A stretch of 63,829 bases of DNA, taken from Fidelibacterota bacterium. Lineage in GTDB: Bacteria > Fidelibacterota > UBA8477 > JABMPR01. The stretch's first letter is position 1. Every line of letters begins with the position of its first letter. The translations under genes and the position numbers were made by a program. Below the pieces are notes generated by a model. The model searched no databases, was not told where the DNA came from, and worked only from the letters and a program-made list of their open reading frames with translations. Shown here in pieces: positions 1-63,829 of this stretch. The stretch covers positions 1-63,829 of the forward strand of contig JABMOT010000130.1 in NCBI GenBank assembly GCA_013202385.1, read 5' to 3'.

Positions 1-1365
1 ATGCTATCCAGTAAGGGTGAAGTGATCTGGTCAGATCAGCCCTATCAGCTGGATTATTCGCCTGGAAATTTACAGATAAAAGGTCAGGTTCAATATTATA
101 AAGGAGCAGGCACCCTGCGCAAAGCCTATGAGTATGCCAGCCGCACATACTTCCCTCCTTCCGGTAAAATGCCCGATCCGCTCTTGTTTACCCGTCCCCA
201 GTACAATACCTGGATTGAGCTGATTTATGATCAAAACCAGAAGGATGTCCTGGGCTATGCAAAGGGTATCATCGCTAATGGCCTTCCTCCAGGTGTGCTC
301 ATGATTGATGACAATTGGCAGGAAGATTACGGCAAATGGAATTTCCACCAGGGACGTTTCCCTGATCCAAAGCAAATGATCGATGAACTTCACGCCATGG
401 GATTCAAAGTAATGGTCTGGGTCTGCCCCTTTGTAAGTCCCGATTGCGATGTTTACAGGGATCTGATGAGCAAGAAATACCTTGTTACCGACAAGACTGG
501 TGAGCCAGCTATTGTCCGCTGGTGGAACGGCGCCAGTGCCCTGCTGGATCTGACAAACCCGGATGCATTCGATTGGTTTAAATCACAGCTGGACAAATTG
601 ATAAATGAATATGGCGTTGATGGCTTCAAGCTTGATGCCGGGGATTTTGAATATTACCAAAATGTAAATTCTTTTAAACAAAACGCCACGCCAGAAGAAC
701 ATTCTGAATTATTTGGCAGGATCGGCCTATCCTATCCGCTCAATGAATATCGGGCAATGTGGAAAATGGGCGGTCAGCCCCTGGCAGAGCGCCTACGGGA
801 TAAGGGTCATAGTTTTGACGCCTTACAATTACTGGTGCCCAATATGTTAACTGCTGGACTTATGGGTTATTACTTTTCATGTCCAGATATGATTGGTGGC
901 GGCGAGTTTACGGCATTTTTGGATGATGCGATTCTGGACCAGGAACTGATCGTCCGCTCGGCCCAATGTCATGCACTCATGCCCATGATGCAATTCTCGG
1001 TAGCGCCCTGGCGGGTTTTGGATGAACGGCATTTTTTAGCCGTCAAAAAGTCGGTAGAGATTCGGGAAAAATATAGGGATTATATCCTTGAACTAGCTCT
1101 CAAAGCCGCCAAAACAGGGGAACCAATCATGAAACCCATGGAATTTAATTATCCTGATCAGGGCTATGCCTTGATTGTTGACCAGTTTTTATTAGGTGAC
1201 CAGTTACTTGTGGCCCCTGTTCTGATTAAAGGTGCTGCTTTGAGAAAGGTGGTAATCCCCAAAGGGCGGTGGAAAAGTTTTAATGGACAAATAATCGTTG
1301 GGCCAAAAACTGTTGATATACCCATTGGTCTGGGCGATTTACCTTATTTTGAATTAATAAAGTAA
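1..1365 (+). CDS. Glycoside hydrolase family 31-like protein (possibly missing its N-terminus at the window edge)
   Basis: 454-aa ORF beginning at base 1. It carries GH31-type motifs (NTWIEL, MIDDNWQEDYG, VDGFKLDAGD nucleophile region, PDMIGGGEF). The ATG at base 1 may be an artefact of the window edge. Confidence 0.7.
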   Translation: MLSSKGEVIWSDQPYQLDYSPGNLQIKGQVQYYKGAGTLRKAYEYASRTYFPPSGKMPDPLLFTRPQYNTWIELIYDQNQKDVLGYAKGIIANGLPPGVLMIDDNWQEDYGKWNFHQGRFPDPKQMIDELHAMGFKVMVWVCPFVSPDCDVYRDLMSKKYLVTDKTGEPAIVRWWNGASALLDLTNPDAFDWFKSQLDKLINEYGVDGFKLDAGDFEYYQNVNSFKQNATPEEHSELFGRIGLSYPLNEYRAMWKMGGQPLAERLRDKGHSFDALQLLVPNMLTAGLMGYYFSCPDMIGGGEFTAFLDDAILDQELIVRSAQCHALMPMMQFSVAPWRVLDERHFLAVKKSVEIREKYRDYILELALKAAKTGEPIMKPMEFNYPDQGYALIVDQFLLGDQLLVAPVLIKGAALRKVVIPKGRWKSFNGQIIVGPKTVDIPIGLGDLPYFELIK

Positions 1366-1421
1366 GGAGTGTGGCCTCACTCTGCCTGGGTTTGGCAAGC
1401 TTCGGAAATGGGGATGAATGA

Positions 1422-1793
1422 ATGAAAAATAAAAATATGCTCAGGTCCCTTCTGCTTCTGCTTATTTCAACTTTCGGGATTGTGGTTTGTTTTGAAGCCT
1501 GCGATAAACCCGTTGGTGATATCGAAACAGGGTATTTGAGGGTGAAGGTGACCGATAATGATATATTGGGTACCCCCGTTCCAGATGTGGAAATCCATGT
1601 CAGCCCTGGAAATCTAACAGAAACGACCGATTCCAATGGAGTATGCGAGTTTTCACTTGATCCTGGAGAATACAATGTAATCGCTGATATTTGCTGTGTT
1701 GGACCGTCGAACATTCACTATGATGAAGCAGTCACAGTTACACAGACAGATACTACACAAATAACCTTAGGTGCGTGTCTACAATGTCTATAG
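1422..1793 (+). CDS. Small lipoprotein with a carboxypeptidase-regulatory-like beta-sandwich
   Basis: N-terminal signal peptide ending in a lipobox-like VVCFEAC. The segment LRVKVTD..GTPVPDVEIHV..TDSNGVCEF resembles the CarboxypepD_reg fold. Confidence 0.5.
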   Translation: MKNKNMLRSLLLLLISTFGIVVCFEACDKPVGDIETGYLRVKVTDNDILGTPVPDVEIHVSPGNLTETTDSNGVCEFSLDPGEYNVIADICCVGPSNIHYDEAVTVTQTDTTQITLGACLQCL

Positions 1794-1948
1794 ACATTAA
1801 CGGAAAAAACGAATCCAGGTGTCCAGAATTGAAAAATGTGAAAAAGCTTAAAATGAGTAGGATTATTGTAAAGAACCGGATTGCTAGCCCGGTTAGGCTA
1901 TTTTCCCTAGCCAATGTAACCGTGCTATAATTCGAAAGGGATCACTAC

Positions 1949-2614
1949 GTGATGATTGAGGAAAATGTATTCGAGAGACGAGAAACCACTGATGCAATCA
2001 TTAGTGATGCAAAATATAATCTGACCATCGGAGCTGATTTACTATGGGGGTTTCTGGTTAACTGGGTTCTGGTAATCAGTATCGATCCAGCTTTGCTAAT
2101 AAATATTAACAAGTTTGTATTCCTGGCTCTCTATTTTGGTTCAGCCTTCTATGGAATACATCTCTTTACCAAATCAGATGATCCGCTGACCAGTTTTATC
2201 GGTTATAATTTTGTCGTTGTACCCTTTGGCCTTATTGTCAATATGGTCGTCTCCCAATACAGTACAGAAATTGTCCTGGAAGCCATACAGATCACCGGGG
2301 GTGTCACCCTGCTCATGATGCTAATGGGATCACTATATCCTGATTTTTTTAAAAAGATCAGTGGCGCACTCACGGCTGCCCTGATAGCGGTATTAATCGT
2401 GGAAATGTTTCAATTATTCGTTTTGGGGATTCATCATAACTGGATTGATTGGGCTGTGGCGGCCATTTTCTGTGGCTATATCGGCTATGATTGGGGCAGA
2501 GCCAACCAGATCCCAAAAACTCTGGATAATGCCGTAGACAGCGCAGCAGCTTTATATATGGATATTATCAATCTATTCCTCAGAATCTTAAGGATACTGG
2601 GACGCAGGAGATAA
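1949..2614 (+). CDS. Bax inhibitor-1/YccA family membrane protein
   Basis: Multi-TM 221-aa ORF with a GTG start. The C-terminal signature AAALYMDIINLFLRILRILG plus a basic tail is typical of the BI-1/YccA family. Confidence 0.65.
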   Translation: MMIEENVFERRETTDAIISDAKYNLTIGADLLWGFLVNWVLVISIDPALLININKFVFLALYFGSAFYGIHLFTKSDDPLTSFIGYNFVVVPFGLIVNMVVSQYSTEIVLEAIQITGGVTLLMMLMGSLYPDFFKKISGALTAALIAVLIVEMFQLFVLGIHHNWIDWAVAAIFCGYIGYDWGRANQIPKTLDNAVDSAAALYMDIINLFLRILRILGRRR

Positions 2615-2705
2615 TTCTGGCGGCGAACACGCTTAAATCCTCACTCGGAATGCTTTTTGCAGCGCAGTTTTTACTCGATAACAAATCAAGCTTGGGGGTT
2701 AATCA

Positions 2706-3050
2706 ATGTTAAAACACAAATTATTTGTTCCTGCAAGTACCTTTCTATCCGGTCTCATTCTCTGGATCATTTTCCTGCTCCTCCCTACGACCAATACTGG
2801 GGGATTTAACTGGATTGGAATCCTATTCTGCTTAGGGGTTGCAGGACTCTTCACCTACTCGGCAATCCGCTGTCGCCGGGCTACCGGTGGTCGTACCGGA
2901 AATAGAGTCCGTGCTGGAGTGCTCAGCTTCATGGCAATCATTACATTCTTTAAAATCGGATTTTACACAGCAGTAATTCTGGCCTTCGCAGCTGTGATTA
3001 TCGGAATCATGGCCTTTAATGGCACTGATTTCACTAAAAATACTCCTTAA
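2706..3050 (+). CDS. Hypothetical small membrane protein
   Basis: 114-aa ORF with 3-4 hydrophobic helices and a GGGGG-type RBS upstream. No recognisable family. Confidence 0.4.
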   Translation: MLKHKLFVPASTFLSGLILWIIFLLLPTTNTGGFNWIGILFCLGVAGLFTYSAIRCRRATGGRTGNRVRAGVLSFMAIITFFKIGFYTAVILAFAAVIIGIMAFNGTDFTKNTP

Positions 3051-3261
3051 TTGCCTGAATATTTTCGTGTGGATTGAGTGGAAACAAGGTGCAGAAGCCA
3101 ATATTTTCTTAGAGACCATGAATTATATTTTGCTGAATTCATGAAAATCTCAACCCAGCAAAAGTATGATGGCTTGAGCCATATTAATAAGTTGATATTC
3201 AATCCGATAATAGATTTTAAAAACTGATCATATAAACCTCAATCAGATTCAGGAGAAAACT

Positions 3262-3699
3262 TTGACGAATTACAAACACAGTCAGCGAGGGATATTATTA
3301 CCCTATGTACTATCCTTTGCTGCGCTCATCTCCATAGCCATGTTGCTGCTCATGCCTGCGGAGTCTGCTATGCTAGGAGTAAGCGTGTTGCTGCTGGTCC
3401 TCTTGATTTGTCTCTACCTCTTCAGGTCACTCACCGTTGAGATCACTTCAGATCGACTCACTGTATGGTTCGGATCTGGGTTGATTCGCAAATCCATCCC
3501 CTTGGAAGACATCATAGATGCTCGCATTGTGCGAAATCCCTGGTTTTACGGCTGGGGAATCCGCTTTATCCCTCACGGCTGGATGTTCAACGTCTCAGGA
3601 TTTGACGCCGTTGAACTGGAATTAAAAAACAAACGTAAGTTTCGCGTTGGAAGTGATGAAGCTAACGAGTTAGTGACGGCACTGCGACGGCGAATTTAA
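3262..3699 (+). CDS. Hypothetical membrane protein with a bacterial PH-like C-terminal region
   Basis: TTG start 6 nt downstream of AGGAGA. Two N-terminal TM helices are followed by a soluble segment (LTVEITSDRLTVWFGSG..KFRVGSDEANELV). Confidence 0.45.
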   Translation: MTNYKHSQRGILLPYVLSFAALISIAMLLLMPAESAMLGVSVLLLVLLICLYLFRSLTVEITSDRLTVWFGSGLIRKSIPLEDIIDARIVRNPWFYGWGIRFIPHGWMFNVSGFDAVELELKNKRKFRVGSDEANELVTALRRRI

Positions 3700-4113
3700 C
3701 GGATCAGCAAACCCTGGTCTTGGAGCCAAAAAAGATGTGCTGGGAAAATTAATAAACCTATCCAGGTTATTATCTGCCTGATCTGTGCCTGGGGACTAGC
3801 AATTGCTCAAAGCGGGAGGATACACAATTACAGCGTACTTTATCGGTTATCGAACTCAAGAAAAAGAGGGAAATTTCTGATTAAAAAGATTCTGTGATAC
3901 TCCTGGATTTCCTTTTGGAAATCGAATGCCGTTGTGACAAAGGCCTTGTAGCCCTTTAAAAGACATTTTGAATCGCAGGCTTAAGTCGGCGTTATGGAAG
4001 CGTTATGGGCTAGCCCAAGCAAACACCCAATTTGATTCTCGGTATTGAGATGAAGACTCTATATTCCTCCCCATGCCACTAAATATAAAATTTACAAATT
4101 GGAGTCATCCCGA

Positions 4114-7100
4114 ATGAAACGCCATTTATTATTATCAGCCACTACAATTGCCGTTCTGGCTTTTTTCATAATCAACCTCAATTCCCAGCGAAATCGAGAC
4201 AGCGTCAATCCCAAATTGCGTTACGATCTCAGTACTGCTGCTGGACAAATGGCCTATCATTTTGACCAAAAGGTTGCCAGACGAGCCCAAGGCGAACCGG
4301 GGCCAAATAAATACGATAACCCGGACCAGGCTATGGCAATGGAAGTGGCGGATCGTTCTGAAGTGGGACAACCCTATTCCTATACTGGGTCTTATCGATT
4401 CAGGGCTTTGCGGGATGCTCAAGCAACTTTACCTAACCATTCAAGAGAGCTGCTACCCTGGGTCGAACGGGGTCCCGGAAATGTTGGCGGTCGGACCCGG
4501 GCGCTTCTGGTTCATCCAGACTCCAATTCAGTGTGGCTGGCAGGGGCTGTTGGTGGTGGTATCTGGAAAACAGAAAATGCCGGTCTCAATTGGCGCTCAG
4601 TTTCAGACGATTTACCCATTTTATCAATAACTGCACTGGCACGCTGTGATAGCCTGCCGGATTTTGTTTACGCGGGCACCGGAGAAGGCTTCTATAACGG
4701 TGATGCTATCATCGGTGACGGTCTGTTCAAATCCCTGAATGCAGGTGAATCCTGGCAACAGATACTCAGTACCGTTGACATCAGCGCATTTAAATATGTA
4801 AATCGCATCATCGTGTCGCCCATTAATCCAGATCTGATTGTTGTGGCCTGTAATTCCGGCATTCAACGTTCCGATGACGCTGGCGAGACATGGACTGAAG
4901 TGTACGATTCCGGATCAAGAGTACAGCAGATTATTGCCAATCCACAGAATTTTCAAACCCAATTCGCTGCCGTTAATGGAACCGGGATCATCAAATCTGA
5001 AGACGGTGGTCAAAGCTGGTTTTCCAGCAGCAATTTCCCCTCGGGTTTTGGGCGAATCGAGATGGCCATGGCACCTTCGGACACATCAATGGTTTATGGT
5101 GCATTGACAAATAGCAGTAGTGGTCTGTTTGGATTATTCCGATCCGGCGATGCAGGTGCCAGTTGGGCAAATCTTGGAAATTCCCCAAACTGGTTGGGTA
5201 CACAGGGTTGGTACGATAACACTATTGTCGTTTCACCCCGTGATGAAAATGAACTCGTTGTTGGTGGTCTTAATCTTTATCGGGTAACGGCCAGCGCAAA
5301 CGCCATGTCAGCAAATCGGATAAGCAATTGGTACCCTGGTACCAACTACCCCTATGTTCATGCCGATCAGCACATGCTGGTCACGATTCCCCAAGGTGGC
5401 GGTTCTTACGCCCTTGTGGCAACAAACGATGGTGGTGTGTTTTATTCGTCAGACAATGGCAATACCTGGGATGACCGCATTAATGGCTACAACGTCACCC
5501 AGTTTTATGATGCCGATAAGCACCCTGTCTTCAACAGTTTCATTGGCGGGACCCAAGATAATGGCACAAACCTTTCGCCTCAAAATTCTGGGTCAAATGA
5601 TGGTTGGGATGAAGTTATCGGTGGTGACGGCTTTGAGTGTGCCTGGAATAAGGTTGATGGGAATATCGTCTATGGTTCGCTTTATTATTCACGACTTTTT
5701 AAAAGTTTTGATGGTGGGCAGAATTTTCAATCACTTGGCAATGGATTGCCAGAGAGTGGCATATTCTACACAAGTCTGGCAATGGCTCCACAAAATCCCG
5801 ATGTGCTACTGGTTGTCGGTAACGGAGATTTGCTTTTCCGCACATCAAATGGTGGGGATTCCTGGGAAGCGGTTAGCGGTGATTTCACCAGTTCACAGAA
5901 GAAGATCGAATTCTCCTCAGCAAACTCTGATATTGTCTGGGCCACATCGCTGAGTTCAGGAATAAATGTTTCCACAGATAATGGCCATCAATTTAATGTT
6001 GTAACAAGGCCACCTGACTCTCCAAATTCAAGCGTTTTGGGTATCGGGACTGACCCTGTCCTGGATAGCACCGCTTTTGTTACGTTTGGCGTCAGTGGTT
6101 TTCCAAAAATTTTTAGGACAGACGATTTAGGTCTGACCTGGATAGATCTGACCAGCAACTTACCGAATATCCCCGTTTACGATTTAATCGTCATGCCCTT
6201 TGATAGTTCAAGATTCTGGATCGGAACGGATATTGGTCTGTTCGAGTCTCTCGATGCTGGAATAACCTGGGAATATGCCTCTAACGGTATCCCGGCAGTC
6301 TCCATTCGAAAATTAAAAATTGTGGGTCAGGAAATTGTCGCTGCAACACATGGGAGAGGCATTTGGAGCGTCCATCTCGATGAATTACCGCTGTTGGAAG
6401 TTCCGACAATTCCCCCACTCCTCTCCAAATTGCTTCCACCACCACCTAATTCACCGACCCTGTCCATTCGTTTCAGTACCCGGAGTGACCACGATTCAAT
6501 TGAAGTGATTATCAATGATGTGATTACAGATCACATAGGCTCAAGCACTGCTTACACCGCATTTACCACGAGCTATACTGGCTTTTATGGAGAAGTCGTA
6601 GAGGTTCATATTGTTGGTTACACTGGAGGTGTCGCATATCTCAGCGATCTTCATTCTATGTCCCTTATAGCCCCAGTGACCAGATATGTAGAAACTTTTG
6701 ACAGTACTGTGGTCAATATGGTTGGTGAATTAATTGTTGGACCGGCGCCTGGCTTTGACTCCAACTTACTCCAGACTTATCATCCCTACTCATCTGGCTT
6801 GGACTATTTCAGCTACGTTGGACCTCCTGTCATCATCGACCACAGCTCAATTCTGATCTACACTGATGTGGCCTTGGTTGAACCTGGCGAGCCGGGTTCG
6901 GCTTATCCCCAAGATGAAATGTGGGATTTTGTCACTGTTGAAGGTTCGCTGGATGGCATTAACTGGGATGTTTTAATCGTACCCTATGATTGCAGATACG
7001 ACAATAATTGGACGCAACAATATGAGGCAGAAATTGACCCGACTCAACAGATGCTGAGATCCCACAGCATTAATTTGTTCGAGACCTATGCACCCGATGA

Positions 7101-7503
7101 TACTGTGAGTCTGCGCTTTCGCCTGTTCGCTGATGGGGCGGTAACTGGTTGGGGTTGGGCCATTGATAACTTTGCCATCGTTTCCACAAGCTCACTTTCC
7201 GATGTGGCTGAGCTGCCTCTGGAATTCAGTCTGCTCCCCAATTATCCAAATCCATTTAACGCCAGTACCACGATTCCCTTTACGGTTGGTAGCAGTGGCA
7301 AAGTGAGCCTGCAGATTTATGATATGCTTGGCAGGGAGATAAAGACTCTGATAAATGATCATTCCATGGTAGCCGGTCAAAACTATTCCACAAATTGGAA
7401 TGGTCTGAATGATCAGGGACGCGTGGTAGCGTCTGGTCTATATTTACTTCGTATGGATTATGAGGGCGGCAGTTTTTCCAGGAAACTCATGCTGCTTAAA
7501 TAG
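4114..7503 (+). CDS. Secreted BNR/Asp-box (sortilin/VPS10-like) beta-propeller protein with a T9SS-type C-terminal sorting domain
   Basis: About ten SxDxGxTW-type Asp-boxes (SLNAGESW, SDDAGETW, SEDGGQSW, SGDAGASW, SSDNGNTW, TSNGGDSW, TDDLGLTW, SLDAGITW and others). Signal peptide starts from the ATG at 4114; the ORF track starts at a TTG at 4099. The C-terminus is LLPNYPNPFNASTTIPF...LMLLK. Confidence 0.8.
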   Translation: MKRHLLLSATTIAVLAFFIINLNSQRNRDSVNPKLRYDLSTAAGQMAYHFDQKVARRAQGEPGPNKYDNPDQAMAMEVADRSEVGQPYSYTGSYRFRALRDAQATLPNHSRELLPWVERGPGNVGGRTRALLVHPDSNSVWLAGAVGGGIWKTENAGLNWRSVSDDLPILSITALARCDSLPDFVYAGTGEGFYNGDAIIGDGLFKSLNAGESWQQILSTVDISAFKYVNRIIVSPINPDLIVVACNSGIQRSDDAGETWTEVYDSGSRVQQIIANPQNFQTQFAAVNGTGIIKSEDGGQSWFSSSNFPSGFGRIEMAMAPSDTSMVYGALTNSSSGLFGLFRSGDAGASWANLGNSPNWLGTQGWYDNTIVVSPRDENELVVGGLNLYRVTASANAMSANRISNWYPGTNYPYVHADQHMLVTIPQGGGSYALVATNDGGVFYSSDNGNTWDDRINGYNVTQFYDADKHPVFNSFIGGTQDNGTNLSPQNSGSNDGWDEVIGGDGFECAWNKVDGNIVYGSLYYSRLFKSFDGGQNFQSLGNGLPESGIFYTSLAMAPQNPDVLLVVGNGDLLFRTSNGGDSWEAVSGDFTSSQKKIEFSSANSDIVWATSLSSGINVSTDNGHQFNVVTRPPDSPNSSVLGIGTDPVLDSTAFVTFGVSGFPKIFRTDDLGLTWIDLTSNLPNIPVYDLIVMPFDSSRFWIGTDIGLFESLDAGITWEYASNGIPAVSIRKLKIVGQEIVAATHGRGIWSVHLDELPLLEVPTIPPLLSKLLPPPPNSPTLSIRFSTRSDHDSIEVIINDVITDHIGSSTAYTAFTTSYTGFYGEVVEVHIVGYTGGVAYLSDLHSMSLIAPVTRYVETFDSTVVNMVGELIVGPAPGFDSNLLQTYHPYSSGLDYFSYVGPPVIIDHSSILIYTDVALVEPGEPGSAYPQDEMWDFVTVEGSLDGINWDVLIVPYDCRYDNNWTQQYEAEIDPTQQMLRSHSINLFETYAPDDTVSLRFRLFADGAVTGWGWAIDNFAIVSTSSLSDVAELPLEFSLLPNYPNPFNASTTIPFTVGSSGKVSLQIYDMLGREIKTLINDHSMVAGQNYSTNWNGLNDQGRVVASGLYLLRMDYEGGSFSRKLMLLK

Positions 7504-7636
7504 GGATACTGTAGAAATTATTAATCCAATATGGTCAGTATTAACAGTCCTCAAAGTGGCCCATTCGCAACAGTCTCCTGATTGATGGCGATTCCAGATA
7601 TGTTTTTAATTGCTTTATTTTAAGTGTGAGCAATAA

Positions 7637-9148
7637 ATGGGAAGCGTAAAATCGGTGAAATCTATACTTCTTAGTCCTTTGGTTTTGATGCTACTGACAT
7701 CTTGTGCATTCATTTCACCACCAGAAACAAATGCGACCCTGGGAACCGATACACATTTATGGTACCAGGATAGCAGCTTGCAAAATCTGATAGCTGAAAA
7801 TACCAGTTCTTCTCTGAGGGCTGGCAATCACGTTCGCTTGCTTGTAAATGGTGGAGCCAGCTTTGCCCGGCGATATGAAAATATGGCGTCTGCAAACTTT
7901 ATCTTCGTAAAAACCTTCTTATTCACAGATGATGAAGCGGGTCGTCAGATGGCAGCAGCGTTATCTGAGAGGGCCATGGCGGGCATTCCTGTGGTTCTGC
8001 AATACGATGTTAAGGGCTCAATCGAATCCCCTGCAGTTGTCGCTGACATGCTTACCCAGGCCAATACCGAACTTCCCTTTGGCGAAAAGCGTATCATTCA
8101 TGAAATGCGTGAGGCTGGTGTGGTTATCATTCCAACCAACTCCCCAAGTCGCCCCTATGAATTGGCTGAGTGGGCTGAAAATATTGAGAGATTGTTCCAA
8201 AACCCAGTTGCTGCACTGAAGCGTTCTGGAGAATCACTTATTCTGTACGATTATTGCGACCATGAAAAGTTCTTTATTACCGGCCACGAAAGTGGTGAAA
8301 TCCGCGCCATCGTCGGTGGTATGAATATCGCCAGCGAATACGCATTGGGAGGCAGAGCCAGTCGGAGAGACACATTAAGTGGCAAGGTTGGCTGGCATGA
8401 TGTAGATGTGGAAATAGCGGGACCAGCCGCAGCTGATATCTACGAGGAATTCCTGAAAGATATGAATATGCAAACTGGACGCGAACTCCCTCCCAATCTT
8501 ATGGAAATGTCAGGTGAGATTAACAATATAACTCACACAAGACCGGAGAATGCCTCAGTCAGGTTTGTAGTGCAACATCCCCTCGCTGAGCGTAACCGCC
8601 ATGTTGAAGACCTGTATCAAATCCTCATGCGGAGTACCCCTGCACAAGAACCCATTTTTATTGCTACGGCATACTTTGCACCCTCGAAACGAATCCGAGA
8701 GTCAATCATTGAACACGCACAACTCGGTGGTGAAGTGATTGTTTTGACGAATTCCCTGGAATCAAACAATCATCCTATTTTATCCGTAGCGGCAAATTTC
8801 GCCGCACTTGAAATAATGGAGGCTACAGCTAATTTCCAGCTTTATGAGTGGATACCCAGACCGGACGATGGCGAAGAAACCATGCATCAGAAACTTGCCT
8901 CATTCGGAACAAATGGACCTGTGATCGTTGGTTCCTTTAACCTGGATGCCCAAAGCGCGGTTCATAATACTGAATCCGTGGTTCTTATCGACGAACCTGG
9001 ATTCAGGGATAGCATTGATTTGTTAACCCGGCACTATTTAAGCCCGATCTGTTCAAACCGCATTTTGAGAGCGGATCTTGAAACAAAACCAATGCTGAAT
9101 CGGATCCACTCTTTCCTCACCCATGAGCTGGCCTGGTACTGGCTATAA
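7637..9148 (+). CDS. Phospholipase D / cardiolipin synthase-family lipoprotein (two HKD-like motifs)
   Basis: Lipoprotein-type signal (LMLLTSCAF). Two HxK...G(G/S)xN motifs are present: HEKFFITG...VGGMNIASEY and HQKLASFG...VGSFNLDAQS. Confidence 0.7.
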   Translation: MGSVKSVKSILLSPLVLMLLTSCAFISPPETNATLGTDTHLWYQDSSLQNLIAENTSSSLRAGNHVRLLVNGGASFARRYENMASANFIFVKTFLFTDDEAGRQMAAALSERAMAGIPVVLQYDVKGSIESPAVVADMLTQANTELPFGEKRIIHEMREAGVVIIPTNSPSRPYELAEWAENIERLFQNPVAALKRSGESLILYDYCDHEKFFITGHESGEIRAIVGGMNIASEYALGGRASRRDTLSGKVGWHDVDVEIAGPAAADIYEEFLKDMNMQTGRELPPNLMEMSGEINNITHTRPENASVRFVVQHPLAERNRHVEDLYQILMRSTPAQEPIFIATAYFAPSKRIRESIIEHAQLGGEVIVLTNSLESNNHPILSVAANFAALEIMEATANFQLYEWIPRPDDGEETMHQKLASFGTNGPVIVGSFNLDAQSAVHNTESVVLIDEPGFRDSIDLLTRHYLSPICSNRILRADLETKPMLNRIHSFLTHELAWYWL

Positions 9149-9249
9149 TTCTCGTTACGTAATACCCGTTATCTATTGACACACAGATAGTTGGAAGTTA
9201 TTTCCAAAGTATTTTTGCGTTGTAGGAAGGTCTGTACAAATTGATATTT

Positions 9250-10251
9250 TCAGGAATCTGCTAAGGTATTCAACCTTTCGATGGCTTCATTGAGTTTGGC
9301 GATGACTGTAGGACGATCATCTGGAATCAAATCTTTCATATTGATATTCAGGGAGAAGCCACACAGCGATTCATTTAATTTATCTGGAGTATTGTCAGCC
9401 TTCCCTTCCAACTGAACCTCATATACTTCTACGACCCTATCAAAGCCTTTGACCTGAATGGAATCTTTCTTTATGCAGGGGATATCCTCTCTAACCAGAT
9501 TCCAGGTGTCATGAGAAATTTGGATACTCCCAGGGGTAGCGTTCGACTCCAAGCGACTTGCCAGATTCACCCGATTACCAATAATGGTATAATCCATTCG
9601 CTCTTCACTTCCAAAATTCCCCACCGTGCAATAGCCAGTGGTGATCCCCATGCGGACTTGAAAATTTTGCGCGATTCCCTTCGGAGCCCAGATCTTTTCA
9701 AGATCGCCAATAGCTGCCTGCATATCAATGGCCATTTGAACGCAGGATCTTGCATCTTCACCAATGCCTTTGGTTTCTGGATCTCCAAAAAAGACCAGAA
9801 TCGCATCCCCAATGAATTTGTCAAGCGTGCCACCGTATTTGAGGACGATTTGAGCCATTTTGTCCAGATAGGTGTTAAGCAAGTATGTCAGATCCTCAGG
9901 TTCCATTTCATCAGTTTGACTGGTGAATCCTACAATATCTGAAAAGAAAATGGTCAATTTTTTGCGATTGGTTTCAAGTCGAACATCCCGCGCCCCTGTA
10001 AATATTGAGGAATAGACTTGCGGAGAAAGATATTTTGCCAGTTTTTTAGCCAGGACTTCCAATTCATCATTCTTGCTGCGAACGAGAGCTTCTTGAGCTT
10101 CGATTTCTTTATTTAGGGTGATAAAGAGAGAAGAGTTTCGATCCCACATGGTTTCAAGCGCAATCCGATTTGCTTCAGAACGAGCCAGCTTCTTGCTTAA
10201 AAAGCGAATTTCCTTTTCAAGCTTGGCAATATCTGGAGGGGATTCGCTCAA
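9250..10251 (-). CDS. Class III adenylate/guanylate cyclase with an N-terminal coiled coil
   Basis: Catalytic-domain motifs LTIFFSDIVGFTS, GGTLDKFIGDAILVFFGDP and GNRVNLASRLES. The TTG start overlaps the upstream stop by 4 nt (TTGA). Confidence 0.85.
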   Translation of the reverse strand: MSESPPDIAKLEKEIRFLSKKLARSEANRIALETMWDRNSSLFITLNKEIEAQEALVRSKNDELEVLAKKLAKYLSPQVYSSIFTGARDVRLETNRKKLTIFFSDIVGFTSQTDEMEPEDLTYLLNTYLDKMAQIVLKYGGTLDKFIGDAILVFFGDPETKGIGEDARSCVQMAIDMQAAIGDLEKIWAPKGIAQNFQVRMGITTGYCTVGNFGSEERMDYTIIGNRVNLASRLESNATPGSIQISHDTWNLVREDIPCIKKDSIQVKGFDRVVEVYEVQLEGKADNTPDKLNESLCGFSLNINMKDLIPDDRPTVIAKLNEAIERLNTLADS

Positions 10252-11399
10252 ACATCACCAATAACGAGACTGATGAATGTTTCATTATGAAGTCTGGTTG
10301 CACCCCCACGTTCAAGCGGAGCAATTTCGCCATAGGCATAAAAACCACCGACAGGGATACCTGGGATGGCATCGCGAAGTAACTGGACCTCCTCTTGCGT
10401 CCTGGTGCCCAGAAGCATCTTCCTGCCTGCACAGGAGATGCACAGGATGCCTGAAGGACTGGAACCTGGGTATGATGCCAGCGCTTGAGATACGGATTCA
10501 CTGGCTGATTCAATCACCCTATCCCGGGTGGCATGAGTTATTTGCACCCAGGCGTCTGCTGGAATATCGCCAACCATGGTTAAGCTCCCATCTGTGTTTT
10601 CGCCCAGAATGGGTGATCTCAGATAAAATGATTTGAATGCTTCGTCGTCAAAAACGGCCAGGGGATACTCACCGAGCGTATCCAGATTTTGCCCCAGATA
10701 ACGCTCGTAGAAGGCTGCTGCGGTCTCATCACCAATGCGTTTGATGCTTCCAGGCCCTACCGATGTAGCTTTGGCCGGTTTCCCAATAGGTTGCCACCCA
10801 CTGCTCACAGAATGAGAGTAAAACAGGGGACCTGAAACAAGCAGATATGGAATGGCATCAGACAGGACTTCATTATTAAAGAATTGAAATGTTTTCTCAA
10901 AACGCCATTGATCCCCGGCATTCCCTCCAATGATAGGGCAATCCACACCGAGAGCGTGCCGCATTTCCGTCACAACTCCGTCTGAGCTCGTGGTGAGGCT
11001 GGAACTGGTAACAAAGCACAACTTGGGATATTCAATCCCAACAAGACTTGTTTTGAGAGCGTCCTGGATATTGACTCCCGGGTTCTCTGATATTCCCCGT
11101 GCAACCCCTGAGTAAAATTCAATGCTGTCTGATGCAAAAAGGGTAAGCACAACCCCATCTTCAGTAAATCCGCCCACACTGGAAAGCTCCCCATCAGTAG
11201 TGCAGCCAATCAGGGCCAAACCTGGAAAAGCCACATTCACTGAGTCGACGAGAACTTGAAAGTCATGATCAATGGCCGCATACAGAATACCCGCTTTAGT
11301 TGGTAGCCCATCCAGTTGTTCAAGACAGTGTTTAATAATTTCAGCAATGGCATCATGCGAATCGATGTCCTCACTGTGTCCTATAACCATTTTAAGCAT
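10248..11399 (-). CDS. FIST-domain sensory protein (FIST_N + FIST_C)
   Basis: 383-aa soluble protein with a FIST-like layout (GLALIGCTTDGELSS...; ...GFYAYGEIAPLE). GGGAG RBS upstream. Translationally coupled to the cyclase. Confidence 0.7.
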   Translation of the reverse strand: MLKMVIGHSEDIDSHDAIAEIIKHCLEQLDGLPTKAGILYAAIDHDFQVLVDSVNVAFPGLALIGCTTDGELSSVGGFTEDGVVLTLFASDSIEFYSGVARGISENPGVNIQDALKTSLVGIEYPKLCFVTSSSLTTSSDGVVTEMRHALGVDCPIIGGNAGDQWRFEKTFQFFNNEVLSDAIPYLLVSGPLFYSHSVSSGWQPIGKPAKATSVGPGSIKRIGDETAAAFYERYLGQNLDTLGEYPLAVFDDEAFKSFYLRSPILGENTDGSLTMVGDIPADAWVQITHATRDRVIESASESVSQALASYPGSSPSGILCISCAGRKMLLGTRTQEEVQLLRDAIPGIPVGGFYAYGEIAPLERGGATRLHNETFISLVIGDV

Positions 11400-11706
11400 G
11401 ATCCAACTCCCTTAATGCCTGCCAGCATCGGCTAAATTTTATATACGTGATAATTATAGTATCTAATTAATCAAAAGATAAACTTTTTCCTAATGATTTG
11501 TGAAGCTTATTGCATAGGGATAACTCTTATATCATTGATAGTTAGACACTTGCAGGATTTACTTAATGATTTTAGCCATATCGGTTTTGGATCGGACGGA
11601 GGTTGATTGTTTATTGCCGTGAACTTCATAAGAAATATTAACCACTGTCCACTGCCAACCTTATTTTCAGATTGAGGGAATCCATAAAGCAAATAATGGG
11701 ACTGAT

Positions 11707-12375
11707 ATGAAAGAAGTTGATCTTTACCCGCCTCTGAAAGATTATCTACACAGGCTGGGCTACGAAGTAAAAAGTGAAGTTCAACACTGCGATGTTATCG
11801 CTATTAGGGATGAGTCCCTTGTTATCGTGGAACTCAAATTATCCCTCAATCTCACCATTTTGCTCCAGGCTGTGGATCGGCTTACGCTCACTAATAGTGT
11901 TTATATCGGCGTTCCTAAAGGGATTCCCGTATTCAAAAAACACCGGAAAAGGGTGATAAAACTCATGCGCATGCTCGGTCTGGGTCTCATTGTTATTGAT
12001 CCAATCTCTAGAATTGGCAGCATTGACGTTCTCTGTGATCCAAGTGAATACAAACCGAGACAGGTGAAAAAGAAAACTCAGCGGCTGTTGCGAGATTTCA
12101 GCCAACTTGTTGGTGACCCTAATCTCGGTGGGAGCACCACGCAGCAGAACGTAATGACGGCATATCGTCAAAAAGCCATTGCCATAGCAGAATATCTCCA
12201 ACTCAATGGTGAAAGCAAAGCTGCTGTGATTGCAAGACTGCTCATTGAACCAAAAACGCGTAACATCCTCTACGACAACGTCTATGGCTGGTTTGATCGT
12301 CATGGTAAGGGAATCTATAGTCTTTCACAGCGTGGCGCTTCAGAGTTGCCTGAGTGGAGCGCTCGAAATCAATAA
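11707..12375 (+). CDS. PD-(D/E)xK nuclease-fold protein with a C-terminal winged-helix-like region (DUF2161-like)
   Basis: The N-terminus DLYPPLKDYLHRLGYEVKSEV.HCDVIAIRDESLVIVELK fits a D...ExK restriction-endonuclease-like core. The DUF2161 family assignment is from memory. Confidence 0.45.
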   Translation: MKEVDLYPPLKDYLHRLGYEVKSEVQHCDVIAIRDESLVIVELKLSLNLTILLQAVDRLTLTNSVYIGVPKGIPVFKKHRKRVIKLMRMLGLGLIVIDPISRIGSIDVLCDPSEYKPRQVKKKTQRLLRDFSQLVGDPNLGGSTTQQNVMTAYRQKAIAIAEYLQLNGESKAAVIARLLIEPKTRNILYDNVYGWFDRHGKGIYSLSQRGASELPEWSARNQ

Positions 12376-12452
12376 ATGGTTGAATTCAGAAGTTCACGGT
12401 TTCAATGTCCTCAATCATAGACTAAACTAGTCCACCTTCGAGGGGGTATAAA

Positions 12453-15167
12453 ATGAAGCTCAAATGGACTCTACTTTTTCTTATACTTTTTGGTGCAATA
12501 CCTGTGAGTGTGTGCTCCACCGGGACCGTTTATCTTGTCTTCGGTTCAGATACAGCAATTTGGGATGGAATGTCTGTGAATCGGTACCAGTCTACCTATA
12601 ATCTAGACCTTTATACAAATCCCCTGCTGAATGCCTATGAAGTTATGGACCCTGCGTTTCGAGCTCAATTCACCGATTCATACGGCCAGGCAATGAAAAT
12701 GACCTGGTGGATGATGGCAGGGAATATCTTTCGCCATGCCACCAACACGAATGTTCCCGTGCCCAATATCATGACCCTCTATCTGATGCAGCAGTATCAT
12801 GGTGAAAACGTATTGATCAATGGCGATGAATTGTCGCTTCATTATCACACTTTTTTCTGGTCTGACTATGATCAGGATGGTGTGTATTTCTGGAATCAGG
12901 CTCAAACTTTTGGTGAATCTCGCGCTGACTTTGATGTTACACTTGCCCAATTCCTGCTGGAAGAGGATGTTTTCCCAGTATCTTTTAGAAGTGGCTGGCA
13001 CTTCATGGATAATGAGTGGCAACATGTGCTCAATGATATCCTCCCCTATAGTATGCATAACGACTGGCCTGCCCATCGCATCGATAATGAAGAGCCTACA
13101 GACAACAATTTTGATTGGTCCGAGGCACCACAATCGTTTGTTCCTTTTAGACCCTCCCTTGATAATTATCAACTGCCTGGAGACGGTCCGGGATGGAATG
13201 TGCGCTCTGCTTCCTTCCAGAAAGTCGCTTCACAGGGATTAATGGACACCGTCTTCGCGCATGCCAGTGAAGGTATTGATCAGGTCGCCTGTTTCTGGGC
13301 TCATCTGCCAGAGACAGATTTTCCAGATAATATGGCGCTTATGGATCAGCTGGCGCATGAAGCAGCTGATCTTTACCCGGATGTGGACTTTCGCTATTGT
13401 ACTGCCATTGAAGCCATGCAACGGTGGCGCGGAACCCTGGATGAGACACAACCCGAGCTCAGTATTATGGTTCAAGGATCCGGTGATAACCTGCGCTATA
13501 GCATCGCATCCAATGAAGTCTTGTTTCAGCCTCAACCTTTTGTTGCAGCCAAATTCAAAGATGAGAGTTTTCGGGTCATCCATTGCACTCAAACAGGTGA
13601 CAACACCTGGCTGACTGATATTATTCCTTTTTCATCAGAATTGGCTAAAATCGGCTTCGCAGCCACGGACACATCAGGCAATCATACCACAGTGATATTC
13701 CCATTCATCCCAGATGATATTTATGTTGACAATACGGACCCTGAATATCATGAACTCGCCGGGAATTGGAGTAGTAACCCCGCGACTGCCTGGGGAGTTG
13801 ACTCTCGCATTGCACAAGTAGATGCAGACAATCCAATCCATGTTGCCTGGTCTCCAAATATCCTTGAACCGGGCTACTATCATGTCTCTATGCAGGTACC
13901 AGAAGTGAGCGCAACCCCATCCCCAATTGATATTGTCATTCACTCAGGAACAAATACTGACACCTTGAGTTTCACAAGCCCTTTACCTGCAAATGAATGG
14001 ATTTATCTGGCCACCCCCGAGCTTCAACCGGGCCAATCTCAAATAATTGAACTTTTTTCCAGACTCCCTGAGTCTATAAGTTCCGCTGAACTCGCAGTTG
14101 ACGTCATCAAATTTTCAGCCATGGTTAGGGATCGAGATCTGCGCCTTTCAAGTCAGGTTATAGACTTTGCAGAAGTCAGTCTGGGACAGCCAGTTACGCG
14201 GAATATTCAAATCAATAATCGTGGACTTGAAGCCTTAACCATTCAGGGTATCCAAAGTGTTTCTGGGCATGTAAACGCGTCAACCCAAGTGCCATTTACA
14301 ATCCCGGGTAGGGATAAATTTGACCTGGCGCTGAACCTTCAGCCAGATCAGATGGGTTTGCTCAACGATACCCTAGTCATTCAGAGTAATGATAGCATGC
14401 ACCCTGAGCTGCAAATAGTGGTGACAGCTATTGTTCAATATCCGTTTTATGTGGTTGATAACGAGGATGTGGCTGGCTACAGCGAATCTGGGTCATGGTT
14501 CACCAGTGTTGCTCAAGCATTTGGCGCATCCAGTCGGTATGCATGGTTAAATGCGGGGGCTTGGGCAACATTTACGTTAAATCCCGAGGTTTCAGCAATT
14601 TATGATATTTTCGAAATGGTGCCAACGACGGTTAATGCCACCAATGATGCGCTCTACATATTAAAAATTGCTGGAATAGCTGTAGATTCAGTCTTTCAGG
14701 ATCAAAATAATGGGAGCGGTGATTGGGTAAACCTGGGGCGCCATTATCTTCCTTCTGAAACATCGGTGGTTGTGGAGGTCCATGATACCGGATCCAGTAC
14801 TGCAGGAGTAGTATTGCGGACAGATGCCCTTAAATTCCAGCTGATTCAGCCAGTGAGTTTGGATGAAGAGTTTGGGAAGCAGACCGCTCATATTTTTACA
14901 CTATTTCAGAATTATCCTAATCCCTTCAATCCTGCAACCACTCTTCGATTCCAAATACCAGTTCAATCATCGGTGAACGTGACAGTGTTTGATGTACAGG
15001 GTCACGAAGTCATTATGCTGAGAAACGCTATGGAATCAGCAGGTTCACATGAGTTAATCTGGAATGGGATGGATAAGACAGGTCATCCCGTAAGTACTGG
15101 GGTGTATTTTTGCCGTTTGCGTACTGACCAACACTCTCAAACTATCAAGATGCTGCTTATCAGGTAA
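12453..15167 (+). CDS. Large secreted protein: possible carbohydrate esterase/deacetylase-like N-domain, two golvesin-C-like modules, Ig-like domain, T9SS-type C-terminal domain
   Basis: GAGGGGG RBS and signal peptide. Two modules begin YVDNTDPEY..GNWSS and YVVDNEDVAGYSESGSW. An Ig-like segment reads IDFAEVSLGQPVTRNIQINNRG. The C-terminus is LFQNYPNPFNPATTLRF...KMLLIR. The N-domain function is uncertain. Confidence 0.65.
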   Translation: MKLKWTLLFLILFGAIPVSVCSTGTVYLVFGSDTAIWDGMSVNRYQSTYNLDLYTNPLLNAYEVMDPAFRAQFTDSYGQAMKMTWWMMAGNIFRHATNTNVPVPNIMTLYLMQQYHGENVLINGDELSLHYHTFFWSDYDQDGVYFWNQAQTFGESRADFDVTLAQFLLEEDVFPVSFRSGWHFMDNEWQHVLNDILPYSMHNDWPAHRIDNEEPTDNNFDWSEAPQSFVPFRPSLDNYQLPGDGPGWNVRSASFQKVASQGLMDTVFAHASEGIDQVACFWAHLPETDFPDNMALMDQLAHEAADLYPDVDFRYCTAIEAMQRWRGTLDETQPELSIMVQGSGDNLRYSIASNEVLFQPQPFVAAKFKDESFRVIHCTQTGDNTWLTDIIPFSSELAKIGFAATDTSGNHTTVIFPFIPDDIYVDNTDPEYHELAGNWSSNPATAWGVDSRIAQVDADNPIHVAWSPNILEPGYYHVSMQVPEVSATPSPIDIVIHSGTNTDTLSFTSPLPANEWIYLATPELQPGQSQIIELFSRLPESISSAELAVDVIKFSAMVRDRDLRLSSQVIDFAEVSLGQPVTRNIQINNRGLEALTIQGIQSVSGHVNASTQVPFTIPGRDKFDLALNLQPDQMGLLNDTLVIQSNDSMHPELQIVVTAIVQYPFYVVDNEDVAGYSESGSWFTSVAQAFGASSRYAWLNAGAWATFTLNPEVSAIYDIFEMVPTTVNATNDALYILKIAGIAVDSVFQDQNNGSGDWVNLGRHYLPSETSVVVEVHDTGSSTAGVVLRTDALKFQLIQPVSLDEEFGKQTAHIFTLFQNYPNPFNPATTLRFQIPVQSSVNVTVFDVQGHEVIMLRNAMESAGSHELIWNGMDKTGHPVSTGVYFCRLRTDQHSQTIKMLLIR

Positions 15168-15390
15168 TATTTTCAATATATTCCTGCTTTCATGATTCTT
15201 TTTCGAAGGATCGGATTTCAATCGTATAAAATTGTACCGCAGCAGACCTGGTAATTTTACCATAAACACTGCCATAACCCTCACAATGTAATTGAGAACC
15301 ATTATCGTTATCATTTTATGATAGTTTTAATCTTCTTTCGCTGATTGCATCAATTATTATTGATTGAACTAAAATTTAATGGAGGAATAA

Positions 15391-16410
15391 ATGAACAAAT
15401 CGATACAAAACTTTATCATCATGCCACTTCTTCTCGTGCTGTGGAATCAATCTGCACTAGCCCGAAACTTCCGGGTGAATCAAATCCCAAACGGGAGCGA
15501 AAATGGCTGCGCTAATTGTCATGTCAATCCTGCTGGGGGTGGCTCGCGGAACGAATTTGGTTCTGCTATAGAAAGCGGTTTTCTAGACGGTAGTGGCAAT
15601 GTTACCTGGAATGCAACTCTGGCCGCAATGGATTCAGATGGTGATGGTTTTAGCAATGGCCACGAGTTGGAAGATCCGTTTGGGCTATGGTCAATCGGGT
15701 CAGTAGCTCCAGGGACATCGACATTGGTGACTTTCCCAGGGAATGCTTCAAGTGTGCCGCAGGGAATCGGTGCGGACCTCTCAATGCAGCTCCATTTTAC
15801 TAATTTTGCCCCCCATCTTGGACAGCTCTTTCAGGTTAGAGTTGAGCTTAGCAGTACAGGAGAGCAGATTGCTTTTGAAGAAGTAGCTGCAATCTCTGAG
15901 GCAGCTTTTGATGTTACCTTTATGCATATTCTGGTCGCGGATGAAACCTATGATATCGAATATTGGGCCGATTTTAATGGGAATGGCAGCTATGACGCGC
16001 CTCCTGGTGATCATGCCTGGCGGAATACTGCAAGCAATATCTCAGGTGACCAGAGCCTGGCCTTAACCCATAATACAAATTGGGTGGATATTGGAAACCC
16101 GGTGAGCCTTGACTTGGAGCACCCCGCTCCTACAGTCATGACCTTACTTGCGAATTTTCCAAACCCGTTTAACCCTGAGACCACCATTAGCTTTTTTCTG
16201 AATGAAGCCCAAGCGGTTGATTTGAAAGTGTACGATATGCAGGGAAATTTTGTCAATTCCCTATATTCTGGCTTTGCACAACCTGGTCAACATGATTTTC
16301 GTTTTGATGCCAGGGGAGCCCATGGAGAAATTCTGGCTGCGGGCATTTATTTTTACCGATTAAAAACCAATCTTGGCGTTCAAACTCAGCGAATGACACT
16401 TCTAAAGTAA
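15391..16410 (+). CDS. Secreted single-CxxCH (c-type haem motif) protein with a thrombospondin-type-3-like Ca-binding motif and a T9SS-type C-terminal domain
   Basis: GGAGGA RBS and signal peptide. CANCH lies at nt 15508..15522, followed by DSDGDGFSNGHELEDP. The C-terminus is LLANFPNPFNPETTISF...MTLLK. Confidence 0.7.
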   Translation: MNKSIQNFIIMPLLLVLWNQSALARNFRVNQIPNGSENGCANCHVNPAGGGSRNEFGSAIESGFLDGSGNVTWNATLAAMDSDGDGFSNGHELEDPFGLWSIGSVAPGTSTLVTFPGNASSVPQGIGADLSMQLHFTNFAPHLGQLFQVRVELSSTGEQIAFEEVAAISEAAFDVTFMHILVADETYDIEYWADFNGNGSYDAPPGDHAWRNTASNISGDQSLALTHNTNWVDIGNPVSLDLEHPAPTVMTLLANFPNPFNPETTISFFLNEAQAVDLKVYDMQGNFVNSLYSGFAQPGQHDFRFDARGAHGEILAAGIYFYRLKTNLGVQTQRMTLLK

Positions 16411-16432
16411 ATTGTCCAACCTGCGTCTTTAC

Positions 16433-16466
16433 AAAAAAGCCGTTCCCAGTGGGGCGGCTTTTTTGT
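16433..16466. terminator. Bidirectional rho-independent terminator between convergent genes
   Basis: AAAAAAGCCG-ttCCC-agtg-GGG-CGGCTTTTTT: a GC stem flanked by an A-run and a T-run, lying between the stops at 16410 (+) and 16532 (-). Confidence 0.7.
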
Positions 16467-16531
16467 AAATGAATTTGACCTTAACAGATCCTGAATTTGT
16501 CTTCGATTGAGATCACGCCCAGCGGTTGAAT

Positions 16532-18145
16532 CTATACCTTAAATTGACCGAGCAACCTTTCGAGAGACTGCACATCGCTATTTAATTGATCCGATGCCGT
16601 TGCCAGTTCCTGAGCACTTGTGGCAGATTGTTTTGAAACGCTTGACACCTGCTCCACATTTTTCGATATCTGCTCAACCCCTGAACTTTGCTCATTGGCG
16701 GCAGAAGTAATTTGAGATATGGCAAAATTTACCCGGTCAATTGACTCGCTGATTTGCTTCAGAGCTGCACCGGCTGCTCCCGCCATTTTTTGGCCCTCAC
16801 CTGATTGAATTTTAATATTCGACATCGCCTCAACTGCCTCATTAACATCGGTCTGAACATGTTTGATTTTTTCGCCAATATCTGCTGTCGCTTTCACTGT
16901 TCGCTCGGCCAGTTTTCGAACTTCGTCTGCAACAACGGCAAAGCCACGTCCTGCATCCCCGGCTCGGGCCGCTTCGATATTTGCGTTGAGAGCCAAAAGA
17001 TTTGTTTGATCAGCAATTTCATCGATGACCTGGATGACCATGCTGATTTCTTCAGAGCGACCTTTTAATGCTCCGATTTGCTCTGAAGCAGCATTGACGA
17101 TACGTGAAATCCCTTCGATACCTTGAATGGTATTCTCAACAGTAGTTTGACCTTCTTTGGAAGCCAGGTTGGCCTCCCCGGCACTTGATTGTGTCTCTAC
17201 AGCATTGTTGCTGGTCTCCAAAATCATTGCGGACATTTCTTCCATGGAGGTAGCGACTTCAGAAAGCTGGGATTGCTGCTCCTCTGCACCAGCTGCTAAA
17301 AGCTCAGTGGAATTCACCACAGCCTTTGAGGTATCACCTATTGTCTTGCCGATTTTGATAAGATCGGTAATCATAGACCGTAATTTTTTAATGAATATGT
17401 TAAATCCTGCAGACAATTCACCCAATTCGTCCATGGTTTTTACCTCCAAAAGGCGGGTCAAGTCACCTTCACCTGTGGCAATTTCGTGAATGGACTGAGA
17501 AACCAGCTTTATGGGGAATACAACCATCCTGTGAATCAGGAAAAACAAAATACCTCCGATGATAAGGACGATGATCCAGGCGACACTGCTTAGGAGAAAC
17601 TGGTTATCTTTATACCTTGCGATTAAATCCTGAGTGTCTACATCCGTTTCCAGCACACCAACAATCTCACCTATACTGCCCTCATGACATTCCAAACATT
17701 CGTTTGAAAGCAGAACGGGATCGAAAAACGCCAGGCGTCCATCATGCATATATCGATTATCTGCCATTGGGATTTTTGTTTTTTTTACATTTCTCAGTTG
17801 ATCTTGTATATCATACTTGTGTTTGTTCTCATCGGTGCTTATTACTTCCTCAAGATCAGCATTAAATAATCTCACGGAATGAATCATGGGGTCCTCTGCA
17901 GCCCTTAAAAGAATTTCTTCAGCCCCCTCCATATCACCGGTGAGCATGGAATAATCAATGCAGCGATGGATGAGGGCTGCTGTCTGATGAACATTTTCAA
18001 GCTTCACTTCAGAATCAATCTGGCGCTGGCGTTGAATCAGCAAAAAAAAGGAAGTTCCCAAAACCAGCATGAGAACAAGAAAGATTGCAAGCGGTATTCT
18101 TCGTTCCAGGGAATTATTAATGTATTGAATACTTTTTTTGAACAT
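16532..18145 (-). CDS. Methyl-accepting chemotaxis protein with a periplasmic CxxCH (haem-c, DUF3365/Tll0287-like) sensor, HAMP and MCP signalling domain
   Basis: Two TM helices bracket a ~150-aa periplasmic domain containing CLECH (nt 17684..17698). A HAMP region follows. The signalling hairpin [39 protein letters not shown] is conserved. Confidence 0.9.
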
Positions 18146-18524
18146 GCAATGGATCCTTTATCAATCTTTCAATGAGGGAAATGGGTCTTCATTCACTTAA
18201 TTAAATCGGCTTTTATTGATATTACTTTAGGCATATTATTTCGTTTTTCCAGAAAATGACCCATTCCAATAACATAAACATTTCAAAAAATGCCAGGGGA
18301 ATACGTTTGAGTAAATCTGAAGTGCATTCATCAAATTCCGATTGCCCTCACACAGCAATTATGTGGCCAATATGCGCGGATGTGATTTTAATCGCACATC
18401 AACATGAATCTCAGGTTCCCCTGCCAAAAGTCCTTGTAGACCCGTTAAGTAGTGATACAATATCAGCTGTTTAATTCTGATTCTTGATTCTAATGCGCTA
18501 AATGGTGTCAACAGGGGAAACTGA

Positions 18525-21500
18525 GTGAAAAGACCAAACCTTATCCTGAAAATATCCCTAATTCTCAATGCTCTGGTAGCCCTGCCTCTCGTGGCTCAAG
18601 ATCTGGTAATCAATGAATTCATGGCCTCAAATGTCGGAAGTTATCCCGAGATGTATGACTTTGGGGATTACAATGATTGGATAGAATTATATAATAATAC
18701 ACCTGTACCCATTAATCTGGAAAATTATTTCCTCTCTGACGACGAGCAAGCCCCCTTAAAATGGAAATTTCCAGCTAACGCCACCCTTGCAACCCATGCC
18801 TATTTACTTATTTGGGCTGATGGATATAATGAAGTTCCAGGGAGTCCCTATGTCCGGGATACCTGGCCCTGGGAAAGCTATACCACCCAACATTACCATA
18901 CGAATTTCAAACTGAGTCAAAGTGGCGAGGATCTTGTGCTTTCACGGGCTGATATAGGCGAAAGCCTTGTCCTTGTTGCTGCAGAGTCACCATGGAAATA
19001 TCTGGACGACGGTTCAGACCAGGGATCCGCCTGGACCGATCCAGATTTTGATGATATTTCCTGGAATTCCGGTTTGGCAGAACTAGGCTATGGTGACGGA
19101 GACGAAACAACAGTGATAGGTTTTGGATCTGATGGATCAAACAAATACACCACCAGCTATTTCAGGAAAGCTTTTACACTGGATTTTCCGGAAAACGTCC
19201 AGTCCCTCTCACTCGCTTTAAAACGTGATGATGGTGCCGTCGTCTATTTGAACGGGACTGAAGTCCTTAGATCCAATATGCCAGAAGGTGATATAGGCTA
19301 TGTAACTCCGGCCAGCTCTGCAGTGGCTTCCGGTGATGAATCAACCTTTTTTAACTACACGCTAGACGCCACTGAACTCAGAGCTGGTGAAAATCTGATT
19401 GCCGTTGAAATTCATCAAGTGAGCGGGACCAGTTCCGATGTGAGTTTTGATCTGGAACTCCTTGGCGTGAATTACCAAAATACTGAACTTGTGGATATGA
19501 TCAGCTACACCGAACAGCTTACAGACGTCTCATTTGGGAGACGCCCCGAGGACAATAGCTGGGCATTTTTTGGTGAGCCAACTCCGGAATCAGGCAATTC
19601 CACGCCTGCTGCGTCCTCTTTCGAAATATCCACTCCAGTGTCGGCATCCCTGGAAAGCGGTTTTTATTCAGGTTCACAGTCGCTGCAGCTTTCAACCAGT
19701 TCACCCTCTGCAGAAATTCGGTTCACTTTGGATGGGAATCGACCATCGAGTAGCTCCGACCTCTATACGGGTCCCATTACCCTCAACACCACAAGTGTTG
19801 TCAAGGCCAGATCCTTTGAAAGCGGTTCGCTGCCAGGTCCCATTATCGTCGCAAGTTACTTTATTGACGAACAGAGCTTTTTACCCACTATTTCCCTCAT
19901 CGCCGAACCACCTACCCTATGGGATTCGAATATCGGCATCTACGAAAATGAGTACAAGCAACGTGAGATTCCGGTGAGCATTGATTATTTCACCCCAGAC
20001 GAAGAGCCTGGTTTCAGTGTTTCGGCAGGCGCCCGCCTGGGAGGGATGAATATCTGGACCAAACCCCAGAAGCCATTTACAATTTATATGCGGAACCGTT
20101 TTGGCGACGATCTGATCAATTATCAACTTTTCCCATCTAAGACCATTACCGATTTTTCAAGAATTGTCTTTCGAAATGGTGGTGACGATTGGGAAGAGAC
20201 ACTAATCCGGGATCCCATGACTGAAAGTCTGGTTAACGGGGTGATGGAATGTCAATACATGGCGTATCAACCCTCTGCCCTATTCCTTAATGGTACTTAC
20301 TGGGGTATTTATAATATCCGTGAGAAATTTGATACGCGTTATTTTTTCGAAAATTATGGCGCAGATCCGTCAAACATTGATCATCTGGAGTACGCGGCTA
20401 CCCCTCCAGGGACCCGGCTACAGGTCATTGAAGGTGATCTCGACAACTATAATTCGTTGATATCTTTTATACAGAGCAACGATTTGAATCAACCAGAACT
20501 GTATGCTGAGCTGGAAGCTTTGATGAATATTGATGGGTTTATTGATCATGTTGCAATGACTCTGTATTGTGCCAATACCAGTTGGGGTCACAACCGTGAA
20601 TGGTGGCGACCCAGAACTGAGGGCGGGAAATGGCAATGGCTCATCGTGGATCTAGATCGTGGATTTAATCCAGTTAACCTTAACAACAACCTCCTGGATA
20701 ACCTGCTAAGCGATTATCTGCTTTTTCAGTATCTCATGGAGGGTCAGATTTTCAGGGATCGATTTCTACAGCGGACAGCGGCACATCTGAACAGTACTTT
20801 CCGGTATGCCAGAGTGAGCAACATTGTTGATAGCCTAAATACCGGTATTGCTGCAGAGATGCCCCGACATATAGATAGATGGGGCGGTTCCGGTAGCGTA
20901 TCCTCCATGAGTTATTGGGAAGGCCAACTGGAAGATATTAAGTCATTTGCTCAGAGTCGACCTGGAATCCTGTTCAACCAGTTTGACTCCGAATTGGGAT
21001 TGAATGGGACAATCCAACTTTCAGTGGCTGCTGAACCTCCAGGGGCTGGAAATTTCTTCATAAATAGTGTCCCACTTAAGAATCCGGCAGAATCTGGATC
21101 GTATTTTAAGGATGCTCCCCTGGTGCTGCAGGCGATTCCGGCACCGGGGTATCATTTTGTAGGGTGGACGAATCTTTCTAATTCAGCCTCACTCCTATAT
21201 GAGTGCCAGGTAGATACTTCTTTTATCGCCATGTTCCAATTGTCCGAAGAACTAATTCTCCCCCAAATCATTACTGAGAACACCTTGCTAACAGCAGTCC
21301 AACCCTACATTGTGGTTGAAGATTTGAGGGTGGAGCCAGGAGTCACCCTGACAGTGAGCGAGGGTGTTGAAATCAGGATGCATGATGGCAGTAATATTAT
21401 TGTTGAAGGACAGCTCATCATCAATGGCAGTTTGACCAGTCCAGTTAACATTATTGCCAACGCTGCTGCAGGGGCCAGCCGTTGGGGTGGCATTTCTTTT

Positions 21501-23165
21501 TCCAGCGAGTCTGATACTTCGAAAATAATCCACGCGAACATACGAGGTGCCTCAAGGGGAATTAACCCGCTAATCCATCGCGGGGCCATTTCGGCCAAAG
21601 ATAGCCATTTGCAACTGGATCATGTGGATCTTAGAGATATTGAGTTCCCAATCTATATAGAAGGTGGCTCATCCAGCATTTCAAATTGCACAATCAGATC
21701 GGACCAAATCTGCGATTTCATCAATGTGAAACGCGGTGTCACCCGGATAGACAATTGCACGTTCTATGGTGCTGATGCACCAGATACAGACGCAATTGAT
21801 CTTGATGGCGTTACAGACGGCATTGTTTCAAATAATCGCATTTACAATTTTGCAGGTTATAACTCTGATGGCATCGATATTGGTGAAGCCACCCAGGGTG
21901 TGCTACTCACCTCAAATCTGATCTATCATTCTTCTGACAAAGGCATTTCTGTTGGTCAGGATTCCTATGTTATCATCGACCGCAATGTGATTGTGGGATG
22001 TGTACTTGGCGTTGCGATAAAGGATAATTCAAGCGCTCTCATATCAAATAACACCTTTTACAACAACCACAACAGCGTGTTCTGTTTTGAGAAAAATGAA
22101 GGAGCAGGTGGCGGTACTGCCGAAGTTGTCAACTCCATCATGGCAGGAAGTTTGGTTGCCTCAATTTACGCGGATCAATTCTCTTCAATTTCTGTCCGAT
22201 ATTCACTCTCAAGTACAGATCTTATCCCCGGAAATGGCAATCTTTACCTGAATCCCCTATTTGTTGATCAATCAGTTTATAATCTTGAGTTGAATATAAA
22301 TTCACCAGCCATTGATGCCGGCGATCCAGGCTGGCCCCTGGACGAAGATGGCACCCTTGCTGATATTGGTGCCCATTACAGTTATGATATCGCCGACTAC
22401 CCCTTTGAGATTCCTGATCAATTTCTAGCTCAACTCACAATAAATGAACTGCTGGCCATCAATAATGCCACCAATGCAGATGAGGCAGGTCAATACGAGG
22501 ATTGGGTAGAAATATATAATCCGACCGACCAATCGTTAAATCTTGCGGGAATGTATTTAACGGATAATCCGGATAATCTCACCAAGTGGAGCTTCCCCCT
22601 TGGAGTGGCCGATCTTGAGCCTGGAGGCCACCTGCTGGTTTGGTGTGATGATGATGTCAACCAGGGGATTCTCCACGCAGCTTTCAAGCTGAGCGCTGGA
22701 GGCGAATTCCTGGCCCTGGTGAAGCATGATGGATTAGCCATCATAGATTCCATCAGTTTTGGTCCTCAAACCCCAGATATCGCCTATGGCAGGTCTCCCG
22801 ATGGGACAACCCAATGGATTGCCTTAGAGCCTACACCTGGGGCGTCTAACGGAAGTTCATCCCTAACATCGGCCACAGAAATACCCATGGAATTGCTCTT
22901 GCACCAAAATTATCCGAATCCCTTTAATCCAATCACAACTATACGGTATGACTTACCTGAATTTACCCATGTTCAAATATCAGTGTTTGACTTGAGAGGA
23001 AGAAGGGTAAGATCTTTGGTAAATGCTGAGCAATCTCCAGGATATAAATCCGTTCAATGGGATTCAGCCAATGATCATGGTGCACCGGTGGCAGCTGGAA
23101 TCTATTTTTATACGCTTCAAACCGATGCCAGCAGACAAACAAAAAAGATTGTCTTGTTAAAATAA
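18525..23165 (+). CDS. 1546-aa secreted multidomain protein: lamin-tail domain, CotH kinase-like domain, right-handed beta-helix, second lamin-tail domain, T9SS-type C-terminal domain
   Basis: GTG start after an AGGGGA RBS, then a signal peptide. LTD motifs are LVINEFMASN..WIELYNNT and LTINELLAINN..DWVEIYNPT. CotH-like segment: IDYFTPDEE..FRNGGDDWEE..LFLNGTYWGIYNIREKFD. Chitobiase-C-like segment: FTLDGNRPSSSS. Beta-helix repeats: NNRIYN, SNLIYHS, RNVIVG, NNTFYNN. The C-terminus is QNYPNPFNPITTIRY...IVLLK. Confidence 0.85.
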   Translation: MKRPNLILKISLILNALVALPLVAQDLVINEFMASNVGSYPEMYDFGDYNDWIELYNNTPVPINLENYFLSDDEQAPLKWKFPANATLATHAYLLIWADGYNEVPGSPYVRDTWPWESYTTQHYHTNFKLSQSGEDLVLSRADIGESLVLVAAESPWKYLDDGSDQGSAWTDPDFDDISWNSGLAELGYGDGDETTVIGFGSDGSNKYTTSYFRKAFTLDFPENVQSLSLALKRDDGAVVYLNGTEVLRSNMPEGDIGYVTPASSAVASGDESTFFNYTLDATELRAGENLIAVEIHQVSGTSSDVSFDLELLGVNYQNTELVDMISYTEQLTDVSFGRRPEDNSWAFFGEPTPESGNSTPAASSFEISTPVSASLESGFYSGSQSLQLSTSSPSAEIRFTLDGNRPSSSSDLYTGPITLNTTSVVKARSFESGSLPGPIIVASYFIDEQSFLPTISLIAEPPTLWDSNIGIYENEYKQREIPVSIDYFTPDEEPGFSVSAGARLGGMNIWTKPQKPFTIYMRNRFGDDLINYQLFPSKTITDFSRIVFRNGGDDWEETLIRDPMTESLVNGVMECQYMAYQPSALFLNGTYWGIYNIREKFDTRYFFENYGADPSNIDHLEYAATPPGTRLQVIEGDLDNYNSLISFIQSNDLNQPELYAELEALMNIDGFIDHVAMTLYCANTSWGHNREWWRPRTEGGKWQWLIVDLDRGFNPVNLNNNLLDNLLSDYLLFQYLMEGQIFRDRFLQRTAAHLNSTFRYARVSNIVDSLNTGIAAEMPRHIDRWGGSGSVSSMSYWEGQLEDIKSFAQSRPGILFNQFDSELGLNGTIQLSVAAEPPGAGNFFINSVPLKNPAESGSYFKDAPLVLQAIPAPGYHFVGWTNLSNSASLLYECQVDTSFIAMFQLSEELILPQIITENTLLTAVQPYIVVEDLRVEPGVTLTVSEGVEIRMHDGSNIIVEGQLIINGSLTSPVNIIANAAAGASRWGGISFSSESDTSKIIHANIRGASRGINPLIHRGAISAKDSHLQLDHVDLRDIEFPIYIEGGSSSISNCTIRSDQICDFINVKRGVTRIDNCTFYGADAPDTDAIDLDGVTDGIVSNNRIYNFAGYNSDGIDIGEATQGVLLTSNLIYHSSDKGISVGQDSYVIIDRNVIVGCVLGVAIKDNSSALISNNTFYNNHNSVFCFEKNEGAGGGTAEVVNSIMAGSLVASIYADQFSSISVRYSLSSTDLIPGNGNLYLNPLFVDQSVYNLELNINSPAIDAGDPGWPLDEDGTLADIGAHYSYDIADYPFEIPDQFLAQLTINELLAINNATNADEAGQYEDWVEIYNPTDQSLNLAGMYLTDNPDNLTKWSFPLGVADLEPGGHLLVWCDDDVNQGILHAAFKLSAGGEFLALVKHDGLAIIDSISFGPQTPDIAYGRSPDGTTQWIALEPTPGASNGSSSLTSATEIPMELLLHQNYPNPFNPITTIRYDLPEFTHVQISVFDLRGRRVRSLVNAEQSPGYKSVQWDSANDHGAPVAAGIYFYTLQTDASRQTKKIVLLK

Positions 23166-23239
23166 ATTAATTCAAAGAATTATTTTTTTTAGAGTCTGGT
23201 GACTCATCGTAGGATTTACTTCATTAAGCGTTGGAGAAA

Positions 23240-23298
23240 GTTGGTGGGTGCGCGGCTAGGATTGCCTGGTGTACGGAAGATACATTTCACCCACCAAC
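23240..23298. repeat. 11-bp perfect inverted repeat (GTTGGTGGGTG / CACCCACCAAC) with a 37-nt spacer in a convergent intergenic region
   Basis: Read directly: arms at 23240..23250 and 23288..23298, between the CotH gene stop (23165) and the response-regulator stop (23311). Confidence 0.55.
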
Positions 23299-23310
23299 TG
23301 GTTGTATTCG

Positions 23311-23718
23311 TTATCCACTCTCAGACGGCGGTATCTTGGCCGACAGAGGACTGGTTAATTCCAGAACTGTTTCGAGTAATTCGGTATGCTTGATCGGCTT
23401 CATGAGCGTTTTGTCCGCACCGAAAGCCTTTGCCCAGTTAAGACTTTCCGTGAGATGCATTTGCCCCCCACCCGAAATGGCGATAACCTTCAATTCTTTA
23501 TTGGTTTTCCGAATGGATCGGATGACTTCTAACCCATCCATGTTTGGCATAAAAATATCTGTAATCACCAAATCAACGCCAAAATCCTGGAGAATACTCA
23601 ATCCTTCGCGGCCATGGCTGGCTTCAACCACAGTGTAGCCTTTGCGGGATAATAAAGTATTTATGGCACTTCTGATGCTGCTATCATCCTCGATGACCAG
23701 AATAACTTTGTCGCTCAT
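23311..23718 (-). CDS. Stand-alone response regulator receiver (CheY-like)
   Basis: ILVIEDD...DLVITDIFMPNMDGLEVIR...VIAISGGG. I prefer the internal ATG at 23718 (MSDKVILV). The ORF extends to 23793. Confidence 0.8.
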   Translation of the reverse strand: MSDKVILVIEDDSSIRSAINTLLSRKGYTVVEASHGREGLSILQDFGVDLVITDIFMPNMDGLEVIRSIRKTNKELKVIAISGGGQMHLTESLNWAKAFGADKTLMKPIKHTELLETVLELTSPLSAKIPPSESG

Positions 23719-24119
23719 TGGTAAACCGATATCCTTAATTGGTCCAAAAGTAATTTCACTCATTAGCTTCCATAATGCCAATAAGTGTGCCATAATTCAT
23801 CTGATAGGTTAGATGATTGTAAATAAGGGATTTATGAAATTGTCACAGGTAACCAAGGTAGGAATTAATTTACACATTCCAGGATATATTGGCACATTTC
23901 TATTCAGGCTGGAGTTTGATTACCCCACACCCTTAACACTGTGTCGTCCATGTTTGCGATCCATTGCTGATAAATCTGCCTGTTCTGTATCCATTCAACA
24001 ATTCCTCCTTGTTTCGGATAAGGAATCACATTAAATAAGCATTCAAAAGTAATGGATTCGAGGTATCTACACATCTCAATTCTTTTGCATTGATCGATGT
24101 TGGTTCTGGCGATGCGTGA

Positions 24120-25598
24120 ATGGGAAACTCACGTTTTGCATTCATAAGCCCAACAAATATTATGAGTAACCATTTTTCGGAGACCTGGATGCCAACCTCT
24201 CAAGTTGCTGTACTGCCTAAAGATTTTGGGGACTCCACAGAGTACAAGCGTGATCTCGGCTTGCTTGAAGCGACCTCAATTGTTATAGGTCGGATTATCG
24301 GTTCGGGAATTTTCCGGACACCAGCACCCATTATGGCTTTGGTTGGATGTACTTCTCTGTTTGGTCTGGTTTGGTTACTTGGAGGTCTGGTAAGTATTTT
24401 TGGTGCCGTCGTCTATGCAGAATTGGCAGCAATGATGCCCCGTTCTGGTGGTCCCTACGTTTATCTAAAAATGGCCTACCACCCATTCTGGGCTTTTCTG
24501 CGTGGTTGGGCTATGTTTTTTGTCTCAGAAACCGCTTCTATCGCTGCCGTTGCATTAATTTTCGGTGAATACCTTAACGCCCTGTGGGCTATTGCTTTTG
24601 GTCAGACCTTTAGCCAAATCACACTTTACTTAATCGCTCTGATTACAATCTGGTTGCTTACTACAATCAATGTATTTGGTGTGAAGTTGAGTGGTAAAAT
24701 CCAGAATCTCTTTGGTGCGATCAAGGTTGTAGCCATTGGTGGTATAATAGGGGCAAGTTTTACCAGCTGGTCTACTGGATCCTTTTCAAATTTTGTAAAT
24801 CCTCTTTTACCCGAGACTTTCGATGGATCCACTTTCCTGGCAGTTGGTGCTGCTTTACGCTACGCCTTCTTTGCCTTTAGTGGTTGGGAAGGTGCCACTT
24901 ATATCGCAGAGGAAATAAAAAACCCTCGCAGAAACCTACCTCTCTCCCTGTTTATTGGAATTAGCGGCGTGATGGTTTTGTATCTTGGAGCAAATGCTGC
25001 CTACCTCTTCCAGTTGCCAGCCGAGAAGATTGCAGAATCAGACTGGGTTGCAACGGAGGCAATGAAAGTTGCTCTCGGCGCTACTGGAGGAATTCTGATT
25101 TCCTTTGCCGTTATGCTAAACACGTTTGGAAATGTTAGCACCCAGATTCTCTGCAAGGCTCGCTCTTGGCAGGCCATGGCCAGGGATGGTATGTTTTTTA
25201 AGAAATTTGCTGTGCTGAGTAAAAAGCATAAAACCCCAAATAATGCGCTTATTGGTCAGGGAATCTGGGCGACAGTGCTATTAACTTTTGCTGTCTCTGC
25301 TGCAAATTCATACGAGACAATCATTGATTTTTTCTCAGCAACCAGCACTGTTTTCAATTTGATGGTTTTTGGAGCGATTTTTATACTTAGGAAAAAATAT
25401 CCCGATGCACCCAGACCTTACAAAGCCTGGCTCTACCCCTGGAGTTTGATAATTGTCACCGTGATCTATGCAATCTTTTTTGTCATTACCCTGATGACAA
25501 CATTGATCCCCTCCCTGATTGGATTGGGATTGACAAGCACGGGGTCGATTTATTATTATTTTTATGTTTACAAGCGAAGTGTGGTAGTACAAGAATAA
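24120..25598 (+). CDS. APC-superfamily amino acid permease
   Basis: About 12 TM helices, with the N-terminal signature LGLLEATSIVIGRIIGSGIFRTP. An alternative start is the ATG at 24162. Confidence 0.85.
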   Translation: MGNSRFAFISPTNIMSNHFSETWMPTSQVAVLPKDFGDSTEYKRDLGLLEATSIVIGRIIGSGIFRTPAPIMALVGCTSLFGLVWLLGGLVSIFGAVVYAELAAMMPRSGGPYVYLKMAYHPFWAFLRGWAMFFVSETASIAAVALIFGEYLNALWAIAFGQTFSQITLYLIALITIWLLTTINVFGVKLSGKIQNLFGAIKVVAIGGIIGASFTSWSTGSFSNFVNPLLPETFDGSTFLAVGAALRYAFFAFSGWEGATYIAEEIKNPRRNLPLSLFIGISGVMVLYLGANAAYLFQLPAEKIAESDWVATEAMKVALGATGGILISFAVMLNTFGNVSTQILCKARSWQAMARDGMFFKKFAVLSKKHKTPNNALIGQGIWATVLLTFAVSAANSYETIIDFFSATSTVFNLMVFGAIFILRKKYPDAPRPYKAWLYPWSLIIVTVIYAIFFVITLMTTLIPSLIGLGLTSTGSIYYYFYVYKRSVVVQE

Positions 25599-25746
25599 GT
25601 CGTGGTTAACGACCGACCTAAAATCTGGCAGAAAACGACTTTCTGAGGAAAGATCATTTTCATCTGCAGCGATAGATTTTTCCTAAAGGATCTATCCAGA
25701 CATACGATACTCACAGTAAGTTAGTATTTCGAAATGAATAGGTACG

Positions 25747-28119
25747 ATGCCAAAATTTGATGAAAAAATTAATGATCTTGGATATATTCATCAGCAACTT
25801 GCTGATTTAATCAATTCTACCCCATCCCTATCCGCATTCTCTGAAAAAACATTTGATTTGCTCCTCAGGGATACTTCCATCAGTAGTGTTTCTCTCGTTC
25901 TTATAGATACTCAGATGGATATACTTTCTTTCCCTTTTTCCCATGGTGCTCACGAGAATATGAGAACACGTACGCTTCAAAGTGTCAATTCACCCCTTAA
26001 GGCCGTGATTCAGAAAAAGATCGGGCTGATGGTTAGCAGGAAGGACTATTTATCATATTGTGACGATAAATCATCCATTGAGACTATACCATTTTTATGG
26101 TTAGGATTCCCCGTATTCAAGGAAGGCCACTTATTCGCCGTTCTGGTATTTATCGCAAATAGCGAACAGAAAGCGAAATTACTTAAAAATCTATATCCCT
26201 CGCTCAAGAATTTCCCTGACATTTATTCAGCCTACCTTGAAACAAAAATTCGAATGGACACACTCCTTGGAAGTGAAGTTAAATTTCGTAGCCTGGTAGA
26301 GACATCCATTGATATCACTTTTCAGATAACTCGTAGTGGATATATCGATTATGTCAGCTCAAATGTGGAAACCCAGTTTGGCTGCGATCCCGAGGCGTTA
26401 ATCGGAAAGCACTTCAAGGTAACGACGCCCATGGAGCAAGTTTCCAAGGTCGTCGAAGCGTTAAAAAATATCGCCAAGGGTGAGACGGTCAGAAATCTGG
26501 GCATTACCCAGAAAATTAACTCTGGCGAATTGATTCCAATGGAAGTGAGTGCCAGTCCGATCTATCGAGACGGTGAAATTGTTGGGGCGCAGGGAACGAT
26601 GCGCGATATCAGCGAGCGCCATCAGGCCCAACAGGAAATCGAAAGACTCGCATTTTTCCCTCTGGCCAACCCAATGCCTGTTGTTGAGGTCGATCTGTAT
26701 GGAGTGCCCAGCTATATCAACCCGGCAGGTATACAGCTCCTTGATCGCATGAATTTAGATATGGGTCAGGTCTCAAATATTTTGCCCAGTGACTTTAAAT
26801 CGGATATTCGCTCAGCGCTTTCAGCAAAAAATCAAATCCCCTCTCGTGAAGTGTCTCTTGAGGGTCTCCATTTGCTGTGGACTGCATTTTTCCTGCAGAA
26901 CCAAAACCTACTGCATTATTACGCCACTGACATTACGAATTTGAAGCGGACTGAGATTGAACTTATTTCTGCCAAAGAAAGGGCGATAAGGAACGAGCAG
27001 GTCAAAACACTTTTCCTCGCCAATATGAGTCATGAGATCAGGACCCCCCTTAATTCTATTCTCGGATTCACAGAGTTAATTGAAGAAGAGGTTAAGGGTA
27101 AGTTTGACGCAAATCTCCAGGCTTATTTTGAGATTATACACGTCAGTGGAAAACGACTCTGGCAAACTGTGCATCAGATCCTGGACATATCTCAAATTGA
27201 AACAGGGACATTTGAGCTCAAAATTGAGAGCGTGAACTTAGGGGCTATTATCAAGGATCTGGGGACTTCATTTCGCTCAATTGCCGAACAAAAAAACATA
27301 AACCTGATGGTCAACGTCCCGGCCACGAACATGCAAATCATTTCCGATGAATATTGTGTGACTCAATCGATCTCAAACCTGATTGACAATGCAATTAAAT
27401 ACACCAATACAGGATACGTCAAGGTGAACATCGAGATCACTGATTCCTGCATCAAAGTGATCATAAAAGATACTGGTATTGGCATGTCAATGGAGTATCA
27501 GGAACAAATTTTCAAATCATTCTCGCAAGAGAGTACTGGATATACAAAGCATTTCCAGGGAGTCGGTCTTGGATTGGCGTTGGCTCACAGATATTTGAGT
27601 TTGATTAAAAGCACCATTGAAGTTGAGAGTGAACACGAAGTTGGCAGTACTTTTACTATCAGTTATCCGTTAACTCAGGTGAACGAATCGGCTGACACTA
27701 AACCGGTAAACCCGATCATGGATAAAGAGTTGGATGCTTCGGCTCATTTTCAGAACGAAAAGATGAATGTGCTGGTTGTCGAAGATGACCCAAATTCTCA
27801 AAAACTGGCTGGATTTACACTAAAAAATGACTTTACTCTATTTTTCGCCGAATCGGTGGTGGAGGCTAAGGAACAGTTGGCAAATCATGACATTCAATTG
27901 ATCCTTCTGGACCTTTCTTTGAAAGGCGACGAGGATGGACTTGATTTGGCAAGATTTGTGCGTAGCGATCCGAGATGGCAACTGACCCCCATAGTAGCAT
28001 TAACGGCTCATGCCTTTACTTCTGATCGGGATCGTTGTATTGACGCGGGCTGCAATGAATTCATGACCAAACCATTCCGGCGCCTAGAACTAATGGAAAC
28101 AATTAACAAATTAATATAG
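25747..28119 (+). CDS. Hybrid sensor histidine kinase/response regulator (GAF-like, PAS, HisKA, HATPase_c, REC)
   Basis: H-box FLANMSHEIRTPLNSILGF, N/G boxes DNAIKYT and DTGIGM..GVGLGLAL, and a C-terminal receiver VLVVEDD...LILLDLSL. Confidence 0.9.
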   Translation: MPKFDEKINDLGYIHQQLADLINSTPSLSAFSEKTFDLLLRDTSISSVSLVLIDTQMDILSFPFSHGAHENMRTRTLQSVNSPLKAVIQKKIGLMVSRKDYLSYCDDKSSIETIPFLWLGFPVFKEGHLFAVLVFIANSEQKAKLLKNLYPSLKNFPDIYSAYLETKIRMDTLLGSEVKFRSLVETSIDITFQITRSGYIDYVSSNVETQFGCDPEALIGKHFKVTTPMEQVSKVVEALKNIAKGETVRNLGITQKINSGELIPMEVSASPIYRDGEIVGAQGTMRDISERHQAQQEIERLAFFPLANPMPVVEVDLYGVPSYINPAGIQLLDRMNLDMGQVSNILPSDFKSDIRSALSAKNQIPSREVSLEGLHLLWTAFFLQNQNLLHYYATDITNLKRTEIELISAKERAIRNEQVKTLFLANMSHEIRTPLNSILGFTELIEEEVKGKFDANLQAYFEIIHVSGKRLWQTVHQILDISQIETGTFELKIESVNLGAIIKDLGTSFRSIAEQKNINLMVNVPATNMQIISDEYCVTQSISNLIDNAIKYTNTGYVKVNIEITDSCIKVIIKDTGIGMSMEYQEQIFKSFSQESTGYTKHFQGVGLGLALAHRYLSLIKSTIEVESEHEVGSTFTISYPLTQVNESADTKPVNPIMDKELDASAHFQNEKMNVLVVEDDPNSQKLAGFTLKNDFTLFFAESVVEAKEQLANHDIQLILLDLSLKGDEDGLDLARFVRSDPRWQLTPIVALTAHAFTSDRDRCIDAGCNEFMTKPFRRLELMETINKLI

Positions 28120-28139
28120 ATTTTGTTTTACAAGGATAA

Positions 28140-28559
28140 ATGATGATTTATAGGAGACCTCTCAAGAAACAGACATTACTCGTCGTTGAAGATGATTACA
28201 GCTCAAGGCTGCTGCTTAAACACTTGCTTCAAAAAATGAATATTGAGGTAATAGCCGCTGAAAGCGGTGAGGAAGCACTCGAATTGATGAAGGATAGAAG
28301 GGATGTATCTGGAATGTTGCTTGATATCGCACTTGGGAACGGTATAACGGGCCTCGAGCTTGGTGAACAACTCAAGTTAAAAGAGCAATTTAAGAATATT
28401 CCCATGGTGGCCGTTACAGCCTATGAAAGGCAACTTTTGGGCGATTACCAAGGGAAAGGTTTTACCGGCTATCTACAAAAGCCCTATTCTGCAGCAGAGC
28501 TTGGATCCATGCTTTCCTCACAATCACTTGGTAAAAATGGTCCTAAGCTGATCCTATAA
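28140..28559 (+). CDS. Stand-alone response regulator receiver
   Basis: LLVVEDDYSSR...MLLDIALG...VAVTAY...KP. AAGGA RBS upstream. Confidence 0.8.
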   Translation: MMIYRRPLKKQTLLVVEDDYSSRLLLKHLLQKMNIEVIAAESGEEALELMKDRRDVSGMLLDIALGNGITGLELGEQLKLKEQFKNIPMVAVTAYERQLLGDYQGKGFTGYLQKPYSAAELGSMLSSQSLGKNGPKLIL

Positions 28560-28562
28560 AGC

Positions 28563-29921
28563 TTACTGAGTCAGCCATTCATTGGCTTTATCTAATTGAC
28601 CTAATTTGGCATAGATTGATGCAATTTTTCGCTTCGCATTGGCATCGTCCGGTTTTAATTGGACCAATCTCAAATAAACTTGAAGTGAAGCGTCATATTC
28701 CCCCATCCGCAGCAAAATATTTGCAATTGCGTTGAGATAGGCTGGTAACTCACCCTCCAGTTGAATGAGCTTAGCCAAAACATCCAATGCTGTCGGCCAA
28801 TCTTCCAACCGCTCCAGAACTTTAAAATAATTTTTTAGAACGCTTGTGTTGTCTTTGACCACTTCCATGCATGCTTTATAGCTTTGAGCAGCTTCGGCCC
28901 ATTTCTCAGCCTGAGCATAGAGGTCTCCCAAGCTCTTGGAAATAGTTGGCTGATCAATTTCGATATCTGTGGAGATTTCAGTCCCCGAGGACTGAATCAG
29001 CCGATTCACTGATTCTACTTTTGCCAAAGCTTCGATGGCTTCATCAATTTTTTTGGAGGCCATGGCAAGTCGGTAACGCAAAAAATAAGCAGCATTTTGA
29101 CGCTTTTTTAATTTCAATGACTTATTTATGAGGGGATTAACCTCACCAAGTCTTCCAAGGTCAAATAATGTATCAGCATAGTTATTGAGCAAAGACGCTT
29201 CCATTGAAGGATCAAACTGTTTTAATTGCAGAGCAATTCTATAGTGTTTTTCAGCCTCTATCAGTTTGCCATCAACTTTATAATTGTGGGCAAGTGTGTA
29301 ATGACTATATGCACTATTTGGGTTCGCCAAGACTTCTGATTCCAGAATATTTCTGTTCCGGGCTTGCTTATCTGTTTTCGCCTGTCCCGTAAAGCTGTAG
29401 CCGAGATGATCAAGAATCACTGTACATGATCGCTCCAGGGCACAGAGTTTTTTGGCACTGGGTGAAATTTGCTCATGGATTTTTCCAGTAAAATTTATCC
29501 CGCGCTTATTCGTGAAAAGTCTGTGGGCATCTGACCAGGTATAGTTGAGACCGTCTTCCTTCAAATTTTTAATTCTTAATTTGTAGATCACCGGTTTTAA
29601 TTCTGGAGTCAGCAGCTTCTTGAAAGCCGGGACAGAAGCTTCAGAGAGGCGTTCATCAGCATCTATCCAGAGTATCCAATCCCCTGTCGCGTATTTTATG
29701 GATTCATTTCTGGCGGCGGCAAAATCATCGCACCATTTAAAGTGATATATTTCAGCGTTGAAGGATCTGGCAATTTCCAGCGTTTTATCGGTGGAACCAG
29801 TGTCAACCACAACCAACTGATCAGCCAGTTGTGAAACACTTTTCAAACAATTCTCAAGCAGGGCTTCCTCATTACGAACGATCAGGCAAACACTCAGCTT
29901 CATCTGTTGAGGAATATTCAT
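28563..29921 (-). CDS. Family 2 glycosyltransferase fused to TPR repeats
   Basis: GT2 core LSVCLIVRNEE...VVVDTGSTDKT...WILWIDADE, followed by ~250 aa of TPR-like helices. Confidence 0.85.
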   Translation of the reverse strand: MNIPQQMKLSVCLIVRNEEALLENCLKSVSQLADQLVVVDTGSTDKTLEIARSFNAEIYHFKWCDDFAAARNESIKYATGDWILWIDADERLSEASVPAFKKLLTPELKPVIYKLRIKNLKEDGLNYTWSDAHRLFTNKRGINFTGKIHEQISPSAKKLCALERSCTVILDHLGYSFTGQAKTDKQARNRNILESEVLANPNSAYSHYTLAHNYKVDGKLIEAEKHYRIALQLKQFDPSMEASLLNNYADTLFDLGRLGEVNPLINKSLKLKKRQNAAYFLRYRLAMASKKIDEAIEALAKVESVNRLIQSSGTEISTDIEIDQPTISKSLGDLYAQAEKWAEAAQSYKACMEVVKDNTSVLKNYFKVLERLEDWPTALDVLAKLIQLEGELPAYLNAIANILLRMGEYDASLQVYLRLVQLKPDDANAKRKIASIYAKLGQLDKANEWLTQ

Positions 29922-29977
29922 GCGCAGGCTGAATTACTGAATGACCAAAATTAACTCTGGGACAAGCTGCTCATTTG

Positions 29978-30958
29978 TCAAAGCTTAACATCCATGGCTT
30001 CAAATTCTTGGAGCGTTTCGTGCATGCCAACCAGGGTTTGAAGTTTCTCTTTATCCACAAGAAATGTTTTTACATCTTCGTTATCCAGTTTTGAAGAAAT
30101 AAGTCCTGCCTGACGATATTTTTTAAGCTCTGCTTTATAATCATCAAGGGGTTTATTGAATTGTTCCACAAACATCTCTTCGAACAGATGTTCCTCAATT
30201 TCCGGTTCCCAACGTTGCTCGCGCATCACCTTAAATAAAAACGAAATAAATTCGAGTTCATTCTCATTTGGCTTTTGAAAATGAATGGGTACTTCGTTCC
30301 CCTGTTTCTCAATAAACCTGGATTTACAATAATCAGCAAAGAATTTGAATTTTGAAAAATCTTTTACAATGAGCATGCGACCGTGTTCAGAGCTCATTTC
30401 ACTTTTCGCCATGGGTGTGAGGGTGATTTTGTTCATAACCCCGTCCACGTGAGCAGAGGGCAGATTTAGCAGTAAGGCGATATCCTGCACCAGGGGTTTC
30501 CAGGGAGTCGATATTTCATCCTGTAGATTTGGCTCCAGACCGGCCAATACATTGCTGACCATAAGCACGACCTGGCGGGAATGATCCTGGCTGGTCAGGG
30601 TTTCCGCATGCTTATTGGCATCTCTAAGACGCTCTGCCATAATCTGAAAAAACGAGCCCATCCACTTTGGCAAGCCTTCGAGATTTTTTTGAAATAACAT
30701 GCGGCTCATTTCAATACACTTGGTATTCCTTATGACCGTCACTGTTGCTGAACGAGGATATCCGTCGATCAAAGCCATTTCACCAAAGATGGCACCTTTG
30801 CTGAGATGGGCATAAACGACTTTTTGCTTATTCTTGATGGCAGAGACTTCAACCTCTCCAGATTGGATAATGAACATGGAAGCCCCGGGATCATTTTCCT
30901 TGAAAATGATATCCCCTTCGGCAAATTCTCTCAAACCCTTTTGTTCCATGAAATTCAT
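29978..30958 (-). CDS. Cyclic-nucleotide-binding (CAP-family effector) domain protein with an uncharacterised C-terminal extension
   Basis: cNMP-binding signature GDIIFKEND.G..MFIIQSGEV...FGEMALIDGYPRSATV. A possible degenerate HTH (LVQDIALLLNLPSAHVDGVMNKI) is followed by ~150 aa of unknown function. The GGAGGAG RBS lies inside the end of the upstream gene, with a 3-nt gap. Confidence 0.8.
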   Translation of the reverse strand: MNFMEQKGLREFAEGDIIFKENDPGASMFIIQSGEVEVSAIKNKQKVVYAHLSKGAIFGEMALIDGYPRSATVTVIRNTKCIEMSRMLFQKNLEGLPKWMGSFFQIMAERLRDANKHAETLTSQDHSRQVVLMVSNVLAGLEPNLQDEISTPWKPLVQDIALLLNLPSAHVDGVMNKITLTPMAKSEMSSEHGRMLIVKDFSKFKFFADYCKSRFIEKQGNEVPIHFQKPNENELEFISFLFKVMREQRWEPEIEEHLFEEMFVEQFNKPLDDYKAELKKYRQAGLISSKLDNEDVKTFLVDKEKLQTLVGMHETLQEFEAMDVKL

Positions 30959-30961
30959 GAT

Positions 30962-33900
30962 CTACTCCTCCCCACCCATTAATATACTTTTAGCCATAAT
31001 CTGCTCTGGATCTATAGAGAGGACTCTTTTTGCCAGCTCCCTCGCATCTTCAATTCGATCAGCCTCAAGGTTCAATTCAGCGAGGCGTAACAGGCTTGGG
31101 ATATCTTCTGGATGTGTAGATATGATATCCATAAGTACCTGAACACCTTCCTGGAAATGATCACTCATGAGCAGAATTTCCGCATAATTCCGATGTGCGT
31201 CAACAAATTCTGGATCATTTTCGAAGGCGAGCTTAAATAATTTAGTTGCACCATCAATATTGCCAGCTTCTGCAGATATCATTCCTGATAGATTAAATGC
31301 TGGCGCATTGTGTGGATCCAGATTGAGCACTCGGGTCACAGTTGCGATAGCCAGTTCAAGCTTGTTTGTGGTCTTGGCTGCCAGGGCGAGCCCCAGTAGA
31401 GCCTCGACATTCAATGGATCTTCTAAAACAAGAGTGTTCAACCGATCAAAGGCTGAATTATAATCCCCTAATTCAAGGTCATGCATTCCTGAAGCCATCT
31501 GTTTTGGATGGGTTTCCGCCAGGGGGTTTTTCAGCTCGATTAGTTCTTCGTAATCAACATCAGACCATTTCTGTTCGAACAGCTTACTCCTGGTTTTCAG
31601 AGATTCTGTATAATCAATCTTATTAGCCTTAAAGGTTTGACTCCCATAGTGGTGAATAAATACCCCTTCGTGAACCATTATGGCATATCCGGCTTGCCGG
31701 ACTTTGAGACAGAGGTCATCATCCTCAAAATTGCCGGAGCCAAAGCTTTCATCAAGACCGCCGACTTCGGAATAAAGTGCTTTTTCCATGAGGATTGCAA
31801 AACCTGCAATTCGTCTGCGGGCGCTTACCACCTTTTGATTCTGCTTAAGAACCTGCCCTGCAAACTCCTCAAATCCAGCAGTCTCCTTGTAAGGGACTTC
31901 TTTCAGCATTTGCCGGCCACTGATATGGTTGGTGATGGGACCGACCATGCCGATATGGGAATCCAGCTCAAGTGCTGAAACCATTGCAGAAAGCCAACCT
32001 CTGGCAACCAGGACATCGTTGTTAAGAAGTAGAATATATTTGCCTCTAGCGGCTTCCACACCTTGGTTATTCCCTGCAGAAAATCCCCTATTTTTTGGAT
32101 TCTGTATAAGTGTATAATTTGACTCGGATTGAACGAGTTCCTTGAGGTATGCCTGAGTTCCATCCTTGGAGGCATTATCTACAAAAATGATCTCATAAGA
32201 ATATTCGGTATTCTTTTTAATACTTTCCACGCATTCTCGTGTGTATTTGAGAGCATTCCAGGTGAGAATCACGATGGAGACCAGTGGTGAATTGAGCACA
32301 GGGGGTTCTTCCAGAACCTTTTTTAATATTTTTGCGGTTGCCAGGGGTGACCAATTGTCATTGACCAACTGACGACCATTGTCAGCCAATGTCTGCCATA
32401 GTGTTTCACTCTGATATGCTTTGACCACAGCATTGGTAAAGTCTGCTGGTTCATCGGCGATCAAACAATGTACACCATCTTTGAGATGCATGCCCTCTGC
32501 CCCAATGGTGGATGTCACGACAGGTAATCCCCAGGAAAGTGCTTCGCCTATTTTGCCCTTCATACCACCGCCATATCGAAGTGGATTGACAGAAATCCGT
32601 GCGTGGAACAGATAAGGAGAAATGTCTTCCACAAAGCCGGTTACAATGATATCCTCCCTTGCCAATTCGAAGACGTTTACAGGGGGATTATTCCCGACGA
32701 TGTAGAGCTTTAAATCAGGAATGCTTGTTTTTATTGCGGGGTAGATCTCCTGGCAAAAATACAGTATGGCATCACAATTGGGCGTATGATTGAAATTTCC
32801 TACAAAAAGTAAATCTTTAGTATCCACATAATGTTTCACAAATGGAACGTTTTTGTGGATATTCGGCAGAATATGAATGGGCTTTTTAATCCCAACCTTC
32901 TTTAGCTCCTGAAGGTCCTCCTCAGTCACAACCCATAAGCTGTCTGCAGCTTTGTAGGTTTTGATTTCCAGGGATTTTCTCATTCTCGATTCTTCCAGGG
33001 CTTTTGAATCACCCGTTAGTGCAGCCTCACGGAGCTCGCGGATAAAATGAACATCTACTGTGTCCACCACGATCTGTGTTTTGGGAGAGAGTCGACGGAT
33101 GATTGGCGTATAATAGGCAGCAATGTTCCAGAAGGATAGAATGGCAACCTGAAACTGCTTTTCGTTGAACAATAATTCATAATCTATGGGTTTCATTTTG
33201 TCGAGAGCTGGATCATCGCTGATATCTCGCAGCGCTCCCACATCCTGCGGATAAACCTCCACCCCCAACTCAATGAGACGTTTGATGTAGCGGACATCAC
33301 TGGCATTGCTGATACGGGCGATAAAGACAACGTGGTAATTTGCCGCTGCAAGAATTTCGATGGTCTGAAACAGGCGCAAGGACCCCGATGCACGATCCCA
33401 CATGGGCAGTAACGGATCTGCAATGAGAATGTTAGCTCTGTTGCCCCTTTCCGCTGCTTGAATGACATTTTCAGGTTTGTGATCACACTGGTTGGACAAT
33501 TCCCAGTTCCATTTTTCCATAAATTTTACGCGGTTAATTGCCTGGAAGCGTTTAAAGCCGGAATCAATGTCCGTCCCAGCTGTCTTGCCCTCATAATGGA
33601 TCACTTCGCTGAGTGGATGATAGAAAACTTTATATCCATGCTTACGAACTTCAAAACAAAGATCCGTATCCTCATAGTAGGCTGGAGCATAGCGTTGGTC
33701 AAATCCACCAATCTCATTCCATAGATGGGTCCTAATTGTCAGGGCTGCACCGGAACAGTAATCTACGTCTCTGACATAATTAAAGCGTGGATCACGAGGA
33801 TCCATGCCGCGACCCACATTCCAGCCATCACCATCTGAGAAAATGATCCCACCGGCTTCCTGGAGAACCCCATCAGCATAGATGAGCTTTGAGCCCACAG

Positions 33901-36900
33901 CACCGCAATCAGGGCGTTCCTTCATGAGGTCAACAACAGCCTTCATCCAGCTCGGCTTCACCTCCGTATCGTTGTTGAGAAAGAGAATAAATTCACCAGA
34001 AGCATGGGCAGCACCGGAGTTACAACCACCCACAAACCCAAGATTATCAGGATGAGAGATGAATTTAAAGTGCTCGTCTTGAATACTTTTAAGATAATCA
34101 GCAGTGCCATCTGTGGAGCCATTGTCTACAATGATAACTTCGTAATTGGGATGTCGTGTATTTTTAAGTATGGATTTGATACATTTATGCGTGTATTCAA
34201 GATTATTGAAAACGGGAATAACAACTGAAACCCTAGGGAAATTGCCTTCGAGCTCCATTTTTGCGCCAGCACCTGGATCAGAAAGATGTGGCAGAAAGGC
34301 TTGCACCTGATTGTAATATTCAGCCAGATTCAGTGTATGATGTCGGCTTGAGAGCGCTTCTTCAGGGGTTTGGAAGAGAAATCTTGGTTCTTTTACCGTA
34401 CCCTTCTTCTGGACCTTGATGAAGGCTTGAGTTGGAGAGAGTTTTTTCGCCTTCAGCAGTGAAATATCCAAAGCCAGAATATCAAGAATAAGTTTTCGAT
34501 CCTGAGCGTCATCTGCGTTAAAATTGGGGCCATAACCACGATCCACAAATCGATTGATAATGGTAGCAAATGGCATAAACATTTCAATATCAAAAATTTG
34601 GATCAGTTTTGGAAGGATATCCTGGGCCCGAATGCCTTCGAAGCCATCCAGACTACAATCTCTATTGAAAGGCTGTAGATCATATTTTTTACTATAGTTA
34701 TTCAGTCTGAAACGTTGATCCAGGCGTCGCCAGATTTCCTTGACTACCTGTTGGGCATTTGGCCACATAACATGGCCATTGCGACCAATCATATCATTGA
34801 TCAGAAAGATCATATCATCACTGGAACGCTCCGAAATCTGTTTAAATAGCCGTTCCAGTTCCACCAGATGATGCAGTGAATGATTCGCCAGGACAACATC
34901 AATCGGACCCTGTAGATCGGGATTGTTAAGGTCTTGAATTTCAAAGGAGACATTCTTTAGACCTTCGCTTTTGGCAGCGGCACGAGCCCTTTCAATCATG
35001 TTTGGATTTACATCCACACCGATAAATTGAACTTTTTCCGGCGCTGCAAGCCGTTTTAACAGTCCGATCTCAGTATCGCCATTTCCACAAGCCAATGAAA
35101 GAATGAAGATGGTTCGATCCGCTCGCACAACAAAATCATCTATTTCTTTAACCCACCAGGATAGGGAATCACCCCGACCGGTTAATTCTGTCAAATGGGG
35201 TACGAGGAAATCTCGTGCATAAACATTATGTATTTCAGGAAGGTTATGAACTTCAGTATTATGTTCATAGATAGCGATTTCCTGATTTAGCTTCGACTGA
35301 TAATTTGGCAAAGAAGCGACTTGTTGTGCCCTGTCACGGCGTGGGGGTGCATTATCACAAATCTCTGAATAGGGTAACAAGCCAACTTTTGCGTAATGGG
35401 CTTCCAGGTTGCAGATATATATTTCTCCACCTGTTTTACAAATATGGTTTTCGACCCAGGGGATACAATAATCCTGTTTATACCCTCCCACTTCTTCCAT
35501 GATATTACTGTGTTTTCCACTTTTCTTCATCAGGTCATAGGTCCAATCGTGGAGTGATGAATCCTGCTCATATTCATCCTGGAAAAAATATTCATTCGAA
35601 TTCATATCTGTTCCGACCAGTTTGATTCTATTCAGCGGTCGCAACGCATGGGCGAAATTCATTGCAGAAGTAAGGGTTCCTTTAAAATGGAATAAATTTT
35701 TGTCTATTGATTTGCTCCAACCAATTTTATCTAATTCTGGATTCCAGCCATCGCCGGTGAGTGGATGAAGTGATGATACGATGATGGGGTTTGGCAGATG
35801 TTGTGCTTTTGCATATTTCCCCAATTTCTCCCCAAAAACTAATATTACGCCGTGCAGTTTCTCGTCATTGATTATTTTGTCAAGTGTTCGCAGGAAAACT
35901 CTCTGACTGGGTTCATCATTCGCATCAAATTGAATGTGATATTTGGGGATGATACCCACTAAGTCATAAAAGAGCAGGTATTTATTAATGCTGATAGAAA
36001 CATCTGCCCGGTTTATATAGGCGACCTCTTTTTTATCCAGGGTTAGTAATGATTTACCGCTTCCAAGAATAAAACTTTCCTGAGAACTTCTTTTCTTCTT
36101 ATCGTCAGCGTCACCTGTTTCAGGAAGTGAGGCAAGGGCTGCTTTATCCACTATTGCCTGCTGCTCAATTTTTTTAGCCATGCTTTCAAATTCTCGGACA
36201 ATGACTTCATATTCATCGTCTTCCCAAACCCAGCGCTGAAATTGATTCAGCCAGGGTAATTGCGCGCCGACCTCCAAGCCAATCGATTTGAGATGTTGAA
36301 CCGATGTGGCAGCACAATTTTGGGTAATTATTTTAAACATGAGAAAACGAATTGATTCGCTGAATGCACCAAATATTCCTGGTCCATTGGCGACAAACAT
36401 GTTCAGATAAGCCCTTTCATACAGAGCAATTCTTATTTCCAGATTCCAGACCACATCAGGAAATAGATTTAAATTCTTCAACGGTTCAGGGATGGGTTGA
36501 AGAGCCGCTTCAGTATCCCTGATGATAACTGGATAATACGTTTCTGAATTAAGAGAAGTGGCGAATTTTGCCCATGCTTCAAGAGTGCTGTTGCGACCTA
36601 ACTCGTAAGAACATTCTCGAAGCGTAATCGTAACTATTTTCTTCTTCCCTACATGGGTATCAATCCATTGATCGATAAACGCTCCCGCCTGTTTCGATGA
36701 TTTTACAAAAGCCAGGCTACCTGCTCTGGTAAACTCTGGTATCAGATTTGATAGTAAATATTTGCCTCGAGGGCTGTCTAAATTGTAATCCAATGGAAAT
36801 ATGTCATGATTGGCATCGGTGACATGACTAACGACTTCGCTGCGAGAACCGCAAACAGTTACACCGCTGCAAGAAGGAAACGACCAGCAGCAGGGAACCA

Positions 36901-37168
36901 AAATATTTCTTAATCTCCAGCCCATATAATCGTGATCTTTTGTTTCAGGCAGATCTTTGTTATAGTTTTCAAAGTTGCCAGGTCTGAATCCATTATCCGG
37001 CCCTGGAACAATGACAACGTGCATTTTTTGATAATCATATTTTTTACGTTCATTTTCGGCTAAGACCAAAAACGATATGATATCAAAAGTTGCTGGTGAA
37101 ACAGCCAAATCATAAAATGCGTAAATTGTATCTCTCGAGTCTTTGCTGTTGTAAAATAATTCGTTCAT
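30962..37168 (-). CDS. Giant (~2070 aa) multidomain glycosylation enzyme: GT-B-like N-domain, MptE/DUF115(Maf)-like domain, class I SAM methyltransferase, GT2, GT4 (group 1), second GT2, TPR
   Basis: Methyltransferase motif ILSLACGNGDTE (about nt 35100). GT2 no. 1 VSVVIPVFNN..IIVDNGSTDGT (from about 34235). GT4 motif GGMKGKIGEALSWGLPVVTS. GT2 no. 2 VSIVILTWN..IFVDNASKDGT (from about 32285). C-terminal TPR helices run to 30962. The preferred start is the ATG at 37168, after a GAGGG RBS. The ORF track starts at a TTG at 37186. Confidence 0.85.
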   Translation of the reverse strand: MNELFYNSKDSRDTIYAFYDLAVSPATFDIISFLVLAENERKKYDYQKMHVVIVPGPDNGFRPGNFENYNKDLPETKDHDYMGWRLRNILVPCCWSFPSCSGVTVCGSRSEVVSHVTDANHDIFPLDYNLDSPRGKYLLSNLIPEFTRAGSLAFVKSSKQAGAFIDQWIDTHVGKKKIVTITLRECSYELGRNSTLEAWAKFATSLNSETYYPVIIRDTEAALQPIPEPLKNLNLFPDVVWNLEIRIALYERAYLNMFVANGPGIFGAFSESIRFLMFKIITQNCAATSVQHLKSIGLEVGAQLPWLNQFQRWVWEDDEYEVIVREFESMAKKIEQQAIVDKAALASLPETGDADDKKKRSSQESFILGSGKSLLTLDKKEVAYINRADVSISINKYLLFYDLVGIIPKYHIQFDANDEPSQRVFLRTLDKIINDEKLHGVILVFGEKLGKYAKAQHLPNPIIVSSLHPLTGDGWNPELDKIGWSKSIDKNLFHFKGTLTSAMNFAHALRPLNRIKLVGTDMNSNEYFFQDEYEQDSSLHDWTYDLMKKSGKHSNIMEEVGGYKQDYCIPWVENHICKTGGEIYICNLEAHYAKVGLLPYSEICDNAPPRRDRAQQVASLPNYQSKLNQEIAIYEHNTEVHNLPEIHNVYARDFLVPHLTELTGRGDSLSWWVKEIDDFVVRADRTIFILSLACGNGDTEIGLLKRLAAPEKVQFIGVDVNPNMIERARAAAKSEGLKNVSFEIQDLNNPDLQGPIDVVLANHSLHHLVELERLFKQISERSSDDMIFLINDMIGRNGHVMWPNAQQVVKEIWRRLDQRFRLNNYSKKYDLQPFNRDCSLDGFEGIRAQDILPKLIQIFDIEMFMPFATIINRFVDRGYGPNFNADDAQDRKLILDILALDISLLKAKKLSPTQAFIKVQKKGTVKEPRFLFQTPEEALSSRHHTLNLAEYYNQVQAFLPHLSDPGAGAKMELEGNFPRVSVVIPVFNNLEYTHKCIKSILKNTRHPNYEVIIVDNGSTDGTADYLKSIQDEHFKFISHPDNLGFVGGCNSGAAHASGEFILFLNNDTEVKPSWMKAVVDLMKERPDCGAVGSKLIYADGVLQEAGGIIFSDGDGWNVGRGMDPRDPRFNYVRDVDYCSGAALTIRTHLWNEIGGFDQRYAPAYYEDTDLCFEVRKHGYKVFYHPLSEVIHYEGKTAGTDIDSGFKRFQAINRVKFMEKWNWELSNQCDHKPENVIQAAERGNRANILIADPLLPMWDRASGSLRLFQTIEILAAANYHVVFIARISNASDVRYIKRLIELGVEVYPQDVGALRDISDDPALDKMKPIDYELLFNEKQFQVAILSFWNIAAYYTPIIRRLSPKTQIVVDTVDVHFIRELREAALTGDSKALEESRMRKSLEIKTYKAADSLWVVTEEDLQELKKVGIKKPIHILPNIHKNVPFVKHYVDTKDLLFVGNFNHTPNCDAILYFCQEIYPAIKTSIPDLKLYIVGNNPPVNVFELAREDIIVTGFVEDISPYLFHARISVNPLRYGGGMKGKIGEALSWGLPVVTSTIGAEGMHLKDGVHCLIADEPADFTNAVVKAYQSETLWQTLADNGRQLVNDNWSPLATAKILKKVLEEPPVLNSPLVSIVILTWNALKYTRECVESIKKNTEYSYEIIFVDNASKDGTQAYLKELVQSESNYTLIQNPKNRGFSAGNNQGVEAARGKYILLLNNDVLVARGWLSAMVSALELDSHIGMVGPITNHISGRQMLKEVPYKETAGFEEFAGQVLKQNQKVVSARRRIAGFAILMEKALYSEVGGLDESFGSGNFEDDDLCLKVRQAGYAIMVHEGVFIHHYGSQTFKANKIDYTESLKTRSKLFEQKWSDVDYEELIELKNPLAETHPKQMASGMHDLELGDYNSAFDRLNTLVLEDPLNVEALLGLALAAKTTNKLELAIATVTRVLNLDPHNAPAFNLSGMISAEAGNIDGATKLFKLAFENDPEFVDAHRNYAEILLMSDHFQEGVQVLMDIISTHPEDIPSLLRLAELNLEADRIEDARELAKRVLSIDPEQIMAKSILMGGEE

Positions 37169-37182
37169 ATTAGCCCTCGATA

Positions 37183-38244
37183 TCAATCTTTTATTTTATG
37201 ATTTAGACAAACCAAAGCCCGGCCCACTTTACCTGCCTTCAATTCCGAGAAAGCCCTATTTATATCACCCAGAGAATATTCATGGGTCAACAGCGCGCTC
37301 AAATTAAGTTTATGCTCCAAGTGCCATTCCACATACTTGGGGATATCCAGGTCTGGATTTGTCTCACCACCCCAGGAACCACAGATATTTTTGCCCAATA
37401 TCAAATCCATGGGATCGATTGAGAATTGTTTTCCATGGGGAAGATTCCCGGCGATAATGCATTTACCCCCGTTGTTCATCACCGATTTGAAAGCTGTTTC
37501 CATGGAGACAATAGAGCCGGCAGATTCAATAGAATATTTCACACCTTTCCCTCCGGTTATATCCATGATTACTGCCAGAGCATCCTGGGTCGAGGCATTG
37601 ATTGTGTGAGTTGCCCCGCTTTTTGCTGCAAGCTCCAGTTTATAATCCACCACATCCACAGCAATAATTTGTCCGGCACCCAGGGCTGATGCTACAATCA
37701 CAGCACTTAACCCAATGCCCCCAACTCCAAATATGGCAACACTGTCACCGGGTTGGATGGAAGCATTATTGATAACAATCCCCGCGCCAGTTGGAATAGC
37801 ACATCCCAGCAGGGCAGCTTCTTTCAGGGGCATCTCTTTTGAAATGGGTATCAGTCTGTTTTCACTAATGACTGCTTTTTCCATGAATGTGCTTATAGCA
37901 CCTGAATTAATATTCTGCCCTTTAAGCTGATAGGTTGTCGAGGGGACATCCAGGCCAATGCCTTTTATCCAGGTCAACACAACGTGATCACCGGGTTTAA
38001 CTTTTTTAACTCCTTCACCAATTTCGAGTACCACACCAGAGCCCTCGTGACCAAGGGTGTGGGGCAGGTAATTATCTTTACCTTTAAGCCCTTCTATTTC
38101 GTTCAGTTGAGAGTGGCATAGCCCACTATAGGCAATGTCCACAAGCACTTGGCCAGCCTTAAGACTGGGAATGACCATTTCAATAGTGCGCAACGGTTCA
38201 TTTGTCTCGAAAAGTACTGCTGCCTTGGTTTTCATCGTCGTCAT
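37183..38244 (-). CDS. Zinc-dependent medium-chain alcohol dehydrogenase/reductase
   Basis: GLCHSQ...LGHEGSGVVLEIGEGV..KPGDHVV Zn-binding signature and the GVGGIGLSAV Rossmann motif. Confidence 0.85.
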   Translation of the reverse strand: MTTMKTKAAVLFETNEPLRTIEMVIPSLKAGQVLVDIAYSGLCHSQLNEIEGLKGKDNYLPHTLGHEGSGVVLEIGEGVKKVKPGDHVVLTWIKGIGLDVPSTTYQLKGQNINSGAISTFMEKAVISENRLIPISKEMPLKEAALLGCAIPTGAGIVINNASIQPGDSVAIFGVGGIGLSAVIVASALGAGQIIAVDVVDYKLELAAKSGATHTINASTQDALAVIMDITGGKGVKYSIESAGSIVSMETAFKSVMNNGGKCIIAGNLPHGKQFSIDPMDLILGKNICGSWGGETNPDLDIPKYVEWHLEHKLNLSALLTHEYSLGDINRAFSELKAGKVGRALVCLNHKIKD

Positions 38245-38258
38245 GTGTTGATCTCTTT

Positions 38259-39062
38259 TCAGTGCATGGAACGCATTTTACCGCCATCCACCACAAAACA
38301 TGATCCTGTAATCCAGGCAGCATGTTCTGAGGCTAGCAGTAAGATTAGGGGTATGATATCTTTTGGTTGTCCGATACGATTCAGCGGGATGGAATTTACT
38401 GCCAGCTGATTCTCAATAGTAGCAGCTTCATCCACAGTGATCTTTTTCTCGTGTGCAACTCGCTCAATATTTCGGGTCCAGGCCCCACTCTCAAACGTAC
38501 CTGGTACAATACAGTTTACTAATATATGATCTGGTGCAAACAGGCTGGAAAGGTGTTTACTAAGATTGATTAATGCAGCCTTACTGGCTGAGTAATGCGG
38601 GTTAAAGATACCAGGTTGTAACCCCGTTATGGATGCAATATTAACAACTCTAGGATTTTTTGATTTTTTTAAATAAGGGTGTGCCGCTTTCACAGTATGG
38701 ACAACACTGAGCACATTTTTCTTATATGTATCCATCCAATCCTTTTCATCTAAATCAAAAAATCCACCAAATTTATCAGTACTACCCACATTATTGATAA
38801 CGACATCCAGAGATCCCATGAGCGCTACTGCTTTCTCAATGGCCTGCACTACCTCCATTTTGTTGGTCACATCAGCAGGAACTGCAAAAATGTGAGAACT
38901 TATTTTTTTTAATTCGTTCAAAGCTTTGTCCAGCTTGATTTTTTGTCGGCCACATATTGTGACTGTTGATCCTGCTTCAATAAAAGCTTTGGCTAATTCT
39001 AACCCCAGACCCTCGCTGCCTCCGGTGATAAATACGTTCTTATGGGTAAATTGATACATCAT
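38259..39062 (-). CDS. Short-chain dehydrogenase/reductase (SDR)
   Basis: TGGSEGLG Rossmann motif and the YSASKAA catalytic YxxxK. The start overlaps the upstream stop (ATGA). Confidence 0.85.
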   Translation of the reverse strand: MMYQFTHKNVFITGGSEGLGLELAKAFIEAGSTVTICGRQKIKLDKALNELKKISSHIFAVPADVTNKMEVVQAIEKAVALMGSLDVVINNVGSTDKFGGFFDLDEKDWMDTYKKNVLSVVHTVKAAHPYLKKSKNPRVVNIASITGLQPGIFNPHYSASKAALINLSKHLSSLFAPDHILVNCIVPGTFESGAWTRNIERVAHEKKITVDEAATIENQLAVNSIPLNRIGQPKDIIPLILLLASEHAAWITGSCFVVDGGKMRSMH

Positions 39063-39859
39063 TTCAACCTTGTGCTATAGGTTAAGTCCCATTGGTCTCT
39101 GATGCTTAGACCTCCATCTACTGTGATGACCTGTCCGGTAACAAATGAGGCACTTTCCGAGCAGAGGAATTGGACAACATTGGCAATATCATCAGATTTT
39201 CCAACCTTCTGCAAAGGGTGACATGATTCAGCCATTTTTCTATATTCAAGATTGGCCTCACTGCTAAATCTTTCACGATGCTCATCCTGAACAATAAAAC
39301 CGGGTCTCACAGCGTTAACCCTGACTCCCTTTGGACCACCATGCACGGCCAGATAACGAGTGAGGTTGTCCAGTGCCGATTTCGCAAGATGATAAGCAGT
39401 TGATTCCTGGCCGACCATGGTAGAAGCAATGGATGAGATATTTACTATACACCCGGTTGACTTCGCCTTCCACATTTCCTCGATATATGATTGAGCCAGG
39501 AAAAGGGGGGCTTTTATGGATACATCCATGGTTAATTGCCAGTTGTCTTCTGTTTCAGCGAGGGGTGCCGTCCTACTTCCACCTCTGGCATTGTTAACAA
39601 GCGCATCAATCTTCCTGTATTTCTTAAACAGCCGGGAAAGCATTTTCTCAATATCTTGAACTATTTGGAGATCCAGGCAATAATACTCGACCTTCAATCC
39701 ACGCTCCTGACATTCAGTACTAACCGATTGAAGCCGTTTTTCATCATTATCAACCAGAATTACTTTATAACCTGACTCCGCGAATTTCAGAGCTATGTTT
39801 TTACCGATTCCGCGACCGGCACCTGTTACTATGACTCTCTTTTCAGTGTTATTTTTCAA
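39059..39859 (-). CDS. Short-chain dehydrogenase/reductase (SDR)
   Basis: TGAGRGIG and YHLAKSA (YxxxK). TTG start. Confidence 0.85.
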   Translation of the reverse strand: MKNNTEKRVIVTGAGRGIGKNIALKFAESGYKVILVDNDEKRLQSVSTECQERGLKVEYYCLDLQIVQDIEKMLSRLFKKYRKIDALVNNARGGSRTAPLAETEDNWQLTMDVSIKAPLFLAQSYIEEMWKAKSTGCIVNISSIASTMVGQESTAYHLAKSALDNLTRYLAVHGGPKGVRVNAVRPGFIVQDEHRERFSSEANLEYRKMAESCHPLQKVGKSDDIANVVQFLCSESASFVTGQVITVDGGLSIRDQWDLTYSTRLK

Positions 39860-39890
39860 TGTTCCTGCTAGTATCTATAATTTATTTTAG

Positions 39891-40769
39891 TTATGTATTA
39901 TTAATGAGCTGTGCAAATTCATGCTGCAAATTTTTGAATGTGTCCCATTCAACCATAAATTTTTGATTCCTGTTGGCAAATCCGAAACCTTTAGGATTCA
40001 CTAACTCCCGCTCCATCGCTTCCTGATGATGCCCGGGATGCTTCCATATTAAGTAGGGTTTGTCACTCAGAATGGCTCTATTGCAGGGGCCACTGGCCAT
40101 CCCCATAAATGCTGTTGACATATCCACCAGAGCCAGGTCCAATTCTAAATTCCCACCATGATTTTGCACAGAAATAACATTGTGCAATGAGCAAATCACA
40201 TCATCTACCTTGTCCAGGCCGATGATGACAAATTTCACATCAGGCGTTTCTTTTTCAGAATACAGAAAAAAGTCGAGCCAGGATTGTTGATTAGCATTAC
40301 TCTGCAGGTCCAGGGCATTATTTTTTAAATGAATGGTGATCATCTTCGCATCAGCAACATGTCTATCCATCCAGATCTGGGCTAGTTGTTTTACAGTCTC
40401 GGGAGTTTTCATCTGAACTATTTTGTGTGTTTTCTCCCAATATTTTTGAACGGTCTGGTAGCTTTCTGAATAACTGCAACTGGCGTAATCTGTATTTCCC
40501 GGCCACCTGTAGTCGGTAGCACTGACATTTACTTCTTCCTGCCTGTTAACGAAATTGAGATTCCCCAGATACGGGTTTAAGCGTGAGATAATGGTAATTA
40601 TTTCTCTTGAAGTACCTCCCCTGCTGTTGCAAACGTAGAGATCAACATTCTCAACATCTAACACTTCCCTAAGCTGGAGTAATTCTTGTTGAAATATCAG
40701 GAATTTGCCAACGCCATTCTGAATTGCGTTCAAATCCCAGACTCCGACAATATTTGTGTACTTAGTCAT
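39891..40769 (-). CDS. Hypothetical protein, paralogue of the N-terminal domain of the giant glycosyltransferase (GT-B/GT9-like fold suspected)
   Basis: Colinear similarity to residues ~1-340 of the 30962..37168 product, for example WMDRHVADAKMITIHLKNN vs WIDTHVGKKKIVTITLREC, and NLELDLALVDMSTAFMGMASGP vs NLEIRIALYERAYLNMFVANGP. Confidence 0.5.
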   Translation of the reverse strand: MTKYTNIVGVWDLNAIQNGVGKFLIFQQELLQLREVLDVENVDLYVCNSRGGTSREIITIISRLNPYLGNLNFVNRQEEVNVSATDYRWPGNTDYASCSYSESYQTVQKYWEKTHKIVQMKTPETVKQLAQIWMDRHVADAKMITIHLKNNALDLQSNANQQSWLDFFLYSEKETPDVKFVIIGLDKVDDVICSLHNVISVQNHGGNLELDLALVDMSTAFMGMASGPCNRAILSDKPYLIWKHPGHHQEAMERELVNPKGFGFANRNQKFMVEWDTFKNLQHEFAQLINNT

Positions 40770-40791
40770 TTATATTCATCATGTTCTTTAA

Positions 40792-41469
40792 CTATGGATT
40801 GATGAGTCCGACGCCAACGCCCATTAAATAATGCGACATTGGACCATACCCGGTGTGAATGACTTCATCGTTCATTGAAAACATAAATACATTCTTAAAG
40901 TACTTCGATAACAATTCCCGCATTCTACTGTGGGATAAGAGATTCACGTGCCCTTCTTTACTTCCGGCTGAGGCATATTGATTTGCCGTAATGTTTGGTG
41001 TACCCATGATAAATACACCATCCTCATGGAGACATTTGCAGATATTCTCAAAATACAAATGTTCTCTCTCAGTCGGTATATGTTCGATTACATCAAGGGA
41101 ATATGCGGCGGTAAAGACTGCATTCGGATGTTCTTTTGTGATATCCAGGCACTCCATTGAAAAGGCCAAATCGGCATAGCGCTCAAGATTATCCTCGATT
41201 AGGAGTGGCTCCCAATCCACGCCATGGATATGACCAACCGTCTGTGCAACGACGGGAACACCAAACCCATCGCCTACACCGATTTCAACAACGCTTTCAT
41301 GTCCTTCTAACATTTTAGCGACAAATTTGTATCTTGATAATAAGAAGCCTAAATGTCTAGGGTCATGATTCCATATATGCGTTGTATAGGGTCCCAACAC
41401 AGCCGGTTTTGATTTGTAATTATCAAACTGTACTTGATTTTGTTTTTCTTTTGCTTTGTTTTCGTTCAT
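40792..41469 (-). CDS. Class I SAM-dependent methyltransferase
   Basis: Motif I VVEIGVGDGFG, post-I and motif II (AYSLDVIEHI), and size are typical of the Methyltransf_11/23 type. Confidence 0.75.
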   Translation of the reverse strand: MNENKAKEKQNQVQFDNYKSKPAVLGPYTTHIWNHDPRHLGFLLSRYKFVAKMLEGHESVVEIGVGDGFGVPVVAQTVGHIHGVDWEPLLIEDNLERYADLAFSMECLDITKEHPNAVFTAAYSLDVIEHIPTEREHLYFENICKCLHEDGVFIMGTPNITANQYASAGSKEGHVNLLSHSRMRELLSKYFKNVFMFSMNDEVIHTGYGPMSHYLMGVGVGLINP

Positions 41470-41482
41470 GATACTTATCTTC

Positions 41483-42397
41483 TCATTTTTCTAATAATAT
41501 TTTAATTTTACGTTTTATGTTGGGTGAAGTAAAACCATAATATTCACACTGATCTTTATAATTTCCATAGTTGTGTGAGAATTCATTGGGAATATTAATG
41601 GCATCTGAATGGATATTATCCAATGCTTTGACTGCACGGATTACATCATCTCCGATACCGCCATATTCAGAGTGTTCTTCAATGACAATATAGTTTTTTG
41701 TTTTTGAAACACTTTCCACCAGGGTAGCGCTATCAAATGGTTTGATTGTGGGGTAATACAAAACTTCAGCGCTGATTTGATTTTGTTTTAATTCTTGAAT
41801 GCTTTCCATCACTGTACCAAGTTGGGGTCCAATGACGACAATGGTGATATCTGTCCCCTCTTGAACCACCACGGCCTCACCAAATTTGATTTTATGGTTT
41901 GGAATCTCATAGTTGTGCTTATGATCCGGCAATCTGAAATAGGTCAGGTAGTCATTCTTATAGGTCTGCTCAAATAAGATTTTGAATTCATTTGGCATGG
42001 CTGGATATACTATCTGGGTGCGAGGTAATGCTTTGATCAAAGCGATATCATCGTGACAATAATGACTGACACCCAAACCTGAATAGTCAAAAGCACTTCC
42101 AACACTAATAAGGTTGCCCCCTCTTTCCTGATAACAAAAGTCCAATTTTATTTGTTCAAAACTGCGTTCGATGAGAAAGGGTGCAATAGTGTGAGCAACC
42201 GGATGAAAACCTACATGGGACAATCCAGCAGACATACTGACAATGGTTGGCTCGCAAATTCCTACGTTGTAAAATCTTCCAGGACACGCCTGTGCAAAGG
42301 GTTGTAATGCAAAATGACTGATATCCCCTACCAGCACCACGAGCTTTGGATCGATCAAGCCAACTTCCAACATGGTTTCAGCGAACGTATTCCTCAT
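41483..42397 (-). CDS. Transketolase, C-terminal (pyrimidine-binding) subunit
   Basis: Split-transketolase B-subunit pattern (VGDISHF...GICEPTIVSMSAGLS..., C-terminal domain). ATGA overlap with the N-terminal subunit gene. Confidence 0.85.
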   Translation of the reverse strand: MRNTFAETMLEVGLIDPKLVVLVGDISHFALQPFAQACPGRFYNVGICEPTIVSMSAGLSHVGFHPVAHTIAPFLIERSFEQIKLDFCYQERGGNLISVGSAFDYSGLGVSHYCHDDIALIKALPRTQIVYPAMPNEFKILFEQTYKNDYLTYFRLPDHKHNYEIPNHKIKFGEAVVVQEGTDITIVVIGPQLGTVMESIQELKQNQISAEVLYYPTIKPFDSATLVESVSKTKNYIVIEEHSEYGGIGDDVIRAVKALDNIHSDAINIPNEFSHNYGNYKDQCEYYGFTSPNIKRKIKILLEK

Positions 42398-43170
42398 GAT
42401 GATAATTCTTCCATAATTTCAGCGTACTCCAGGGGATTAGGAATTTTATGATGCCACGGACCGTGGGTTTCCATAAAACGTACACCTTTGCCTTTAATCG
42501 TTCTGGCGATAATGACAGTTGGTTTTCCATTCGAAGTTCTGCTGAATTTATTAAAAGCAATATCCAACTCAGCTTCATTATGACCGTCACATTCCAGTAC
42601 ATTCCAACCAAACGATTCCCATTGTTTTATGATGTTGGGATGTGGCATGATTTGGGCTGCAGACCCGTTATAATCCACGATGAGGCAGAGGTTTTCCAGG
42701 TTCAAATTTTGCGCGACAAGGGCTGATTCCCAGACCGTCCCTTCATGGGACTCCCCATCACCTACGAGGACAAATACTTTGTTTTCTTTTTTATTGATTT
42801 TATGGCCCAGGGCAATCCCGACTGAATATGGAAAACCATGTCCCAATGATCCAGTCGATGCCTCCACTCCAGGAATTTTTACCCGATCAGGATGACCACC
42901 CAGCATTGCGTTGAATTTGCCATAATTATCCAGATCAGCTTGCGTGATGAAGCCATATTTTTCAAGCACAACATAAAGTGCGACTCCGGCATGACCTTTA
43001 CTTAAAATAAAATAATCCCGATCCGTCCATTCTGGATTGGCACTGTCGTATTTCAGATGATTAGCATACAGCGTGTCAATAATATCGATAACCGAAAAGC
43101 TACTGGGTATATGACCTTCTCCTCCATTGGTGATCGTATTTACAATTGTTTTACGCAGTTCAGTATTCAT
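42394..43170 (-). CDS. Transketolase, N-terminal (ThDP-binding) subunit
   Basis: GHIPSSFS, SKGHAGVALY, GSLGHGFPYSVG and VLVGDGESHEG ThDP-binding motifs. Confidence 0.85.
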   Translation of the reverse strand: MNTELRKTIVNTITNGGEGHIPSSFSVIDIIDTLYANHLKYDSANPEWTDRDYFILSKGHAGVALYVVLEKYGFITQADLDNYGKFNAMLGGHPDRVKIPGVEASTGSLGHGFPYSVGIALGHKINKKENKVFVLVGDGESHEGTVWESALVAQNLNLENLCLIVDYNGSAAQIMPHPNIIKQWESFGWNVLECDGHNEAELDIAFNKFSRTSNGKPTVIIARTIKGKGVRFMETHGPWHHKIPNPLEYAEIMEELSS

Positions 43171-43195
43171 GTTAATTAAACCTCATATCTTAAGC

Positions 43196-44680
43196 TTAGT
43201 GATGGATGCCGAGCTTAGTCCGGGTTTGTTTCCGATGATCATTCAATTGCTCCACACTCATAAACATCATTCGAGCAATTTTTTCTATATTTTCAGGTGT
43301 TTTAAAATTTATCCTATCCCATTCATAGGCTCTTAATACTTTCAGTTCCAATGGGGTAAATTCATCTGTAGTAATAAATCCTTCACTGGTACCAAAATAT
43401 TTTGGATTCCGAAAATCGAAATTTTCGGGTAATAAGTTTTGTTCTTTGGCAATTTTATACAAATCTGTTTTGGGATACGGAGTGGCTATATGGAATGAAA
43501 CCAAATCAAAGTTCATTGCTTCGGCAAACCGGAACGTTTCTCTGATCTCATCCCAGGTTTCTCCAGGCATACCAATCACAAAATTAGCCGCAATCTCGAT
43601 GCCTAACTCATTGCACTTTCTCACTATATTTGGGAATATGCCAAGTTTAACTGGTTTTCGAATAATTTTATGCAGCACCCTGTCATTACCAGATTCTACG
43701 GAAACTGTGATCATCTTGCATCCAGAGTCTTTCATTAATTCCAATAATTCATCATCAAGATGCCAGGCAGAAACATTGGGCATTTTCCAGGTAATATTAT
43801 ATTTACGGTCAATGAATGCTTGCATAATGGTCATGGCATGCTCTCTATCATCTAAAAAACATTCATCGAGAAAACTCAGATGACGCACACCATGATTTTG
43901 AATTAAACTATCAATCTCTTCCAGCACATCCTCAGTAGAACGATAATTTATTCCTCTACCTCTGATCGTCCGTGCTGCACAAAAAGAGCAATTGTATCTG
44001 CAGCCATACGAAGTCAGTAAGATTGCGGTTGGTCCCTGAAAGCTGTAGTTGTATTCTTTGGCAGACTGCGTTAAATAAAACTCAACATCAATCTTTGAAT
44101 AGTCCGGCTTAATGTTGGGATCAATATTAATCTCAGTACTTTTCGGTCGACGAATAATGTTCTCGCCATTAGCATCGCAATAACCGATACCTGAAATTTT
44201 TCTGGCTTCCTCAAATTGCCCTTCAAGAAGATGGTGAATGAATTCCAAAATGCCACCCTCTGCCGGACCAATGAAGATATAGTCGATATTTTTATCCTGA
44301 AGGGCTTCCTCACTCATGAGGCTCGGATAAATTCCACCAAATACCGTGATGCAATCCGGAGTTGCCTGCTTCACTATTTCAAATGCCTTGTGATATTGCT
44401 GGAAATATTCTACTGAAATGCCGGAGACCAGAAATATCCTGGGTGAGATGGTCTTGATCTGCTGTAAACATTCTGCTTCACTTAAATCCAACGCATTTGC
44501 ATCCAGAAGGAAGAAATCGTGATTTTCCTTCAAAATGGCTGTAAGAATTAAGGCTGAATGCGGTACCACCATCCAGGGGCGCTTGTTAAACCAACGCGTA
44601 TTCGGAATAAACAAGAGTACATCATTGGGTGTTGAGCTTTTCACCCTTGTGGGGCTATCAGATTTGTTGATGTGGTTCAT
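43196..44680 (-). CDS. B12-binding-domain radical SAM enzyme (class B)
   Basis: N-terminal cobalamin-binding-like Rossmann region, then the CRYNCSFC (CxxxCxxC) cluster and the radical SAM core. GGAGAG RBS. Confidence 0.85.
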   Translation of the reverse strand: MNHINKSDSPTRVKSSTPNDVLLFIPNTRWFNKRPWMVVPHSALILTAILKENHDFFLLDANALDLSEAECLQQIKTISPRIFLVSGISVEYFQQYHKAFEIVKQATPDCITVFGGIYPSLMSEEALQDKNIDYIFIGPAEGGILEFIHHLLEGQFEEARKISGIGYCDANGENIIRRPKSTEINIDPNIKPDYSKIDVEFYLTQSAKEYNYSFQGPTAILLTSYGCRYNCSFCAARTIRGRGINYRSTEDVLEEIDSLIQNHGVRHLSFLDECFLDDREHAMTIMQAFIDRKYNITWKMPNVSAWHLDDELLELMKDSGCKMITVSVESGNDRVLHKIIRKPVKLGIFPNIVRKCNELGIEIAANFVIGMPGETWDEIRETFRFAEAMNFDLVSFHIATPYPKTDLYKIAKEQNLLPENFDFRNPKYFGTSEGFITTDEFTPLELKVLRAYEWDRINFKTPENIEKIARMMFMSVEQLNDHRKQTRTKLGIHH

Positions 44681-44710
44681 TATATCTCTCCATTTCTCAG
44701 CATCATCAGA

Positions 44711-45472
44711 CTAGAAGAAACATCTTCCCTGTCCACCATCTACAGTAATAGCAGACCCGACGATAAAGGATGCATGTTGGGAGCATAAAAAAGTCACAAT
44801 GTTACCTATCTCCTCAGGTGACCCAAACCGTTGGATGGCCATCCTTTCAGACAGATATTTCTCTACGTGTTCAGGTCGCTCTTTTGAAGTCATATCCCAA
44901 TAGCCTCCCTCGGTGAAAACGGCTCCGGGTAATACGGCAGATATATTTATGCCGTCAGGAGATACATAGCGGCCTAAACTACGGGTATAGGCATTCAGCG
45001 CTGCTTTTATGGAACAATAAGGTGCGGTGCCTTGATTTTCCAGGGAGGCTATTGAAGAAATATGAACAATGCGTCCCCACTTGTTTAATCTCATCTGCGG
45101 AATCAGCATTTGATTCAGCTCAACCGCTATCTCAAGATTAAAACGATAAACCTGACGCCACTCTTCTATACCACACAGTGGATCTGTGAAACCTAAATTT
45201 CCACCAACATTATGTACAACAATATCGGGATGTCCGAATTTGTCAATCATTTCGGCAACCATTTTTTGGGGATTCCCCTCTGGAACCAGATCATAGGCAA
45301 GCCCAATATGATTTCCAGGATGGGTGTCCAAAAATGAGTTGATATCCCCTTGATTTCGGGCAACGATGGCGACCTGGACACCTTCTTTTGCCAGGCTGTC
45401 TGCGATAGCTCTTCCAAGACCACGACTTGCTCCCGTGACCAATGCTTTTTTATTTTTAATTCCTAAGTCCAT
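44711..45472 (-). CDS. Short-chain dehydrogenase/reductase (SDR)
   Basis: TGASRGLG and YCSIKAA (YxxxK). Confidence 0.85.
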   Translation of the reverse strand: MDLGIKNKKALVTGASRGLGRAIADSLAKEGVQVAIVARNQGDINSFLDTHPGNHIGLAYDLVPEGNPQKMVAEMIDKFGHPDIVVHNVGGNLGFTDPLCGIEEWRQVYRFNLEIAVELNQMLIPQMRLNKWGRIVHISSIASLENQGTAPYCSIKAALNAYTRSLGRYVSPDGINISAVLPGAVFTEGGYWDMTSKERPEHVEKYLSERMAIQRFGSPEEIGNIVTFLCSQHASFIVGSAITVDGGQGRCFF

Positions 45473-45479
45473 GTGCTTC

Positions 45480-46673
45480 CTAAATGATCATTAAAGGATT
45501 AAGAATCCTTTTGGGGTGGTGTTTATTTAATTTGTTTAGGATCGGTAATCTATTGTCCAAAGCAGTCAGTAAAATATTTGCAGCCGAGAAATCAAGAGTA
45601 CCGGGTTGTTGAATTTTTACCGGTAAATTGATATAACCAAGTCCTGCTTTTTGAGGATCGTTGTCCAGGATATTTTTAAAATTTGAGAAGTCGGTACCAA
45701 GATGATATCCCAGGATGGGTAGCATTAATGCGGCCCCATAACCGTACCATACTTCATTTTCTAAATTATTTAGTATTTCAGCAGTGATGGCCATTTGATT
45801 TTTAAACGACTGATATTTATCCTGAATAGCTGCCATGGACTTTTCTGGATTAAATACAATGGGATTATTCGCTGAAGTACTCTTAGCGCGTTTTTTAAAG
45901 GCAATAATCAACGCGCCCCAATAATTATAATTAATGGTATAATCGATGAGGACAGCATCCAGCAGACCAAGCATGTGCAGAAAGGATTGTACACTAAAAT
46001 ACTGGAGGTGCTGATGGAATACTTGATCAAAACGTAAATTCTCCAGTAGGGGGTCAAAACAGGGAAACTCAAATACAAATATTGTTTCATCACCTGTTTT
46101 CAGAAAAAGGGATTCTAGCAGCGCTTTTGGATCTTCAATATGTTCCAATGTGTGTTGTGATACCACCAATTCAGGATAATCATCAAGGAAATCACTAAAA
46201 TCTATGCTCTCTATTTTATCTCCAGAGAAATTGATTTCACCGTCCTTATATACTTGTGGATTGTCCTTCCAAATCAAATCAACCCCAAGGTACTGCTTTG
46301 ATTTATTTTCCTGCTTGAATAGTTTTAACAGATAACCATCATTGCACCCCAAATCGACAATACTTTTAAATACTCTACCCGGAAACAGAGTATCGATATA
46401 GCGCGAAAAATATTGCGAACCTCCACTAGCCGTTTCGCTGGCTGATGTTCGAAATCCGTATGTGTCCCCGTACATAAAATTGACATCGATGATATTTTTT
46501 ATCTGGGCATGACCACACGCCGTACAAAGCAGGAGTTCTTGATCATAATTCCTAAATTTACTGTCCTGCCCAGATTTACTATAAATGCCAGTTAAAGGAA
46601 ATTCAGGAAGCTTGATGACACTCTCCAAAGGACTACCACAAACAGAACATTTTGGATTCATATTCTTTTGCAT
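45480..46673 (-). CDS. Zinc-ribbon C-methyltransferase of the NDP-hexose C-methyltransferase (TylCIII-like) type
   Basis: N-terminal CSVCGS...CTACGH zinc ribbon, a class I SAM motif IVDLGCNDGYLL and a C-terminal extension. The family assignment is from memory of the Methyltransf_13/14 architecture. Confidence 0.7.
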   Translation of the reverse strand: MQKNMNPKCSVCGSPLESVIKLPEFPLTGIYSKSGQDSKFRNYDQELLLCTACGHAQIKNIIDVNFMYGDTYGFRTSASETASGGSQYFSRYIDTLFPGRVFKSIVDLGCNDGYLLKLFKQENKSKQYLGVDLIWKDNPQVYKDGEINFSGDKIESIDFSDFLDDYPELVVSQHTLEHIEDPKALLESLFLKTGDETIFVFEFPCFDPLLENLRFDQVFHQHLQYFSVQSFLHMLGLLDAVLIDYTINYNYWGALIIAFKKRAKSTSANNPIVFNPEKSMAAIQDKYQSFKNQMAITAEILNNLENEVWYGYGAALMLPILGYHLGTDFSNFKNILDNDPQKAGLGYINLPVKIQQPGTLDFSAANILLTALDNRLPILNKLNKHHPKRILNPLMII

Positions 46674-47729
46674 TTAAAATGGACCTTTAAACCAGTCCCC
46701 TGGCACATCATGGGGTGTATCACCGCGTTCAACCAATTCAGATCCAACAATGTTTTTATTAAACATCTCTGCAATAGTGTCAATAATATCCTCTGACCTC
46801 TTATAAAATCCGCGAGTTAAGCCCCTGCTGGTAGGCGTTGGGAAATCTGGAAGTGCAAGTCGTTTGGGAGCTTGCTTAAGCGCATTAAAACAATCCATGC
46901 TTACTCTGGCGACAATTTCACCGGCAACAGAATTCGTCGCCACGCCAGTGTCAATAGCAAGCAGTCGGCCTGTTTTCTTCACGGAAGCATAGATAAGGTC
47001 ATAATCCAGAGGCTTAATGCTAAGTAGGTCAATTAATTCGCAGGAGATTCCCTCTCTTTTTAAAATCTCCACAGCATGCAAGGCTTCAACAGACATGTAT
47101 GAGAATGAAACGACTGTAATATCATCACCTTGCGTCAAACAGGCTGCCTTCCCGATTGGAACCCGGTAGTCACCATCGGGAACTTCACCGTTTAAATTAT
47201 GCAACCAGCGGTGTTCGATAAATATGACGGGATTGTCATCAAAAATACTCTCAAGCAGCAAGCCCTTCGCATCAGCGGCCGTGGTTGGCATGACCACTTT
47301 TAGCCCGGGGATATGGGCGAATAGTGCCTGTAAGTTTTGTGAATGTGTTGGTCCTTGCCCCCATCCACGACCAACGATAAGTCTGATGGTAATGGGAACA
47401 GAGCTATTGCCGCCGAACATATAATGCCACTTTGCCGCACTATTTACCAGCTGGTCCATGGCCAACAGAAAGAAATCCAGCCTTTGATGGGTCATGATGG
47501 GACGAACGCCATTCAATGCTGCGCCAACTGCGATTCCAGTCATTGCATTTTCAGATGTGGGCATATCAAAAACCCGCGAACTGCCAAATTTTTCCTGCAA
47601 ACCACTTGAAGTACCGAAAACCCCTTTAGGATCCGGTATTCCCAACCCGTAACAGATTACTGACTGATCCATTTCCATTGACGTTGCAATGGCATCATTG
47701 ATGGCTTGTGAGTAAGTGATAATACTCAT
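46674..47729 (-). CDS. ThDP-dependent 2-oxoacid dehydrogenase E1 beta-subunit homologue
   Basis: Transketolase pyrimidine-binding plus C-terminal domains typical of PDH/AcoB E1 beta (FDMPTSENAMTGIAVGAA, HSQN...). The start overlaps the E1-alpha stop (ATGA). Confidence 0.85.
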   Translation of the reverse strand: MSIITYSQAINDAIATSMEMDQSVICYGLGIPDPKGVFGTSSGLQEKFGSSRVFDMPTSENAMTGIAVGAALNGVRPIMTHQRLDFFLLAMDQLVNSAAKWHYMFGGNSSVPITIRLIVGRGWGQGPTHSQNLQALFAHIPGLKVVMPTTAADAKGLLLESIFDDNPVIFIEHRWLHNLNGEVPDGDYRVPIGKAACLTQGDDITVVSFSYMSVEALHAVEILKREGISCELIDLLSIKPLDYDLIYASVKKTGRLLAIDTGVATNSVAGEIVARVSMDCFNALKQAPKRLALPDFPTPTSRGLTRGFYKRSEDIIDTIAEMFNKNIVGSELVERGDTPHDVPGDWFKGPF

Positions 47730-48397
47730 AGTGTATTTTTTTCTGCATATAAGCTGGTAAAGGCCATTCCCGGATCCGGAAAAGGTGAAGCTATGGCAAA
47801 TTCAAAGGCTTGATCCACTTCATGCTGAACATCCTTATGGTATTTTTCGACGTTACTCGCTGATAAGCTTAGTAGTTTTTCCTCGCAATGCTTGAGGGGA
47901 TCTTTTGATTGCCAGGAAAGGAATTCCTGTTCGCTTCGATACCCGATAGTATTGTCATAATTTGGACCGCAATGCTCCAGCCATCGGTAAGTTGAAAATT
48001 CAATAAATTGAGGACCTTGACCGAGTTTAATTTTCTCCACAGCGCTATTCGTTTTTTCGTAAACTTCGGCCAGATCGTTGCCATTTCCCGTTGTTGTTTG
48101 AATGCCCATAGCGCGAACCATCTCATGAATTTTTCTATTTTTGGGTTGCCGTACACTCAAGGGTGAATACACAGAATACAGATTGTTTTCACAGATAAAT
48201 AACACGGGCAAGTTCCTGACCACAGCGAAGTTGACGGACTCATAAAAGACACCCTCTTCGATAGCGCCATCACCAAAAAATACGCAGCTAACATTGTTGG
48301 TTTTCTGTAATTGAATTGAAAGGCCCAGTCCAACGGCAATGGGTATGGTATTACCCACAATTGCAGTACTGCCCATAAATCCAACAGATTTATCACT
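47726..48397 (-). pseudogene. 5'-truncated E1 alpha-subunit homologue (keeps the GDG...NN ThDP motif but lacks roughly the N-terminal third)
   Basis: Homology begins at about ..VGFMGSTAIVGNTIPIAVGLG and includes FFGDGAIEEG...ICENN. The GGSMH-type region expected just upstream is absent. The in-frame sequence upstream of ~48397 is only an out-of-frame reading of cheW. The first plausible in-homology ATG is at 48376. The ORF track extends to 48478. Confidence 0.55.
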
Positions 48398-48806
48398 TAC
48401 GATCAATTCCTGAGGTAACCAGATCAGGTGTCGGTTCAATCTGATCGGACGGGATGCGAAGCACTTCACGGACGGCATCCACGATGAATCCTACCAGGGT
48501 TCCATTCGTCTCAACAACCATAATTCGGGTTTCCTGGGCGTTCTTTTTACTGTCTTCAACCAGACCAAATCTACGCCTTAAATCAATGATGGGGATAATC
48601 TGTCCCCTCAAATTGATGACGCCTTCAACGAAGGGTGGAGACTCCGGAATATGGGTAATGTTCACAAGACGATTGATTTCTCTTACTTTGCTGATGTCCA
48701 CGCAATAGCCTTCAGTACCCAGTTGGAAGGCAACCAGCTGGCGCAAATCCGTGGTTGCAGTAGTGTAGCTATCTGAATGGTTCTTGGATATGGTGGCCGT
48801 TGTCAT
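48393..48806 (-). CDS. cheW: CheW-like coupling protein, apparently 3'-truncated
   Basis: CheW motifs are present (FVEGVINLRGQIIPIIDLRRRFGL; VGFIVDAVREVLRI). The ORF stops at ..TSGIDRK followed by tandem TGA TAA, where CheW proteins normally continue for ~20-25 more residues (the ..G..rlvilLDidkil strands). AAGGAG RBS. Confidence 0.75.
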   Translation of the reverse strand: MTTATISKNHSDSYTTATTDLRQLVAFQLGTEGYCVDISKVREINRLVNITHIPESPPFVEGVINLRGQIIPIIDLRRRFGLVEDSKKNAQETRIMVVETNGTLVGFIVDAVREVLRIPSDQIEPTPDLVTSGIDRK

Positions 48807-48884
48807 GGCTCAACTCCTTATATTTATGTGCAGAGCGAGTGTACAAATCGTCCAGTAGACCTGTACGCTCCCTCATAGTTTTTG

Positions 48885-50492
48885 TTAAACCTTGAACTGA
48901 TCCATCAACTTATCAAGACTCTGAACTTCACGATTCAGTTGTTCTGACGAAGCTGCCAATTCCTGGGCACCTGATGCAGATTGTTTGGAAACGGTTGAAA
49001 CACTCTCAACATTTTTGGAAATTTCCTCCACACCAGCACTCTGCTCTATGGCCGCCGAGGCGATTTGAGAGATGGCTGCATTCACCTGATCGATGGACCC
49101 ACTGATTTCTCCAAGGGCAGCTCCTGCTTCACCTGCCAATTTCTGACCCGATTTCGATTGTTCAGTGATTTTCTCCATGGCTTCCACCGAGGAATTGACA
49201 TCATTTTGGATCTGCTTGATCTTAGCTTCAATATCAGCAGTAGCTCCAACAGTTCTTTCAGCCAGCTTTCTAACCTCATCAGCAACCACAGCAAACCCAC
49301 GGCCGGCATCACCAGCTCTGGCTGCTTCAATATTGGCATTGAGGGCCAACAGGTTGGTCTGGTCAGAGATGTCATCGATAACCTGAATGACATCAGCGAT
49401 TTCCTGGGAGCGCGTCTTTAAAGCTCCGATCTGCAGGGCAGCAGATTCAACGATGCTTGCGATCCCTTCGATACCCGCGATGGTTTGATTCACCGTCCCG
49501 CTCCCTTTTACGGCAGCCATATTGGCTTCTTTGGCATTATTCTGAGTTTGGGCAGCATTGTTGCTGGTTTCCAGAATCATGGCGCTCATCTCTTCAATGG
49601 AGGTGGCCACTTCGCTGAGTTGAGCCTGTTGCTCTTCAGCTCCGGCTGCCATCTCCTCTGAAGCAGCTGAAATCTCACCACCAGCAGTGGCAACCTGTTT
49701 GGCACTCGCCTTTACGTTGGAGATGACTGTATGAATCTTCTCAACGAATACATCAAACCATTTACTTAATTCCCCGATCTCATCCGAACTCGTGATGTTA
49801 AGGCGAACCCGCAGATCGCCTTCACCCTGGGCAATATCTTTCAACCGATCGGTGATCCGTTTGATTCCGCTGACGATGGAGCGTGTGATAAAGACCGCCA
49901 GTAAAACCGAGGCACTTAAGGCAACTATTGCCAGGATGGTGGATATGGTTTTCGCCTGGCCAGCTTCCCGATCAAATTCTTCTGAAGCTTCCACCATTTC
50001 TGCAGTTAAGCTGGTAGATATCTTCCCCAGGAGTCTTTCAAATTCCACCTTCATCGCATCGATCTCAGCGTCAGTTTCTTTGATCCGCTTCATATCATCG
50101 GCTTGTACCAGCCGCACCACTGTTTGGTAATCCTCGTTATATTCATTCACCATTTCTTTTGCTGCGGCGGCCCATTTCAACTCTTCTGGCGTATCAACCA
50201 ATTTTCCGATCGCCTCCATATCTGAGACCATTTCGGAATATACTTCCTCCCATTCCCGAGCGTTAAGGGCCAGATCACGATTAATGATGGCATCAGCTAT
50301 GACACCATAAGCCTGGGCTGACATCCCCGCCGCCTCCTGAACCAGCACGGCATCAGCAGCCCGCTGTGCGCTAATATCCTCCAAGGTTTTCAGCTTATTG
50401 AGATTACTAAAGTTAAAGACCACCAGGATCAATATGATCATGGCTACAAAGCCAAATCCAAAATACAGTTTGTTGGCAATTGTTAATTTCAT
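48885..50492 (-). CDS. Methyl-accepting chemotaxis protein (four-helix-bundle-type periplasmic sensor, HAMP, MCP signalling domain)
   Basis: Two TM helices, HAMP and the conserved hairpin [39 protein letters not shown]. The cytoplasmic domain is a close protein-level paralogue of the 16532..18145 product. Confidence 0.9.
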
Positions 50493-50566
50493 TTTAAATA
50501 CCCTCTTTCCCGTTTTTGTTCATTGAATTCTGCCAGGCGCCAAATAAGCTTTGCTTCCAGCCCCCA

Positions 50567-51544
50567 CTAAAAACTTACCACTGTTTGGATGACAATTTGA
50601 TTATCCGGGTCATTTTCATTGACCCAGTTTGATAAATATTCTGCGCGACATTCAAAGCCCTCACTAATCTTATAGCCAAGACCTGCTGTAAGTCGTTTTG
50701 CTGTTTCCGTATCTTTTTCCCAGACACCGTAGCGCACGGAGAGAAAAACGGGTAGATTTACTATTTGCTCCATATCCAAGTCTAATTGTGCATAATATCC
50801 ACTATGTTGGTCATCTGCTCCCGAGTTATCAAAGTCACCCTCTAACACAGCAGTCGCTTGCTGGTATTCAAAACGAGCTTCCAGGGGACCGAAGGCGCTT
50901 TGAAAATCCACACCAATTATATTGGGGACTGCTCCTGAATCATTGTCTGCCGTTTGAGTTGCAAACGAAGCACCTATTTCTAAAATATTTGCCAGGGGAA
51001 TTACAGCTCTTCCACCAGTAGCTATACCAGCCTGGGCACCATTGACTATAAAGTAATTGAAATTGAGAAATGAAAGTTCACAGTACAGGTTAAGCCCCAT
51101 ATCATTCCAACTGTCAATCGTCTTTTGATTTAATAGTGGAGCACTTACAAGTTTACGATCCGGTGAAGGGATGTACAGGTAATCAAGCCCAAACGGCACA
51201 TCAAACTGGCCGACCATGAGGCCAGAATGCTGGATATAACCACCCCGTGGTGGGTGGGCTTCATCAGAGCCGGTCAGGTGAATATCAAGAAAGCCGGCAC
51301 CTGCCTCAAAAAGTCCATCATCGGCATTATACGCAATGGCACCCTCAAACGTAACTCGGGGCGATACAATGGCTGATAAATCGAGTTCAAATTGGCCATA
51401 GCCAAAAGCGGCTTCACCGTCTTCAGTTAATTCTTTGGTGTATACAATATCGGCGAACCCGGAATATTGAATTTGCCCTGTTACAGTATTTGCACAGATA
51501 AGTAAAAGTGTCGTCGCCAGAATCGTTCTTTGGGTCATTGACAT
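50567..51544 (-). CDS. Outer-membrane beta-barrel (porin-like) protein
   Basis: Signal peptide, alternating amphipathic beta-strand pattern rich in Y/G/D, and a C-terminal ...VIQTVVSF with terminal Phe. Confidence 0.6.
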   Translation of the reverse strand: MSMTQRTILATTLLLICANTVTGQIQYSGFADIVYTKELTEDGEAAFGYGQFELDLSAIVSPRVTFEGAIAYNADDGLFEAGAGFLDIHLTGSDEAHPPRGGYIQHSGLMVGQFDVPFGLDYLYIPSPDRKLVSAPLLNQKTIDSWNDMGLNLYCELSFLNFNYFIVNGAQAGIATGGRAVIPLANILEIGASFATQTADNDSGAVPNIIGVDFQSAFGPLEARFEYQQATAVLEGDFDNSGADDQHSGYYAQLDLDMEQIVNLPVFLSVRYGVWEKDTETAKRLTAGLGYKISEGFECRAEYLSNWVNENDPDNQIVIQTVVSF

Positions 51545-51961
51545 AAAAGTTAAACTCCCTTCGTGGGTGATCGTTATGGGTCACTCATCTATCGTTATAT
51601 ATCGTAGGTCAGTCCTCTTTCTTTAGGATAACAACAGGAACATATTTTTTAGTTCACATAGAATATTTACTGCTTAAGTCGATATTTGGTCTTCGAATTT
51701 TTTCATTCTTACTTTCATGATGATCAATCTTATCAACTTCAGTGCCATGGATAAGGAGATCATCAGATTGCTTATCTTGCATAGAGCTTTTTGTAAATGG
51801 AGAATATTTTTTATGAATTTAGCGGAAAATAATACCCCCAAATTAGGCATAATATTCCCGTATAGCGAACCTGTATCTCGATTGACTGGGTAATTATACT
51901 CGTCAATCCTTTGGTTTAGCGTCCATGATTATCGCTGCTTGCTTTCGTTACACAACAGGCT

Positions 51962-51992
51962 AAAAAAAAAGCCCCCAGCAGTTGCCGGGGGC
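51962..51992 (-). terminator. Rho-independent terminator of the flagellin-HTH transcription unit
   Basis: On the minus strand, GCCCCCGGCAACTGCTGGGGGC is followed by nine T residues, 28 nt downstream of the stop at 52020. Confidence 0.8.
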
Positions 51993-52019
51993 TAATATAC
52001 AAACTGGAGCGGTGGTGAA

Positions 52020-52214
52020 TTACTTGTTGATATCCCTCAATTTCTCAGTCAGGATTTCATCAAACATACGATCCAGATGATCTCTTTTCACCTTCCATTG
52101 TCCACCTAGTTTTAGGCCGGGAATCTTACCCTGCTGTACGAGGCGGTAAACGGTCTGTTCCTTTATTTTCAAATAACCTGCTACATCTTTAATGGTCATA
52201 AATCCGTTTGACAT
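52020..52214 (-). CDS. Small excisionase/MerR-type helix-turn-helix DNA-binding protein
   Basis: MTIKDVAGYLKIKEQTVYRLVQQGKIPGLKLGGQWKV matches the HTH_17/excisionase-family pattern. AAAGGAG RBS. Confidence 0.75.
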   Translation of the reverse strand: MSNGFMTIKDVAGYLKIKEQTVYRLVQQGKIPGLKLGGQWKVKRDHLDRMFDEILTEKLRDINK

Positions 52215-52277
52215 TTTTGACTCCTTTCAAATCAGAATGTGAGGGAAATCTTCATGATCTCCCCCTTTTCCTACTGT

Positions 52278-53099
52278 TTATTTGAAAAGTTGGAGAACAA
52301 CCTGGGGAGCCGAATTAGCCTGGACTAAAGATGAAACCGCTGTTTGTTGCAAAATTTGCAGCTTCATAACTTCCATCTGCTCCTTCGCAAAATCAGCATC
52401 TTCAATCACACTCCTGGTTGCCTCGGCATTTGTGACCGCAACGGAAAGTGTGCGTTCCTTTGTTGCCAAGCGAACTTTGTATTGACCCACTTCCTGAATA
52501 CGAGCAGAGAGTGTATCGATAGCAGCGCCGGATGTCGTGATTGCAGCACTGGCACCATTTGCTGTTGAAAGATTAATTCCGCTGAGACCCAATGCACTGG
52601 AATCCCCATTACCAAGTGAAATGGTCAGCTCATCAGTTGCGCCCTCACCAGTATGAAATGCCCCGGAATAGCCACCATCGATCAAGCTATCGCCATTAAA
52701 TGTGGTTTCACCAACAATGTCATCGATCTCTGCGATCAGCGCTGTTACCTGATCGTTAATGGATGCGCGTTGGTTAGTTGATAATGAATAATCAGAAGCC
52801 TGCGTGGCCTTTTCCTTGATGGTCTGCAAAATATCCATGATATTCTGATAACCACCCTCTGCTACATTCATTACGTTTTTGGCCTGACTTACGTTCTGAA
52901 GAGCGGCTTCAAGCCCTCTGCGACGTGTCTCCAAACTTTTCGCCAGCTGATAACCTGCTGGATCCTCTGAAGCAGAGTTGATCCTCTTACCAGTTGCCAA
53001 ACGTAGCTGATGCATACCAATCTTCTGATTGATAATACTCAATGAATTCATCGACTGCATCGCCTGAACGTTCGTGTAAATTCTCATCAGGTCACTCAT
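52278..53099 (-). CDS. fliC: Flagellin (short, ~273 aa)
   Basis: N-terminal MRIYTNVQAM...ATGKRINSASEDPAG and C-terminal ILQQTAVSSLVQANSAPQVVLQLF flagellin signatures. The ATG at 53099 is preceded by a perfect AAGGAGG. The ORF track extends to 53138. Confidence 0.9.
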   Translation of the reverse strand: MSDLMRIYTNVQAMQSMNSLSIINQKIGMHQLRLATGKRINSASEDPAGYQLAKSLETRRRGLEAALQNVSQAKNVMNVAEGGYQNIMDILQTIKEKATQASDYSLSTNQRASINDQVTALIAEIDDIVGETTFNGDSLIDGGYSGAFHTGEGATDELTISLGNGDSSALGLSGINLSTANGASAAITTSGAAIDTLSARIQEVGQYKVRLATKERTLSVAVTNAEATRSVIEDADFAKEQMEVMKLQILQQTAVSSLVQANSAPQVVLQLFK

Positions 53100-53231
53100 T
53101 TGAACCTCCTTGTTTAAAAACGATGACGTCCTTGTCACCTCTTTCGATCAATTCTCTCTCTCGGAGGGCTGTGATCGCTTCAGCCCATTTAGTGTTTGAC
53201 TTTTTTCAATAAATTTCAACACTCAACATAA

Positions 53232-53258
53232 CTATCGAGCAGGAGGTCACTTTCTTTA
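53232..53258 (-). promoter_or_regulatory. Candidate sigma-28 (FliA) promoter for flagellin
   Basis: The minus strand reads TAAAGAAA-N11-CTCGATAG against the consensus TAAAGTTT-N11-GCCGATAA. Spacing is exact and the CGATA core is retained. It lies ~130 nt upstream of the start codon. Confidence 0.4.
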
Positions 53259-53503
53259 ACCATTTTAATCGTTTTTAATTATTTTTTATTAAAATGATGT
53301 AGTAAATGATAATATTTCACAACATTCGAGAATTCAATAATCAACCTATCTATATGTTTATTATGTTTATATATTCTCTTTTAAGAAAAAAGTTCTATTT
53401 ACGAATGCATACTTAATAATAGAATATCAATCCATTTATTTCCTTCTCTATCTTGGCAAAGTACTTACTTTGGAAACACGCTTGAGTTTATTAGGAATAT
53501 TTT

Positions 53504-54070
53504 ATGAAAATCCTGGTTGTTGATGATATAAAGTATAATGGTATCCTGGTGGTTACTGAGTTGCAACGATTGAAGCATACGGTCGTCTTTGCCCTTACTG
53601 GTATGGATGCGTTGCGTGAGCTGGCAACAAAAGGGTCTAATTTTGATCTTGTGGTAACTGATTTGATGATGCCTGGCATGGATGGGTTAGCTCTTATGAA
53701 GAATACAACCAATCTTCCCCAGTATAAAGACCAGTCCTTGAAAACGCTCCCGCCCTTCATTTTGCTCACAGCCTCCACAGATGTAAATCGCCTTGTAGAA
53801 GCCAAGCTGGCAGGATTTTCAGATATTCTCCTGAAACCACTGGATAGAATAAGACTGCGGGAATCTATCGACCATATTGTGAGTCAGCAGGTAACGTTTG
53901 AAAGGACGCTGGCTCAAACACTTGATTCAGTTAAGGAAATGATCAGTCAGATCAAGACCCGGGGTCATCTTGATGCCGCCAAAACCACGGCAGGTTATCT
54001 TCAAGTGATGCTCATTGATCTTACCGGGTATGTTGAGCAGGAGGATCCTGATGACGTCTTCGAGTCCTGA
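53504..54070 (+). CDS. Response regulator receiver with a C-terminal helical extension
   Basis: ILVVDD...DLVVTDLMMPGMDGLAL...LLTAS...LLKP, followed by ~60 aa with no recognisable output domain. Confidence 0.8.
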   Translation: MKILVVDDIKYNGILVVTELQRLKHTVVFALTGMDALRELATKGSNFDLVVTDLMMPGMDGLALMKNTTNLPQYKDQSLKTLPPFILLTASTDVNRLVEAKLAGFSDILLKPLDRIRLRESIDHIVSQQVTFERTLAQTLDSVKEMISQIKTRGHLDAAKTTAGYLQVMLIDLTGYVEQEDPDDVFES

Positions 54071-54563
54071 CATAAGCTCCGGTTTGAGAACAAATTGGAG
54101 GCAAACCCTGGCTCTGAGATATTTTGGGTTATCAAAAATCCCACTCATCCTGTTTGTGCGACCGCGGGTTCTTGAGTTGAATGACTCGCAATGTGTGGTT
54201 GGCATTCCCCTTAAACGGCGTACTCAGAATCACTTGAAAAGTATGTATTTTGGGTCTCTGGCTATTGGTGCTGATCTTGCTGCAGGACTGCTGGCCATGC
54301 AGTTAATCTCAAAGCTACCCAATCGGATCAGTTTGATTTTCAAGGATATGCAGGCAGATTTTTTAAAGCGAGTTGATGGAGATGCCGTATTTACTTGTGT
54401 GGATAGCGCTAAAATTGACGCTCTGCTTCAGAAGGTGATTGCCTCAGGAGAACGATACCACGAATCTATTTCCATTCAGGTCACTGCCCCGGATAAATAT
54501 GGGGATGAGGTACTGGCGACTTTTGCACTGACGCTATCATTAAAAGAAAAAGATTCAAATTAG
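54051..54563 (+). CDS. Hotdog-fold protein (DUF4442/PaaI-like thioesterase superfamily)
   Basis: The ATG at 54051 is preceded by AGGAGGA and overlaps the upstream gene by 20 nt. The family call from the pattern ...LELNDSQCVVGIPLKRRTQNHLKSMYFGSLAIGADLAAG is tentative. Confidence 0.5.
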   Translation: MTSSSPDISSGLRTNWRQTLALRYFGLSKIPLILFVRPRVLELNDSQCVVGIPLKRRTQNHLKSMYFGSLAIGADLAAGLLAMQLISKLPNRISLIFKDMQADFLKRVDGDAVFTCVDSAKIDALLQKVIASGERYHESISIQVTAPDKYGDEVLATFALTLSLKEKDSN

Positions 54564-56206
54564 TTAACAGCACCTGCCAGGATTTCTTTGAGTTTTGTAG
54601 ATGAGGCCAGCAGATCGATCGCATCCTGGACAACCGGGTCGTGATGGAGTGATGCTGCCACTCTGGCACCATTTCCACCCAAGGCATTTGCAAGCTCAGT
54701 CTCCATGCCACTAAGTATTTGAATTCGATTTTTATTAAGTTCGTCTTGCTGGTGTTGAATTTCCAAATCAATGAGTGCTGTTCGAACTTTCTGAATATCA
54801 CTATAGACAGAACTCGTGGAGTCAATTACTGCATCAACATCTGTGATCCAATGATACAGCTCAGTTTTAGGAATCAGATCATGGAACGACAACCAGGTAT
54901 AAAAGCTATCGACCTGTGCGTCCTCGAATTGATGTGGTAAAGTAAGATCGGGATGCATTTCCCCATAGTAGAGCGCATATTTATAGAACAAGCGATTCCG
55001 CCAGAGCTTTGACTCGAACTTGCCCATTGGCAAAGCATCTACTGTCAGGTCAGGAGTAACTCCCCCACCGGCCTCAAAGCGACGATTATGATCAGAATAA
55101 AAGGAGTCTAATTCTGTTGCAAGAAGATCCTCATAAATCACATCTGTTGCGATTTCTCGTTTTTGAATTAATCGACCACTTGGAAGATAATACTTCGCTG
55201 TGGTCAACTTAAGCCGGGTATCTGGCGATAAACGGGTGACAGTCTGGACAAGGCCTTTTCCGAATGAAGGTTTTCCAATAACCACTGCCCGATCATAATC
55301 CTGAAGGATTCCTGCTAATATTTCAGAGGCTGAAGCTGATCCACCGTCTACCAAAATAGCCATAGGCATATCTGATCTGATGATAGGTCGACGCCGGGAT
55401 AAATATTTCTTATTTGACGCATCGATGCGGCCACGCGTTTCTAACAAAAGCTCACCTTGATCAATAAAAAGATCTGCACTCATGAGAGCGGCACTGAGCA
55501 ATCCCCCAGGGTTTCCCCGAACATCAATAATAAGAGCAGTAATATTTGCCTGATACATTTTTCTGATGGCTTTTTCGAGATCTTCCGCAGAATATTTTGA
55601 GAAATTTGAAAGTTTTACATACCCTGTTCGTTCTCGTAACAGGCCGGAATAGCTTACATCAGGAACTTTGATCAATTCTCTTTCCAGCTCAAATTCCAAA
55701 TATTCAAGTTCCCCTTCGCGTTTAATAAGCATGGTCAGAAGAGAACCTTGTACACCACGAACCAATCTTGCCGCCTCATCCAAATCCAAATTCTTTGTCC
55801 AGATTGAATCAATTTTTACGATGCGATCACCGGCCAATATCCCCTGTCTGTAAGCAGGCGTGCCATCCATTGGGGATATAACAATAAGGGAATCATTCAT
55901 GCGTCCCAGATGTATTCCTACACCTCCGTACTCACCCGTTGTGATGGCATCCAGACGATATGAATTGTTATCGTCAATATGTTGGGAATAGGGATCTAAT
56001 TCTCTTAGCATACCATCAATTGCAGCGTTAGAAAGTTTTTCAGGGTCAATTTCCGCCACATATCGATCCAGAATAGTCTGGTATACCTGATTTATTGATG
56101 CTTCGCCCTCAACGCGCTCGGTATTGACTTGGGTATAGAGGTTTGCTGCCCATGCGGTTAAAAGCAGGAATGCAAATACAGCGAAGTAGGAGCGGTGTAT
56201 TTTCAA
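54560..56206 (-). CDS. S41 carboxy-terminal processing peptidase (PDZ + S41 catalytic domain)
   Basis: PDZ segment VISPMDGTPAYRQGILAGDRIVKID. Catalytic region GGSASASEILAG...GKPSFGKGLVQ. The TTG start overlaps the tmk stop. Signal peptide present. Confidence 0.9.
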   Translation of the reverse strand: MKIHRSYFAVFAFLLLTAWAANLYTQVNTERVEGEASINQVYQTILDRYVAEIDPEKLSNAAIDGMLRELDPYSQHIDDNNSYRLDAITTGEYGGVGIHLGRMNDSLIVISPMDGTPAYRQGILAGDRIVKIDSIWTKNLDLDEAARLVRGVQGSLLTMLIKREGELEYLEFELERELIKVPDVSYSGLLRERTGYVKLSNFSKYSAEDLEKAIRKMYQANITALIIDVRGNPGGLLSAALMSADLFIDQGELLLETRGRIDASNKKYLSRRRPIIRSDMPMAILVDGGSASASEILAGILQDYDRAVVIGKPSFGKGLVQTVTRLSPDTRLKLTTAKYYLPSGRLIQKREIATDVIYEDLLATELDSFYSDHNRRFEAGGGVTPDLTVDALPMGKFESKLWRNRLFYKYALYYGEMHPDLTLPHQFEDAQVDSFYTWLSFHDLIPKTELYHWITDVDAVIDSTSSVYSDIQKVRTALIDLEIQHQQDELNKNRIQILSGMETELANALGGNGARVAASLHHDPVVQDAIDLLASSTKLKEILAGAVN

Positions 56207-56838
56207 ACTGAAGAATCCAATAATTGATCGATTCGGGTTAAAACTGTTCGTTTTAAGCTGTCGATACTATCACGGCCATCCAGAACCAAAAATCGATGAG
56301 AATCCGCTTCTGCCAATTTGAGGTAACCATTTTTAGTCCGTAGTTTAAATTCAACATTTTCTGCTTCCAAGCGATCCAGGTCACGATCTTCCATTCGATC
56401 TTCTGCAGTCTCAAGGGGCGTATCTACCAGAATTGTTAGATCTGGGATCACAGTTCCAATAGCAACATCAGCAACTTTTTGAATACTTTCCAGCGAAAGA
56501 TTCCGACCATAGCCCTGGTACGCTATGGTACTATCCACAAATCGATCAAGTAAGACGATTTCCCCCTTTTTCAGGGCTGGAACTACCTTTTCTGAGATTA
56601 ATTGGTTGCGACTGGCAAAATAAAGCAGCATTTCAGTGACAGGACTCATTTCCATATTTTCGCGATCAAGGAGAATATTTCTGATTTTCTCAGAAATTCT
56701 AGTACCACCGGGTTCACGATATAAATGCACAGCAAATCCTCTGTCAATGAGTTCATGATAAAGCATTTTACACTGGGTGGATTTTCCAGATCCGTCTATG
56801 CCTTCAAAGCTGATTAACAGGGGTCTGGCAGACTTCAT
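56203..56838 (-). CDS. tmk: Thymidylate kinase
   Basis: ISFEGIDGSGKSTQ P-loop, REPGGT and DRFVDSTIAYQG. The start at 56838 forms an ATGA overlap with the upstream gene. The ORF track extends to 56871. Confidence 0.9.
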   Translation of the reverse strand: MKSARPLLISFEGIDGSGKSTQCKMLYHELIDRGFAVHLYREPGGTRISEKIRNILLDRENMEMSPVTEMLLYFASRNQLISEKVVPALKKGEIVLLDRFVDSTIAYQGYGRNLSLESIQKVADVAIGTVIPDLTILVDTPLETAEDRMEDRDLDRLEAENVEFKLRTKNGYLKLAEADSHRFLVLDGRDSIDSLKRTVLTRIDQLLDSSV

Positions 56839-57461
56839 TTTTTCTTTTTTGCCAACTGAATTAAAATCCATATATAATCATAAAAGCTAAGGGCAGCCAG
56901 GAACCACGCCAGGAGCACAACAAAAAGATATGCCCGTTCACCTGGCCACGCACCCAAAAGAATAAACAGGAACATAATACCCATACGATCCCAACGGAGG
57001 AAATACAATTGGGGTATATTAATGGCAGTTAAATCGTATTTCATTTGAAGATTCGTGAGTAAATACAATCCAGTGACACCTATCAAGACTGCAGCCCCTG
57101 ACCACCAATGCCCCTGTAACCACATATGCAGACTTAAGCCCAACATGAGCGGTACTTCCTCAATAAAGTGCTTGAATCGGGCATTTGGAGCCGTTCTATC
57201 AACAAACAGGTGTAATTGAATCTGATCCACAAAAAGCCACAGACCTATCATAATTGCACTCAGCAAGTATGAACCCAGGAGTAAAGTCAGGACGCTAAAT
57301 GCAGCCAGCCCGTATCGAATCTTATTTAGATTCTGTGCATCAATATTGTTCGTATCGACAGTTACAATTGCTCGATTGAGAGCCTTTTTCAATAATTTTT
57401 GAACAAATCTGGGATAGTTGAAATCATCCCGTGCATATTCGAATCGCTCATCTGTGGTCAT
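56835..57461 (-). CDS. Hypothetical integral membrane protein
   Basis: 208-aa ORF with ~5 TM helices, ATGA-coupled to rsmI upstream and tmk downstream. No recognisable family. Confidence 0.5.
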   Translation of the reverse strand: MTTDERFEYARDDFNYPRFVQKLLKKALNRAIVTVDTNNIDAQNLNKIRYGLAAFSVLTLLLGSYLLSAIMIGLWLFVDQIQLHLFVDRTAPNARFKHFIEEVPLMLGLSLHMWLQGHWWSGAAVLIGVTGLYLLTNLQMKYDLTAINIPQLYFLRWDRMGIMFLFILLGAWPGERAYLFVVLLAWFLAALSFYDYIWILIQLAKKKK

Positions 57462-58135
57462 GCTTTATTCCCTCCGATCATGATAACTACCTCACCTTTA
57501 ATGCTACGTACATCCAACTGTTCCCTGATCTCTGAGACAGGTCCCCGAATAAATTCTTCAAATTTCTTGGTGATCTCTCTGCCAATTACAACTTGACGGT
57601 CGCCCATATACTCAGATATGTCTTTCAAAGTTCGGTTGATTCGATGGGGTGATTCATAAAATATTATGGTCCTTGGATCTTCAGCCAAAACCTTAAATCG
57701 CGTTTGGCGGCCTTTCTTGCGGGGTAAAAATCCCTCAAAAGTGAATCGATCAGAAGGCAGTCCGGAAGCGACTAGAGCGGCGAGCATGGCCGATGCGCCG
57801 GGGATGGGAATCACCTCGACTCCCTGGGCTACTGCGGCCCTTACCAGAAAAAAGCCAGGATCACTTATCAAGGGAGTACCAGCATCGGAGATAAGTGCAA
57901 TATCATCGCCACGCTCCAATTTTCGCAATAAACCAGGGGTTGCCTGCTCTTTATTATGATCATGATAGGGCAACATTGAAGTCGCTATTTCATAGTGTTT
58001 AAGGAGCACTCCTGACACTCGAGTATCCTCAGCAGCGATGAGACTCACGCTTTTCAGTATGTCGACTGCGCGAAAAGTGAAATCTGCGAGATTGCCGATA
58101 GGTGTGGAGACGATATATAGTTTGCCGGAAGACAT
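57458..58135 (-). CDS. rsmI: 16S rRNA (cytidine1402-2'-O)-methyltransferase
   Basis: LYIVSTPIGNLADFTFRAVDIL..LIAAEDTR... tetrapyrrole-methylase-fold RsmI signature. The size is typical. Confidence 0.9.
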   Translation of the reverse strand: MSSGKLYIVSTPIGNLADFTFRAVDILKSVSLIAAEDTRVSGVLLKHYEIATSMLPYHDHNKEQATPGLLRKLERGDDIALISDAGTPLISDPGFFLVRAAVAQGVEVIPIPGASAMLAALVASGLPSDRFTFEGFLPRKKGRQTRFKVLAEDPRTIIFYESPHRINRTLKDISEYMGDRQVVIGREITKKFEEFIRGPVSEIREQLDVRSIKGEVVIMIGGNKA

Positions 58136-58178
58136 CTATATTTATCTGGAGATTCCTGGAACCTCGAAAATATTTCGA

Positions 58179-59699
58179 TTATAAATCGAAAGAGATACCT
58201 TGTGCCAATTGAATCTCTTTACTCCAGTTAATCGTATTCGTCTGGCGGCGCATATAAGCTTTCCACGCATCTGAACCTGACTCACGACCACCACCGGTTT
58301 CTTTTTCCCCTCCAAAAGCACCGCCAATCTCAGCCCCGGATGTCCCAATGTTAATGTTGGCGATGCCACAATCCGAACCAATGTGAGAAAGAAAACGCTC
58401 AGCATGTTGCATGTTCATCGTAAACAAGGCTGAGGATAAACCCTGAGGCACCGCATTGTGCAATTCAATAGCTTCATCAATCGTTTGAAATGGAATAATA
58501 TAAAGGATTGGCGCAAAGGTTTCCGTCTGGATGATGTCCCAATGATTTTCGCCAAGAACAATGGTGGGTTCAACAAAATACCCGGCTTTAGCTTTCATAG
58601 CCTTGCCACCGAACAGAATTTTTCCACCTGCAGCTTGTATCTCCCGGATTGCGTGCTCATAATCCTCAACGGCAGCGGCATTGACCAGGGGTCCCATAAG
58701 CGTACCTGATACGAGGGGATCACCAATACGGACCTGTTTGTATGCCTTTAACAACCTCTCCAGAAATAGGTCTTTAATATTTTCCTGGATGAGAATGCGG
58801 CGAGTGGATGTACAGCGTTGGCCAGCAGTACCAACGGCCCCAAAGACAGTTGCCGGGATGGCCAGGTCCAGATTTGCCGTATCGTCAATAATAATGGCAT
58901 TATTCCCACCAAGCTCCAGGATACTGCGACCGAACCGCTTTGCAACGACTTCACCAACATGACGTCCCATGGGCGTTGAGCCAGTGAAGGAAACCAGTGG
59001 AATCCGCTTGTCATTGATGAGACGCTCTCCAATAACTGAGCCACGACCAATAACCAGATTAAATATCCCCTTATATCCGTTTTCATGTAAAACCTGATTA
59101 CAGATCTTCTGAACAGCAATCCCACAAAGTGGCACAGTTGATGAGGGCTTCCATACGGTGATATCCCCTGCTATTGCAGCAAGAAAGGAGTTCCAAGCCC
59201 ATACGGCTACGGGAAAATTGAATGCTGAAACCACACCCACCACACCCAATGGATGGTATTGATCATACATCCGGTGCTGAAAGCGTTCTGAATGCATAGT
59301 ACTACCGTACAACATCCTGGATTGACCAACTGCGAAATCAGCAATATCGATCATCTCTTGAACTTCCCCATCACCTTCCTGCTTTATCTTGCCCATTTCC
59401 AGAGAAACAAGACTTCCCAGTGCATCTTTCTTCTCCCGGAGGGCAACACCCATTTTGCGAACCAGTTCTCCTCTGATAGGGGCTGGAACTTGGCGCCATT
59501 CCTTGAAGGCTTCGGCCGCCTGAGCAACAACTTCCTCATAGGTTTCTTCTGAGCATTGATACACGCTCGCGATCAGTTCACCAGTAGCCGGGTTGATAGA
59601 TTTTAAGATATCATCACCACCAGTAGCCAGCCATTCACCAGCTCCAATGCAGGCGCCAGCGTTAAATTCTTCTATTCCCAACTCTTTCAAAAAGTCCAT
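58179..59699 (-). CDS. Aldehyde dehydrogenase of the ALDH7 type (2-aminoadipate-6-semialdehyde / piperideine-6-carboxylate dehydrogenase)
   Basis: Near-colinear match from memory to ALDH7A1 over the whole length ([66 protein letters not shown]). Confidence 0.85.
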
Positions 59700-59759
59700 A
59701 ATAACCTCGCTAATAAATGTTTATGCTTTATTGCATTATTCTCAGTAATTACTTAAGTC

Positions 59760-61076
59760 TCAAGTCCTGACAACTTCTTCCTTAAATGATATCCCCATGG
59801 TTTTTAATTCAGCCAGAACGGGTTCATAAATGATGGGGTCAACAGGAATCTGAATTCCAGTAAGCTTTATTTTCCCCTCCAATATTAATCGAACAGAAAT
59901 TGCCAGTGGTGATGATACGGTTCTCGCCATGGAGCTAGTCCCATTTGGAATTCCATAATCAAACAATGTGGAGCGGATTTCCTCTTCGTGATCCGAGAAT
60001 TTGGCTTTAAATCGATGCTGGAGCGCTACCATATCTCGTTCGCCCGGCCCATAGCTCATTTTTCGATTCATTAATTCAGCCAACACATCAATGGCATTTG
60101 TTTTTTGATTTTGGTGAGGTGTTGTATCAAATAGGCCTAACCAATCCAATGCGTTCATGACCGTTGTGTTCTCAGACATTCCCAACTTCCTGGCAACATC
60201 TGTTCTCAACTTGTGGATATTAAAGCTGTTCAAGCCAGCAAGTATTTCGGCATAGCTGAATTTGCCGGTCGTAACCGATGTATCTTTTATCAAGTTCAGA
60301 TTTATTAATGCCAGCATGAGTTTGTGCCAACCTGCATAGCGCAAAGTTCCACGCATTAAGTGCTGAATGCCATCCAAGCCATAGATATGTTCGTAGGCAA
60401 TCGAGTCTCGATTGGGGTAGGCTTCGAATGCCTGATTCCCTATTCGCATGGCTGTGGTTGAATGAAATAACTCCTCTGAGCTGATCGTTTTCACTTTCCC
60501 CTCAGCAATGAATCTGGCGGAATTATTTCCTGCAAGCAGCACTCCTTTGGGACTCCATGAAAATTTGTACCCAAATGGGTTGTCGTTGGCATCAGGAGCG
60601 GGTAAGCCACCACAGACTGAAATAAATTCGGAGATTACTCCTCCTCTACTCTGGATATCATGAATGATCTGCATGGCAGACATATGATCAATTCCAGGAT
60701 CCAAGCCCATTTCACAGAGGAAAAGTAGATTTTTCGCACGCGCCGCTGTATCAAAAGCCCGCAGCTCTTCTGAAACATATGAGGCATTCACCATGTGTTT
60801 TTCAGCTTCGAGACAATGCCTGGCAACAATACCGTGCAACGTATAAGGGAGGAGTGAAACAACCAGATCGGAGCCAACCACCAGTTCTCTTAAGCCGCTC
60901 GAATTATTTACATCCAGAGCCTTTGCCTGACCGCGGGGATTATGATTAATGGCTTTGGTAGCATTCGCTTCAAGAATATCTGCAACAGTGAGAAAATAAT
61001 CTGTTTTTTCAAACAAATAATCAATGATTGGTTGGGATACCAGTCCAGCACCCAGAATGAGTACACGTTTCGCCAT
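59760..61076 (-). CDS. Saccharopine dehydrogenase (NADP+, L-glutamate-forming; SDH half of AASS)
   Basis: VLILGAGLVSQP, GLDPGIDHM, CGGLPAP..NP.GYKFSWSP and GTLRY.GW match the SDH domain of eukaryotic AASS/LYS9. Confidence 0.85.
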   Translation of the reverse strand: MAKRVLILGAGLVSQPIIDYLFEKTDYFLTVADILEANATKAINHNPRGQAKALDVNNSSGLRELVVGSDLVVSLLPYTLHGIVARHCLEAEKHMVNASYVSEELRAFDTAARAKNLLFLCEMGLDPGIDHMSAMQIIHDIQSRGGVISEFISVCGGLPAPDANDNPFGYKFSWSPKGVLLAGNNSARFIAEGKVKTISSEELFHSTTAMRIGNQAFEAYPNRDSIAYEHIYGLDGIQHLMRGTLRYAGWHKLMLALINLNLIKDTSVTTGKFSYAEILAGLNSFNIHKLRTDVARKLGMSENTTVMNALDWLGLFDTTPHQNQKTNAIDVLAELMNRKMSYGPGERDMVALQHRFKAKFSDHEEEIRSTLFDYGIPNGTSSMARTVSSPLAISVRLILEGKIKLTGIQIPVDPIIYEPVLAELKTMGISFKEEVVRT

Positions 61077-61085
61077 AATTAGTTG

Positions 61086-62384
61086 CTACGCTTTCAGATA
61101 TTGCTTCAAATAGTTGAATTCAGGGGTTAGCTGACCTCGGTGAACGATCACTGCTCTTTTAATTTCTGGTGGAAGCGCCAATGATTCGAAAGGCTTTGAA
61201 TAATCGCAAACGCCCATGGCATGGACGAATGGGAGCAAAGCCTCCCCAAAAACTTCAGATGACTCACGGGGTAATTCGGTGGGCAGGTTGTCGATGGCCA
61301 TGAGGAGTGGTCCTTCCCCTTTGAACCCCATTTCCCTCGCACCCGTTTCAGGATTAAAGGTATAAACTGGATCGGGGCTTAAAGTTGACCCGATATTGAA
61401 TTGAATGGCTCCATCTATATCACAGGTGATATCCCCAACAATAGAAAGTGATGGTTTATTCCGGTAGTGTTCCTTGATCTCTTCAAGGGTAATTAGCCTG
61501 GGGTAAGGTGTATCCCAATAGATGCAGTTCACCAGAATATTTAATTTGTCAAGATAGCGCTTAAATTTTGATTGATACTTCTCTGGATTATCAAAATAAT
61601 CCTGTAATTCAAAGTTATCCGAGGCGCTCTTGGGCTCGAACATATCTGACTCTTTAAAAACCACTTTGATAATTTGTCCAGCGTAAGCGCTCAAATCAGT
61701 AGCCAGCAGTTCCTCCGGGGAAAGTTCCATAATCTGAAAATTAGCTATAATTTCCTGAGCCCCTTTTGACACATTACCATAACCGGTGATGCCGATTACG
61801 ATGGGCGCTTTATCAGCCAACCAGCGCGAGATCTCTGAGCCGAGAATTTGAAGTGACAGCGTAATTTCTTCAAGATCATGATAATCCATGGCCTGCTTAA
61901 TTTTTAAAAATGGACTCTTCACTCCGCCTGCATTTTGGCGTTTCCCATAGGACCACAGAGTATTCACCATACCTGCAAGGCCGGCATGTCTCCCAAAAAA
62001 TACCAATCGACGATTCGTTTCATCACGGATCAATTCGTAATCAATAAGTGTGGCACCAACATCAAGAATATGCTGTAACATGGGCATGTTATAATTCTGC
62101 CCCTTGATAGTGTGGGAGAAAAAAAGATAAGCCTGATTCGCAATGATGTTCTTTACTACGATCTCTTTTACAGCCATCACAAGATTCGCATCCTGCAATG
62201 CAGAAGTCATATCAATACCTCGAGAGCTAAATTCTTGATCCCTGAATTTCCGCTGTTTAGAAGGTTGTACTACAATGGAAAGATCGGGGTATTGGTGAAG
62301 TAAATTTTGAATCTGTGAGGGTGTAAGCGGGATTCTACCTTCGCCAGGTTTATGTTCAGCTATGATACCAATATGAGACGCCAT
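61086..62384 (-). CDS. Lysine-2-oxoglutarate reductase (saccharopine dehydrogenase, L-lysine-forming; LKR half of AASS)
   Basis: FFSHTIKGQ, LIDYE, GRHAGLAGMVN and TGYGNVSKGAQ match the LKR domain of AASS. The ATG at 62384 lies one codon inside the TTG of the ORF track. Confidence 0.8.
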   Translation of the reverse strand: MASHIGIIAEHKPGEGRIPLTPSQIQNLLHQYPDLSIVVQPSKQRKFRDQEFSSRGIDMTSALQDANLVMAVKEIVVKNIIANQAYLFFSHTIKGQNYNMPMLQHILDVGATLIDYELIRDETNRRLVFFGRHAGLAGMVNTLWSYGKRQNAGGVKSPFLKIKQAMDYHDLEEITLSLQILGSEISRWLADKAPIVIGITGYGNVSKGAQEIIANFQIMELSPEELLATDLSAYAGQIIKVVFKESDMFEPKSASDNFELQDYFDNPEKYQSKFKRYLDKLNILVNCIYWDTPYPRLITLEEIKEHYRNKPSLSIVGDITCDIDGAIQFNIGSTLSPDPVYTFNPETGAREMGFKGEGPLLMAIDNLPTELPRESSEVFGEALLPFVHAMGVCDYSKPFESLALPPEIKRAVIVHRGQLTPEFNYLKQYLKA

Positions 62385-62612
62385 CAATGTCAGATTCCTA
62401 TTTTTTGAGATGCATATGCTATAGAGCCATGCAATATAATTTGGAGACTTAGCTTCTCAAGAGTAATGCTAGTAAAGGCGCGGATTTGTAACCGATTGTT
62501 TTGTATTTTTTTTGCTCTGAATTCTGGTTTGGATAACTGAATCTGTCTGGCTTTTACCCGCCCAAAATAACAATCGGAGTCATTATAAAGACTTGTTATA
62601 GCTGTGATTCTA

Positions 62613-63611
62613 TCACTCTATCCACCCGATAATACTTTCACTCTGTTTTGAGGAGTGCGTGAGATTTGTCTCGGTCTGGGATTCAAGATCCATAATAAAA
62701 ATGTCAAAGTAGGCACCATTTATCGGTTCCGATCGAATAAACGCCAGGTAGTGCGAATCAGCAGAGAGTCTACCCTGTCTTGAATTGCCCCTAAATATTT
62801 CTACTGCCGATCGGGTAACTGGGTCGTATAGTCCATAGGCTCTCGTACCTTTTGGATCATGCATGGCCACTGAATACAGGATCTCTCCGCTAGGTATCCA
62901 TTGTTCCAAAAAAACAGACTGGTTTTCGAAGAGGGTCTCTGTGTTTCCACTGTCGAGATTAATAATGACTGATCTGGGAGCACTACCCACAGACATCTCG
63001 TCAGACTCTATGGGAACCTCGCGAAAGACAATCCGATCTCCTTCAGGACTCAGCAATGGCCAGATATGGTTGGAAGCACCCATATTATCACTGAGGCGTG
63101 TAAATACTTCCCCTTCAACTTGATACAGATAGATTCCCATATTTGATCGTGGTGAACTCTGGTCAGGCTTTGCCAGGTAAAAGTCCTGACTTCCGTCATA
63201 GAGCGGCCAGGCACCGCCTTTGATGGTCAGCACTATTGAATTGGATGCCTTCCAATGACCTGACTTCTTTGTTATGGGTCCCAATAAGTGCAATACCCTC
63301 ACATTTTGGCCATTATCAACAACAAATGTGATATACTCGCCATTGCGTGCAACCTGGGGTGTCAAAATAAGTTCATTCGGGGTGCTACAATTAAATATCG
63401 TGGTTCGTCCTTCAGCATCATGCAAGAATATTGCATCACGACCATCCTCATTTCCGATGTAAGCCATCACGGGAAATACACCATCTTCCCGGGTTTTAGT
63501 GTCTGAGCACAATGAGGACGATTGCCAGAACACCAAGGTTATGACAAGGCCTCTAACTGTGGAAAAGAATGATTTTCTGATCCGATCCAAGATGTTCATG
63601 TTCAAGTTCAA
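62613..63611 (-). CDS. Secreted TolB-like (PD40/WD40-like) beta-propeller protein
   Basis: Signal peptide and repeated SP.G..I.F / D.. patterns (SPEGDRIVFRE, SADSHYLAFIRSE...DIFIMDL). TTG start after GAGGA. Confidence 0.5.
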   Translation of the reverse strand: MNLNMNILDRIRKSFFSTVRGLVITLVFWQSSSLCSDTKTREDGVFPVMAYIGNEDGRDAIFLHDAEGRTTIFNCSTPNELILTPQVARNGEYITFVVDNGQNVRVLHLLGPITKKSGHWKASNSIVLTIKGGAWPLYDGSQDFYLAKPDQSSPRSNMGIYLYQVEGEVFTRLSDNMGASNHIWPLLSPEGDRIVFREVPIESDEMSVGSAPRSVIINLDSGNTETLFENQSVFLEQWIPSGEILYSVAMHDPKGTRAYGLYDPVTRSAVEIFRGNSRQGRLSADSHYLAFIRSEPINGAYFDIFIMDLESQTETNLTHSSKQSESIIGWIE

Positions 63612-63829
63612 TATTTGATCCTCTATGCTGCCCTATTGCGTGAACAATAAGGAATAAGAGCAACATAAAGGATTGCTGCCGTTCTCCAACAGGTGTTTTC
63701 AGCCTTTCGCATGAAATAATTCGCTTGAATCGTTAATTAGGGCTTCCTCAAAAAGTGATAACTATTAATAATAACAGTATGATAGATGAGTATTATGGTA
63801 TGATATGTGCAAGAGAAACGGCCAAACAG

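Follow-up and report, generated by a model that had tools for sequence, protein, structure and literature searches.

The stretch of DNA analysed here, referred to as the window, is a contig of 63,829 nucleotides from a Fidelibacterota bacterium, and it carries a 28.5-kb flexible island beside a flagellin gene (Table 1). The sequences flanking the island (53490-62044 and 18509-23452) are 88-96% identical to those of island-less sister strains (L176-L183), in which the interior (23453-51984) is missing, and the core genes of these sisters are ~95% identical to the window. Searches for tRNAs and repeats and Pfam scans of the island genes revealed no tRNA, flanking repeats, or integrase or transposase domains at the island. 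Within it, a porin-MCP-CheW cassette, whose gene order recurs in two relatives (L007 and L010), meets a long sugar-modification and glycosyltransferase operon. Beyond its E1-beta gene, this operon encodes a C-methyltransferase, an SDR, a B12-radical SAM protein, a split transketolase, an MT and a 292-aa protein, followed by two SDRs, a Zn-ADH, a 2074-aa multi-domain GT, a cNMP-binding protein and a GT2/TPR protein. The point at which the two units meet, referred to as the joint, lies between truncated copies of cheW (cheW') and of a thiamine diphosphate (TPP)-dependent dehydrogenase E1 alpha gene (E1-alpha').

Table 1 Features of the flexible island and of the joint within it.
Feature	Position	Strand	Remarks and basis
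Flexible island, 28.5 kb	23453..51984	.	Not found in island-less sister strains (L176-L183, compared with the window by blastn)
Response-regulator gene at the island left edge	23311..23793	-	Island-less sisters retain only its last ~47 codons, joined to what is left of a second flagellin gene
Rest of the sugar-modification/glycosyltransferase operon	28563..46673	-	Pfam; synteny with L004 and the P0012 contig
E1-beta gene, intact	46674..47729	-	Start overlaps the E1-alpha' stop; Pfam Transket_pyr and Transketolase_C; 84% identity to L004 E1-beta
E1-alpha', 5'-truncated remnant of TPP-dependent dehydrogenase E1 alpha	47726..48394	-	Codons 104-325; Pfam; 75% identity to P0002 residues 104-325
Recombination joint (very probable)	48394..48395	.	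Last cheW-derived base 48395, first E1-alpha-derived base 48394; T at 48395 ambiguous
Spurious 5' extension of the E1-alpha ORF	48395..48478	-	ORF codons 1-28, cheW DNA out of frame
cheW', 3'-truncated CheW gene	48393..48806	-	Keeps 137 of 174 codons, followed by a TGA TAA that arose at the joint; Pfam, comparison with P0121
901-nt tract (MCP 3' end, spacer, cheW codons 1-137)	48395..49295	-	99.8% identical to sister contigs with intact cheW
MCP gene (4HB sensor, HAMP, signalling domain), upstream of cheW'	48885..50492	-	Pfam
Mosaic zone inside the MCP gene	49296..49800	-	Identity to sister contigs drops to 77-96%, then vanishes
Porin-like beta-barrel gene, first in the porin-MCP-CheW cassette	50567..51544	-	Weak OMP beta-barrel matches
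Terminator-like hairpin and T-run after the HTH_17 gene	51970..51993	-	Coincides with the island right edge; homology to island-less sisters ends at 51985

The product of cheW' matches solved CheW structures (2QDL and 2HO9), and the gene ends early. As an earlier note, made from the letters of the window alone, had described, its ORF of 137 aa has the C-terminus ..VTSGIDRK and runs into the tandem stops TGA TAA (48395-48390); the Pfam CheW profile (PF01584, E = 2.4e-34) is matched over positions 1-103 of 138. A complete CheW domain takes up ~138 positions and includes both beta-barrel subdomains with their last two strands, of which cheW' falls short. The best 120 homologues are 156-189 aa long, and a 174-aa allele (P0121) is identical to cheW' over residues 1-137 and then continues for 37 more. 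cheW' is thus 37 residues short, and not 20-25 as that note had estimated. In an AlphaFold model of P0121, the lost segment forms strands 139-145 and 148-153 and helix 161-173. The remainder keeps 25 of 25 family-invariant residues and has no frameshift. Lacking two of ten beta-strands and the C-terminal helix in this model, cheW' is probably a dead stump.

The intact allele is present in five sister-strain assemblies, in the order MCP, cheW (174 aa), a spacer of ~300 nt and a gene for a large hybrid sensor histidine kinase (at least 972 codons), and it runs on as ...AAGTATATCGAAGG... where the window sequence turns to E1-alpha. The alignment to relatives that had been proposed thus recovered an intact cheW 3' end, along with a full-length E1-alpha (P0002, 325 aa). 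Among genome contigs the intact CheW finds no better match than 56% identity, and a close reference genome is therefore lacking; among metagenome contigs, in the subset without the window's own contigs, the best match is 78%.

At the other side of the joint, E1-alpha' lacks its 5' part. The ORF at 47726-48478 (minus strand) matches Pfam E1_dh (PF00676) over positions 89-299 of 300, with profile positions 1-88 absent, and a BLASTP alignment with its closest full-length relative (P0002, 75% identity) places residue D29 of the ORF, at window position 48394, on D104. The resulting deficit of 103 residues (32%) bears out the earlier claim that the N-terminal third is missing. The stretch leading up to the ATG at 48478 is indeed cheW read out of frame, and the first in-frame ATG of E1-alpha', at 48376, yields 216 aa. 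The NCBI gene model of 250 aa (P0261) includes the spurious extension, while JGI and Logan give 216 aa; the 250-aa NCBI and 216-aa JGI 'E1 alpha' models are artefacts of the stump. On long contigs the nearest homologues have lengths of about 304-352 aa, and the short entries among the best 120 homologues are mostly on few-kb contigs or marked 'partial' by NCBI. E1-alpha' keeps the thiamine-diphosphate/Mg motif GDG-x(25-30)-NN (FFGDGAIEEG...FICENN) and all 58 of the 58 invariant residues from G111 onward, again with no frameshift. A complete PP domain also has an N-terminal helix, the first core strands and the motifs (Y/H)R-x-H and GKGGSMH, a region missing from E1-alpha': residues 1-103 of P0002, which are lost, include the nearly invariant H65, R66, H68, G97, G98, S99, M100 and H101. 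With four helices, two core strands and the H-R-x-H and GKGGSMH motifs gone, E1-alpha' too is likely to be a dead stump, judging from sequence and modelled structure.

Both genes are cut at one place, 48395/48394, as had been proposed. The DNA match between the window and the five sister contigs with intact cheW stops exactly at 48395, and homology to E1-alpha begins at 48394 in the alignment with P0002. On the minus strand the joint reads ...CGTAAG(T)/GATAAATCT..., where no nucleotide other than the bracketed T is ambiguous. At most 1 nt is common to both sides, the E1-alpha parent side being known only via the 75%-identical P0002. The same joint is found, base for base, in JGI 3300032524, JGI 3300032736 and the Logan assembly of SRR28106102, in which 4.6-12.4 kb of sequence carries 0-2 SNPs relative to the window. 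Both alleles have been sampled in metagenomes (the broken one in four assemblies, the intact cheW in five), which pins the breakpoint to one nucleotide and allows the event to be dated as very recent. The retention of all invariant residues in both stumps, without frameshifts, likewise marks the event as recent.

A misjoin by an assembler of two unrelated contigs would break both genes at one point, as seen here, and all of the data are metagenomic. However, the earlier suggestion of a chimeric contig is effectively refuted by the recurrence of the identical joint, with its near-identical flanks, in four assemblies from different pipelines, one of them a Logan contig, and by a repeat search that found no repeat at the joint able to cause a reproducible misjoin. 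It is equally hard to believe that the short CheW and the short E1-alpha are natural functional variants. Both remnants keep open frames and every invariant residue of the retained part, including the thiamine-diphosphate motif of E1-alpha', but such lengths do not occur among the best 120 homologues per family, bar the short E1-alpha entries mentioned above. Natural short forms in relatives had been named as the observation that would speak against truncation, and every close homologue is full length. Furthermore, the allele identical to cheW' over residues 1-137 extends beyond it, and the lost segments hold nearly invariant residues and core secondary-structure elements. The joint is real, and we hold with high confidence that it is a recombination scar which left two truncated genes.

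DNA has been lost on both sides of this scar. The 3' end of cheW, the 5' end of E1-alpha and the sister kinase were not found by tblastn in the whole 63.8-kb window, which covers 48 kb on one side of the joint and 15 kb on the other, so a local inversion or insertion can be rejected. In two relatives with intact E1-alpha, a block of hldE-like, SIS, epimerase, epimerase and methyltransferase genes lies directly upstream of E1-alpha; none of these five heptose-precursor genes is found anywhere in the window, and the sugar operon has thus lost its head. The two stumps are co-oriented, in the order 5' cheW then 3' E1-alpha. Other scars are present at the same locus: in the island-less sisters the truncated second flagellin gene is joined to the truncated response-regulator gene, and in L184 and L186 a truncated RR139 gene is joined to a truncated HTH_17 gene. 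As related strains show two or more further scars here that cut genes, the locus appears to be deletion-prone.

The shared orientation of both genes, the absence of DNA on both sides and the other deletion scars at the locus favour a plain illegitimate deletion, to which we give about an even chance. The recent deletion fusing two operons that the earlier note had listed among its possibilities therefore stands as the favoured reading, with the import of a cassette as its rival. We infer that a single deletion took out all DNA from cheW codon 137 to E1-alpha codon 104. The loss on the cheW side would amount to at least 3.3 kb (37 cheW codons, the ~300-nt spacer and the hybrid sensor histidine-kinase gene) and that on the sugar side to ~5 kb (the hldE-like, gmhA-like SIS, two epimerase and methyltransferase genes and 309 nt of E1-alpha). 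The heptose-modification operon would thereby have been deprived of its promoter-proximal precursor genes, and what remains of it would now stand directly behind the porin-MCP-cheW' unit; as there is no room for a terminator between the two, any transcription of the operon would presumably be read-through. What counts against a deletion is that no genome sampled combines cheW, the kinase and this particular sugar operon on a single molecule, as the parent is presumed to have done.

Sequence relationships on the two sides of the joint lend weight to the rival. For nine sugar-operon genes, there are no relatives of at least 90% identity outside window-type assemblies, whereas ENA assemblies do contain them for the flanking cheW and GT2/TPR genes; this indicates that the joint is where strain-specific sugar DNA ends. 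Intact E1-alpha genes in ENA and NCBI data are 71-75% identical to the window copy, the closest at 75%. Given these nine genes and this E1-alpha, the two sides of the joint may stem from different strains, which favours cassette import. Both flanks are found in ENA and NCBI strains. L185 matches the window over 27527-30306 with 98.3% identity, up to the end of the L185 contig at 30306, so the left limit of the strain-specific sugar cassette would lie somewhere between 30306 and 37183. To the right, the 901-nt tract differs from each sister contig by 1-2 SNPs, against a core-gene divergence of 4.9% (binomial p ~1e-15), and ends abruptly within the MCP gene at 49296-49349; because of this abrupt end, a recombination event near the joint is needed under any reading.

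These observations would be accounted for by a one-ended cassette replacement, laid out as in homology-facilitated illegitimate recombination, in which a fragment from another strain recombined homologously at one end and was joined illegitimately at the other, with the recipient DNA between them replaced. The homologous end would lie on the left, in the conserved GT2/TPR, cNMP or giant-GT genes, or on the right, in the signalling domain of the MCP, and the joint would be the physical end of the incoming fragment. Both the mechanism, with its coupled insertion-deletion outcome (PMC3240628), and the swapping of flagellar glycosylation islands between marine bacterial strains (PMC4033161) are on record. 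On the other hand, microhomology at the joint is at most 1 nt compared with the usual 3-10 bp, although homology-free junctions also occur (PMC3240628); the left end of the putative import has not been located; and plain deletions are demonstrably frequent at the locus. Absence of the cassette from assemblies that are fragmentary is weak evidence. We regard this replacement as a tentative possibility, and the more specific proposal, that an 18-kb sugar cassette entered a Marinimicrobia chromosome by a natural one-ended (homology-facilitated illegitimate) import whose end the joint has captured, as rather unlikely. A larger rearrangement (an inversion or translocation) with one breakpoint at the joint would leave the cheW 3' end, the kinase and the operon head elsewhere in the genome, and it would agree with the window holding one joint only and with sister MCP-cheW-kinase contigs that lack a chromosomal placement. 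This seems quite unlikely given the absence of the missing parts from the DNA around the joint. In addition, the sister kinase has no close relative, full-length or partial, in the protein collection (best match 47%), with samples holding window-type contigs included and no longer contig found, and the JGI and Logan sources in which the window type occurs have yielded none of the intact 174-aa CheW proteins of this cluster.

The joint had also been read as the right-hand boundary of a horizontally acquired glycosylation island. Of this reading, the part that holds is that strain-specific sugar DNA stops at the joint; the right edge of the island itself, as measured against the island-less sisters, lies at 51984, 3.6 kb beyond, so that cheW', the MCP gene and the porin-like gene are all inside the island, and the GC argument for horizontal origin finds no support. 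Spot counts had suggested 38-45% G+C in the sugar operon against 47-60% in flanking genes, whereas computation gives the sugar module 42.2%, the cheW/MCP/porin module 45.4% and the core 44.9%. GC, GC3 and tetranucleotide profiles revealed only this 2.7-point difference in GC and no sharp step at the joint, and thus give no support for a foreign origin. Scans for promoter and terminator consensus sequences, run on the surroundings of the joint, the intact allele and the DNA upstream of the L004 E1-alpha, gave chance-level counts, the one exception being the strong hairpin that follows HTH_17.

Replacement flexible genomic islands, including flagellar glycosylation islands, are known from aquatic bacteria such as Alteromonas (PMC4033161). 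Like them, the island in the window has a fixed site by flagellin genes, conserved flanks, sugar-modifying and glycosyltransferase genes, and a gene content that appears to differ between strains with ~95% identical core genes, again with no integrase, tRNA or flanking repeats. No sister strain allowed a different cassette to be assigned to this site. Unlike them, it also carries chemotaxis and two-component modules, and one internal boundary is a gene-cutting illegitimate joint rather than a clean homologous swap in the flanks. Homology-facilitated illegitimate recombination, described in Acinetobacter, S. pneumoniae and P. stutzeri (PMC3240628), resembles the present case in that a tract near-identical to other strains meets an almost homology-free joint at which DNA was lost. 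However, the loss of at least 8 kb and the putative insert of up to ~18 kb exceed the ~1 kb typical in experiments, the microhomology is at most 1 nt, and no homologous anchor or donor has been identified. As in ordinary deletion pseudogenes, two co-oriented genes are cut once each with a stop codon at the joint and no further decay, and related strains have comparable scars at this locus; nothing essential differs from such pseudogenes, and what is special is that the intact allele has been sampled at 99.8% identity. The scar is an ordinary, well-resolved case of a known process and not a new kind of system.

With regard to the enzyme, the full-length relative P0002 aligns end to end with the E1-alpha subunits of heterotetrameric (alpha2beta2) TPP-dependent E1 enzymes of the pyruvate, acetoin and branched-chain 2-oxoacid dehydrogenase family (PDB 1NI4, 1UM9 and 1DTW), and its gene is paired with an E1-beta gene. 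In contrast to those enzymes, the genes lie in sugar-nucleotide operons and not by E2/E3, and the window copy lacks residues 1-103. A functional glycosylation pathway should not be assumed in the window strain. If a one-ended import were true, it would mean that an uncultured marine phylum takes up DNA and shuffles cassettes, and that the headless sugar operon is driven by and co-regulated with a chemoreceptor operon. The main value of the locus is as a clean worked example with both alleles sampled in metagenomes: illegitimate deletions or joins have repeatedly remodelled the flagellin-linked island of this Candidatus Marinimicrobia population, and three or more different scars that truncate genes are seen in related strains.

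The junction of cheW with an E1-alpha gene described in an earlier note was confirmed. As that note had read it, the CheW frame ends at VTSGIDRK followed by TGA TAA and is too short: the best 120 CheW homologues measure 156-189 aa, only positions 1-103 of the 138 in the Pfam CheW model are matched, and the 174-aa cluster representative P0121 is identical to the truncated product (cheW') over 137 of 137 residues before continuing with YIEGVASVNDRLLIILNSDLIFATHELGDLQAVADSN. cheW' is therefore 37 residues short, rather than the 20-25 first estimated. The E1-alpha ORF matches only positions 89-299 of 300 in the Pfam E1_dh model, and its closest homologues on long contigs have ~304-352 aa (shorter entries come mostly from few-kb contigs or are labelled partial). 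BLASTP aligned it to an intact 325-aa E1-alpha, P0002 (75% identity), from ORF D29, equivalent to P0002 D104; the truncated gene (E1-alpha') therefore lacks 103 residues, the N-terminal third reported missing. Codons 1-28 of the ORF are cheW DNA read out of frame, also as described. Public models of this stump differ, with 250 aa at NCBI and 216 aa from the ATG at 48376 at JGI and Logan. Natural short forms do not account for the two stumps, as the closest CheW homologues and the long-contig E1-alpha homologues are all longer.

Comparison with relatives placed the breakpoint to the base. Five contigs from five assemblies carry an MCP gene, an intact cheW (174 aa), a ~300-nt spacer and the gene of a hybrid sensor histidine kinase (≥972 aa), and in all five the homology to the window stops exactly at 48395. 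There the intact cheW allele runs from GATCGTAAGT into ATATCGAAGG, the window runs from GATCGTAAGT into GATAAATCTG, and the intact E1-alpha of contig L004 runs from CTCATT into GATAAATCAG. These alignments fix at 48395/48394 the single cut that had been placed at ~48393..48400, and reveal that TGA TAA in the cheW frame is a product of the joint. The two sides share one T at most, and such homology (0-1 nt) between unrelated genes identifies the joint as illegitimate recombination.

Coordinates of features around the joint and of comparison contigs and scars
Feature	Position	Strand	Remark
Flagellin gene	52278-53138	minus	first in 5' to 3' order
HTH_17 gene	52020-52214	minus	3' of flagellin
Strong hairpin with T-run	51993-51970	minus	after HTH_17 gene
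Porin-like gene	50567-51544	minus	
MCP gene	48885-50492	minus	
cheW'	48393-48806	minus	137 aa
E1-alpha ORF	47726-48478	minus	250 aa
E1-beta gene	46674-47729	minus	
Long sugar-modification and glycosyltransferase operon	ends at 28563	minus	
Flagellin-2 scar	L176 ~11348 = window 23452		also in L177-L180, L182, L183
RR139/HTH_17 joint	L184 12547/12549; window equivalents 28294 and 52138		also in L186
Intact-cheW contig L005			GCA_041294325.1
Intact-cheW contig L006			ERZ964657
Intact-cheW contig L173			ERZ1283782
Intact-cheW contig L174			ERZ23486508
Intact-cheW contig L175			ERZ27060109

A chimeric contig, one of the origins proposed for the junction, was ruled out. The joint recurs without a single base change in contigs of JGI 3300032524, JGI 3300032736 and the Logan assembly of SRR28106102; against the window these show 1, 2 and 0 SNPs over 12.4, 7.1 and 4.6 kb, respectively, and no repeat able to give a reproducible misjoin was found at the joint.

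Both sides of the joint have lost DNA. The window has no counterpart of the sister histidine kinase (another kinase matches it generically, at 25%, and nothing else does), and the protein collection has nothing close to it among either complete or partial sequences (top match 47%). A search of the rest of the window found no cheW 3' end and no E1-alpha 5' end. In both relatives examined that have an intact E1-alpha, L004 (Logan SRR33094770) and the contig of protein P0012 (JGI 3300072015), the gene directly follows an hldE-like gene (CTP_transf_like plus PfkB), SIS_2, two epimerase genes and a methyltransferase gene (~220 aa). None of these five is present anywhere in the 63.8-kb window, and the sugar operon has therefore lost its head, comprising precursor-supplying genes and a third of E1-alpha and, presumably, the operon promoter. 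Promoter and terminator consensus scans near the joint gave nothing usable. Downstream, the P0012 contig is syntenic with the window (SDR, split transketolase, C-methyltransferase, ~295-aa protein, two SDRs, Zn-ADH). E1-beta, 84% identical to that of L004, and the remaining operon are intact and now follow cheW' with zero intergenic space.

The joint lies in a variable part of the genome. Over 53490-62044, eight contigs of sister strains (L176-L183) share ~95% identity with the window. These island-less sisters have the CotH gene of window 18509-23452 ~1.1 kb beyond flagellin and HTH_17, so that window 23453-51984 (28.5 kb) represents a flexible island. An island boundary had been proposed for the joint, and strain-unique sugar genes do start there, but the joint sits inside the island, whose right edge is 3.6 kb away. 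Lack of the island in these sisters reflects a deletion of its own: a second flagellin gene, whole in L181 (273 aa), has been shortened to 149 aa (Flagellin_N only) and runs into the last ~47 codons of a response-regulator gene that the window has in full (23311-23793), with a TGA directly after the fusion as at cheW'. L184 and L186 (~80% identity to the window) have a cut RR139 gene abutting a cut HTH_17 gene, and therefore lack 28295-52137; their HTH_17/flagellin piece is 98.5% identical to the window. This joint is seen in two assemblies whose contigs both stop 264 nt past it; it may reflect a third type of deletion, a recombination, or a contig end induced by a repeat. Island-bearing sisters exist as well, since L185 (ERZ1283812) matches window 27527-30306 at 98.3% identity. 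On the island flank (18525-23165 and 12453-16410), large secreted proteins bear type IX secretion C-terminal sorting domains; they are CotH kinase-like (1546 aa, LTD and beta-helix domains), Temptin-like and Golvesin_C-like.

Next to the joint, 48395-49295 (901 nt) carries 1-2 SNPs relative to the intact-cheW contigs (99.8% identity). Core genes diverge by 4.9% from L176-L183, and the chance of so few SNPs at that rate is ~1e-15. Divergence rises to 10-20% from 49296-49349 and homology is lost by ~49800. This drop falls within the MCP gene, which is therefore a mosaic (49296-49800): its 3' end is 99.8% and its middle 77-96% identical to sister alleles, and its sensor/HAMP part is unrelated, which suggests that sensor domains are swapped between porin-MCP-CheW cassettes. 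Such cassettes, with a beta-barrel or OprB-like porin, are repeated in relatives (L007 3797-10190, in tandem; L010 6743-10570), where each chemoreceptor has the unusual pairing with its own outer-membrane channel. An orphan MCP gene (537 aa; 16465-18508) without adjoining cheW lies between the Temptin-like and CotH genes; it shares ~70% DNA identity with the MCP gene near the joint, occurs in L184 and L186, and is absent from L176-type sisters.

The joint could have arisen by simple deletion of ≥8.5 kb from a presumed parent in which one strand carried cheW, then the kinase and additional DNA, and finally the genes from hldE to E1-alpha. We give this route about an even chance. The deletion scar suggested in the earlier note is borne out in part: the stumps share one orientation, DNA is gone from both sides, and at least two other deletion-type, gene-truncating scars lie at the same locus. 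Alternatively, a foreign sugar cassette may have entered by one-ended import, in a configuration matching homology-facilitated illegitimate recombination (PMC3240628), an origin that we consider possible but rather unlikely. Consistent with import, the sugar genes are strain-unique while both flanks are common to other strains, and a recombination boundary lies 0.9 kb from the joint. Outside the assemblies sharing the joint, no relative at ≥90% identity was found for nine sugar-operon genes (37183-47729); the GT2/TPR gene, at the same cut-off, has nine full-length relatives in ENA. In marine bacteria, flagellar glycosylation islands are known to be replaced from strain to strain (PMC4033161). 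Spot counts had put G+C at 38-45% inside the sugar operon against 47-60% in flanking genes, a contrast that proved an artefact of that method: computed G+C is 42.2% in the sugar module, 44.9% in the core and 45.4% in the cheW/MCP/porin module, the tetranucleotide correlation of sugar module and core is 0.95, and no sharp step was found at the joint.

The joint most likely left both cheW' and E1-alpha' non-functional. In the AlphaFold model of intact CheW (pLDDT 80), the lost part forms strands 139-145 and 148-153 and helix 161-173, so that cheW' lacks two of ten strands; in E. coli CheW (2HO9), the aligned counterparts of this segment are the conserved C-terminal strands. Residues 1-103 of the intact E1-alpha model (pLDDT 84) form helices 5-31, 44-52, 67-73 and 78-85 and strands 40-42 and 60-63, and align to the region of human PDH E1-alpha with the YR-x-H and GKGGSMH motifs, positions almost invariant across the family. 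The event is recent: besides the near-identity of the 901-nt tract, cheW' keeps 25 of 25 invariant residues (34-sequence alignment) and E1-alpha' 58 of 58 from G111 onward, and neither contains frameshifts or internal stops.

The sugar-nucleotide operon has a conserved outline in the window (37183-47729), L004 (5115-16422) and the P0012 contig, with an E1 alpha/beta pair, C-methyltransferase, SDRs and Zn-ADH; the hldE/gmhA-type heptose start occurs only in the relatives, the split transketolase in the window and the P0012 contig but not L004, and a B12-radical SAM enzyme in the window operon alone. Window 30962-37186 encodes a 2074-aa polypeptide in which a methyltransferase, two GT2 domains, a GT1 domain and another GT2-like domain are combined with TPR repeats at the C-terminus; a 2057-aa protein of L004 shares 70% identity with it. 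Judged from its genes, the operon points to a putative heavily modified, branched heptose-type flagellar glycan. The joint is no new kind of element; rather, it adds a new, well-documented example of illegitimate recombination within a flexible glycosylation island, a process already known.
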